Source of the DNA: Mytilus trossulus
Lineage: Eukaryota
Length of the DNA: 64,000 nt
Direction: 5' to 3'
Assembly (NCBI RefSeq): GCF_036588685.1
Contig: NC_086384.1
Span: 17,918,001 to 17,982,000, forward strand
Below the pieces are notes generated by a model. It worked only from the letters and a program-made list of their open reading frames with translations, did not search any database and was not told where the DNA came from. Position 1 is the first letter of the stretch. Each line of letters begins with the position of its first letter. Made by a program: the position numbers and the translations under genes. Below are positions 1 to 64,000 of the stretch, one piece after another.

Positions 1-303
1 AATTTGTTAGCGGGCACGACGTAAACCAGCGAATCAAAGAATTTAACATTATTTATACCTAATATAGTACAATGCTGTTGATTAAAAAATACTCCATTCC
101 AGAAGCTTTTGTTTTTCCAAATAATTAATATAACCAATAATTGATAAGTTCCAGGTCGACGGGTTCAAACAGAAATATTTGAAAGCAGAGAAACTGTATA
201 TCTTATAATCGGCAGATGACAATACCAACACTAAAATTAGACTTACGTATATGCATATACTTTAATTCAGTCACGCACCCGCGATGTCACGGATGTGTTC
301 TAG
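1..303 (+). mobile_element. 3' end of a probable non-autonomous Helitron
   Basis: Imperfect GC-rich hairpin (acccgcgatgtcacggatgt) shortly before a terminal CTAG (300-303) followed by T; truncated by the window start. Confidence 0.4.
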
Positions 304-449
304 TATAATATAAAACTATGCAGTATGCATTTTCTTATGCCTAATACATAACATATCAGTGCGCTTTTCCCGTTTTCATATGAATTTCTAGCTATTCGCA
401 CCAAACTAAATTATCAATGGAAATATGTGAGGGAATAAAATATATATAT

Positions 450-2062
450 TGTTATAAATGGGTGTTGATAATAATCTTAAAGAAACAACACATTTTATAT
501 TTCTAAATTTTATTGGGATCAATATCTGAAAACCTGAAAATAATGGTCTTAGATGATTTTCATACACTATAGAGACAACTTTGGCAATCTCAATTTGGGG
601 AGATCAAATTGCTTTTTTTTTATAATAAGTACCAATTTTATCAGATAACATAACATTTAACATAACGTCTATCAACTTATCAAGTTGACATAGCGGTAAA
701 ATTCAACTGTCAGTGAACAGGCACTTCGATCACGATTTTCACGGGTCTACATTAAATTCACACTTTCAGGGGATAATGGGTTTATAAAACATGTTTGTCG
801 TTACCTATTCATTCAGTCTCAGTGTTATTTGACACATCTTTTGGGAAGTTTTCCCTTAAATTCCATCGTGTCGAGTGCTTGTTTACGTATATTGGAAGTT
901 GCCATTCAAACGATTGGTCACTTCCGGGTAACGGTACTTCTTTATAAAGTTATAATAATACATAAAAGTATTATTAAGATATGATTAAATTACTTGCTGG
1001 CCTTCCTTTCATTGTGTAGGATATTTAATAATAGGAAATAATTACGTTAAGTACGTTTTTGTGAAGCGCCGTTAAGGAACTATTTTGTGATTTCAATGAC
1101 GTCATATAGTAACGTAGGTGATAAGGCTACGAGTATGGAATTTTAAGGTTTATATTTATTATGTCACTTATTTATTGGAATTAAAGGCAAACTTTCGCGA
1201 TTTTATGTATTTATAACGACATTTTGGGACATGAGCCAGAGTTTCCCTTAGTATTTCAAAGTTATAGTAGATTTTCAGTTCTGTGAGTCGCGGATGTATT
1301 TCACCGTCAAGTATAAATACGGCGTCGCACTAGCACTTTGGCATATCGTATCTGGCTATCAAGCAGAGCAGTACAATAAACCAAACAAACCCTTAAAGTC
1401 AAGCAAGCTATTTAGGTACAGGATGCATTTCGATATATAGCTATTTCACCTTAAGCTATGCGATAGCATTTCAAGCCTTTATTTATCTTTTTAAAATCTT
1501 TTGGAATATTTAACTAAAAGCTCACATAAGGACGTCTAGGAACCAAATATCGCTTTTATAAATATTCCCGCTTAAGCAGGTCTTCAAAAGGAAGTGGCTT
1601 CATATTAAGTTCAATGTTTACAATTTCTAATAGCAGTTTTTGGCAAATTACACAAATTATTAAAGATGTAAAGATACGATGTCCCACCACGTTGACAACT
1701 TTCTTATATCGTAGTTTAATGAAATACGTATATTTCATTCTCTCATTATTGTATTGATAGGATAAAGTCTTGTAAATCTGTATTTATAAGTTATATCTGG
1801 GGTTCGGAAGGCCAGCATCTTACTATAACAATTTATGGTTATACTTTGTTATTGCTGATATTTGCATGCGTTATTTATTGAGATATACATGCCTACTGGA
1901 CAAGAATAAAAGTCACTCTTTTACGCTGGATTCTTCATTTATATATGATTATGCTGGAGTCAACAAACTACACTCAAAACAAGACAAAGTAACGGAACAC
2001 TATCAATAAGCAATCATACGGAATTAAAAGTACACTCGACCCCTACTCGCCCGCCTGTAACA
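450..2062 (+). repeat. 5' LTR (1613 bp)
   Basis: Starts TGTTATA, ends TGTAACA; about 20 substitutions and 2 indels versus 7273-8883 by manual comparison. Confidence 0.95.
1097..1319 (+). promoter_or_regulatory. Putative LTR promoter: CRE (TGACGTCA 1097-1104) and TATA box (TATAAATA 1312-1319)
   Basis: Consensus motifs present in both LTRs; AATAAA at 1375-1380 and 1905-1910 are candidate polyA signals. Confidence 0.45.
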
Positions 2063-2065
2063 AAC

Positions 2066-2083
2066 TGGTGTCAGAAGTGGGAT
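2066..2083 (+). promoter_or_regulatory. Primer binding site for tRNA-Leu
   Basis: TGGTGTCAGAAGTGGGAT, 3 nt after the 5' LTR, complementary to the 3' 18 nt of metazoan tRNA-Leu(CAA). Confidence 0.9.
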
Positions 2084-2274
2084 GTCACAGTCCAAAGTGG
2101 CATCCAGGATGCGAACCTCACATTTATTTTTAAATTCAACTATCTACTAATATACCAATATAATATGTCAACGTCTACGATAAAGATGGATCTTAACGTG
2201 GTGGAAATTTAATTTTATTACAATAATTATTGTACGTTATATATATTTAGGTTAACATCAGTCTAAGTCTCAAC

Positions 2275-3401
2275 ATGGCCGAGTCGCCAGATCTGGAAAT
2301 CAGATTTAGATCGGAAGAGAGAGAAAAGGAAGCAAGGCATGAGAGAAATACCTAATTTGCGGACGCAAATGAAACTTTAGAAGAACACAGAGCAAATGTA
2401 TATGCACATGGGGAGGGAGACGTAAATATAGAATATGGCATGTCTGGACAAAGAGGACAAAGGGGGATAAGTACTGATGGATTCCGATACAACAACCCAC
2501 ACATAGTCTCTATTAGACCAGAACCATATGATGGAGGAGAGGATTGGGAGGAATATATTTCCCACTTTGAGGTGTGTGCCGAACTTGGGAGATGGCGGGA
2601 CGCAGACAAAGTATTAGCGCTAGCGGCAGCATTAAGGGGACCAGCAAGGACATTTTACATTAGTTTAGAACAGACGGAAAAACGGGATTACGGTATTTTG
2701 ACTCAAAGATTAGGATTACGATTTGGGAGTACAAGACAACAAAACAGATGGCTTTCTCGTCTTGAAATGAGAAAAAGGAACCCAGGAGAAGCAATAGCGG
2801 CGTGGCGGACGATCTGCGCCAGATGGCTCAGAGAGCTTATATGGATCTTGATGCAAGGGCTCGGGAAGTATTGGCACTGAACCAGCTGTACAAAAGCGTT
2901 ACACCTGAAGTAAAATACCAATGCACTAACCAGGGATGTAGAACTGTTGCGGGAGCTGTAGAGGTAATAGAAAGATATGAAGCTATAATAGGAGATGGCT
3001 CAGAAAAGAAGAAAGGCGGTGTCAGAATGACAACAGACACACATTTCGGAGAAGCATCTAATTTTTCACAGGAACCTTCGGAAAACCAATTTCACGATAG
3101 CATTGATGGACTAACAAGGAGGATTTCCCAGCTTGAAGGTACAAAACAGAATTATAGCAACTCTTGGCAAAATAATTATAACAGAAGGCCTCAATGGGGA
3201 AATACTAATAACAGGCAAGCTAAATGCTTCATTTGTGAGAGCACAAGTCACTTATGTAGATATTGTCCATTTTATCTTCGATACAAGCAAGAAAATGCAA
3301 GACATGACAAAACTGGAGGACAGCAAGGCTCCAAGGACCAGGATAACAGAAACTCACAAAGTCTCAACCAGGGAAACTTCAGTTCCCCATTGGCTCGATA
3401 G
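2275..3401 (+). pseudogene. gag: Gag, disrupted by a stop at 2353-2355 and a frameshift near 2803
   Basis: ATG 2275 is in frame with ORF 2440 (PEPYDGGEDWEEYISHFEVCAELGRW, a Gypsy gag N-terminus); ORF 2802-3401 carries the CX2CX4HX4C knuckle CFICESTSHLCRYC. Confidence 0.88.
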
Positions 3402-3420
3402 ACCGGGAACCAGTGGGAAA
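3371..3420 (+). promoter_or_regulatory. -1 ribosomal frameshift signal (G GGA AAC plus downstream stem-loop)
   Basis: X XXY YYZ heptamer in gag phase; the -1 frame is open into the protease ORF; GTTCCC/GGGAAC and CATTGG/CCAGTG pairings follow. Confidence 0.75.
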
Positions 3421-4947
3421 TTTACGGTCACAGGAATTAAGTCACAATATTAGGATAGAACAAATGGGAAATACATGTGGTGTATGGGATAACGGATTTT
3501 ATACAAAAGGATACCTACAAAACTTACCTTTGACAATATTAATAGACAATGGATCAACCTCCTCTATATTAAATTATAAAATTTACAGACAGTTAGCTGA
3601 TGTACTGAAAAACGCAATACTAGAACCAAGCACATATAAACTTTTTGATGTAAATGGCAATCCTTTATGCTCATACGGGACACTTAAACAAAAACTCACT
3701 TTAGGGACAGCAGATTTTAACACAGAATTTCTTGTCTGTGATATCAAACAAGATGCGATCTTGGGGCAGGATTTTCTATTGGATCATATAGACAAAATTG
3801 AGGAGACAGTCACTTTGCCGGGAAAATCTAAAATGATCATTCCAGTAATAATAGAAAATGCAGAACACTTAGGACCACTGGGATACGTTGATAAAACTCA
3901 GAAAAAGGATACAGAACATAACATCACTAGTGGAATTTTAGATCCACACCAGGAAGACATTAGAGTACAATTAATTACTTTTCGGGAAGAACCCATGAAC
4001 AGATAGGTGTATGTGAGTCCTACTATGAAATGCCAGAGGTAGGAGTATGCAATTACATTGGAACAGAAGGGACCAGTTCAGACAAGCTACCATCACATAT
4101 TGATGACTTATTTAACAGAAGTATTGTACATTTACAAGAAAAAGAAAACCGATACCTGAAGGAACTTCTTCAGGCATACTCAGACGTTTTTGCAAAATCA
4201 GCGGATGATATGGGGAGAAACTTTCAAGCCGATATTTTCCAGAGAATGTGCAATCTATTAGGCATTCATAAAACCCGAACTACGAGTTTCAGACCACAAT
4301 CCAACGGTGGTGTGGAACGTTTCAATAGAACACTTGCCTCTATGTTATCGATGTACTGTAAACAAAAACAAGATCAATTGGACCAGTATCTACAACAGGT
4401 GATGATGGCATACAGATCTTCCGTACATGCATCTACTTCAAAGACACCAAATGATATGCTCTTTGGAAGGGAGGTAACTTTACCGCTGCAGGCTGTGATC
4501 CCACAGCCAGATACTGAAATTCAAGAAAACCGGTTACCAGATGACTATGTGGCACACCTACAAAATAAATTAAAAGAAAATCATGCATTTGCAAGGAAAG
4601 CACTCAAAAAGATCTCTATATATCAGAAAAAGAGATATGATCTTAACGCCAAGAAAAGAATCTTTAAAAGGGGGGAAGCTGTTTGGATTTACGACCCAAT
4701 AAGGAAAAAGGGAGTATGCTCAAAACTCACACCTAAATGGAAAGGACCATTTATAATTGAAAAGAGAATAGATGATGTTACTTACTGAGTAAAAAGAAGC
4801 TTGAGGCAGCCTTCGACTGCATATCATGTGGATCGTTTAGCACTGTATCAGGGGTGGAATGTACCATCGTTGGCAAGCAGATTTCGAAGAATGATGGATT
4901 TAGAGGAAGCAAATAACGACCAGCAATTGGATAAGCCAGTTGGCTAA
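3371..4947 (+). pseudogene. pol: Pol remnant: aspartic protease plus integrase C-terminal half; RT and RNaseH absent
   Basis: LIDNGS...ILGQDFL protease; frameshift near 4000; DMGR|NFQADIF junction; integrase TTSFRPQSNGGVERFNRTL, WKGPF and YHVDRL; in-frame TGA at 4786-4788; natural stop 4945-4947. Confidence 0.9.
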
Positions 4948-5351
4948 ATATTGGAGGAATATTAAAGGTCCTCAGCATTCTGTACCTGTTCATACTTTTA
5001 TTTTTGGATATACTGCAGTATATATTTTTTTATGACAGATCTGTCGGAGAACGATTTGGGGGTGGTCTGATCAACCACTAGTCAAATCATTGAGATATAG
5101 GATAGGGATCCTGACTGACTAAGGAGGAGCCTAGTAGTCGAATTAATTTTGGATATGAACAGTTATAGATATTTTTTGAGTTGTTTCGTTGGTGTTATTT
5201 GCATGGTTTTGAGTTGAGTTTACTTGCCTACGGATGCTGGCCTTCCATGAACACATTTATAGAACGAGACGGGGGGGGGGGGGGGGGGGGGATTTTAACT
5301 TATTATATAAACAATACAGGGAATTAATGGCAGTATTCCTTGTATTTCAGA

Positions 5352-6884
5352 ATGAGTTCAGTGGTATCGACAAAATGCTGGTTATGCCCGGAAACCTATG
5401 AAAAGAAAAAGGACATGAAGAGCCATGCCATCTCCGAGCATTCGGTGTGCAGAGTTGTTTGTCCATGGTGTGTAGATAGTGAGAGGACGTTTGGCAGGAT
5501 GTCGGAGCTCACCAAGCACAGTAAGAGAAAACACAATGATCTAACCATAGACCTCCTGGAGGGTGATTTCTTTACAGAGCCAAATGGATTTTGGTTAGCC
5601 AAGCGTCCAGATGATTATATTAGAATTATAAAGCCCTCAGAATGGACGAGCACGATTGCCCTCAGGACCAGGGCAGCACTGTTGGGATGGGTGGAAGCCA
5701 CCAAGAAGGAGGGATCAGATAAACATAAGAAGTCATGGGAAGAAGGATGGAAGAAAGCACTGGGTCATTCCGTTACCAGTGAGCAGCTCACCAGCTCCCG
5801 GAAACGGAAATACAGTCCATCCAGACCTCTAGTGGACCTTCCTGAACTAGCAGTAGCCAGGATTGACCTATCATCTAAGGGGAACATAGGCTTTCTTAGA
5901 ATGAAGGAGTCGTCAGCAGAAATATGGTTCAAGGTAAAAATGGTACATTGGGTTATGGAGGACTCCAGGACAAAGGACAATTTGGTTAGGAGAATGGGCA
6001 TTGCAATAACAGACCATGAGCCACCACACAGTTTTGGAACAGAACTTAAGTTGTCTGAGTCAAAGTACACCTTGAATCAGGTAACCAAGGCGTTGGGAAT
6101 TGGTGAGAGACATTTCAGGAAGCTCTTTAAGGGAAAGGTGACGTTTGAAACTAAGTCCAGGAAGAAGGCAGAGGAAACAACCAGGGAAGAAAGTAGTAAA
6201 TCTGATATTGGAGAAGAGCCAGAGTACGAGATCATGTACTCTATTGGAGAAGTAGACAACCTAGAAAAAAAGGAACAACCAGAAACAGCTAAGAACATCT
6301 CAACAACCCAGGAACCATCAGAAAAAGTTGCAGATGTCCCACCTACAGCCGAAAAGAAAAAACCAAGCAAGCCAGTACCAATTCAAGACAGCCCTCTTAA
6401 GAAGCTAGACAACGAAGAGAAAGATAGGTATTTACCAATGTTGAGCGAGGACGAGGAGGAAGAAGAGGCAACATCAGAGAGGTCAGATAAACGAATCATA
6501 ATGGTGAGCCAAAAGGAAGTGTTTGATGTAGACACTGATGATGAGGAAACAACCAAGATATCACTTAGAGAGAGGGCAGAGAAGCTATTAAAGGCAGGAG
6601 GGATGTCCCTATTTCCACAAGGGAGGAGACAATGGGCCGGAGAAAGAATGCAGGTGTCGAGTAAACCAACACCAATGTTCTGGCCGCCCAAGGAATGGAG
6701 GAAATTGACAGCGGATCAGAAGCTGACAGCATGGAGGTTCGCTGCCATGACCTTGGCAAGGGAGCATGGAGTCGACATCGTCAAGGAAGAGAGGGACGTG
6801 CTTGATAAGTATGCCATGCTTGCCTTGCCAGGTACTGCGTTACCTAATCAACCTGGAGAAGACTTGATTATAAAGGCTCGGTAG
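5352..6884 (+). CDS. Retrotransposon accessory ORF3: tandem C2H2 zinc-finger protein of unknown function (510 aa; frame stays open to 7064 past the TAG)
   Basis: CWLC-x12-H-x4-H and CPWC-x15-H-x4-H fingers; basic RKRK motif; acidic tracts; no signal peptide or TM segment; ATG immediately after ttccttgtatttcAG. Confidence 0.8.
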   Translation: MSSVVSTKCWLCPETYEKKKDMKSHAISEHSVCRVVCPWCVDSERTFGRMSELTKHSKRKHNDLTIDLLEGDFFTEPNGFWLAKRPDDYIRIIKPSEWTSTIALRTRAALLGWVEATKKEGSDKHKKSWEEGWKKALGHSVTSEQLTSSRKRKYSPSRPLVDLPELAVARIDLSSKGNIGFLRMKESSAEIWFKVKMVHWVMEDSRTKDNLVRRMGIAITDHEPPHSFGTELKLSESKYTLNQVTKALGIGERHFRKLFKGKVTFETKSRKKAEETTREESSKSDIGEEPEYEIMYSIGEVDNLEKKEQPETAKNISTTQEPSEKVADVPPTAEKKKPSKPVPIQDSPLKKLDNEEKDRYLPMLSEDEEEEEATSERSDKRIIMVSQKEVFDVDTDDEETTKISLRERAEKLLKAGGMSLFPQGRRQWAGERMQVSSKPTPMFWPPKEWRKLTADQKLTAWRFAAMTLAREHGVDIVKEERDVLDKYAMLALPGTALPNQPGEDLIIKAR

Positions 6885-7260
6885 GCCAACTACCACTTGT
6901 TGAAAGATATTTGTCTTGGTAAACTGGAAGGAATTGAAGCTTTGGAATTAATAGATATGCTGGAAGCCGCAACCCGATCAAAAACACAAAATGAATTAGT
7001 AAAATTATTATGTAATGTACCTCTGAGTTTGTCAGAAGATGTTAAGGAGGATAAATCACATTAACTGTATATACTTTTTTATACTATCTAAGATGACAAC
7101 GACCATGCCATCACCAAGAAGAATAAAGATCAAGAGAGACTTAGAACTGTCAAATTTTATTGTTATTGTTCTTTTGTGTTGTAATACTTTTAGTTCATTG
7201 CATATATATATTATCATGTGTACAATACAAAAAAGAATTCGGGAGAATTCTTTTTATATT

Positions 7261-7272
7261 GGGTGGGGAAAG
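7261..7272 (+). promoter_or_regulatory. Polypurine tract
   Basis: GGGTGGGGAAAG directly abutting the 3' LTR. Confidence 0.85.
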
Positions 7273-8883
7273 TATTATAAATGGGTATTGATAATAATCT
7301 TAAAGAAACAACACATTTTATATTTCTAAATTTTATTGGGATCAATATCTGAAAACCTGAAAATAATGGTCTTAGATGATTTTCATACACTATAGAGACA
7401 ACTTTGGCAATCTCAATTTGGGGAGATCAAATTGCATATTTTTATAATAAGTACCAATTTTATCAGATAACATAACATTTAACATAACGTCTATCAACTT
7501 ATCAAATTGACATAGCGGTAAAATTCAACTGTCAGTGAACAGGCACTTCGATCACGATTTTCACGGGTCTACATTAAATTCACACTTTCAGGGGATAATG
7601 GGTTTATAAAACATGTTTGTCGTTACCTATTCATTCAGTCTCAGTGTTATTTGACACATCTTTTGGGTAGTTTTCCCTTAAATGCCATCGTGTCGAGTGC
7701 TTGTTTACGTATATTGGAAGTTGCCATTCCAACGAATGGTCACTTCCGGGTAACGGTACTTCTTTATAAAGTTATAATGATACATAAAAGCATTATTAAG
7801 ATATGATTAAATTACTTGCTGGCCTTCCTTTTATTGTGTAGGATATTTAATAATAGGAAATAATTACGTTAAGTACGTTTTTGTGAAGCGCCGTTAAGGA
7901 ACTATTTTGTGATTTCAATGACGTCATATAGTAACGTAGGCGATAAGGCTACGAGTATGGAATTTTAAGGTTTATATTTATTATGTCACTTATTTATTGG
8001 AATTAAAGGCAAACTTTCGCGATTTTATGTATTTATAACGACATTTTGGGACATGAGCCAGAGTTTCCCTTAGTATTTCAAAGTTATAGTAGATTTTCAG
8101 TTCTGTGAGTCGCGGATGTATTTCACCGTCAAGTATAAATACGGCGTCGCACTAGCACTTTGGCATATCGTATCTGGCTATCAAGCAGAGCAGTACAATA
8201 AACCAAACAAACCCTTAAAGTCAAGCAAGCTATTTAGGTACAGGATGCATTACGATATATAGCTATTTCACCTTAAGCTATGCGATAGCATTTCAAGCCT
8301 TTATTTATCTTTTTACATCTTTTGGAATATTTAACTAAAAGCTCACATAAGGACGTCTAGGAACCAAATATCGCTTTTATAAATATTCCCGCTTAAGCAG
8401 GTCTTCAACAGGAAGTGGCTTCATATTAAGTTCAATGTTTAAAATTTCTAATAGCAGTTTTTGGCAAATTACACAAATTATTAAAGATGTAAAGATACGA
8501 TGTCCCACCACGTTGACAACTTTCTTATATCGTAGTTTAATGAAATACGTATATTTCATTCTCTCATTATTGTATTGATAGGATAAAGTCTTGTAAATCT
8601 GTATTTATAAGTTATATCTGGGGTTCGGAAGGCCAGCATCTTACTATTACAATTTATGGTTATACTTTGTTATTGCTGATATTTGCATGCGTTATTTATT
8701 GAGATATACATGCCTACTGGACAAGAATAAAAGTCACTCTTTTACGCTGGATTCTTCATTTATATATGATTATGCTGGAGTCAACAAACTACACTCAAAA
8801 CAAGACAAAGTAACGGAACACTATCAATAAGCAATCATACGGAATTAAAAGTACACTCGACCCCTTCTCGCCCGTCTGTAACA
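7273..8883 (+). repeat. 3' LTR (1611 bp)
   Basis: Near-identical to 450-2062; begins TA instead of TG; ends TGTAACA. Confidence 0.95.
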
Positions 8884-8893
8884 ATATATATAT

Positions 8894-9494
8894 ACAACAG
8901 ATTTATCCATATGGTCACCATCAATGATGGTGATACATGGCTGTGTACATTATGTATATACAACTCGTCTAAACATCATCCCAACAATGTTAGATCTGTT
9001 TGCAAACCCATGCTACAGTGATATCGTGACACCAAGTTGCCTACACTGTAGCCGTCCCGCTAGACCACACGACCACCTGGGCTCTACAATAATAAAGCTT
9101 TTAGGGGCCGTGTGTTACCTTTCTTCGTCAGTTTTAATCTAGCGGCGTACTACAGTACATGATATATAAGGCATGGAGATGTTATTGTTACAGATCAGCT
9201 CAATTATCTATATTGAAGGATACTACAAATTATTGTAAGATACAGTCACAGAAAATAATTATATTCATGAGTACGTCTGAGTCAGTGACAACTTATAAAT
9301 ATAATTATTTTCTGTGACTGTATCTTTCATTAATTTGTACACAGCAATGTATCACCATCATTGATAGCGATCCGATGGATAAATTTGTTGTAGAGTTGTC
9401 ACAGACTCAGACGTTCTTATAAATATGATTATTTTCTGTGACCGTATCTTACATTTATTTGTAGGATCCTTTACTATAGATGATTGAGCTGATC
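8894..9494. repeat. Inverted pair of repeat fragments including a tRNA-like SINE head (minus strand, ~9003-9082)
   Basis: 9191-9292 is the reverse complement of 9394-9494, and 8894-8949 of 9336-9391; A-box-like GGTGGTCGTGTGGTCTAG on the minus strand. Confidence 0.55.
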
Positions 9495-10849
9495 ATTGAG
9501 CGATTGGCTTCGCCGCGGTTGACAATGTTTTCTCGGGGTAACAATCTGCTTTATCACCCTCTCAGCTATGTGTTATTTATATAATAAATTGGTTCTTTTG
9601 AATGAAAATGCAAATTTTAAATACCTGCATTCCTGTATCAAATTTTACTAACATGATAGAAAATGTGGTTCTCTGTTATTTACAGTACAAGATGGCGGAA
9701 GACACCCATACCACCTTAAATGTGTAATTGTCTTTACAAAATGAACTTTCAATGTCCCTTTAATATGAATTCTGTAAGAATTTGGTATAACAAAAAAAGA
9801 ATACAATATATGTTAGTGTACTAGAGGGAATTAGTAAAGATATTATAAATCTAGCAATTAGTTGGTTGTCTCATGAGCATTAGAAATTACAAACTAATAA
9901 GGAATTATGATATATGACGTCAATATAGCAAGTATTGGAACGTTTGAAATCCCATGACCCTTGTCGTTAAATGCGTCTTATATGAGTGTATGTATACTAG
10001 TTAATTTAACCAACTGAATAAGCCCAATTACTGACATTCTACGAGGTCGTATCTGGGTACATGTGTATATTCTGATTTATGACCAGCGGATTAAACTTTT
10101 TTGTCACCTTTCATAAAATGTTTATTACTTGCAGTTATTTAGGTCGTCATTGGAGTGATTAAGATATAAGTATATAATCCAAGGTCGTCAGATCAACTTA
10201 ACTAACCTTGAGAATAACACTGAAAAGCAATTATGAAAATGGCAAAGGCACTTTGTAATCGTGTGTTAATAACAGATAACATACACATGTCTTGCCTTGT
10301 TAACATTTCACAATTGTTATTCTTTTTTTATAGATTTTTATGTTAATTTTCACCTCTTAACATTGTTTTTTTTTCATTTCGCAACATTATGATTTATGTT
10401 TATGTTTACTTTATAAAGGTTTGCAACATTCACACGAGCAAAACATTTATATTGTTACAGTCCTGACAGTTACCACTTACTCATGCTCCATTACTTTATT
10501 TACAATACAGTATTTCACCTTCACCATTTCACCATACACCATTTCCCCTTAAATCATTTCACCATATTTAATTAGACTATACCCTTTACATTTTCTTGTG
10601 TCCAATACATTCTGTAAAACGGCTTCTGCACAGCCAAAAGAAGAGTGTAGGAATAACCCAGATTGTCCTTTCCACGGTTGAGTTGATCAACCAATTGATC
10701 CAATTGATTAACTGCAAAGAAAGAGGAACAGGAATTCAAGTCGCTTCATTTATTTGACAGAATAATCATTCTAACGTTTTGCACGCGTTTGATAATAAAC
10801 ATGCCAAATAACTTCATCATAGAAACCAGGATATAAAATCTTATAGTTG

Positions 10850-10893
10850 CGCCAGACGCACGTTTCGTCTACAAAAGACTCAAAAATGACGCT
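10850..10893 (-). ncRNA. Degenerate minimal type I hammerhead ribozyme (PLE-associated)
   Basis: agcgtca-tttttga-gtct tttgt agac-gaaa-cgtgcg-tc-tggcg; the CUGAUGA core is mutated at 3 positions. Confidence 0.6.
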
Positions 10894-13247
10894 CGAATAA
10901 TAAATGTTAATAATGCCAAATAAAGTACGAAGATGAAGAGCATTGAGGACCAAATATTCCAAAAGGTTTTGCCAACTACAGCTATGGTTATCTATTCCTG
11001 AGGTAGATAGATAGATGAATAGTTTATTCTCATAAAACCATGCAAGTACAAAGGTTACAGAGAAGTTACAAAAAAATATACATTTTGGACTTACCCTTTT
11101 TGAATTTTCCTCGGAGTTTAGTATTGTTGTGTTTTTACTTTATACATAATATCAAAAATAAAATGCAGAAAAACCTTAAAATTACAATAATTTAAAGTTT
11201 TGTAAACAGTTAATTTATAATTATGAACATATCAATGATAACTAAAGTCAACGCAGAAATGCTGACTACTGGGCTGATCAACTCGCTTGTCAATCTTGCT
11301 GATCAAGTCAGTTTCAAAAACGAAAATGCTATAATACTATATATCGTACGTTATTTCGTTCTATATTGGTACAATTTATATTTTGTTGTTTATTCTTTAG
11401 TTTTCTTTGTTGTGTTATGTTTACTATTGTTTGTCAGTGTGTCCTTTTCATTTTTAGCTATGGCGTTGTCAGTTTATTGTCGATTTATGAGTTTGACTGT
11501 CCCTCTGATATCTTTCTTCACTCTTTTATATACCAGTTACTGAAATACGGACCCGTCCTATTTAAGTTTACCGTAGATATTACTTCAGGTCACATTGTTG
11601 GGTGGTCTGTCGTACTGCATATTAAATCTGTTGAAATAATTCCAATGAACTTCACGTAAATGTCTTCCAATCAATATGGCGTGAAATAAAAACTTTTAGA
11701 AATAGTAAAACTCATCAAAAATATGAATACGACATGAAGCCAGTACACATAAGACCTTTTTTCTGCAATCTGACAAAATTAAGTGTAAATAGTTATTTAA
11801 GGTACCAGGCTTATAATGTATTACGCCATTTAAGATACTGTAAGCATTGTATGTGTGATTTGGTATTCTATAAATAATCATGTAAAGATGATGACTCTTT
11901 GCAAGTGTACCTTTTATTTTATCAAGAAATAGAGCAATTTTACAAACGATGATAAACAATACATTAATTATAGGGTGATACTTGACATATCCCCTTCTAA
12001 CTAAATTGACCTGATAACGTTTTCAGCTGTGGTCCTTTTGAATATTCTGTCTTAAAAATCTTAGTAACAGACTTATAATGTATAATGAAGGTAGGAACAC
12101 AACCTTTAATTAATTAGTTGAGGTGGATAGCTGTCTTTTTTCCTATTGTTGTAAAATATTAGTCGGGCGGTTTTTTTTTTTCAGTTTGAATTATTCATGT
12201 CTGATCTTTACATGTTATATGTGATTTGCTCATTGTTGAATGACGAATGTTGGCAAATGATTGCTGATTATATCTATGAAGTTATTCTCTCGATGATTGT
12301 TGTCTCATTGGTAAGCATATCACATATTCTTATCTTTGTATTAATGAGTTGTATTTAATGAAGGTTATCGTAGAAATACGTTTCACACATACATCTGTAA
12401 TATACGCCTTATTGTTATACTGTTTTACTTAGTGCACAGGGTTTCAAACCATTATATTCGTAGCCATGGTTTGAATGTTCTTAACTTATCGTAGATACAA
12501 TGCTTGAAATTTTGTACACAATATGCCTGTTTTGTCTTATAAGCTTAGTAAGGATCGAACTCCCAAACAGCGGTTACGTCCTCTTTTCTACGCTACATTG
12601 ACTTAAACGAAAATTTACCGAAGCAACGTCGCCACTGTTTCGGAGTTAGAGTAAAGATGCTCGATGATGCCGATGATGGCCTGAAATACCATTCATATGT
12701 TGAAATCAATTTAATTCATTAAAGGTAGTAGATTTATTAAAATAGAAGAAATAAAGTTTTTACATTCGACGAAAGTTTTAACAATTGAGAACAGAATATG
12801 AAAATCAGAATGAGAAATTTGATTGTAAAGATTGCTCCCATCTTTTGGTCTTTGTAGTTGAGCTTTTATTTATGCTATTACACAAGATAGAACAACAAAA
12901 ATAATCTAAGCGAGTTTTTAAAAGTGAAACCGTTTTTAATATAATGATAGATCATACATAATTAGACTGCAACGTTCAATGATATTGTGTTTTCATTAAG
13001 AACGAAACGCTTTATAATTCAGCAGGACATACTACATATCTACCATGAACTACCACTTACAGTGAAACACATGGCATTCAACTGTTTAGATGAACAACAA
13101 AATACCAAAATATTTTTTTTCAACATTGATAACTGATAACATATGGTAGCTGTGTAACTGATCTAAATGTTGTCACATTTTAATAAATATACATGTAATT
13201 AATCTAGATAACACACATCAAAGTATTTATTCATATGTGTCATATCG

Positions 13248-14441
13248 CTAAGATACAGCTATGAAAAATGCACAGTTGATAATGAAAATATTTGCATATA
13301 GTATTACCATCATAAGTGTATCTAGAGCATGACAAACTTCTTGCCAGGTTATGTTTGTCTCTATAGGCGAGGATATTATATCCCCCTTTGCACCATTCTT
13401 AGTCAACGGCCGCACAGGTGTATGCCTTCTACTCCATGGTAATCTCGTCCCGATAAACTTCCAAAAAGAGTTCATTTTAACGTGTGGTTCTCTATGATAA
13501 AGTGCCGCTATGTAAATAGTTACACCAGCTGTGATACCGCTTATTACAATAGTCACTATCATTATAATCAGTAAAACACTCATCGGATTTGAAGAGGCTG
13601 GTATGGACGTTTGTACCATTGTCAGGAATATAGCATACGATAATAATATTGTCATCGCAAGTCCTAAGCGTTCACCAGATTCAACAGGAAGTAGAAACAC
13701 GAGCGGGTTTAATACAAAGAACATATTTGTTGGCAAAGCTACCATTATGACGTAGTACAACGGCACACGCTTTATCGTCATTGTAAGTATAAGCATAGAG
13801 TACCCGTTCTCAACTATAGATTTTGAACTATAGGAATCTAGTTTCCAATTTGAATTTTCATTGTAAAACGCTAAACTCATAGGGTTTGCGACTATGGTTA
13901 TATCGTTTGATGTTATTCCCCAGACGGCAAATTGCAGATGACATGTTTGAGAATCAAATGGAAACTTGTATATATTGGCTGTACATTTCGATGACAAAAC
14001 ATCACCATAAGCTATTGACATGGTTCCATTAGAATAAACTGTTGCAAATATATCGTTTTCTCCCGCTAAAGGTTCATATGTTTCAACAGAATTTACCAGA
14101 ACAAACTTTGGAGTCCACACATCTGTGTGAGGCACTATAATATATTCCGCATTACCGTATGATGATGGAGTCCACGAAAATCCGTCATCAACCCAGTTTG
14201 CTATAAGTCCTAAAGCCACGTCTAGAGTTTCTTCCACTTCCTGAAACTGAGTAATGGTCATTAAATAGGGTGATATTGTTATTTGTAATGGTGCTGAAAA
14301 ATCAGAATTTGGAACGATGGATGGTTGGTAACTTGTAAAAATATCAGTATATAATTGTCTTATATTTGACGATGTCTGACCATGAACATGGTTCAAAAAA
14401 AGAATAAATAAAAACATTCCGAAAATTTTACAATTATCCAT
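13248..14441 (-). CDS. Intronless nicotinic acetylcholine receptor-like subunit (Cys-loop pLGIC, non-alpha), 397 aa
   Basis: Signal peptide, WTP motif, Cys-loop CTANIYKFPFDSQTC, four TM segments, LPVESGER before M2; first ATG at 14441 (the ORF track start 14474 is GTG). Confidence 0.93.
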   Translation of the reverse strand: MDNCKIFGMFLFILFLNHVHGQTSSNIRQLYTDIFTSYQPSIVPNSDFSAPLQITISPYLMTITQFQEVEETLDVALGLIANWVDDGFSWTPSSYGNAEYIIVPHTDVWTPKFVLVNSVETYEPLAGENDIFATVYSNGTMSIAYGDVLSSKCTANIYKFPFDSQTCHLQFAVWGITSNDITIVANPMSLAFYNENSNWKLDSYSSKSIVENGYSMLILTMTIKRVPLYYVIMVALPTNMFFVLNPLVFLLPVESGERLGLAMTILLSYAIFLTMVQTSIPASSNPMSVLLIIMIVTIVISGITAGVTIYIAALYHREPHVKMNSFWKFIGTRLPWSRRHTPVRPLTKNGAKGDIISSPIETNITWQEVCHALDTLMMVILYANIFIINCAFFIAVS

Positions 14442-15560
14442 TGTAATGAAACATCCAACACAAGTTATGTTCACAAATATACGAATAACCGTTTGAATAA
14501 CAGCTTAAATAATGCAGCCTTCCGTGATTTTCATGTATTTAAATATGGTGTCTCTACAAAAACCTACATTTTTGTAGTAAGTATTTAATATTAATCGAAA
14601 CAAATCTGCTTTAATTAAATGTATTTCAATAAAAAGATTAACAGTTATATATATACATATAGACGATTTAAAGTAAACTATTCCAAATATTATGATTACT
14701 ATAATATCAAATTTTATAACATGATACCACTTTCAATCAATGGAATGTTTACAAATGTCCACCGAGGACACACGTCTTAAGAGATAATTATCCATATTAA
14801 ATCAAAAAGTAAAAGTAAAAAGAAAAAAATCCTTGATGTCCAGCTTGTTTCTACCATGCCGTAAATGCATGTTAAAAATAGAAATTATGCAAAATGTACG
14901 GTATGTTTTTTGTCATTGTTGAAGGAATTATACATTGTATTAATTTCCTTTTAGTTTTTCTATTAGAATTATCATGCGAACAATTGGTCATAACAATTGT
15001 TATAATACAGGCTTACTGTTGTAAAAACTGTTTCTCCCAAGTAACAAGCTATAAAATTGTAATTGTTGGCATTTGGTTTGACTAGACCAATAACAGTAGA
15101 TTCTTTAATCGGTCATTAGCCTAATTGCAATATTTTCAGATGTTCGGGAGAATAAATTCGTTCCATAGTGTGCAAGAGACCTTTAGTTACACCCAAAAAA
15201 TGAATTTAGTGGCCCCATATATATATCTTTTTAGGTCACTACCAAACTACGTAACTAATGGTATACATTATAGTATTTATCTTAATACAATGAATCAGAC
15301 CACTGATCATATAACAAAAATTTAAATGTATCTGACTCTATGATTACTTAGTTATCCGGCTTAAGTGATCAATGTTTAAATATTGTTATTACACAAGAGC
15401 ATTCAAATTAAATACTAGAAAGAGGTACTTACAAAGAACACATTACACATTAAATGTTCCTTAGTCAAGTGTGTATCAATTGAAAAATATCGATACTTAA
15501 TTTGAAGAAGTTGGGAACAGTTTGTATACTGTGTTTGGGTTTGTTCAATAAAGTTATGTA

Positions 15561-16017
15561 AAAGAGGGGTTAATGATACCAGAGGCACAGTCAAACTCAT
15601 AGATTGAAAATAAACTGATAACGCCATGGCTAAAAAATAAAAGGACAAACAGACAAATAATAGTACATAAGAAAGAACATAGAAAATAAAAACACTAGGC
15701 AACATAAACACCACCAAAACTGAGGGAGATCTCAGGTGCTTCGGAAGTGTAAGCATGTGGCACCCGTCATCTTGCTTATGTTATTACAAATCCGGTAAAT
15801 AGTCTAATTCGGTAGGTCACATTCGTTTAAAAGGGAATGGTTTGATGGTGGTTACGACATAAGGTACATCTCCGATATTATATGTGAAACGGTTATTCCA
15901 TAACAGTCAACCAACAAGTGATGGCGTCCAAAAAATACGAAGGGATGCTTTCAACTTCACCATTTGGAACTCTTGGTTTCATAGATTCCTTGTGAGCAGC
16001 AACCCTCTATCAAGAAA
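15561..16017 (-). mobile_element. 3' end of a Penelope-like retroelement (RT C-terminus plus 3' UTR); related UTR copies at 11385-11528, 30190-30440 and 36225-36437
   Basis: Decayed translation FLDRGLLLTRNL*NQEFQMVKLKASLR..GRHH; the downstream sequence recurs in the window. Confidence 0.6.
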
Positions 16018-16639
16018 CATGATAAAATTCTGTTATAAAGTCTTTTTTATCTGCTATTGCTAATATAATATATGAAGTTTTTTTAGATGATATTGCAAGT
16101 GTTTTGACACCCTTTATCTGATTCAGTATTATCTTTCTTTAACATGTTTGTATTACGCATATGATATATTTAATTTAACAGGGGGAATGTTTATCCCATA
16201 TCAAGCCCCATATTGCTAGCTTTATGATTAAAACATAACTCAATTTGCAAGTTTTGTATTCAAGTTTCTGAAAATAGTGTTTTGCCTCCTCTGTTTTCGT
16301 TACCTTATTGTACTTTCAACATTAAAAATAACTGATTATCTGTCGGCTAAAAATTACATATGTCACTATATTAATTTTTTGTTTGTTATGAAAATGATCA
16401 CTAATCTACAAAGGATTTTCAACACAGGATAATTATGCTTACCTTAAATGTTGCTGGGATTTTTATTGCCACGTTTATACATTTGTATTTCTTCCTTATT
16501 TTGCACTATTTTGATGCATGGATTGATGATCTTTTAATTTGGTAAACTACTGTTGCCTCAGAATTCCGAATTCTAATTTACGTAATTAACTACCGTTGAC
16601 TATATTTGCACTTTCAATTATAATACCGGCATTATCTTT

Positions 16640-17077
16640 AGGTGGCACGGTAGTATTTCCTGGTCCATAAGGGATAATGATAGCCTTTTTAGAATTTTCA
16701 CCGCTTTCTAACACTGCAAAAAATTCTACATTCACAGTTAACTGAAGTACTTTCATTTTACTATTCAGAAATGAATTTGAATATGTATATTGACCGTTTA
16801 CTTGTTTTGCTATTTTTAAAAAGCTGAGACCACTAGTACTTTTAGGTCTTTCATGGTGCAGGTAATACAAAATTTAAAAAATTCTCAAAAATTGATTTTC
16901 ATCTGTATGTAAAATTATTTCATATTTTTCTACACCTGATTCATAACTCAGTTTGGGAAACTATGTTCAGTTGATACTGTATTTTTTGTCCAATCACACT
17001 GTTCTGATACATTTACCTAAGTAGGGTACACAGAAGAGCAACCTAAATTCTGGAAAGTAAAAACTACCGTGCCACCT
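16640..17077. mobile_element. TIR MITE (Kolobok-like)
   Basis: 15-bp TIR AGGTGGCACGGTAGT/ACTACCGTGCCACCT; TTAA on the right flank, degenerate on the left. Confidence 0.6.
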
Positions 17078-19799
17078 TTAACATATGAGAAATTATATAC
17101 CTGAACATCAGTATACTGATGTCATATATTTCATACGAAACTGTTTGTTTACATTGATGTGTAATATTTTGTTGATGAGTAAAGTCATCTGGTAGTATTT
17201 AAGAAAATATAACCCCTCTGAAAACAAAATCAACCAAACAAATCGGCTTAATACATTTTTACCCAAGAAATACAATATTCGCTACTGAAATGATTTATTT
17301 CGATTCGTTTTTATAGTGAACTCAAGTGAAATCCAAGATATCCTAATTGTGCTAAAACTAAGGTTGAAACTCATTAGGCAAAGTTGATTTTAGTCGACAT
17401 TATAGTATGCAGATCAAAATACTCCACATTATATACAATTGAATGGTTGGTCGAAATAACATTTAAGTACTGTTTATTTCAAGCAGAATTGGTTTGAACT
17501 TAAGAAAGTCGGCAGAAATCTTTTTGTCATCAAGAAAATATTGTTAAAACATTAAGTGCTCTTAGTAAATTGTTTACTTAAGAATGGTTTTAACGCAAAA
17601 CACTTGATATATACAAATTTTAAACGGAATAAACCTTTGTTTTCGATCTTTTATACTCTTAATATGTAATACATTGTCGTATCTTTGTTGTAAAGCAAAT
17701 ATAGAGTTCACGTTATGGTGTGAAACACATTAAATTTTGTTATTGTATCGTATAATTATCATATTTTTCAACGTCATTAAGAACGTGTCACCTTTTTACT
17801 GTTTTATATCTTACTCTGCAGATTTTATTGTACGCATTTTAATTTCATAAAAAGTAGTTATTCATGACATAGTTGGTGTAAACCTTTTGAAATCAACGTA
17901 AATCTTGTAATAATTGTTTCCAACATAATATTATACAAATATTAGTCTCCTTTCAAGAGTGAACCAATCCAATTAAATCTTTTCTATTTAGAACATGTTC
18001 TGAACAATGTCCTGATTTACCAAATTATGGAAAATAAATTGATACAATCTTAGTGAAATAAAATTGTACTGCAATCAGTGGAATCATGAATAACAATTTA
18101 TAAAAGTAAACCATTAAAGGTCAATGTACGACCTTCAACACGGTGCCTTGGCTCACACCAAACAACAAGCTATAAAGGGCCCAAAAATTACTAGTGTAAA
18201 ACCATTCAAACGGGAAAACCAACGGTTAAATCTATATAAAGAAAAACGAGAAATGAGAAACACGTGTAAATTACATAAACAATGGACAACTACTGTACAT
18301 CAGAATCCTGACTTAGGACAGGTGTAAACATTTGCAGCGGGATTAAACGTATAATGGTACCAAACCTTCTCCCTTTTTCTAGTTTAATTGTCAACATATG
18401 TTTGATTTCACCAAAACACTGAAGTTTTTCGCATTTAGAGACCGGGGTTGGCGGTTGAGACTAAGGATTAAAACACAGCTGTTGGTTATAAAAAAAAAAT
18501 AGGGTATGATTGCTGATGAAACAAATACACGAAATATACACAAAAGTTTAAAAGACTGAAAATCCACTGGTCCGGCTCTGAATATACTGGTCCTGCACAA
18601 ATGTCATGCATTTAACAAACACTTATATAAATGATAGATGTTTTATGTTTACTTTTATTTTCATGCTTTCTTTAATGTTTGAATGATTTTCCCTGCCTTT
18701 TGTTCCGGTAGATTGTTTGTGCTTTTTTTTAATGTGAATTATTTAAATTTTTTTCCGGCAGTTTAACTCCTTCTAAAAACAGTTTTAAAGGATGCTCACC
18801 AGAGATATAAATAAATTATATCAATTGTTAAACTTTGAAATTGATTTCACAGGTAAATTATTTTGTAAACAAACTTAACGGAGCAATCAGTAATTTTTAT
18901 TGACAAATTTCTTCTGGTCCGTCGGACCAACAGCTGACAACATCTTCTGGTCCGTCGCAAATTCTACTGGTCTCGGACCACCGGACCAGCGCTAATTTCG
19001 ACCTCTGGCCATGACGTTGACGATCAATTTTTACCTATCAATTTGAATATCACTTTCACAAATTGATAAATAATTATTTGACAAACGAATTACGTTGATA
19101 AAGATTCAAGCGTCGTAGACACATTATTGTCTTATGCAGTCCCTTAATATCCTTAAAAATAACAAATATGAATTAAAGTCATATGAATAAACATAATTCA
19201 AATTAATTTTGATAAATTGTCCTATTATATTTATATGGTCAACTATTACTTTACTGTAATAGATATTGATAATAACGCAAATAGTTTGTTATGACCAGTT
19301 CAACAGCTTAAATAATCCAATTTTTAATCGCCTTAATAAAATTGAGAATGGAAATGGGGCATGTGCCAAAGGAAAAAAGCAAGACCATAGAGCAGACAAC
19401 AGCAGAAGGTCAACAACAGGTCTTCATTTCAATGAGAAATTTCCGTAACCGTAGGCGTCCTTCAGATGGCCCCTAAACAAATATACACCAGTTCAGTGAT
19501 AATGAACGCCATACTAAACTCTAAATTGTACACAAGAAACTAAAAGTTAAATTAATACAAGACTAACAAAGGCCAGAGAATCCTGACTTGGGATAGGCGC
19601 AAAAATGCGGCGGGGTTAAACATGTTTGTGAGATCTCAACCCTTCTCCTATACCTCTAGCCAATGCAGAAAAGAAAACGCATTTTGAATGTGATAATTTA
19701 GGTCGTCAATCAATGGCCAGGACCACACTGTTTTGAATATGATTCTATCAATTTTTAACTTCGTATTTTATTTGTTCTTTTTAACACTTAATTGATTCG

Positions 19800-19841
19800 A
19801 GCGTCACTAATAATTCTTTGAAGATGAAAAGCGAATCTGGC
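19800..19841 (+). ncRNA. Highly degenerate hammerhead ribozyme copy
   Basis: agcgtca-ctaataa-...-gaaa-agcgaa-tc-tggc with the same flanks as the copy at 10850. Confidence 0.4.
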
Positions 19842-19940
19842 AAAATTATAACATTTCAATCCTGGTACCTATGATGAGTTTATTTTAATTAACGTTTTTA
19901 ACATTTACGTTGGAAGACATGGAATATAGAGATGTTACTT

Positions 19941-20036
19941 TTATTCACCCAGTCGTCTGTATTTATATCCGCTAGACCACATTAGATATGGATCACTAAC
20001 AAAATCTGGTAAAAAGTTGTAACATGCAGCTAATCT
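19941..20036 (-). CDS. SDR exon 6 (RLAACYNFLPDFVSD...LGE*)
   Basis: Acceptor ttattttAG, phase 0; LP-x-x-x-x-D motif as in RDH C-termini; TAA stop. Confidence 0.8.
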   Translation of the reverse strand, partial: RLAACYNFLPDFVSDPYLMWSSGYKYRRLGE

Positions 20037-23000
20037 CTAAAATAAATAACAAACCATGAGTAAAAAAAAACGAACGTAAAATTCAATCATAATTATATAA
20101 TTATTCTGCTAACATAAAAATAAGTGGTATATGTATGAACATGCTATTTGACGGTTCCGAAATGACAAAACAATTGATCGATAACAATAACGATCTGATT
20201 TAACAAAACAAAAAACACATGATAAACAGCAACAAATTACAACAACTGTATTACCGGTTCCTTACAAATGTTCTTGAGACATGCATATATAGAGTGTAGA
20301 GAGGGTTAAACATGTGTGTGGGTACGCACAAACCATCCCCTTACATGGAACAGTTGTGCAACAACACAGCATATGAATAAACTATAAAAATCATTTTGAT
20401 ATAAATAAAATACAGAAAAAATAGAATTTAAACATACGGCACGAGTATCGATGTTCAATCCCTGTCCGCCATCAACCAGATATCTATATTTAGGATGGAC
20501 GTTTCGGAGAGCGTCTAACATGGCGTCAATAACAGGTCCCGGTGACGAGGCTGCACGTGTGTCATTTCGATTCACCAACATTTCGTCATACCATGCAAAA
20601 AAGTATTTTCTTCCGTACAACCGTTTAATTTCTTCGCTTGATTCTTTCCATTGTTCTTCGCAGTCCTTCTTCACCCTTTCACACTGAAATACAGGTGCAA
20701 AAAAAATACGCTTTAAAGTATATGGGGCAATTTGGCTAAGAAAATACAAAACTTATCAGAGGTGATATATTAACAAAGAAAACCAAAAAATGTCTCCACA
20801 TACATATAATGATGTCTATTTAAATTGTAAAAAAAAGAAAATAGTTTCTACTCGTTGTTAATTTTTAATTCATATGTAATATAGATTGATTGATTCTTGG
20901 TTGCTTAACGTTCAATGGCAACTATTTCATGCATATTCATGCATATTCAGGAAAAGAACAAATTGACAATAAAAACAATACTAAACAATTGGTATGTCTC
21001 AATCTCTTGTAAAAAAAGAGGTCATCCGGGATGATGGTCGGGGAAATTTTGACTGCTACTGAAAAATAAGGGGTATACATGTCTTGCAACAGGCCACCTA
21101 TGGACCCCTCAAAGTGTTATTGCAAGGGTTTTTAGCATGCAAAGAGCGCACGGTACTCTTTTTACACGCGGCACCGGATTTAACGGCCCCATTCTGACCA
21201 GACGTGTCTGCAAACTTGATACATCCCGCACAGCCAAACGGAGGCTCAACTCTAGCAAGCGTTTTACTACCGGTACCAAAGAATATCGAGTAGATATAGG
21301 AAGATGTGGTGTGACTGTCAATGAGACAATTCTCCATCCAAGTATCAATTTATAAAAGTAAACAGTCATAGGTCAATGTACGGTCTTCAACACGGAGCCT
21401 TGGCTCACACCTAACAAAAAGCTATAAACGGCCCCAACATAACTAGTGTAAAACCATTCATTCACCAATGACCATGTTTCTATTCCCTATTCACTGTTGC
21501 GGGGGGGGGGGTCATATATAATAAGATGTTCGTTATATTATAAATATTACTGAATTGGTATTTGTGTAAGAAAATATAAAATAAGGAAGATTTGGTATGA
21601 TGGCCAATGAGAAAACTCTTCACAAGAGAAAAATGACACAGAAACACGGTCTTCAACAATGAGTAAAACCAATCGAATAGTCTATATAGCTCTATGAAAG
21701 CTTTTATAAAATCGTTTATCTCATGATCAGTTTGGAACGACATTTCGTGAAATATTAAATATCTGATATAAACATTATCAAAATGTCATTGCCAGGTAAC
21801 ACCAACAATAATATGGTTAACAAATGAAAGGTCATTTGAATATCGTTGTAAAATAACTCATACCGTTTCAATTGACATCGATGCGGTTGCTAATGGAAAC
21901 CAACCGGGTTCAACAATTACAACCTTGATACCAAATTTCACCATTTCCAATCGTAAAGAATCCGACATTGTTTCCACTCCAGCTTTTGACAGGTGGTATG
22001 TTGAATATCCGGGCCATGAAAATCGACCTCTTACAGATGAAACATTAACAATTCTCCCTAAAAAAATATTCTATGTTTACTTGTAGCAAATTGGTTTGGT
22101 ATAATTTTAAAATTTTAGATACTAGCTACACTATACATGTATATATGTTCCGGACCATATGAGTATTTGGACCATACGCGTATGGTCATGACCATATGCG
22201 TATACTCATATGGTCCGACCATATGAGTATTATACTCGTTTGGTTATTAACGGTCCGGACCATATGAGTATTTGGACCATATAGGTAATTTTTCAAATAT
22301 ACAGTAGAAATAATACATATCAATTTTACATTTCAAAATCTACATAAACATTAAATATTAATGGCACAGTCAGTTGATCTTAGTTTTCATCGCTAATTGT
22401 ATTCGTGTATGCTTTTGTATACTTAGAATGACATTCACACGGTACCATACATGTAACTTTTCTGCGCGGATTGCTTGTTTTGGCTGCGTGCAGTGATATC
22501 GACTCGGACAATTCCGATGTGTCTACGGTGTTTTTAAGAAACTCTAGATCGTGTAGATCTTCAATATTGTAAAATGAATATCACAGATCAAATTAAATAA
22601 AGGAAGTAGCTATTTCATGGCTCTTTAATGCTATTTTACCGGTCTTATAATTAAGATTAAAATAGAAGTATAGAAATAAAGAATAGAAAAAATAAACATA
22701 CTGTAGTACGTACACTTTTAATATTTTACTTTTTAATAAATATCATGATTTTTAAAAAATATCATGATCCTTGCCGGTGATGTCACCTACTTTAAACAAT
22801 AAAATTCCTTTTCACAATATGTTCATTCGATTTTGACATCTTATAATTGTACTTACAAATAATAGTAAGTAATATTAACTGTGTGAAACTGTGTGACGTA
22901 ACAACCAGAAGGGTCACACCTAATGAAGAGTTTAAAAGTACACGTGCTAATTACCCCGACCATACGCGTACGGTCCGACCATACGCGTATGGTCGGACCA

Positions 23001-26000
23001 TATGAGTATATACCCATATGGTCATGACCATACGCGTATGGTCCAGATACTCATATGGTCCGGAACATATACATGTTACTATGTAGTATACTGTGGATTC
23101 ACTATTATTCGTTGGATACCAATTTTCGTGGATTTCGTGGTTTAAGGTGAACCACGAAATTAAATGTTCAACGAATACAAAATTTTCTTAAGGCTTGAAT
23201 AAAGAATTTGTCAAAACCACGAAATTAAAAGTCTATGAACATGAAAGTTGCCTTACATCCACGAATTTTAAAATTGGCACTCACGAAAATAAATGAATCC
23301 ACAGTATATCATATAAAAAAGAATATATGGTATGATTGCCAATGAGACAACTATCCACAAAAGACCAAAATGACACAAACATTAACAATTATAGGTCACC
23401 GTACGGCCTTCAACAATGAGCAAAGCCCATACCGCATATAGTCAGCTATAAAAGGCTATAAAAAGCTATATATTAAATATATATCAGTTTTTCAGAACCA
23501 TTAAGATGATCACTTGATTGTAATGTACAAAACTAAATGCATGTTCAACTAGAAATACATGTATAACGTCTATCATCATTAACAATAGTGTTTTGCATCT
23601 CTTTATTAGCTTTTCATTATGAGAATTGATTAAAGAATAATGTAAATACTTCTACATGTACTAAGTGACTGATTATTATTGTTGTGTTCGTCATTTTTTG
23701 TGTGAATTACAGTCACATTAACACATATCAAACAATTTGATACTCAGAACTGTAACATGAGTAATTACTTTTTAAATAAAAAAAAATGGTGTTATGTTTA
23801 ACCTTTATCACTTTTAAACAAACACAATGTCTCTGTTAAAAAAATATCAGCGCTGTCATTTTGAGTTCATGAACATGTCTGTGTCAACTGTTGCGCTTGC
23901 TTATTCTTTCCATGTATTTGGCCAATTTACTTGTAAAATTAAAATACCATATCACAATGAAAAGTAAAATGACAAAAAAAATCGAATTCATAGGAGAATT
24001 CGAAACGGAAGGTGGAAAATTCGAAACGGAAAGTGGAAAATTCGAAACGAAAAGTCCCTTGACAAATGGCAAAATCAAACGGGTAAACACATCAAACGAA
24101 AAGAAAACAACAATCAAATTCCTGATTTATTACAGACATTTCGTTATGTATAAATGGTGGTCTAAACCTGGTTTTAATTGAATTAATTTGTTCATAGTTT
24201 TCTGAAATTAATAAACAAATATTTAAATTTATCCTGCAATAAGGTTTTCTATTATACAGATACAGCCTTACAGATATCACTATGCTGTATCTGTATACTA
24301 TACAGGTATTGCTTTAAAGCTCCGCCCACTGCCGGACTGAGTATGGTATGAACCTGCGTGACATCAGAATGTGTATTGCAGTCACATTCCAATGACGTAT
24401 TAATTGTGAATTAACGATTACTTTTACACGTTCTGTTTGTTTTCAAACATTTCTTTGGAGCAATGAGAATCACACCAATTTTCTAATAACATACACAAAT
24501 ATACAGCAGTCTACTCTACGATGACAACTATCGATTTCAAAACTAGAACGTGAATGAGTGTGTTACAAAAACAACCATGTCAATTTCACAATGCATGTTT
24601 AGTGAATGAAATTGACAAAGCAAACTAAAAAATACGGATGAAGTTCAACAGCCCATCATGATCTCCTATATAGTACCTTTACATCGTCGTAACAAAGGTA
24701 AGCATGCTTTGATGATAGTCATATGTCCTAACAAATTGATGTCCATTATATGTTTGTATTGCTGTAAATTACACAGTTCTATATCTCCTCCAATCCCTAT
24801 TCCTGCATTGTTAACTACTGCCCACAAACCTACAATTAAAAGACATTATAAAATACTTTTAGTGTACCATTTTTTTTCTGCTCTACGTGCGTATTTCGAA
24901 AATAAATGATTCAATATTTAATGAATGGCTGTTATTTATTTTGAATTAATTGAACCATAAAATTAATTTTTGACTCTTCACATTGAAAAATCCGCGAAGC
25001 GGATTATGTTAAATGTGAAGAGTCAAAAATTAATTTTATGGTTCAATAAATTCAAAATAAATTATTGCAATTCGTTATAAATAAATTTCTATCAAAAATA
25101 AGACTCAAAGCTATATATATTAATACGAATAACAACATACACAAATGTTTGCGTATGAATACACAAGTGAACGTTAGAGTGGGCGTGTCGCCATAAACAT
25201 TAATAACATTGAAAATAAAGTTAATTCTTTTAACCAATCAGAAGACAGTAAATACACCAAATTTATTTATTCAGTGATGCTCGTCAATTAATAAAAAAAC
25301 GTTTAACTATTTTATGATCTTTGTTTCCTTTTTCAGGAACTAAAATTGAGAATGGAAATGGGGAATGTGTCAAAGAGACAACAACCCAACAATAGAGCAG
25401 ACAACAGCCAAAGGTCACCAGTTGGTCTTCAATATAGCAAAAAACTCGATCATTTGTATTTAATTTAGATTGTCAAAAACAATATATGGCTTTTAAATAT
25501 GATCAATCATACAAGCTCAGCTCTAATAGCAAAACTAACTATATTAGGTATCCATCCCTGACACAAAATCAGTACGTCCACAGCAAGTGAGACCTTCAAC
25601 ACGGAGCAAAACAAACTCACACCTCACTACAAGTCTAAGACGGTCATAGAACCAGTTTGAGCAGAATTCTTTGCAAAATGATTTGGATATAAAGATGTAT
25701 CATACAAGTGAGAGACTTAGCTAACTATATGTATAAAACCTACATCAGAAAATGCATGTAACAAGTCTGGAATAAGACTGTTGATTCAATTCGTTTGATG
25801 TGGTTTGGATTATGATTTGGCCATGTGAAAGGAACTTTTCGTTTCGAATTTTCCTTGGTCGGTACGGGATTTTTTTTTTCTTTCACAACCAAATCGGACC
25901 CGTACAAAAAAGAAAAAGAAAAAAAATGAAAACTTTAACCAATTACTTCCTACGCAAAAGTGTAAACATAAAACGTTGATTGATATATTTTAGTTTTCAA

Positions 26001-29000
26001 GGATTCCAATGAAAGGTAAAGGACCACTGTAGAACACATTTTGACTGGTAACTTTGAATACTAAAATGAATTATAAAATTGAGGGTATGTACTGCCTGAT
26101 TTTCTGATATGAAGTACCTGGCTTGTTGTTTCCAAATTTACGGTAACCAGTAAGGTGTGACGTTAACGGTATATTGAACCAAATTTAATTAAAAATAGTA
26201 CCAGCCTTTGTATCCACACGTATTATTATTGTCCATCTCCAGCTATGCAAATTTACCTCCCTCCATCCCATCACGCATAACGTACTATTTGTTTTCGTTT
26301 AGTTGTGCACTTTAATCGCCCTTCAACCTATCTTCCAGACCATATTATTTATTTTATTGTTTTATACAGTCAAAAAATTTTACAGCCGTTCGTCTCATTT
26401 TGCAGAACGCCCTATTTTTTCCATTTACACTCCTAGAAATTTAACGCCCTTCATCCCTTCTTGTATAACTAGCATTTGTATTTATTGGTACTAGCGTCTG
26501 GTCCTGCTGGTTAGAAATAGTTGTCATCCGACGTCAAACAGGAATATCAATCAATCCTTTTCGACCTACCAATTGTTTTCCTTGTTACTTTTTTTATTTC
26601 ATTCTTTGTCCTTAGCATGCATATATAATCATACGTTTTTTGATTGAGTTAAGTCTACTAATTGATATTTTATCGTATGTTTTTATATGTTGTGATGTTA
26701 TGCTATTGTTTCAGAAAAAGGGAGAAGGTTTGGGCCCATTAAAACGTTTAATCCCGCTGCAAATGTTTGCACCTGTTTTAAGTCAGGAATCTGATGTACA
26801 GTAGTTGTCGTTTGTTTATGTAATATGTACGTGTTTCTCGTTTCTCGTTTTGTTTATATAGATTAGACCGTTGGTTTTCCCGTTTGAATGGTTTTACACT
26901 AGTAATTTTGGGGCCCTTTATAGCTTGTTGTTCGGTGTGAGCCAAGGCTCCGTGTTGAAGGCCGTACTTTAACCTATAATGGTTTAATTTTTAAATTGTT
27001 ATTTGGATGGAGAGTTGTCTCATTGGCACTCACACCACATCTTCCTATATCTATATATAACATTTGCCACTGGAATTGTATCTATCAACCAATCCCTTTA
27101 TGTATATATCAGATGATATCAATGTACTTACAGCCGATTGCATTGGGTGTGTAGGTAAAAATAATATACTTCGGTTGCTAGCTTGCTAGTTAAGCCATGA
27201 AGTCATTAATAGGTAAGGTATACTACTCTCCATTCGAAGCATTATAGTCCTACAGAAATATAGATTGTTTATCTGTCGGACTTAAAAGAGGGTAGTTTAC
27301 CTAATCTAATAATGACTAACGGTTCCGCTAGCAAGCAGGCTAACCAAAAAATTTTACCTTTGTCTACACACTCAATGCAACCGGCTGTAATACACACAGT
27401 ACTGCAGCATTGAGTACAAGAGTAATCATGACCTCGTGGGAATGAGAATTATTGTCCATTTCTTAGCAATCTCGTATAGTTTCGATATTACTTTAATTAT
27501 GCTGTTTCGTCTAAACACTTGTTTAAGATGGTATCAAACACTACAGGGAGATAACTCTGTAAAGTCCGCTATTTTTTTTAATCACGTTGTATTGTTAAGG
27601 AAATAGTAAGCTTCTCAAAGAAACAAAATTTAATTTAGTGTTTGTCAAACTGCTATATATCCAATGACAATTTTCTGAAAAAGTTATTTGTTCAAGTTTT
27701 ATTTTTATATTTTTATTAAATTAAATATTCTGTCAAAATTTTGTTAAAATTTGGATGGGTAGCTGTCTTCTTGTGGTAGTTTTTTTTATAAGTATTTTAA
27801 CCCAATTGGTGTTTGCTGGGAGAATTAAAAAAAAAAATGGCCAATAGTTTAAAAAAAAAAAAGGCTAAATACATGTACAACCAAACTTTTATTTTTTTAG
27901 TACTAAAGTGTATGTATGTATGCAATACATGTAAATGCAGTTCAGAATATAGAAGGTTCATTTGTGCAGATGATGATGATTAATTCTGATTTAAAATGGT
28001 ACGTACATTGTAACGACTTGACTATACATGTACTATTTATAATAACCCCCCCCCCCCCCCCCTCTCACCTCCCCCGAATATGAAATATGAAATACCGAAA
28101 ATGAATTAAAAATAATAACGACCATCTGTGTAAGTAAATAACATGTGTACGTATGTGTGTATACCAATTTCCGTTCATTTTATAGGTTTCGGCCAGGTGG
28201 AATAGGATCCAAGTTACATTAAATAGTTCCGTACCCACGAATGCAGGGCTTAAAAAAGTATAACTTTGGTTTTAAACTGTGTAGTGTTATTAATATTACG
28301 CCTGTTTTGAAACTGAATATAATTTAAAAGGGTAGGCATTCTAATTTGAATGTCTGTATAAATTTTAATTGGTTTAAATGTAATCTGGCGTCGGTACATA
28401 GAGTAAATTGCATATATTCTAGCCTTTATTCTTCCCCAAAAATTAACAGACTGACCCTGTTGTCAATAAAAACAAAACTTTCTAACGGAATGCCGGTCAT
28501 GAGGCACTAAGATTGTACTTAGTCACTTTGAAATAAATGCCCAACATGAACTATGAGTTTCAATGCGTTTCAATGGGGCAAATAATAAGGTCCCCGTTCC
28601 AGGTTTGAATTTCTTTTATCAATTCTTAAAAAAACATTAAAACAATTAAAAAAAACAAATTCAACTGTAATAATGTCAAACGGAGATTATCAACACAATG
28701 CACTTTTAAATAGGCACTATATATCAAAGTATAAAATAAGATTTTGTATTGTTCAATCATTAAAGAAAGTGAAATAGTGGAATACCATTTCGCCTTTAGA
28801 AGCCTGTGTGGTTCAATTTTGTCAAATAAGCTAGGAATCATTGATGATGAATTATTCACTTGCTACGTATACCGAGCCCATGCTCTGTATATGGTTTATT
28901 CAAGACTTTATATAATTTGGATAAATGTTTTATATTGTTATTAATCAAATATGAAAATTTGAATCAAATCGGTGAACCTGAATTTGACAGGTAGTTATGG

Positions 29001-31886
29001 AACAAGAAGATGCGGTATGATAGCCAATAAGACAACTATCCACACGAAACCAAAATGACAAAAAAATTAACAACTATAGGTTACCGTACGGCCTTCAACA
29101 ATGAGCAAAGTCCATACCACATAGTCAGCTATAAAAGTCCCCGAAATGACAATGTAAAACAATTCAAAGGAGAAAACTAACGGCCTTATTCATGTTCAAA
29201 AAATGAATCAAAAACAAATATGTAACACATATACAAACGACAAGCACTGAATTACATGTTCCTGACTTGGGACAGGCACATACATTAATAATGTGGCGGA
29301 GTTAAACATGTTAGAGGTGATCCAAACCCTCCCCTAACCTGGGACAGTTGTATAACAGTGCAAGTGCCCTTTTAATATTTGAAACTGTAAATAACGGTAT
29401 TTTTGCTTGCCTTAATTCTCAGTACATGTATCTTGTTGAGACCCCAAATTAAGGGTGGCATATGTCAAATCAGTGAACCGTCAAATCAATGATTCATACC
29501 CGATTAACGTTTTGTAAAGACCTGCACCGGGTTAATTAGTTCAAGGTGCAATAAGTAAATAATACATATAATTTATGACACGAGATCGTCCCAGGTATTT
29601 TAGATAATAAGGTTGGCAATGCGTTGATTAAATTACATGTAAAAAAATGTACGGAAAAGGTTTATAAAATGCATTGTATTATCAAAATTAATGGTATTAT
29701 ATAATCTAGGTCGAACTGTTTCTTAATTTTGTTGTAATTGGAGTCATTATAATTTTATTTTTATCTTTTACCATGACGATAGACTAATACTTCTATTTTT
29801 CTATCAAAGAAGCTTATTGATGAATTGATGATTGCTATTTCAAACTCACCTTTTGCAGAGCATTGTTCTGAAACTGTAGCAACTAACTTGTCTATTTCAT
29901 CCGATTTCGTAAGATTAAGTTGTAAAACATTTAAATTTTTAAGATTCCTATTTCTTAGTTCGCATGCTCCTTTTCCATTGTAGTTTAATACACCAGCAAA
30001 CACAATAAACCCGTCGTCGACAAGCCGGTTTGCTAAGTCGTGTCCAAATCCTATAAAAGAAACCGACATAACTTACTATGCAGTACGGGATTAGTCTTTC
30101 GTACTTTCAAATGACAAAATATTGCTATAGTCTCTATTTAACATGTTTACAACATTTTTAGAGCGTGCCACTTAGAATGATTCACGATTGTGACCTACCG
30201 AATAAGACTATTTACCGGCTTTGTAATCACATAAGCAACACGACCAGTGCCACATGTGGAGCAGGATCTGCTTACCCTACCTGAGATCATCCCTAGTTTT
30301 GTTTATTCTTTAGTTTTCTATGTTGTGTCATGTGTACTATTGTTTTTCTGTTTGTATTTTTCATTTTTAGCCATGGCGTTGTCAGTTTGTATTAGATTTA
30401 TGAGTTTGACTGTCCCTTTGGTATCTTTCGTCCCTCTTTTAGAACTTTCCATATTCTGTAGACACTATTCTGTATGTCAATATAGATATCCTTTCTTTGC
30501 TTTTTCGTATTGTTTGGTTGGTGTCTCATTGGTAGATTCTAAATATCTCATTAATAATGACAAGGGCCTCGGTTGCACATTGGTATCGACGGTAATAGTC
30601 CAACTTCTTTTATATCAATAACCTGCCAACACCGAGTTTGTGAGATTAAAATTCCGCACGAAGTATGTGCTTTTAACTCCAATCTTAATTTACTGGATTT
30701 ATCAGTTTTCCTACTCCGGCGTCTTCTTTTGATAAACACTGACAACCACGAAATAACATAATAGTGATGAAAAAGGGGGTACATACATGTACCAATCAAG
30801 CCCTGCTTACTACATGTATGTCAATACTCATTACCGTATGCTAACCAAAAAAAAAATACGTTTAACTCTACGTTGTTGTATCATCAAAAGATTGTACACA
30901 TCTTCTTTAGCTTGTTAGAAAAAAAACCAAATATTTGATATTTAATCCAAGTTGTGATGTGGTCAAATACATGTAGTACATTTATATATATATCTCTATA
31001 TATTAATACGTTATAGGATTTTCTAAGGACCCCATGCAGATCCATAGAGGGTTGATAAAATTCATAGAGGTTGAGGTCGAAGGACGAATCTCCTGTGTGC
31101 TTTACTCACCCTCTATGGTCCGTGGGTGTCGGTAGTGGACTGTATATTAAACGAATATATCGCACGCGGGATTTTCTGGCTGTGTTTTATAGAAAAATAA
31201 ATAATAAAATACAACAACATCAATAAATGGCATCACCATAAACATGCAGTTCTTCGAATCCCATATAAAATTTAATAACTCTAACATATGCATAGGGGTC
31301 ACCACGTAAGTTATATATACTATTTACAACTTCATATTTTACCCGCGCTTCGAAAAAGACCAATTATATATATATCAAATGCGTTTTGTTGAAATATACT
31401 TTTTCACTTTTTTGGTCTTTAGGAAAAGGTTGTTTGTGCTGTTTTTAGACCCTTCTACAACGAAATTTGTTTAACATGCACACGTATAAAAATTGCGGTT
31501 TTTATCCAACGCAATCATAGGTTTGAACGTAGTTTTCAATTTAGACTCGTATATACATATATGTATGATATGTATATATATCAAACGTCTGAATAATAAT
31601 ATATATATAACAAGTCAAAAAGGATACAGTGTACACCATTAAATAACTGTAAAATGAACAAATATTTGATAACATCATAAAAACAAATACCTGTATCACA
31701 TCCAGTTATCAGAACAGCCTTTTTATTTACAGGCAAATATTCCTTGAATTTTCGTTCGGTGACTTTGAATGTCAAATAAAATATCCCAAAGCAGATCAAA
31801 CTTATGTATTTCTCATAGCAAACAATAAGTATACACAACAGCACACTTGCTGTAAATAATGAGCGACAAATCAAAGTTATGTCCAT
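19941..31886 (-). CDS. Six-exon short-chain dehydrogenase/reductase, SDR9C-like (retinol dehydrogenase / 17beta-HSD / BDH1-like), 361 aa; exons 31691-31886, 29850-30050, 24677-24829, 21864-22057, 20438-20683, 19941-20036
   Basis: All five introns are GT-AG and phase-consistent (1,1,1,0,0); total CDS 1086 nt; N-terminal hydrophobic anchor, TGCDTGFG, NNAG, SS, YHLSK (YxxxK), VEPG. Confidence 0.92.
20438..20683 (-). CDS. SDR exon 5 (CERVKK...YGRKYF...PKYRYLV...TRA)
   Basis: Acceptor atttcAG, donor GTATGT; P-x-x-RY motif typical of the SDR9C C-terminus. Confidence 0.88.
20885..21280 (-). mobile_element. SINE fragment(s) with a Deu/Nin-like central domain and CAAT-repeat tail
   Basis: Minus-strand ggggccgttaaatccggtgcc...ctctttgcatgctaaaaacccttg and tail gttaagcaaccaagaatcaatcaatc; recognised by resemblance only. 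Confidence 0.4.
21864..22057 (-). CDS. SDR exon 4 (GRIVNVSS...YHLSK...VEPG...IET)
   Basis: Catalytic Ser and YxxxK; acceptor ttttttAG, donor GTATGA; missed by the ORF track. Confidence 0.92.
22142..23071. mobile_element. MITE with long modular TIRs (GACCATAYGMGTA units)
   Basis: tatatgttccggaccatatgagta... mirrored by ...tactcatatggtccggaacatata; no ORF. Confidence 0.85.
23091..23304. mobile_element. MITE flanked by TA
   Basis: TIR CTGTGGATTCA/TGAATCCACAG; internal ttcgtg/cacgaa motifs. Confidence 0.8.
24677..24829 (-). CDS. SDR exon 3 (GLWAVVNNAGI...LPLLRRCK)
   Basis: Acceptor ttgtAG, donor G|GTACTA; NNAG motif; missed by the ORF track. Confidence 0.92.
24934..25062. repeat. Long near-perfect hairpin, part of a non-autonomous element extending to about 25265
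   Basis: ~50-bp arms around atccgcgaagcggat. Confidence 0.8.
26631..27052 (-). repeat. Abundant dispersed repeat (aagatgtgg...gccaatgagacaactctcc family); other copies at about 18095-18378, 19335-19680, 21296-21460, 23320-23460, 29005-29360, 32335-32470 and 47180-47280
   Basis: Direct sequence similarity among the copies in both orientations. Confidence 0.75.
27131..27387. mobile_element. Tc1/mariner-type MITE
   Basis: ~29-bp imperfect TIR CAGCCGATTGCATTGGGTGTGTAG; TA on both flanks. Confidence 0.75.
29850..30050 (-). CDS. SDR exon 2 (GFGHDLA...CSAK)
   Basis: Acceptor ttttatAG, donor G|GTGAGT. Confidence 0.92.
31691..31886 (-). CDS. SDR exon 1 (MDITLIC...VLITGCDT)
   Basis: ATG, membrane anchor, start of the Rossmann motif; donor G|GTATTT. 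Confidence 0.9.
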
Positions 31887-32870
31887 TATTGTACAAGTAA
31901 TTCTACTATCTTACGTACATATAAGATAAGACACGATTTGAAAATAATTGTATTCAACTGGAACCGTATTATAAGCCGCTACAGCATATTACATACAGGT
32001 ACATGTACTAGTTGTTCCAAAATCTTTCTTATCATCATTATAGATTGAAGATTTATTATAATAAACTAGACAAGTTTTATACCATTACATGTGTACATGC
32101 CTTCTCTTTACTAAAGATAAGAACGGTTTTGGAACAATTGGTACGTTTATATAATTCATAAAGATGTACAACTGATACAGGGTACTAGCATATAGTGTTA
32201 TGATAGACTTATAGACGATTTTACGACAGACATTTGATTTTACCTTTTTGAATACCCTCCGGACAATTTCTATCCTGTTAAACACGAATTGACTGTATCG
32301 TACAAAATTACAAATAAACAACTATGCAATGAAAACAAGACGTGGTGTGATTGCCAATGAGATAACTTTTCACAAGTGACCAAATAACACAAAAAATTAA
32401 AATCTATAGGTCAACACATGGCCTTCGACAATGAGAAAAGCCCATACCGCATAATCAGCTATAAAAGGCCTCGTTCAACCATTTGTTAAAAAAAGAACGT
32501 GACAGCTAAACAGAACAATACATAATTCAAAATTTATTGAACTCGTCAAGTTACTAAAAAAAATTATAACAATTATATGATTAAAACTCAAAGTTTTATA
32601 TCTTTCGATAGGACTATTTTTCTTATAATCGCCTTAAACTCTAGACTCCGGGTGCGGGAATTTCTATTTTATTTGGTCGGGTTGTTATCTCTTTGACACA
32701 ATCCCCATTTCCGTTTACAATTTTATTAACATAACCAAACTTTTAAATTAATTGGCAATTATTGATTACTACATACGTTAGATAAGTATGCTATATTAGA
32801 ACTTAGAAACAACAATATGTTAATTACCCCACTAATGTATTGTAAATGGAATAGAAATGAATACTAATAA

Positions 32871-34073
32871 TTACAAAGATATAGTTATAAAATAGGCACA
32901 AATAAGGATCACTGTGGCAGAATACGCTATAACCAACATGATATTATCGAGTCCATCACACACATCCTTCCACGTTATAAATATCTCATTTTTACATTTC
33001 ATATTGTCCTTCTCAGCATCGTTGCACAGCGGCATAACTTGGGTAATTTTGTTACCCCTATGCCACTTTTGTCCAATAAATTTCAATAAAAAGTTCATTT
33101 TTGCCGATTCCTCTCTATAATAAAGTGATGATATGTAAATGGTAACAACAGCAATGATTCCACTCAGCAGTATAGTCGCTACCATTATGATAAGTAAAAG
33201 ACTCATCGGATTTGACGCGGCTGGTATGGACGTCTGCACCATGGATAGAAAAATAGTATACGATAATAGTACTGTCAATGCAAGTCCTATTCGTTCTCCG
33301 GCCTCAACCGGAAGTAAAAATACCAATGGATTTAAAATACTAAATAAAATAAATGGACAAATCACTATAACTGTGTAATATAACGGTGAACGTTTCAATG
33401 TCAGTTCAATCAGAAAAATAGAATATCCTGTTGAAGGATGTGTTATCAAACTATTAGATACTAATTCCCAGTCTGAGTTTGGTGTGAAAGAGGATAAATC
33501 AATTGGGTTTGAAACTCCTTTCAAACGTATGTCCATCGCATAAACACCCCAGGCAGCAAATTGTAATTCACATGTTTGTGAATCGAATGGAAATTTGTAT
33601 ATATTTGTACTACACTTTGAAAATAATACCTCACCATACGAAACAGCCATAGAACCATTGTAATCGATAGTCACAGACAGTTCATTTCCTAATCCCATTG
33701 GTTGCAATGTACCAACAGAATTTAAAAGTACTAATTTTGGTGTCCAAACGGTTTTTTGTGGCACTATTACATATTTGGCATTTCCATATGAAGAAGGTGT
33801 CCATGAAAACTCACCATCCGTCCAGAAGGCTGATATTCCTGCCGCTATCTGTAAAGTCTCTTCCACTTCTCGAAATTGGGTGATTGTCATTAAATGAAAT
33901 TGCAATTTTACTTCTAACGGAGAAGAGAAATCCGAATTAGGAATTAACGATTTTTGGTGGTTCGTAAAAATATCACTGTAAAGTTGTTTCATATCTGATA
34001 AAGTTTGACTATTTCCTGATGATAATATAACAAGAAAAAATATAAAACTAGCTGGTGTATCGTCGATATACAT
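32871..34073 (-). CDS. Intronless nicotinic acetylcholine receptor-like subunit (non-alpha), 400 aa
   Basis: Signal peptide, Cys-loop CSTNIYKFPFDSQTC, LPVEAGER, four TM segments; paralog of the genes at 13248 and 41463. Confidence 0.94.
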   Translation of the reverse strand: MYIDDTPASFIFFLVILSSGNSQTLSDMKQLYSDIFTNHQKSLIPNSDFSSPLEVKLQFHLMTITQFREVEETLQIAAGISAFWTDGEFSWTPSSYGNAKYVIVPQKTVWTPKLVLLNSVGTLQPMGLGNELSVTIDYNGSMAVSYGEVLFSKCSTNIYKFPFDSQTCELQFAAWGVYAMDIRLKGVSNPIDLSSFTPNSDWELVSNSLITHPSTGYSIFLIELTLKRSPLYYTVIVICPFILFSILNPLVFLLPVEAGERIGLALTVLLSYTIFLSMVQTSIPAASNPMSLLLIIMVATILLSGIIAVVTIYISSLYYREESAKMNFLLKFIGQKWHRGNKITQVMPLCNDAEKDNMKCKNEIFITWKDVCDGLDNIMLVIAYSATVILICAYFITISL

Positions 34074-35484
34074 TCTTATTTACCAATGAACAACACTAAA
34101 TGGTGTTAAAAAAAAAAATAATCCTATGAATTAGTGTGTCGTGTACATTACCTTCGGAATCATTTAAATATAATTGTATTTAACAACGCAGAACAGTAGT
34201 ATGATTTCATAAGTGATTAAATATCTTTCAAGCAAGGCATTAAAATTAAACCACAACTAGATTATTAATAACAGTCATGTCACGTTACTTCAAAGAGGTT
34301 TAAATATTATTCAAACAATTTACTAATTGGAAACTTAATAGCAAATTGATCAATAATAATATTTGCTTTTTTGTTATGGTGTATTATTATGTCGGTATCT
34401 TTTTTTTAAGATAAAGTGAATTACTTTTACAATTGAAACGTCAGGGGAAGAGGGGTTCTATTATGAATTATGTAAACAAACGTGAAACTAGAATTAGAAA
34501 AATAATCTCTACTCATATTTGCAAATTGAGACTATAAAGGTCTTTTAGTTCAAAATATAAATTGGAATGACAACACTTGTAATGAAAAACATGCATTAAT
34601 GAATTGTCAAGTGCATGAAAATTTGAGTTATTTTTTGTTTTATCAAGCATCTCTATGTAATGTTATTTTTATGCATTTGTCTGATAAATGATATTTTGAT
34701 TCACATATGAAAATATGTACTTTTTTACTGACAAAATATACATTAAAATTTTGACATTTTATTGAAATGAAGATTTATTTTATATTGCTAATTAAGATGT
34801 AAATAATAAAAAGATACCTTTTAGATAGTATATCATACTCTTTTTTTAGAGTGGCTCTTGTATGTTTAAAGATGATGTGTTGGTATCCTTTTGTATGGTT
34901 TATATAAAAAAGAGATGGGACTTAAAATTAAATGTTGCCTTGTTTTGTCTTGCCTTGTCTATATTGAAGGTTTAAAAAAAAAACATATCCCTACATACAT
35001 GTTTATCGAATTAAAGTCATTTGAAACGAGTGACTGGTGAAAAATTCAATTATGTAACCAATGCATGGATACATAATAAACTCTCTCTGTCTGTTACGAA
35101 GTGAAAATATGGTAGCTCATTTATTGTTGTGGTTTACCGATTGTGGCCTTATAGTAAACAATCAACAAGAAAGCATGGATAATAAGCAAGTGTATTAAAT
35201 GTACAATTATATAATAGCTTATTTCAATGACAGATCCATGTGTATTGCGTTTGCCAGATTTTTACGATAAGGGTCGCGCTAAGGTCACGTTGAATACGGA
35301 AAATATGCCGACGACTTGCTTCCTAGAAGCAAGAAATAAAAAAAAAGTAAACTTCTTCTAAACGTGGACACATTTAAGATTTTTTTTAAGGAAAAAGTAT
35401 ATGTACATATTAGGTTGAATAACGACAATTACCCATTTTGTTAAAAAAACATATGCATTATTATTTGTTTTCTGGTCTGTGGCT

Positions 35485-35700
35485 CCGTTCGTTCGTTCGT
35501 CCGCAGGTTAAAGATTTTGGTCAAGGTAGTTTTTGATGAAGCTGAAGTCCAATCAACTTGAAACTTAGTACACTTGCTGCTTATGATAAGATCTTTCTAA
35601 TTTTAAAGCCAAATTAGACTTTTGCCCATTTCCCGGTCCATGGAACATGGAAAATGATAGTGCCAGTGGGGCATCCGTATACTTTGGACACATTCTTGTT
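35485..35700. mobile_element. Helentron/HINE-type non-autonomous fragment
   Basis: (CGTT)n/CGTC microsatellite followed by a core with cttgaaactt, ending cattcttgtt; resembles the architecture of 52388-53685 in reverse. Confidence 0.45.
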
Positions 35701-38700
35701 AATTTGAGGTTTCATTTGAATTAAACCACAAAATCAATACCTATTTATTTAACTCAAACATCTTATAAATGATGAACTGAGGTCAGGTTTAGGTATTCAT
35801 TTACAAAGTTCAGACTTCTAGTATTTTCCCTACGATATTTCTCTCAATAATACCTTTGTTTTGGGTTTTTTTAAAGAAGACTATATATATATAGCTAATA
35901 AAAGGTTATTTGCTAAAACTTGAGCAGAGTCTAGATTTCTTATATTTCCATTTTAGACCTTAATAAAACCTAGTACGAATATTTTGAATTTGTTTTGTCT
36001 AACTTAAAGTATCAATTTTGAATTCTATCTTGTTTTTTGTTTTTTATTTTACTCATGCTTATCCCTAACTATATTTATGTTTTTCCATAAACATTTTCAT
36101 ATGATTATAATGCTTACCCACATGGATCATCAATATGAATAAGTAAATAACATAAATAGAGGCACAATAATTACACATATTAAAACAGAATTTTAAAATG
36201 GATGAACAATTGGCATATCATACACTGTGGGTCGGGGTATGCTTACTTTTTTTGAGCACCTGAGACCATTCACCGATTTTGTATGGGATTAGTGTTTCTT
36301 CAGTCTTTGTTTTTTTTTATTTTGTGTTTTGTGTAATATTAATCTGTTGGTCATTGTTCTTCTTCTTAGCCAGATCGGGGTTTTTTTTTCGTCTTGTGAT
36401 CTTGAGTGTCCCTTTTGTATCTATCGCTTATCTTTTACATGGAATTCAAATGTTACCTCGTTGAAGTTACCACCCAATCATGTATTTGATAAATAAAAAT
36501 GAGGGTTGGATCATTTTTTCATGAAACATTACGCTCATGAACACAGATCACTGTTGTAGCCTTTTAACATAAACTAAATAACAAGACTTATATAACACAT
36601 GAAACTTTAGATTTTATAAACGAAAATAGCATTTTAATCGTTTACATTCCAAAACGCCCAAAACGACCTTATACGATCTGAAACTCTCACAAGAGGGGAG
36701 GTTCAGCTAGTTATAAACCTTGTTTTTAATCAGGAATATGGCAGTTGTATACATTCGTTACGTTGGATTACCAGTATATAGTTGATCGTTTCATTGTGTC
36801 AGGTTTTATGGACCTCTTACCTTAATAAATTTTCTTGAATTTCGGTATATTTGTTAACAGAAGCATGCAAATTTATTTTTGTTCTAGACCGTATTCCGTC
36901 TGACAGCGTCGGAAAAGCATTCTTAACGCTCACACATTCTGTCCGGTTAACATTGACATATCTCTAATAACTTTGAAAATCGAATACCTTTAATTTATAA
37001 AATGTTGATGAAAAGTACAATCTCCGAAAAAGGAATCGGGGATAAGCATGATGAAGTTGCAGTTGTAAATTTGAGAGATTTCCAAAACATTTTAACAGCA
37101 TTTTCGACAAAACAGTATTAGTTTGTCCTTGCCATTGCAAATGTATGTACAACCGTCTGTATGTTTCATATGCAATTGGTTTCGTTATGTGTCGATCAGA
37201 TTGAAAAGGCTGGTGATAGGAAAACCTACTAAACACCTGAAGTCTAAATCTTCCATGACCACACGCGGTAAATGTACCCACTAACGACATTTACAGACAC
37301 AATTTATCGTTTGAGACAACACAAGTGCTAGTTAACTAATACATCAGCACCAATTTAGAAAAAAACATGTTTTGTCGTATGCATGATCTAATCCTCTTTC
37401 ATCGAACGTTATCGCCCAAACACCGGGTTTGTACAAACGCGCACCACGGGCGATGTTACATTGTGGAGGACGAGTTGCTTGCTCTTCCTCTACAATAAAA
37501 CACTTTAAGTTTTTGCATGATGAAAAGAAATACAACATTTCGTCATATTCAATGTATCAGCTCTTTTGAGGTTGTATTTTGATTTTTTTTTCAATTATAC
37601 CTCGAACATTATTATGATTATTGTTTAAATGCTCACCAGATGCATATAATTTGTGCCGTTTAATATGATTCAAGGATATCAATGACCTGTGTATTAAAAT
37701 TCATCTTTTTCCCTTCAAAACTGTAAAATGTATATTGGATGTTTTTGTATCCTTCGCATCTCTTTTGCTCAGAGCTTGTGATAATTGTAATAGTTACCAC
37801 ATACAATCCTAGTGATAATTGAAAATTAATTAAAAGTTGTTAATTTGTGTAAATATCCCTTAAATTTTGTTATAGCAGACAATTGTATTGCAAGTGATTA
37901 CATGGTTCTTTTTTCAAGAATAACGATCTATGGGCTTTTCTAAGAAAAAACAGAGTAAACGATCATTAATAAAAATGTGGTATGCATTAATTAAATGTCG
38001 TTCCAATTCTTAGTTCAAAATAATAAGTGTCCTGAATAATACCCTTTGACGTATTAAATTAACAGTTTATCTCAGAAAACAAATCAAAACTCACAAAGTA
38101 AATAGAAAAGCATTAAGGTGATGATATGTTACAAAGCAACACATTAAAACCCATTGAAAATTGGTCAATGAAAAGTTAATACAATGGTATTTTAAAGTGG
38201 TATAAACAATATGCAATTAGTCTAAATTGATTGGCTGTCTGATAAATAATAAGTCACTGTTTGTTGTGACGTATACTAATTTACATATGCAAATGTTCAC
38301 TGATGCATGTATTTATGAAAGATTAAGTCACTAATTGTATCCAATCTCTTGAAGGATATACAAATGAAGTTATATCCGGTGAGTGCGTTTACTAGTGGAA
38401 CACTTATTGCACTAGAAAAACATTTAACCTTGTGTTGATTTCACTGTAATATATTTCAACTGTTTTTCAAAATTCATGTTTTTCTTAAGTTGACGATTCC
38501 ATATATACTACAAATACGATTTCCCAGAATTGCTTCAGTTTTCTATGAAAAATCTAACCGAAAAAAGAGAACGTTTATGTTTTCTATTGAAACTAGCTCT
38601 ATTACATTTCTGTTTGGAGTTAAAAGCGGAGTTAGCAAATTCATTAAACAAAATCATTTAAGAAGGGATAATACTGAATCTATTTAATTTTCTATCGCTT

Positions 38701-39851
38701 TTTCAATGTACATTTCATCTTATTATGATGATTTCACAGTTGTTTTGTTTTCTCAATTAAAGAGAGAAGTACTTACTTCGTTTCACTACACTAAATATGT
38801 ATTGTAGTGTACGAAGTACACGGAAAGGAAACGAGCGCTGTACGGAGATTGGTGAACAGTTTGATATTGTACTGTATTGATTATCAGATACATTATGTTT
38901 TCAATAGTTGTAAGTGTCTTTGAACTTGTTTTCAGTAACTGCAAGTTCCCTCGGACCTATTCTATGTGTCTTATGTGTTATTTATCTTTATATCGATCTA
39001 TAAAGTTACACTGTTAGTCGTTTTTTATCTGATTTTCCTATATTGTTATTATGTCATGTTGTATTTTCACTTTCAAGATAATTAAAAGGTTGATCGTTCG
39101 CAAATATGTTTAACTCCGGCACATTGTCTATGTATCTGTTTCAAGTCGAAAGCCTGCAATTCAGTGGTAAGCGTGTGTTGCTTGTTATTCTTTTTGTTTG
39201 TCTCTTATTGATTTTTTCATAAATCAGGCTTGTTTGGATAGTTTGTCATTTTGAGACCTCTTAAAGCTTGTACTGCAGTATGGAATTCATTTATGTTTGA
39301 AACCGTACTCATGATAATGTCCTTGGCTGAGAGTTGGCATCTTCTACTTCTTATATCATCGAGTGCAGCAAAATTTAGTATTGACACACTTTTTTACTGT
39401 TTAGATAGATAATTTATTACTCTTAGTATCACTTTTTTTTTATATCACTGTAATGTCAGTGTGACCAGATCATTTATCACAGACGACGGAGGCAGCAACG
39501 TAATAAACATTGCTAGAAGACACAAGTTTGTGTTTACCAGAACATTGAGTACAGTGTTCCAATGCCGAAAATTAAAATACAATACCATCCAGATTTTTAA
39601 ACTCACAATAAGGCTGAAGTAAATAAGAACAAATACTGAATTATACGTTTATCAATAGCATTGTTATACAAAGTAGAAAGATTCAAATATCTCACGAAAT
39701 AACAGACTGAAGAAATGAAAGCAAGAAGTGTATCACAATACTTTTTGCTTCAAGTCAGGCAGTTTGATTCATAGTTCTATAATGTGTTGTTCTATCTGTG
39801 ATGAGATTTTGCTACTTTTGTATCATACCTTGATCCTTGACTGTATATATA

Positions 39852-40702
39852 CAGTCCGCCAAAAGTTAAGCACCACCGAAATATAATTGGCAATATTTTT
39901 TTAACTATTTCGAAAAAAAATATTTATGTTTGGTGTTATGAATAACCTTCAATATACACTAAGAAAATTCATTACGACCAAAAAGATTGAACTCCGATAA
40001 AACAGTCAAGCAACCTTTTATTAAAGGTCATCTGGGCGTTAACAAATACACTGTTTTCCCAGGTGGTCGTATTAGTGTTCGTACATTGGTCCGTCGACTA
40101 CATAGAGGCAACCTAAGAGCCATTCGTGGTGTATAGAGACCTGTAATTACAGGCAGGCACTCTACCGTCAGGTTTGAATGGGAAATTGACGTTCTATGCT
40201 TGAAAATAGGAAGGTGACAAAACACTCATTGGTAAGATGGGAATCAGAATATTTTACTGTCAGTAGATCCTATAATACGAATTTCGCGGGAAAACAAAAC
40301 GGCCGATGACCAAGACAATGTTTGCACAAGGACTGCATTCAGTGCTGGTGTTGTTCCAGAACGGGTTTGCTTCTTATACCGTTATAAGCTGGGTATGCAT
40401 ATTCTGATGGGTAACATAAACGGACAGACATACAGAGATGTGATGCCTTAAAACATTATAGTCCCTTGTTTTAATATCTCCCCACTTGCGTCAACATTGT
40501 CAAGACCCTTGTACATGGACGACAACGCTAGACCACACAGGGCACGGATTTTAACCGAGTCCAAAGAGCAACAAGCCATTTACACTATGTTTTGACCTTT
40601 GCTTTATGATTGTTTTCTTTTTTTCGAGGAAGCATTGATTTTTTATATTTGAAAAACAATCGATGCAATAAAAATCGGTGGTGCTTAACTTTTGGCGGAC
40701 TG
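39852..40702 (+). mobile_element. Internally deleted Tc1/mariner transposon
   Basis: TIR CAGTCCGCCAAAAGTTAAGCACCACCGA, TA TSD; transposase relic LYMDDNARPHRAR at about 40510-40548. Confidence 0.9.
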
Positions 40703-41462
40703 TATATTTTTATTGTAAGGAAATGACATCTTGGACTTTAGACATGTTTGTTTAGCTTCATATGAATTTCATATAACGTCCAAATAAATGTTTTGCATAG
40801 AATAACAACGCTTTCTTTACTGGATATAATCATAAAAGAATTTACGAACCAAAAGCAAACCTTAACTTGTTCATTACTATTGAATACAGATATAATTAGT
40901 GACATGGTTTTATAAGTTTTTTCTTCATTTAATTAAAAATGCAATTTCAACGTGATCACTTCTAAATTTTATGTTTAGTTTTGAGTGTTAACACCGGTAA
41001 CCCGATATTGAACTATTAAATGTAATTACCATGTATATGAAAATCGTCAAAGTTGAAAATGAGGAAAAAATGTCGTGCATCATGTGTGTGATCATAATCA
41101 CTGAGTTATAAAAGGGTTTTAAAATACGACAATTGATGCTATCGGTAAGCAATGTGTCCCGCTTCATATTTGTAATTCTATTCTCGTAATTGAAACTTTA
41201 TATAAATGTAATACCACCTATAGCCTTTGTAAAATTTGTGCTTTTAAAAGACAATCATAATGTATCTGTGTTTTAAATAAAAAATACTTAAATTTCATTC
41301 TGTCAAGTACAATAGTCAAAATTTCACATATTTTTTTGTCATTGCCTTTAATAAAATTTGTCTACCTCTTTTTATGCAACCATATGTGACGTAGTATAGA
41401 TTGGTGGTAATACACCTTAACTTATCTATATAGTTAGTCTTCATTTGAAAAGGGTTTAATAG

Positions 41463-42668
41463 TTAACTTACAATTACGTGAAATGTTGTTATCAAACAGA
41501 GCATTGTGACGTACGAGACAATCAAAAACAAAATATCAAGTCCATAACTTACATCCTTCCAACTTACATATCCAGGAAGAGGAGAGGTTTTACAAATTAC
41601 ATGTTTTTCCTCAGTAATTGGAACTACAGTAACAATATTGTTTTTTCGGGTCCATGGTAGTCGAGATCCAATCAGTTTCCAAAAAGCATTCATTTCCTTC
41701 GTGTCTGCTCTGTAGTACAGATACGTTATAAATATGGACATAACCACGATGACACCACTTATTACGATCGTCATTATCATTATGATTAACAAGTAACACA
41801 TAGGATTTGACGATGCTGGTATGGCTGCAGAGACTAATGTAAGAAAAATTGCGTATGATAGAAGTATTGTCATACCAAGTCCTATGCGTTCTCCGGATTC
41901 AACAGGAAGTAGAAACACTAGCGGGTTAAGTAAACCAAATAGAGTGGTTGGACAAACTACCATAACACTATAATATAAAGACTCTCGTTTTATTGTAAGA
42001 AAAATCTCAAATGTTGAATAGTGGTTCCATATCACAGCCCGTGAATGGTACGATGTTAGATCCCAGTTGGAGTTTGGTGTGTAGAACAACATGCTTATTG
42101 GATCTGAGCTTTCTGTTAACACGGCAGTTTCATTTGAAAGTCCCCATACCGCGAACTTCAAATTACACGTCTGTGAATCGTAAGGGAATTTCGATATGTC
42201 CGTTGTACACTTTGCTGACAATATTCCACCTAAACCCAAAGTCACATTTCCGTCACTATAAATAGTCGCAAGATTGTTTATACTCCCTCCAATGGGTGCT
42301 AAATTGTCGACGGCGTTTACTAAAATCATTGGAGGTTTCCAGATGTGTTTACTTGACACAATAGTGTACGGTATATTACCATAAGAATTAGGATTCCACG
42401 ATATTCCAGCATCATTCCATTCACAATGCAATCCACCTAAAACTTCAATAGTTTCATCAATTTCTTCAAATTTATTGATGCTCATCATATAAAATGTCAT
42501 TTGTATCTGTAACGGCGTGCTGAAATTCGAACGTGGTATTACCTCTTTTTGATGATTAGCAAAAACATCTGCGAATAATTGTTTTTCATCGGAGAGGTTT
42601 TGTCCACTGCAATAGTTCAAGACAAGAATTACTAAAGTCGAAAATAATGAAATGGTGAACATGGTCAT
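41463..42668 (-). CDS. Intronless nicotinic acetylcholine receptor-like subunit (non-alpha), 401 aa
   Basis: Signal peptide, Cys-loop CTTDISKFPYDSQTC, LPVESGER, four TM segments. Confidence 0.94.
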   Translation of the reverse strand: MTMFTISLFSTLVILVLNYCSGQNLSDEKQLFADVFANHQKEVIPRSNFSTPLQIQMTFYMMSINKFEEIDETIEVLGGLHCEWNDAGISWNPNSYGNIPYTIVSSKHIWKPPMILVNAVDNLAPIGGSINNLATIYSDGNVTLGLGGILSAKCTTDISKFPYDSQTCNLKFAVWGLSNETAVLTESSDPISMLFYTPNSNWDLTSYHSRAVIWNHYSTFEIFLTIKRESLYYSVMVVCPTTLFGLLNPLVFLLPVESGERIGLGMTILLSYAIFLTLVSAAIPASSNPMCYLLIIMIMTIVISGVIVVMSIFITYLYYRADTKEMNAFWKLIGSRLPWTRKNNIVTVVPITEEKHVICKTSPLPGYVSWKDVSYGLDILFLIVSYVTMLCLITTFHVIVS

Positions 42669-43475
42669 CGATCAGTTAGACATTATCCAGCGGCACAAAT
42701 ATCAACGAATAATTGATGGTTTGTTATTTTCAGCTAATGTATTTTGAAAATGAAACATTCAATATGGTCAATCAGACTATACCCAGAATCGAAATGAGAC
42801 TTTCAGTTGCTGTTATAATATTTATCTTGTAAGTTGAAACTGATATTTGCGATCGAAATAAAAATGCGACTTTTTTTAAAAAGAAAAGAAAGACATAATC
42901 ATATTTAATTAATACGTTGTAATAGTAGATAAAAGGAAAACATAAATTAGGTTTTATTCAAATATTTAAATAGGATATTTTATATTTTCATGTCAATATT
43001 CTTTGTAACATAACCGTTATGTAAATAATGAGTTTATAATTGTAATTACTTCTCCGTTCAATGGAATCAATTTTAGTTGCATGAAGCCTTGATTAATAGA
43101 CACCAATTTGCTGCATTCAAGAAACTTTCTGCGTCAGCTAATATTTAGACTCCTAGAAATAATTATCTATAATATCTATCTTGTTGATCACACATGCTGA
43201 TTTCTTCATACGTGGTTTTGTTAATTTGCTTGATTTCTAAAAAAACATTATATCGGAAATTCGAAAGTTTAAAGCAAGAAAGGGATTGTAGACGGTATAA
43301 ATTTGCAGCATTGCTACAATCGACAGAATTAAATCAAACCATACAATTACCTGCAGGTCTGTCATACAATAAAGAGATATTAATCTATCTATAAAACCAG
43401 GTTTAAACCACCATTTCCTTAAAAAAAAAATTAAAAAATGCCTGTACCAAGTTATGATTGTGGTTTTCTGTTCTC

Positions 43476-44422
43476 TCTTTTTTTTTTTTTTTTTAACAAC
43501 AAATAAATATTCTTTGTTCATCAAATTGCTTGTTACAACTTTACTTCATTGTCCAAGCTTCAATAAAGTATCCCTGTGAAAAACTTTCTGAGTATCCAGG
43601 AAAATACACCGAATATAATAAAATATAAACATTATTTTTTTCCATCAATGATATAATTTTTTTTTAACTTTATGAAAAATACATTTTGAGATACTGTTCT
43701 TCTCATTCATAAGTCTTCGTAGCTCCTTTATAAACATAGCATACACATCTAAAAAATTCTCTTTTTGCTCGGACACATAGTATGACTTGTCAATACAAAA
43801 ACCTATAATTGTCAAGAAATAATTAAAACCGTTATACCCTTGATCTGATATTTTGTATCCAAATACTATATGTTTTGCCAATATCTTGTTTTGAAAATTC
43901 ATTTTTGCTAGAAGATAATGTACTTTCTGCCAAAAATCTTTCAAAAATGAACATGTAATAAAGAAATGCAAATGACTTCTTCTTCTGTTTTACAAAAGTT
44001 GCATTTATCGTTCTCAGATATTTTCCACTTTAATAGTAAATGCTTTGTAGGAATAATATATTGAACCAGTTTCCATCTGAAAATTTTTAACTTATTTTCC
44101 TTTAAAATTTTAAATATAAAAGCGTATACAAATGGCATCTGTGGTACGTATTCTAATTTTAAATATCTTGTCCAAATGTTGATATCGATTGGCTTTGTAT
44201 ATTTTTTATCTACTTAAGTTTTATAGAGTATTTTATTGTTGATATCTTTTGTTTCAATTTGTTTATTTTGCCATCTTAATTTAACCTTACATATATTGAT
44301 TTTGCTCTTAACGGATTTTTCTTTTTTTTAAACTTGCATCCATTCTTTTGGGATGCAGGATTTTAACATCTTTAATTCTGCAATCAAGTTTGTTTTATTA
44401 ATTAACTTTTTTTAAATAAAAC
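43476..44422 (-). mobile_element. 5'-truncated L1/Tx1-clade LINE
   Basis: C-terminal zf-RVT-like motif (CNFC...HFFITC...FW), polyA tail at about 43478-43494, 11-bp TSD TTTCTGTTCTC (43465-43475, 44423-44433). Confidence 0.85.
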
Positions 44423-46245
44423 TTTCTGTTCTCATGACGTGTTTGGTTTTTTGCTTTTGTCAGTTGCTATAAGGGACTTTTCGTTTTGAATTTTCATGGA
44501 AATTCGGTATTTTTATTACTTTGCTTTTTTATATCACATATTCTGCGTCCGACATCAGTTGTTTTATCAATTTGCTAGGGTTTATCGAAAAACGCAAACA
44601 TTAAGTTAAAAGAAAGAAGGCGTTAGTAGACAGTTTTTATTTGCAGCACTACTATGCGATGGAATTTATAGACACTCATCCACTTACTTAATGCAAATTA
44701 CAAAAACACAAGCATACATTATGCCTATATATACCTGTTTAAACACCTGTAGTATCATTTGTCATATATGAATAAAAGTAGCTATTTGGTTTATGTCTAT
44801 AGATCACTGACATTATGCATAAGGTCTTCAATAATAGATATTTTCTGCGCAAAATATCAAGCTTCAAATTGCCACTGTTTGACAAAATTAAACAGATGAA
44901 AAAAGTAACGCCTTTTGTGCGCAAATACGTGAAATAATTAAAACAATACAATTCATCGTATGATCAGATTCATTCTACAGAACAAATTGGAACAAAAGCA
45001 ATTCAAAGACAACTCATATCAGTGTGACACACCGTGTGATCTTTATTAATGGCGCTTCTTCTTAGTTTCAAAGACAACTATGTTTATATTTTTAATCATA
45101 AATGCAGCTCAGGTCACTGTTTTAGAAAAACTACTTTCATTAAACTTATGATAGTGTCGGACCATTAATTTACCAATACAACTTTTAAAAATATATAAAA
45201 GAAGCCCTTCCCTGATGAAAATTTTGCTTTTGACGTCAATGTTTACTTAAACCTAAAACTAATTTCCAGAAAGACACTTTTGGTGAATATCACTTTTTTT
45301 TTAAATCTAATATATTAGGACTATGGTCCATGTTTCTATGATCAATTAAGACATATATCGACAGGAATATGACAATCGACCATTGAGTAGAATTTTTTTT
45401 TATACAAACACAGCTTTTTCGTTTGGATTGATAATTAAGTAAACCCTACAGGAATTAGATTTTTTTAAGACTCCTTTGATTGCAAAATTAAAAAGAATAC
45501 ATTCAATATATTTGCATTTGATTTTTACTGTTTATCTAATTGAATTTAATTTATCTGAACAATTGTGACAATAATTATAAAGACAAGGATCTGACAAGTA
45601 GTGTTTTTCAAACAGAATGAAATAAGTAATCTGAACTGATAAACTAATGGATATTTGACCAATCGGAACAATGTAAATAGGGATTGTTACCCTCAATATT
45701 AGAATAAAAAAAAGTATCAAAACATTGTAAATTAATATGAGTCATTTTCTGTCAATAAAGCGACCGAATAAAATAGGATGAATGCCTACTGAGGTACTAC
45801 TATCGTATACTATCGAGTTTACCATGAAATACAAAAAACATATTGCGAAAATTTAATATATTTTAAACGAAATTATATGGATCTTTATTTGAAACAGTAC
45901 ACCAGTCAATCATTTGTAATGAGCTGTTATATATTTCGATCATTACCTCGTGTTTTTGAGGGGGGGGGGGGTGTTGCAATTTTTCGCTTTACGGACATAT
46001 TCGGACGGAAAATGGCTGCTAGCTTCAGCCAAGCACTTCCAAAGTCTGATTGAATTTCAATGGAACCCATAATCTAGTTTAACAATCAAGCATCGCATTA
46101 AAAAATATAACCTTTTCATTTAAGGCATCTTACCAATTGGATATATCGTTTTGTTTTTGTAGTTTCTATAGATTTACATGTAAGACTGAAAACAATTTAA
46201 GCTTTTTTTTTTTTTTTATTTCTTATACATTATGTTATATATATG

Positions 46246-47774
46246 TAGGACTCGCAACTGCGATGGTACCCCGAACTGCGATGGTCACGCTGAAGACCGG
46301 TGGTCCACGCTGAAGTGCGTTGCTTAACACACAGGAGTATGAAGTTGACATTGTGACTCTAACTGTTTGTTAGATATGCTGAAGTGCGTTGGTGTGTACG
46401 CTAAAGTGTGATGGTCTAACTAACTGTGACTACCTACATGTAAGCAGGACATATTTTGTTTTCAAATATACTAGTTACTTGTTCTTGTCATATCAAAGCG
46501 AAGAATTTCCTCACAACACTCATTTATCTATTAATCTGATATCGTTACAGTTTTTAAGAAATAAAAACCACTCAGTACATTCATGCTTGACTATATATAT
46601 ATATATAGTGAGACGTGAAGCCTTTTCTGATTAACGATTAGCTGTTTATCTGCTGAGCATCACAAAGTACACCAAAATTGGACCATTCGGGTTTGTTTTG
46701 GCCTAACCAATTGCAGAAGATGATAACTGTATACGCAATAAAGAATTATTTAGATTGCATTACGTCTTGAAAAGCAGGTTTCACACCACATCTTCCTCTA
46801 TCTATTCATCTACTTGATATCACGAAAACATTGCTAATAATTGATTTAATTTATTATTACGTTGTTCAAACAAAATTATGTGATCTAAACTTGAAGAGAA
46901 GAATAAATTAATATTAAGATCAAAACATTTTATTTGGCTTACAAAACGTTTTCTCCATGAATTATACATGATTCCGCAAACACTGGTTACCATATCTGCA
47001 GACCAAGATCATGATTTAGTCGCCTTTGTGTTTTCCGACTTAGTTTGACATATTTTTGTAACCCCCACATCTAATGATTAAATCTGTTCAGGATTTGAAT
47101 CGTTCGTTTCATTCTGTTTCCTTTCATTCGGACGTATGAAACCTACATCTACAAAATCTTATTACCCTGCCTATGTAGTTATAAGATGTGGTATAAGTGC
47201 AAATGAGACAACTCTCCATCCAAGTCACAATTTGTAAAAGTAAACCGTTATAGGTCAAAATAAGGTCTTCAACACGGAGCAATTTAATTTTATAAAGCTG
47301 TATTGGAAAACATCACAAAGTCCAAACGTAATGAAAAACCATCGCACGACAGCGACACGACCTCGAACTTCGGCGTAGACCATCTAACTTCAGCGTGACC
47401 ATCGCACATTCTAATGCAACAACGTTTGTAACGTTCATTTTGATTGGATAAAGTCACTTATTTACACGGCATCAATTGACAATTGATGCTATGGGACGAA
47501 CGCGCAAGCGCAGACGGCATATGACAGATTTTAAATACATGTATTAACGTTGCTTCTATCAGTTTCATTAGAATGGAGATAATAATATTGTGTTTTAAGC
47601 TCCGACGGCATCAATTGGGGATTTGATAGTCGCGAATATCCCTTTACTGTCTCCGCTAACGCGTCGCCAGCACATTTAATTTGCGACCATCAAATCCCCA
47701 ATTGATGCCGTCGGAGCTTAAAATACAATACAGTTATCTCCTAATCAGCGTCCCCATCGCACTTCCGAGTCCTA
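46246..47774. mobile_element. Non-autonomous TIR element with modular ends (TGCGATGG / CGCTGAAG units), carrying nested insertions
   Basis: TAGGACTCG...TGCGATGG mirrored by CCATCGCA...CGAGTCCTA; (TA)n flanks. Confidence 0.7.
47408..47744. mobile_element. Hairpin-bearing non-autonomous element inserted in the right TIR of 46246-47774
   Basis: ~52-bp inverted arms at 47586-47637 and 47678-47730; interrupts the ccatcgcac|tcagcgt module. Confidence 0.7.
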
Positions 47775-48099
47775 AATATATAAATTTATATATTGCCCAT
47801 TTAGGAGTAAGAACAAATTCGGAGTATAGCGTATCCACGGATGGCGGCATGTCTTCCTGTACATTGTATCAGTTGTTTAACTTACCTCGTGAACGTTAAC
47901 GTTAAAACCGACTCGGCGTATCTGTCTTATTCTATAGAAAGTGGGTTTAATGTGACATTGGTTGACTTTTGCTATACCAATACTGATATTAATAAAGATA
48001 TGTTTTAGTGATACAGTTGTGTCAAAAATAATTGATAAATATATTGATGAATGGAAATATTTCCTTTATTCATCCTCTTCCAGACAGGGAAATGGGCGT

Positions 48100-48310
48100 T
48101 TAAAAACGTAAATTATTTTTTAGCAGGATTATGTTGTCGAAAACTGATGAAAACTGTTGAAGTCTTTTAGTGAAAGAACTGTCTTTGTAAAATTAAGATG
48201 TGGGGAGGCTCCTATCAGACTTGAAACTGGAATATATGAAATTTTGCCACTGGAAGAGAGATATTGTTTTATTTTTTTTAAACTGTTGGAGATGTATATA
48301 TTTTGTCAAT
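48100..48310 (+). mobile_element. LINE C-terminal fragment (also at about 52170-52380 and 57530-57740)
   Basis: LRCGVAPIRLETG-Y motif, characteristic of non-LTR RT C-termini. Confidence 0.55.
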
Positions 48311-49600
48311 GAAACTGAATTGTATAAAAATAATTTATTAATTTTCTTTTTACCTTACCTTGGAGGAACATGTGATCCATACACACATGGCGTTCTTTTT
48401 ACCTAGACCAGTGTTAAATCAAGCTAAAGGAAAATAACGCTTGGGACAACAGTAGGGAGAAAATACATGTAAGACATATGACAATTTATAACGATAAATA
48501 ACTTGAAGAACTAAAAATAATAATATGACAGAAAATTCTTCCTATGTTTCTATGTAATAAAATTTACCACAAGCATTCATCGCATCTTCCTCTGCTATTT
48601 TCATGGTGTACGGTTCTGTATAAAAAGATTTCGTGTCTGTACTGCCTCTGACGATACAACACATGTATTATTCAAACAACATAGTCGCGATATATAGCTT
48701 TCTTGTGCAGAGGCGACCTAGATAACCACAAATCAGTCAATCATATAATAAATCATAAAAAATCACCAGCTAGAGAATTGATATGTGTGGAAGCATTACA
48801 ACGCTATACAATCTTCTTTTTTATAATTGTCGGATTTTTCTTCTTTTTGGGACGTGTTATTATAGTATTCTTTTATTTTTCTCTATTTATATTACTTTTA
48901 CGGTTTCGTCTTTTTTTGATGATATCCATTTGACGTGACTCTGTACTTATGCATGCCGTTATTGTGTTATTGTTCTATAATTTGTGTATTCTCATCTTCC
49001 TTTTTGGCTGATTTGCTTAAAGTCTCTGTCTATATGAATGTTTGTTTTTCTTTGATACACATGACGTGGCTCTGTACATATAAATCCCGTCATTTTGTAT
49101 TTGTTCTATGATAATTTTTGTATTCTTCAGTTGTCTTTCATATTTGTTAATGCTTGGTCTATATGCCCTATGGAATCTGATGCGACTGTCATACACATGA
49201 GAGGTTTATCTAGCTATAAAACCAGGTTCATTCCGCCATTTTCTACATACGAAAATGTCTGTACCAATTCAGAAATATGACAATTATCCTTTCGCGTGAA
49301 GTTACCTGGCAAACAAACAAAAAAACGCACTCATTAAGAAACAAATTAAACTATTTTTGAATAAGTTTGTGTAATTTACGCGGTCAGCTTTGATTTACGA
49401 ATTTTTTATCTTTTTTAATCTAGATGCGGAACATAATTGAAAATCGATTTAAGTGACAATATAATTATATATGTTAATATAATTGATATGTTGAGCTGTT
49501 TTTACCAACCTTTTTAATACACAAAACTTTGTTTGATAAATGTCTAGATTTTATTTTAAAAAAGCAACAACTGCAAAATAGTATTATCTTTATATAGTAT

Positions 49601-49830
49601 TACGTGGCTAAATGCAAAAACTGAATAAAGTTTAAAATACTATCTCTTCACCCAAGTAATGGTTTCTTATTTTACATTCGTATCGAAATGTATCGTCGAG
49701 TTTTTATTTTATAATACGTGGCTAAATGCAAAAACTGAATAAAGTTTAAAATATTATCTCTTCACCCAAGTAATGGTTTCTTATTTTACATTCGAATCGA
49801 AATGTATCGTCGAGTTTTTATTTTATAATA
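49601..49830 (+). repeat. 114-bp direct tandem duplication, present in all three segmental copies
   Basis: tacgtggctaaatgc... at 49601 and 49715. Confidence 0.9.
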
Positions 49831-51477
49831 CATTAATACGAATTATAGCTAAATTAAATGTGAACATTGGTGCCTTTGTTTTTTTCTCATATCTTAAGTT
49901 TTTTTTTTTAAAGTTTCTAATGTTGTTTCTGTTTTTTAGGGGGGTATTCTTATTCTTTTCTTTCTCTGTTTTGTGATAAAATTGATTATGTTATAAAATG
50001 TTAAAAACTAAAATAAATAAAAAATGAATTAATAAAAACAGAGGCAACGAAATTTTTCCTAGACGTGTGCGTGAACATAAAATGCAGATACTTAAAGAAT
50101 GTTTCTACACGTACATGAAATCGAAAGACATCTGATAAAATAAACATACTTTCACAATACATGTATTTGATAACAAAAATATAAAACCACCCATTGCATA
50201 ATAATAAGCTCTAAAACGTCAGGGTTCAAGCTAGGTCAAATAAATGGATAAACGTCGTGCAAAAAGGAAAAGCGGAAACTAGGTATGACATGTAAAAGTA
50301 GTCCGTGTGTAGATAATAGAGCAAACAAACCTATTAGATATCCATTCATGACACAACATCACTACATGCACAGAAACAAAAAGCAAAAGAACACATCAAC
50401 AATATCACTATAAGCAATTATAATCAAAATATCGACTGTATGTCAATGTCTTTTCACTGTATCGGAAAGAACAATTTGTCACTACTCAATTTGTTTAGGT
50501 ATGTTACACACAATGATTGCGTTTGAAATTAAATCAAATTATTGAAGATTCATTAGAAAAAAATATTACTGGAACAAATAAACAAACTAAAGCGCCAATT
50601 CAATTAAAAACGTATTAACCGCATGACGCTTATTTTAGAAGCCTTGTGGTATTATATATTAATTGATTTACAGTACCCCAGTCTTTGCATCATCAAAATC
50701 TGCGAATTTTGTGCGATATATTTTCGCCTTATTTTTTTTTTTATATATATATATAAATATGTAAGACTCATTTCGACATCCGATCTCTAATCGGTATCTG
50801 TTCTTCAAATCGCATTCAAATCATTTGTAGTAGGATTCCAACTTGTCGATCGATTCCCTCTTGAGAGTCGATTCCCTCTTATTCTGATAGAGTACTGAAC
50901 TCGATCTTAAAATTTATTTTAAACTTCAAATATTGCATTCTGTTTCATATTAAAGAAAAAGGTGTTTGATGGATAAAATTATGGCATGTTCAACTATATT
51001 TGTGAACTATTTGCAAATAACAGAGTCCACTAGAGGACACGAGATAAACATAACCTACTTTATCTACCAAACGTGCATACAGAACATTGAGTCGTTTAAT
51101 GAAGAATACGTAACAAGTATTTAGTATTTATTCTCTAGTAAACAATAATTATAGTAATAGTATGGAGCTGAACAGTTAATTTGTTGTCAATGCAAACAAC
51201 AGTCATGAAAATATTGGTATATACAATGTTAATTAATGTTACGATATTTGGTTTCGTAACAATAAATTTAAAGCACTTGATCATAGTTTAAAAAAATAGA
51301 AATATTTCAGAAAAAATTCACTGAAATACTGAGTGAAAATTCTTTTTATCAATTTGTCTGCATACACGACATGTGTACTGACTTGGTCTTAGAAACTCAA
51401 GACTGTCCTTATTGTTTCAACCAACTGAAGCAAAGGGAAACTTGAACTTTGTTCACCACTGATAGTTGCTTTTTCAA

Positions 51478-52120
51478 CACCGGTCTCTGATAATAAAGAT
51501 CCGCAATTCATGTTCTTTATAACCATTGTAATCAACCGGACCATGATACTTATCTATGAAAGTACGCATCATCGAAAAACTTTATCACCACACAAACAAT
51601 CCTGTACTTAGTACTCCTTTCCGAAAAGATAGAGAAAATTTCTGGATAAGAGAACTAGGTACTGCAATGCCATGTGGTGGCAATAATAATGTCAAAGGAG
51701 TAGGAAATTTGTCAAGTCCAGCATGCAGTGATGTTAATGTAATGAGTTTTTTTCATACTACCTTACGAAACCAACGTAGTCATGGGAAAAAACGTTACCA
51801 TCGGCCTAATGTAAAAAAAAGTCTTCCAAATCTAGATCGCCCTCTGGAAGCTTTAATGACCTTCTTTCTCATCTTCATCATCCGTTAGGGTTACATTACA
51901 TTAGAACTATTCTTTATTCACTGCCAGTTAATTTTCCAAAATGTTTGAGAGATTATGCACTTGACAAAGGTCAATATACAGACTTGTCAGTATAATTTGT
52001 GATGTAGCTCTTTTCCGTCTCTTTAAATCAGTAAGATCGGAACCTTTACATGAGAAAAAGAGGAAATTTCTTCCTGTTTACTTACCAATAAAGGAATTGA
52101 TGCAATCAACATCAGCAATG
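51478..52120 (+). mobile_element. Penelope-like element fragment (GIY-YIG C-terminal half), copy 1
   Basis: HCNQPDH...RIIEK...RENFWIRELGTAMPCGGN, matching the PLE GIY-YIG RE-x-x-WI-x-x-L-x-T-x-x-P-x-G-x-N motif. Confidence 0.8.
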
Positions 52121-52387
52121 TATTATAAATATTTCCTTTATTCATCCTCTCCCAGACAGGGAAATTGGCGTTTAAAAACGTAAATTATTTTATGCAGGAT
52201 TATGTTGTCGAAAACTGATGAAAACTGTCTTTTAGTGAAAGAACTGTCTTTGTAAAATTAAGATGTGGGGTGGCTCCTATTAGACTTGAAACTGGAATAT
52301 ATGAAATTTGTCACTGGAAGAGAGATATTGTTTTATTTTTTTTTAAATGTTGGAGATGTTTATATTTTGTCAATGAAAGTTGTATAA

Positions 52388-53685
52388 CTAGAGGCTCCAA
52401 AGAGCCTGTGTCGCTCACCTTGGTCTATGTGAATATCAAACAAAGCAGATGGATTCATGACAAAATTGTGTTTTGGTGATGGTGAAGTGTTTGTAAATCT
52501 TACTTTACTAAACAGTCTTGCTGCTTACATTTATCTCTATCTATAATGAACTTGGCCAAGTAGTTTCAGTAGAAAATTTTAATAAAAATTTACAAATTTT
52601 ATGAAAATTGTTAAAAATTGACTATAAAGGACAATAACTCCTTAGGGGGTCAATGGACCATTTCGGTCATGTTGACTTATTTGTAAATCTTACTTTGCTG
52701 AACATAATTGCTGTTTACAGTTTATCTGTATCTATAATAATATTCAAGATAATAACCAAAAACAGCAAAATTTCCTTAAAATTACCAATTCAGGGGCAGC
52801 AACCCAACAATGGGTTGTCAGATTCATCTGAAAATTACAGGGCAGATAGATCTTGATCTGATTAACAGTTTTACCACCTGTCAGATTTGCTCTAAATGCT
52901 TTGGTTTTTGAGGTATAAGCCAAAAACTGCATTTTACCCCTATGTTCTATTTTAGCCGTGGTGGCCATCTTGGTTGGTTGACCGGGTCACGCCACACATT
53001 TTTAAAACTAGATACCCCAATGATGATTGTGGCCAAGTTTGGTTCAATTAGGCTTAGTTGTTTCAGAGGAGAAGATTTTTGTAAAAGATAACTAAGATTT
53101 ACGAAAAATGGTTAAAAATTGACTATAAAGGGCAATAACTCCTAAAGGGGTCAACTGACCATTTCGGTCATGTTGACTTATTTGTAAATCCTACTTTGCT
53201 AAACATTATTGCTGTTTACAGTTTATCTCTATCTATAATAATATTCAAGATAATAACCAAAAACAGCAAAATTTCCACAAAATTACCAATTCAGGGGCAG
53301 CAACCCAACAACGGGTTGACTGATTCATCTGAAAATTTCAGGGCAGATAGATATTGACCTGATAAACATTTTTACCTCATGACAGATTTCCTCTAAATGC
53401 TTTGGTTTTTGAGTTATAAGCCAAAAACTGCATTTTACCCCTATGTTCTATTTTTAGCCGTGGCGGCCATCTTGGTTGGTTGACCGGGTCACGCCACACA
53501 TTTTTTAAACTAGATACCCCAATGATGATTGTGGCCAAGTTTGGTTCAATTTGGCCCAGTAGTTTCAGAGGAGAAGATTTTTGTAAAAGTTAACAACGAC
53601 GACGGACGACGGACGACGGACGACGACGGACGCCGGACGCAAAGTGATGGGAAAAGCTCACTTGGCCCTTCGGGCCAGGTGAGCT
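52388..53685. mobile_element. Helentron-associated non-autonomous element (HINE/DINE-1/pearl-like) with two 501-bp internal repeats
   Basis: Absent at the paralogous empty sites (48321, 57742: tgtataaaaataat); subterminal IR gctcacct/aggtgagc, (GACG/GAC)n microsatellite, terminal hairpin ggcccttcgggcc; inserted in an A-run. Confidence 0.88.
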
Positions 53686-56600
53686 AAAAATAATTCATTA
53701 ATTTTCTTTTTACCTTACCTTGAAGGAACATGTGATCCATACACACATGGCGTTCTTTTTACCTAGACAAGTGTTAAATCAAGCTTAAGGAAAATAACGC
53801 TTAGGACAACAGTAGGGAGAAAATACATATAAGACATATGACAATTTATAACGATAAATAACTTGAAGAACTAAAAATAATAATATGACAGAAAATTCTT
53901 CCTATGTTTCTATGTAATAAAATTTACCACAAGCATTCATAGCATCTTCCTCTGCTATTTTCATGGTGTACGGTTCTGTATAAAAAGATTTCGTGTCTGT
54001 ACTGCCTCTGACGATACAACACATGTATTATTCAAACAACATAGTCGCGATATATAGCTTTCTTGTGCAGAGGCGACCTAGATAACCACAAATCAGTCAA
54101 TCATATAATAAATCATAAAAAATCACCAGCTAGAGAATTGATATGTGTGGAAGCATTATAACGCTATACAAACTTCTTTTTTATAATTGTCGGATTTTTC
54201 TTCTTTTTGGGACGTGTTATTATAGTATTCTTTTATTTTTCTCTATTTATATTACTTTTACGGTTTCGTCTTTTTTTGATGATATCCATTTGACGTGACT
54301 CTGTACTTATGCATGCCGTTATTGTGTTATTGTTCTATAATTTGTGTATTCTCATCTTCCTTTTTGGCTAATTTGCTTAAAGTCTCTGTCTATATGAATG
54401 TTTGTTTTTCTTTGATACACATGACGTGGCTCTGTACATATAAATCCCGTCATTTTGTATTTGTTCTATGATAATTTTTGTATTCTTCAATTGTCTTTCA
54501 TATTTGTTAATGCTTGGTCTATATGCCCTATGGAATCTGATGCGACTGTCATACAGATGAGAGGTTTATCTAGCTATAAAACCAGGTTCATTCCGCCATT
54601 TTCTACATACGAAAATGTCTGTACCAATTCAGAAATATGACAATTATCCTTTCGCGTGAAGTTACCTGGCAAACAAACAAAAAAACGCACTCATTAAGAA
54701 ACAAATTAAACTATTTTTGAATAAGTTTGTGTAATTTACGCGGTCAGCTTTGATTTACGAATTTTTTATCTTTTTTAATCTAGATGCGGAACATAATTGA
54801 AAATCGATTTAAGTGACAATATAATTATATATGTTAATATAATTGATATGTTGAGCTGTTTTTACCAACCTTTTTAATACACAAAACTTTGTTTGATAAA
54901 TGTCTAGATTTTATTTTAAAAAAGCAACAACTGCAAAATAGTATTATCTTTATATAGTATTATGTGGCTAAATGCAAAAACTGAATAAAGTTTAAAATAC
55001 TATCTCTTCACCCAAGTAATGGTTTCTTATTTTACATTCGTATCGAAATGTATCGTCGAGTTTTTATTTTATAATACGTGGCTAAATGCAAAAACTGAAT
55101 AAAGTTTAAAATATTATCTCTTCACCCAAGTAATGGTTTCTTATTTTACATTCGAATCGAAATGTATCGTCGAGTTTTTATTTTATAATACATTAATACG
55201 AATTATAGCTAAATTAAATGGGAACATTGGTGCCTTTGTTTTTTTCTCATATCTTAAGTTTTGTTTTTTTTAAGTTTCTAATGTTGTTTCTGTTTTTTAG
55301 GGGGGTATTCTTATTCTTTTCTTTCTCTGTTTTGTGATAAAATTGATTATGTTATAAAATGTTAAAAACTAAAATAAATAAAAAATGAATTAATAAAAAC
55401 AGAGGCAACGAAATTTTTCCTAGACGTGTGCGTGAACATAAAATGCAGATACTTAAAGAATGTTTCTACACTTACATGAAATCGAAAGACATCTGATAAA
55501 ATAAACATACTTTCACAATACATGTATTTGATAACAAAAATATAAAACCACCCATTGCATAATAATAAGCTCTAAAACGTCAGGGTTCAAGCTAGGTCAA
55601 ATAAATGGATAAACGTCGTGCAAAAAGGAAAAGCTGAAACTAGGTATGACATGTAAAAGTAGTCCGTGTGTAGATAATAGAGCAAACAAACCTATTAGAT
55701 ATCCATTCATGACACAACATCACTACATGCACAGAAACAAAAAGCAAAAGAACACATCAACAATATCACTATAAGCAATTATAATCAAAATATCGACTGT
55801 ATGTCAATGTCTTTTCACTGTATCGGAAAGAACAATTTGTCACTACTCAATTTGTTTAGGTATGTTACACACAATGATTGCGTTTTAAATTAAATCAAAT
55901 TATCGAAGATTCATTAGAAAAAAATATTACTGGAACAAATAAAAAAACTAAAGCGCCAATTCAATTAAAAACGTATTAACCGCATGACGCTTATTTTAGA
56001 AGCCTTGTGGTATTATATATTAATTGATTTACAGTACCCCAGTCTTTGCATCATCAAAATCTGCGAATTTTATGCGATATATTTTCGCCTTATTTTTTTT
56101 TTTTTTTATATATATAAATATGTAAGACTCATTTCGACATCCGATCTCTAATCGATGTCTGTTCTTCAAATCGCATTCAAATCATTTGAAGTAGGATTCC
56201 AACTTGACGATCGATTCCCTCTTGAGAGTCGATTCCCTCTTCTTCTGATAGAGTACTGAACTCGATCTTAAAATTTATTTTAAACTTCAAATATTGCATT
56301 CTGTTTCATATTAAAGAAAAAGGTGTTTGATGGATAAAATTATGGCATTTTCAACTATATTTGTGAACTATTTGCAAATAACAGAGTCCACTAGAGGACA
56401 CGAGATAAACATAACCTACTTTATCTACCAAACGTGCATACAGAACATTGAGTCGTTTAATGAAGAATACGTAACAAGTATTTAGTATTTATTCTCTAGT
56501 AAACAATAATTATAGTAATAGTATGGAGCTGAACAGTTAATTTGTTGTCAATGCAAACAACAGTCATGAAAATATTGGTATATACAATGTTAATTAATGT

Positions 56601-56838
56601 TACGATATTTGGTTTCGTAACAATAAATTTAAAGCACTTGATCATAGTTTAAAAAAATAGAAATATTTCAGAAAAAATTCACTGAAATACTGAGTGAAAA
56701 TTCTTTTTATCAATTTGTCTGCATACACGACATGTGTACTGACTTGGTCTTAGAAACTCAAGACTGTCCTTGTTGTTTCAACCAACTGAAGCAAAGGGAA
56801 ACTTTAACTTTGTTCACCACTGATAGTTGCTGTTTCAA

Positions 56839-57481
56839 CACCGGTCTCCGATAATAAAGATCCGCAATTCATGTTCTTTATAACCATTGTAATCAACCGG
56901 ACCATGATACTTATCTATGAAAGTACGCATCATCGAAAAACTTTATCACCACACAAACAATCCTGTACTAAGTACTCCTTTCCGAAAAGATAGAGAAAAT
57001 TTCTGGATAAGAGAACTAGGTATTGCAATGCCATGTGGTGGCAATAATAATGTCAAAGGAGTAGGAAATTTGTCAAGTCCAGCATGCAGTGATGTTAATG
57101 TAAAGAGTTTATTTCATACTACCTTACGAAACCAACGTAGTCATGGGAAAAAACGTTACCATCGGCCTAATGTAAAAAAAAGTCTTCCAAATCTAGATCG
57201 CCCTCTGGAAGCTTTAATGACCTTCTTTCTCATCTTCATCATCCGTTAGGGTTACATTACATTATAACTATTCTTTATTCACTGCCAGTTAATTTTCCAA
57301 AATGTTTGAGAGATTATGCACTTGACAAAGGTCAATATACAGACTTGTCAGTATAATTTGTGATGTAGCTCTTTTCCGTCTCTTTAAATCAGTAAGATCG
57401 GAACCTTTACATGAGAAAAAGAGGAAATTTCTTCCTGTTTACTTACCAATAAAGGAATTGATGCAATCAACATCAGCAATG
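56839..57481 (+). mobile_element. Penelope-like element fragment, copy 2
   Basis: Near-identical to 51478-52120. Confidence 0.8.
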
Positions 57482-58062
57482 TATTATAAATATTTCCTTT
57501 ATTCATCCTCTCCCGGACAGGGAAATTGGCGTTTAAAAACGTAAATTATTTTATGCAGGATTATGTTGTCGAAAACTGATGAAAACTGTCTTTTAGTGAA
57601 AGAACTGTCTTTGTAAAATTAAGCTGTGGGGTGGCTCCTATTAGACTTGAAACTGGAATATATGAAATTTGTCACTGGAAGAGAGATATTGTTTTATTTT
57701 TTTTAAACTGTTGGAGATGTTTATATTTTGTCAATGAAAGTTGTATAAAAATAATTCATTAATTTTCTTTTTACCTTACCTTGAAGGAACATGTGATCCA
57801 TACACACATGGCGTTCTTTTTACCTAGACAAGTGTTAAATCAAGCTTAAGGAAAATAACGCTTAGGACAACAGTAGGGAGAAAATACATGAAGACATATG
57901 ACAATTTATAACGATAAATAACTTGAAGAACTACAAATAATAATATGACAGAAAATTCTTCCTATGTTTCTATGTAATAAAATTTACCACAAGCATTCAA
58001 TGCATCTTCCTCTGCTATTTTCATGGTGTACGGTGCTGTATAAAAAGATTTCGTGTCTGTAC

Positions 58063-59299
58063 TACGGGGCGCCGAATGGGACTCTTGTGGTTTTGTACAA
58101 AATTCAATTCTGTCATAACAAAATCATTTTTTTCTTACCAAACTATGTGCTACAGACTTGTTTTATGAGAACTTCAATTTTGTGATGACAAAATTCATTT
58201 GTGTAGACATAATTCTTTTTTGTCATGACAAAATTCATTTTTGTAGACAAAATTAATATTTGTCATGACAAAAGTCAATTTTGTCTAAAAGGTATGCAAA
58301 TATAATCATATTTGCATACAAAATTGACTTTTGTTACCTGATATTGAAATAAAATCACAAAAGTCAATTGTGTGAGACAAGGTTCAATTTTGTGAGACAA
58401 AATTAACTTTAGTGAGACAAAATTGACTCTTGTGAGACAAAATTGTCTTTTGTGAGACAAAATTGTCTTTTGTGAGACAAAACTGCTTTTGTGAGACAAA
58501 ATATAATTTTGTTAATTTTGAGGAGACAAAAGTCAATTTTGTTAATTTTGTTGAGACAAATGTCAATTTTGTTAATTTTGTTCAGACAAAAGTCAATTTT
58601 GTGACGACAAAATTCATTTTTGTGACGATAAAATTCAATTTTGTAACAAAAAAATTGACTTTTATGAGACAAAATTGACTTTCGTGAGACAAAAATCAAT
58701 TTTGTTGAGATAAAATTCAATTTTGTCAATTTTGTTGAGACAAAATTCAATTTTGTCAATTTTGTCTCACAAAAGTCAATTTTGTCTCACATTGGTTAAT
58801 TTTGTCTAACAGAAGTCAATTTTGTCTCACAAAAGTCAATTTTGTCTCACAAAAGCCAATTTTGTCTCACAAAAGTCAATTTTGTCTCACAAAAGTCAAT
58901 TTTGTCTCACAAAAGTCAGTTTCGTCTCACAAAAGTCAATTTCGTCTCACAAAAGTCAATTTTGTCTCCCAAAAGTCAATTTTGTGTTACAAAAGTCGAT
59001 TTTGTATGCAAATTAGGTCACAAAATTTCCAAACTTAACTAATTTGAATACAAAATTGACCTTTGTCGCCCAATTTTCAAATCAGGTAACAAAACTCAAG
59101 TCTGTGTAAGAAAAATGAATTTTGTCATGACAAAAGTGACTTTTGTCCGCTGATAGATAATTTTGTATGACAAAATTTTAAATTTGTAGTATGAAACAAA
59201 TTTTGTTAAACTGGACTCATTTTTGTTGAACAAAAGTCACTTTTGTCCGTACAAAATTGAATTTCGAGTACAAAACCACATCCCATTCGGCGCCCCGTA
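58063..59299. mobile_element. Foldback-type TIR element with internal opposed ~20-bp repeat arrays
   Basis: 19-bp perfect TIR TACGGGGCGCCGAATGGGA; 5-bp TSD TGTAC confirmed by empty sites in copies 1 and 2; tgtgagacaaaa arrays on the left, ttttgtctcaca arrays on the right. Confidence 0.9.
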
Positions 59300-61273
59300 T
59301 GTACTGCGTCTGACGATACAACACATGTATTATTCAAACAACATAGTCGCGATATATAGCTTTCTTGTGCAGAGGCGACCTAAAGCAACCACAAATCAGT
59401 CAATCATAATAATAAATCATAAAAAATCACAAGCTAGAGAATTGATATGTGTGGAAGCATTATAACGCTATACAAACTACTTTTTTATAATTGTCGGATT
59501 TTCTTCTTTTTGGGACGTGTTATGGTATTCTTTTATTTTTCTTTATTTATATTACTTTTACGGTTTAGTCTGTTTTTGTTGATATCCATTTGACGTGACT
59601 CTGTACTTATGCATGCCGTTATTGTGTTATTGTTCTATAATTTATGTATTCTCATCTTCCTTTTTTGGCTAATGTGCTTAAAGTCTCTGTCTATATGACT
59701 GTTTGTTTTTCTTTGATACACATGACGTGGCTCTGTACATATAAATCCCGTCATTTTGTATTTGTTCTATGATAATTTTTGTATTCTTCAGTTGTCTTTC
59801 ATAATTGTTAATGCTTTGTCTATATCCCCTTTAGAATCTGATGCGACTGTCATACAAATGAGAGGTTTATCTAGCTATAAAACCAGGTTCAATCCGCCAT
59901 TTTTTACATAAGAAAATTTCTGTACCAATTCAGAAATATGACAATTATCCGTTCGCGTGAAGTTACCTGGCAAACAAACAAAAAAACGCACTCATTAAGA
60001 AACAAATTAAACTATTTTTGAATAAGTTTGTGTAATTTACGCAATCAGCTTTGATTTACGATTTTTTTTTTTAATCTAGATGCGGAACATAATTGAAAAT
60101 CGATTTAAGTGACAATATAATTATATATGTTAATATAATTGATATGTTGAGCTGTTTTTACAAACCTTTTTAATACACAAAGCTTTGTTTGATAAATGTC
60201 TAGATTTTATTTAAAAAAAGCAACAACTGCAAAATGGTTAAGAACTTAGATTATATCTAACTAATTATAGAATTTTTGCAAATAATACCTTAAAGGAAAT
60301 AGAATGTAATAGTTTTAAAATAACATTAACATGATTTATAGATTAAAAACAAAGAGACCCTTTATATAGTATTACGTGGCTAAATGCAAAAACTGAATAA
60401 AGTTTAAAATACTATCTCTTCACCCAAGTAATGGTTTCTTATTTTACATTCGAATCGAAATGTATCGTCGAGTTTTTATTTTATAATACGTGGCTAAATG
60501 CAAAAACTGAATAAAGTTTAAAATATTATCTCTTCACCCAAGTAATGGTTTCTTATTTTACATTCGAATCGAAATGTATCGTCGCGTTTTTATTTTATAA
60601 TACATTAATACGAGTTATAGCTAAATTAAATGTGAACATTGGTGCCTTTGTTTTTTTCTCATATCTTAAGTGGTTTTTTTTAAGTTTCTAATGTTGTTTC
60701 TGTTTTTTAGGGGGGGGGGGGGGTATTCTTATTCCTTTCTTTCTCTGTTTTGTCATATAATTGATTATGTTATAAAATGTTAAAAAACAAAAATAAATAA
60801 AAAATGAATTAAAAAAAATAAGCTCTAAAACATCAGGGTTCAAGCTAGGTCAAATAAATGGATAAACGTCGTGCAAAAAGTAAAAAGGAAACTAGGTATA
60901 ACATGTAAAAGTAGTACGTGTGTAGATAATAGAGCAACAAAAGCTATTGGATATCCATCCATGACACAAAACCAGTACATGCACAGAAACAAAAAGCAAA
61001 ATAACAGCGATTGTGTCGCTAAATAAACCCATCAACAATATCACTATAAGCAATTATAATCAAAATATCGACTGTATGTCAATGTCTTTTTACTGTATCG
61101 GAAAGTACCATTTGATTTGTCACTACTAAATTTGTTAAGGTATGTGACACACAATGATTGCGTTTGAAATTAAATCAAATTATCGAAGATCCATTAGAAA
61201 AGAATATTACTGGAACAAAGAAAAAAACTAAAGCGTCAATTCAATTATAAAACATTAACCGGATGACGCTTAT

Positions 61274-61390
61274 CAGAGGCGGATTTAGGGGGCAGGAAGG
61301 CGCACCCCTTTTTGCGAAAGAAATTGGTTGCTAATATAGGGAATCACTGAAGCGTGACTGGAGCGGGCCCCTTCTTAGGATCCGCCACTG
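61274..61390. mobile_element. 117-bp MITE
   Basis: TIR CAGAGGCGGAT/ATCCGCCACTG; 5-bp TSD CTTAT; empty site gacgcttatttt in copies 1 and 2. Confidence 0.85.
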
Positions 61391-62710
61391 CTTATTTTAG
61401 AGTCCGAAGCCTTGTGGTATTATATGTTTATTGATTTACAGTACCCCAGTCTTTGCATCATCAAAACCTGCGAATTTTATGCGATATATCATGTTTCGCC
61501 TTATTTTTGTATTTTTATTTTTTTTAAACTAATTCCGACATCCGATCTCTTATCGATGTCTGTTCTACAAATCGCATTCCAAACATTTGTAGTAGGATTC
61601 CGACTTGACGGTTGATTCCCTCTTATTCTGATAGAATACTGAACTCTTAAAATCAATTTTGAACTTCAAATATTGCATTCTGTTTCATATTAAAGAAAAA
61701 GGTGTTTGATGGATAAAATTATGGCATTTTCAACTATATTTGTGAACTATTTGCAAATAACAGAGTCCACTAGAGGATACGAGATAAACAGAACCTACTT
61801 TATCTACCAAACGTGCATACAGAACATTGAGTCATTTAATGAAGAATACGTAACAAGTATTTAGTATTTATTCTAAAAAATCGAAGCATTTGTTGAAATA
61901 TAGTAAACAATAAGTATAGTTAAAGTATGGAGTTGAACAGTTAATTGATTGTCGATGTAAACAACAGTTATGAAAATATTGGTTTATACAATTTTAATTA
62001 ATGTTACGATATTTGGTTTCGTAACAATAAATTTAAAGCACTTGATCATATTTTTAAACAAGAACTATCTTTAAAAAAGATATCCGACGTATTTAAATTT
62101 GAGTATATTCACCAAAACCCCGCGGAAATCTCACATGTATAGGTGCGTTCTAAAAGTCATGTACGTTAATCGTACAACAAAGTTTACATCAAAAATTATA
62201 TAATTGTCCCGAAGAAACAGCTGTCATGGATGCAAAGAGCTATTGGAGAAACAATTATTTTAATAAAAAAAAAAAAAAATCTTTGTAAGATCTAGTTCAA
62301 ATATTTATAGTTTTTCACTTGCTTTCCATCACGATATAATTAACGAGAAGTTTTTTCAAACACAACCAAATCACCCACCATGACAGCATTTTGTTCAATC
62401 ACAGACAGGATTTTCGAGCATGCGTATTCTGTTGCCATAGTGAAGCGTCCTCAAGTTCAAAGGGCACAAACCGAAACTATAACGACTACGTCGGAAAAAT
62501 AGAAATACTGAGTGAAAATTATTTTTATCAATTTGTCTGCATACACGACATGTGTACTGAATTGGTCTAAGAAACACAAGCCAATTTGAAATTTTTTTTT
62601 AATCACATGTGTTTTAATTTGTGGTAAATACTCTTGACTGTCCTTGTTGTTTCAACCAACTGACGCTAAGGGAAACTTGAACCTTTCACCACTGATATTT
62701 GCTGTTTCAA

Positions 62711-64000
62711 CACCGGTCTGATAATAAAGATCCGCAATTCATGTTCTTTATAACCATTGTAATCAACCGGACCATGTTCCTTCTTTATCTATGAAAGTAC
62801 GCATCATCGAAAAACCACACAAACAGCCCTGTACTTAGTACTCCTTTCCGAAAAGATAGAGAAAATTTCTGGTACTGCAATGCCATATGGTTGCAATGAT
62901 AATGTCAAAGGAGTAGGAAATTTGTCAAGTCCAGCCTGCAGTGATGTTAATGTAATGAGTTTTTTTAATACTACCTTACGAAATAACGTAGTCATGGGCA
63001 AAAACGTTACCATCGGCCTAATGTAAAAAAAAGTCTTCCAAATCTAGATCGTCCTCTGGAAGCTTTAATGACCTTCTTTCTCATCTACATCATCCGTTAG
63101 GGTTACATTACATTAGAACTATTCTTTATTCACTGCCTGTTAATTTTCTAAAATGTTTGAGAGATTATGCACTTAACAAAGGTCAATATACAGACTTGTC
63201 AGTATAGTTTGTGATGTAGCTCTTTTCCGTCTCTTTAAACCAGTACGATCGAAATCTTTACATGAGGAAAAGAGGAAATTCCTTCCTGTTTACTTACCAA
63301 TAGAGGAATTGATGCAATCAACATCAGCAATGTTGTACATCACAAGGAGGTAACATCTAAAATTCCTATTTATTTTCAAAATCTGTCTATTCCTATTGTA
63401 ACCTACAGTTACATCAACACCATTGCACCCAAAATATTTAACTATAAACAAGCATGACAGGACGTTGATTTAGAACAATATCTAAATAAAACCATCTGAC
63501 ATGTGACTGTTCCCACTCGCTTTACAATTACAGCCCCTCTGGCCATGTTATTACTGGGGATCTAAACATAATTCAACAAGAAAATCTCCGAAATGTGATT
63601 TATCATGGTCCTAAGTTAAGAGAACCCTAACACATCAATTGGAACCATAACTTCAAAATAATTATGGATTCCATTGAGGACTACGTCAGAGCATTGGTTA
63701 AACGAGACGAAGTTCAACTGGACACTTTGTCTGAATGGGTCAAAACAATCAGGTCTCTGATAAAACGTCGCATTCATAAGTTGAAAAACTGTGTGAATGA
63801 TCGACCAAAGTCCATTTTTAGTGACAAAGAGGCTGTAAAATGTCTATCATCTCTTCAGGAAAAGTATGATGTTGTTTCTGCAGACAAAGCTTCACATTAT
63901 ATTGTCTTTATATGTAAATCGTATTACTATGAGTGTCTTGTAAAAGAATTAAGAATAAATTAGCACTCAGGTAATCCCACATACAAAAAACATTTCATTT
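62711..64000 (+). mobile_element. Decayed Penelope-like element with GIY-YIG upstream of the RT (Naiad/Chlamys-type order); runs off the window
   Basis: GIY-YIG relic followed by CDC...GHVITGDLNII...GPKLREP and VVSADKASHYIVFICKSYY (the pre-RT PADK motif). Confidence 0.78.

Follow-up and report, generated by a model that had tools for sequence, protein, structure and literature searches.

Ty3/Gypsy retrotransposons are usually taken as simple elements, made of gag-pol and sometimes env, that are reliant on host transcription factors. In the mussel Mytilus trossulus, a long sense frame (ORF3) is found between the integrase and the 3′ LTR of one such element, in the place of env, and the question is whether this gene belongs to the element and, if so, what it may do there. 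The DNA that was analysed, hereafter the window, is a stretch of 64,000 nucleotides (contig NC_086384.1, positions 17,918,001 to 17,982,000, forward strand), with positions counted from its first letter. An earlier note, made from the letters of the window and without database searches, had proposed that ORF3 encodes a DNA- or chromatin-binding regulator, either a transactivator or an anti-silencing factor.

The element and the product of its third gene

A single LTR retrotransposon, of the Ty3/Gypsy type and with paired LTRs, was found at 450-8883 of the window (table 1). Its LTRs form a 1.61-kb pair, in keeping with the 1.6 kb given in the earlier note, and are identical at 1591 of 1610 aligned bases. 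In this copy pol has lost some 2.2 kb near 4215, RT and RNase H included; the Ty3/Gypsy order gag, protease, RT, RNase H, integrase is recognized by motifs in sister copies of all four families A-D described below. A pol deletion common to three copies leaves about 250 nt of the integrase end. The primer-binding site is presumably that for tRNA-Leu. The window has a run of 20 G at 5271-5290; at this place the G tract of the reference sister copy is short and interrupted.

Table 1. Features of the retrotransposon and of its third gene, in window positions.
Feature	Position	Strand	Basis or remark
Target-site duplication ATAT	446..449, twin 8884-8887	.	4-bp duplication also in one copy each of families A-D
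5′ LTR, 1613 bp, TG...CA	450..2062	+	LTR alignment
TATA-like box	1312..1319	+	sequence; promoter role inferred
LTR motif, reverse complement of leader motif 2195-2204	1684..1693	+	sequence; predicted RNA pairing around primer site
Primer-binding site, 18-mer identical in families A-D	2066..2083	+	sequence comparison
Leader motif complementary to 1684-1693	2195..2204	+	sequence
gag, one stop and one frameshift, CCHC knuckle near end	2275..3401	+	frame reading
pol remnant, protease and integrase C-terminal part	3347..4947	+	integrase frame ends 4947
Splice-acceptor-like tract, ending one base before ORF3 ATG	5336..5350	+	sequence
ORF3, 510 open codons, premature stop 6882-6884	5352..6884	+	ATG at 5352
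Two C2H2 fingers (residues 9-30, 37-61), both with Trp between the cysteines	5376..5534	+	Pfam, model, alignment
Helical aromatic-rich domain beside fingers (residues 64-136)	5541..5759	+	model, alignment
Middle alpha/beta domain (residues ~165-265)	5844..6146	+	model, alignment
C-terminal domain, ~165 residues, conserved, cut by stop 6882-6884	6561..7061	+	profile, alignment
Polypurine tract	7261..7272	+	comparison with sister copies
3′ LTR, 1611 bp, starting TA in this copy	7273..8883	+	LTR alignment

The 510 open codons that had been noticed between the integrase end (4947) and the polypurine tract were confirmed, with an ATG at 5352. The description of 5352-7064 as one uninterrupted span was wrong: the frame is broken by the in-frame stop at 6882-6884, and the 59 codons that follow (6885-7061) are its untranslated rest. 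In three sister copies ORF3 is open for 577-578 codons, so that the window carries a truncated form, without the last third of the C-terminal domain. The two N-terminal C2H2 fingers are present, with weak Pfam matches (E 0.016 and 0.13), as are the basic motifs RKRK and KSRKK and the Trp-rich C-terminal part. The protein is not Env, as had been concluded: its N-terminus is a zinc finger and not a hydrophobic segment, and no signal peptide or membrane helix is found (best 19-residue hydropathy 0.56 in a near-identical homologue), a hydropathy scan for membrane segments reaching 1.9 in 2 of 63 family members. Three further statements stood in part. The linker is acidic in the ORF3 of the window, but this is not a family trait (16 of 59 linkers are acidic and 17 of 59 rich in Pro, Ser or Thr); ORF3 is better preserved than gag and pol in this copy, but elsewhere in the genome copies occur in which gag and pol are open over long stretches; and the domains that were listed exist, but the middle folded domain (residues ~165-265) had been overlooked.

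AlphaFold2, run with 13 sequences, predicts the fingers with an adjoining helical domain (residues 1-136), the middle alpha/beta domain (165-265), a disordered linker and the C-terminal domain (C-domain), in no fixed arrangement within the full-length model (pTM 0.35). The fingers are modelled in the beta-beta-alpha fold with a pLDDT of about 84, and their CxxC...HxxxxH pattern is conserved; Pfam zf-C2H2 is matched in 25 of 63 ORF3 homologues at E ≤ 0.05, and besides finger families no Pfam family is found in any number among these 63 members. Arg stands at -1 of finger 2 in 42 of 55 cases, and Asp or Glu at +3 in 56 of 57, finger 1 being more variable. In the classical finger code, Arg at -1 with Asp or Glu at +3 reads an nCG triplet, and the residues of finger 2 suggest that it may, as a prediction, read such a triplet.

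A Trp is found between the two cysteines in 33 of 41 first fingers and 38 of 52 second fingers, and the inter-finger linker is of six residues, hydrophobic, most commonly R-L-x-V-V/I and not of the TGEKP type. With its Trp and its non-canonical linker the pair recalls the tandem CWCH2 pairs of the Zic/Gli/Zap1 type, for which roles other than DNA binding are proposed in the accessible text of PMC2837044. The nearest solved shapes to the finger region are finger pairs of CTCF, Kaiso, ZBTB38 and ZNF524, all weak matches (Foldseek E 0.37, VIA Z 3.6-4.0). Furthermore, a K[KR]x[KR] motif is found in 43 of 63 homologues.

The linker before the C-domain ranges from 31 to 393 residues and is variable in charge. 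The C-domain itself, modelled with 107 sequences (pLDDT 92.7, pTM 0.86), has no structural match, the top hits having a VIA Z of 4.4 over 56 residues and a Foldseek E of 1.3, and is a candidate new fold. Trp, Pro, Gly, Leu and Arg are the residues most conserved in it, and no catalytic set is apparent among them. The fold searches queried both this model and the full-length one; with the latter, nothing in PDB or BFVD was matched by Foldseek at E ≤ 0.001 (best VIA Z 4.6), and the ESM Atlas returned only generic finger or unnamed clusters, all below 0.9. Mean identity across the family is 39% in the finger domain and 34% in the C-domain.

The ORF3 family in the mussel genome and across bivalves

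When the genome (1.3 Gb) was searched with ORF3, 79 matches were obtained, a number that sets aside a chance frame, and 16 kb was fetched around 20 of them. The fetched places belong to four Gypsy families, A (that of the window), B, C and D, which are 51-53% identical to each other in pol and 33-43% in the ORF3 C-domain, and in all of which the gene is found in the sense orientation between integrase and 3′ LTR. The LTRs (1406-1803 bp) are often 99-100% identical within an element, so that the insertions are recent. In family A, with 17 places, the gene borders on integrase at 13, on the spacer at 16 and on the polypurine tract or LTR at 15; counting at least 60 nt of adjoining sequence, integrase, spacer or LTR flanks 16 of these 17 and all 16 places of families B-D, the one remaining family-A place having 57 nt of adjoining element sequence. 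Nine further weak places were fetched: five lie next to LTR, spacer or pol of families A-D; three are decayed family-C fragments, of which the first has a diverged piece of LTR next to it, the second 60 nt of 3′ untranslated region, and the third stands by itself; and one has no nucleotide match to A-D and an RT-like remnant nearby. A further search, for which the family-C C-domain served as query, gave 45 matches and no long open copy free of an element. The search for the position of ORF3, which the earlier note had suggested for mollusc and other invertebrate genomes, yields in this genome family copies that adjoin integrase, spacer or LTR, and, with the same place taken in four families, ORF3 is a gene borne by the element rather than a host gene that was captured a single time. 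An RT tree was built of 25 rows, comprising elements of this genome only, midpoint-rooted and with one row dropped for its short RT match; in it the five rows with ORF3 are set apart from all others by a branch with support of 100/100.

A comparison of dN/dS among families had been suggested as well. All 29 ORF3 comparisons, each made against one reference per family and hence not independent, fall below 1 (0.11-0.64; pol 0.16-0.86), and the ORF3 of the window against three open copies gives 0.21-0.23, with bootstrap limits of 0.13-0.36. ORF3 is under purifying selection, with dN/dS of about 0.2, and is a lineage-wide, selected accessory gene of a bivalve Gypsy clade. Neither of two conditions under which the proposal of the earlier note would have fallen, a host gene captured once and a dN/dS near 1, is borne out. 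Between the same copies dS is higher in ORF3 than in pol (0.135 versus 0.059 for the window; loci G000:C1:5590643, C13:6324016, C10:22726112, C14:22388752 and others), which suggests recombination between subfamilies.

The clusters (at 50% identity) that match a C-domain profile number 348, and 150 of them were among the matches listed. At least 250 residues N-terminal of the C-domain are present in 74 of the 150 representatives, and 51 of these 74 have both other domains, 15 one and 8 neither. A taxon is given for 10 of the 30 clusters looked up, nine bivalve and one a symbiont genome bin; the bivalve taxa are four Mytilus species, Ostrea, Pecten, Argopecten, Potamilus, Dreissena and Mactra, and the members from the last two genera are numerous and scattered over contigs, like repeats. 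The family spans the main bivalve lineages, possibly with a share of horizontal transfer. A metagenome scan gave three short contigs, in one of which, of a diverged family, ORF3 stands directly before a polypurine tract and LTR start, so that the genomic context of the gene outside Mytilus is direct in that contig and otherwise indirect; no relatives were found by the scan in viral and prokaryote contig collections. Members of one cluster (P0114) are filed under ‘Candidatus Thiodiazotropha’ genome bins, and these we take to be, probably, host clam DNA in symbiont assemblies. Two gene models of Pecten maximus (P0090 and P0096) join a kinase-like N-terminal region to the ORF3 C-domain; they nest deep among element-type sequences in the C-domain tree, and are products of either co-option or chimeric modelling.

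Third genes and LTR arrays of sister lineages

An integrase search returned 132 matches, among which families A-D stand at 57-61% identity to A and the next tier at 38-47%, with a gap between. Twenty next-tier elements, picked to spread over groups, were fetched, and the domains of A-D are found in none of them. Tandem fingers follow the integrase in 13 of the 20, in 12 as a separate ORF with the pair at its N-terminus and in one fused to pol; one of the remaining sisters has another third ORF and six have none. The C-terminal module changes from one sub-lineage to another, being a KCTD-type BTB domain in five, a TatD DNase in one and one of two kinds of unnamed small domains in six, and the sister third ORFs sit inside paired repeats that are mostly 99-100% identical. 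The five BTB ORFs (L075, L078, L079, L080 and L086) match Pfam BTB_2 with E 1e-16 to 2e-18, and the best solved match of the domain is KCTD5. The KCTD-type BTB is a Cullin-3 adaptor type.

Individual sisters show how varied the slot is. Relatives of the finger-BTB ORFs are named from Mytilus and Crassostrea. In L081 (4871-6148), an element with indistinct LTR limits, the finger pair and a TatD DNase domain (Pfam E 2e-25) follow the integrase, and in L094 (346-5880) the pair is fused in frame to the pol end, the LTR having eight copies of a 7-mer that lie in tandem arrays. The different third ORF, of 505 codons, is that of L093 (4775-6289), with one internal finger-like motif; the Cys pattern at the pol end of this element we take to be PHD-like.

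Family-specific arrays of 6-7-mers (score of at least 6) are found in the LTRs of 10 of the 11 finger-bearing sisters compared, as against 12 of 70 host segments and one of four finger-less elements, in a comparison of related elements from which five with unclear LTRs were left out, with a threshold chosen after the scores were known and with exact 6-7-mers only, so that degenerate arrays could be missed. By the same exact 6-7-mers, none of the four A-D LTRs has an array (scores 2.6-4.7; host median 3.8). In the LTRs of the five finger-BTB elements the arrays are made of motifs with a CACC/CAACC core, which are related to one another but not the same from family to family. Two elements have pol 98% identical: one (L075 with L095) is without gag and has the finger-BTB gene, a 1073-bp LTR and 12 motif copies; the other (L076 with L096) has gag, no third gene, an 894-bp LTR and three motif copies. 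They are possibly complementary partners. In this small, related sample, well-defined LTRs are mostly longer in finger-bearing sisters (945-1615 bp) than in finger-less ones (543-894 bp), those of A-D being long as well, the element with fingers fused to pol (665 bp) being an exception. Finger-less elements with near-identical LTRs exist, and the gene is therefore dispensable in cis in some sub-lineages.

The fingers of A-D and those of the sister lineages align in hhalign with a probability of 80.7 over 36 columns, which does not establish their kinship, so that the analogy between the two may join independent captures. Tentatively, and with a chance somewhat short of even, a large branch of animal Gypsy elements may encode its own transcription-factor-like genes, in which LTR-recognising tandem C2H2 fingers would be combined with exchangeable effectors, namely the new fold in A-D and a Cullin-3-type BTB, a TatD nuclease or small hairpin domains in the sisters.

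Expression signals, known systems and possible roles

A pyrimidine tract with YAG at most 10 nt before the start codon is found in 15 of 19 third ORFs (sister starts having been chosen by hand, mostly as the Met nearest the first finger), the corresponding figures being 54 of 1165 for host ATGs and 4 of 153 for LTR/leader ATGs. The layout is like that of a spliced env message, and the ORF3 message is probably a spliced subgenomic RNA. In all four families a TATA-like box and then a TGGC word are found 860-1000 nt into the LTR, and by a simple donor matrix the top-ranked site lies 100-113 nt downstream of the TATA box in B and C; in A the site does not come first, and no donor stands out. Four contig sets, three of them presumed or recorded to be RNA and one of unknown type, cover the element evenly, run into the flanks and look like DNA; no joint of the 5′ end to ORF3 is seen in them, DNA-like contigs being able to show presence and not absence. 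As to words in the LTRs, no GC-containing 7-10-mer is common to all four A-D LTRs beyond chance; the best shared word, CGTCT(G), is borderline after correction (1 seen and 1.3 expected in the family of the window), CGTCTG being twofold enriched in host DNA as well; and the CpG observed/expected ratio of the LTRs (0.6-1.0) does not stand out against host DNA (0.9).

The best explanation, to which we give an even chance, is that ORF3 is a nuclear regulator that would bind the LTR of its own element and recruit host factors to keep the element transcribed. ORF3 would be expressed from a spliced subgenomic RNA, as the acceptor-like site suggests, and, judging from the basic motifs, the protein would enter the nucleus; the fingers would bind the LTR DNA of the element, a step suggested by the finger 2 residues and by the sister-lineage arrays; the C-terminal domain would recruit host factors, a role suggested by the BTB and TatD modules that sister elements carry in its stead; and transcription of the element would be maintained, by direct activation or by lifted silencing. 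The support for a regulator is indirect and comes mainly from the modular finger-plus-effector plan and the arrays of the sister lineages. Against it speak the array-free LTRs of all four families A-D, the borderline enrichment of the best shared word, the failure of a donor to stand out in family A, the number of fingers, only two, and the Trp pair, of a type for which the available part of PMC2837044 proposes non-DNA roles.

A model for such a factor is VANC, that is, the anti-silencing proteins of the Arabidopsis VANDAL DNA transposons (PMC5735166, from its accessible text), which are likewise element-encoded accessory factors and have family-specific target repeats, as the sister-lineage LTRs do; however, VANC belongs to a plant DNA transposon system, and families A-D are without arrays. 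Indeed, the absence of a motif array from all four LTRs argues against a VANC-like reading for A-D and, together with their constant recognition residues, suggests a conserved target rather than a VANC-like race, so that we lean towards a target that would be conserved between families and not fast-changing. We know of no homology between VANC and ORF3. Foamy virus Tas, HTLV Tax and HIV Rev are 3′-encoded nuclear regulators of reverse-transcribing elements, in Retroviridae; none of them, to our knowledge, is a tandem C2H2 protein, and ORF3 gave no sequence or fold match in PDB or BFVD. Errantivirus Env, including that of molluscs, takes the same position after pol behind an acceptor-like site (PMC13524379, as far as its text is accessible); unlike it, ORF3 has no signal peptide or membrane anchor and has nuclear-type domains.

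The main rival, unlikely though not without precedent, is that ORF3 acts on RNA as a Rev- or CERV-like factor, the product of spliced RNA binding a structure of the unspliced genomic RNA and licensing its nuclear export or stability. The Gypsy precedent is CERV of Cer1 of Caenorhabditis elegans, in the accessible text of PMC10309623 a nuclear protein of 517 aa and three domains, made from spliced RNA, which is required if genomic RNA is to be exported but is not required for transcription. ORF3 is like it as a non-Env Gypsy accessory protein of similar size, with folded domains on flexible linkers and a candidate basic NLS; splicing of the CERV message is shown there, whereas that of ORF3 is deduced from sequence, and CERV differs in that it shares exons with gag and has a Cys4-type loop as well as a G-protein-like domain. 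ORF3, for its part, is a single frame of its own, with a pair of C2H2 fingers and with domains that look unrelated to those of CERV. Export would also fit the lack of arrays in the A-D LTRs and the strong acceptor, which may create a need for an export aid. Furthermore, each of families A-D has a complementary pair of LTR and leader motifs, of 9-12 bp and with family-specific letters (a pair as long arises in 0, 0, 0 and 4 of 200 shuffles), which predicts long-range RNA pairing, and the same pair was not seen in 14 sister LTRs. However, such pairing may just serve priming or packaging, its duplex energy beats all 30 shuffles in A and B only, and finger 2 keeps its DNA-reading residues.

Decidedly unlikely is a protein adaptor disarming a host defence factor, e.g. 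by sequestration or degradation, with fingers that contact protein or chromatin and do not read the LTR. The KCTD-type BTB at the C-terminus of five sister ORFs, the role in protein recognition proposed for tandem CWCH2 fingers (accessible part of PMC2837044) and a C-domain without evident catalytic set would agree with it, but purifying selection and the steady conservation of fingers and C-domain are unlike a fast arms race. That ORF3 tethers the integration complex to chosen chromatin sites is very unlikely: one sister has the finger pair fused in frame to the integrase end, and the target duplications are AT-rich 4-mers, but a separate, apparently spliced gene would need to join the complex in trans, the sister with fused fingers has an LTR array, and the ORF3 region is kept in pol-deleted copies. 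That ORF3 is a piece of a host gene carried along passively, or else a decayed env, is scarcely credible, for although the two scallop models join a kinase-like N-terminus to the C-domain, they nest inside element-type sequences, the gene is under purifying selection and its places adjoin integrase, spacer or LTR, and the hydropathy scan finds no signal peptide or membrane anchor.

Non-envelope third ORFs are known from LTR elements of bdelloid rotifers, in which they are a GDSL esterase and a DEDDy exonuclease (PMC5408684, in whose accessible text the words zinc, C2H2 and BTB are absent). As in the bivalve lineage, the third ORF after pol is exchangeable and gained or lost between families there, but the bdelloid ORF3s are captured enzymes, whereas in the elements described here the finger pair is constant and the C-terminal module varies. 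In the accessible parts of the open literature, including PMC12440569, PMC13547354 and bioRxiv 10.64898/2026.08.24.746577, no C2H2, BTB or TatD third ORF is found in Gypsy elements; the word ‘ORF’ is absent from the main text of PMC6238403, whose supplements may bear on clade assignment. The accessory gene family is apparently undescribed in the open literature, and may be catalogued, without a function, in Repbase, Dfam or GyDB.

If the regulator reading is true, the finger-plus-effector gene in most sampled members of a major bivalve lineage would make these elements self-regulating, ‘complex’ retrotransposons, the animal LTR-retrotransposon counterpart of retroviral transactivators and of plant VANC, and would provide testable finger/LTR-motif pairs with which to study the escape of animal transposons from silencing. 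The C2H2 finger, itself a weapon of the host, would have been turned to the use of the element and kept through the radiation of the bivalves, a protein fold that may be new would be added, and a set of gene models annotated in bivalves as ‘uncharacterised C2H2’ and ‘BTB’ would be transposon products.

Elsewhere in the window, three single-frame genes on the minus strand (13248-14504, 32871-34079 and 41463-42671) are Cys-loop ligand-gated ion channel-like, and were labelled by eye, from motifs, as acetylcholine-receptor-like subunits. A tandem repeat of about 5.36 kb is present in three copies at about 48300-63300, the third being broken up by a 20-30-bp satellite, of which a part near 58100-59300 is inverted.
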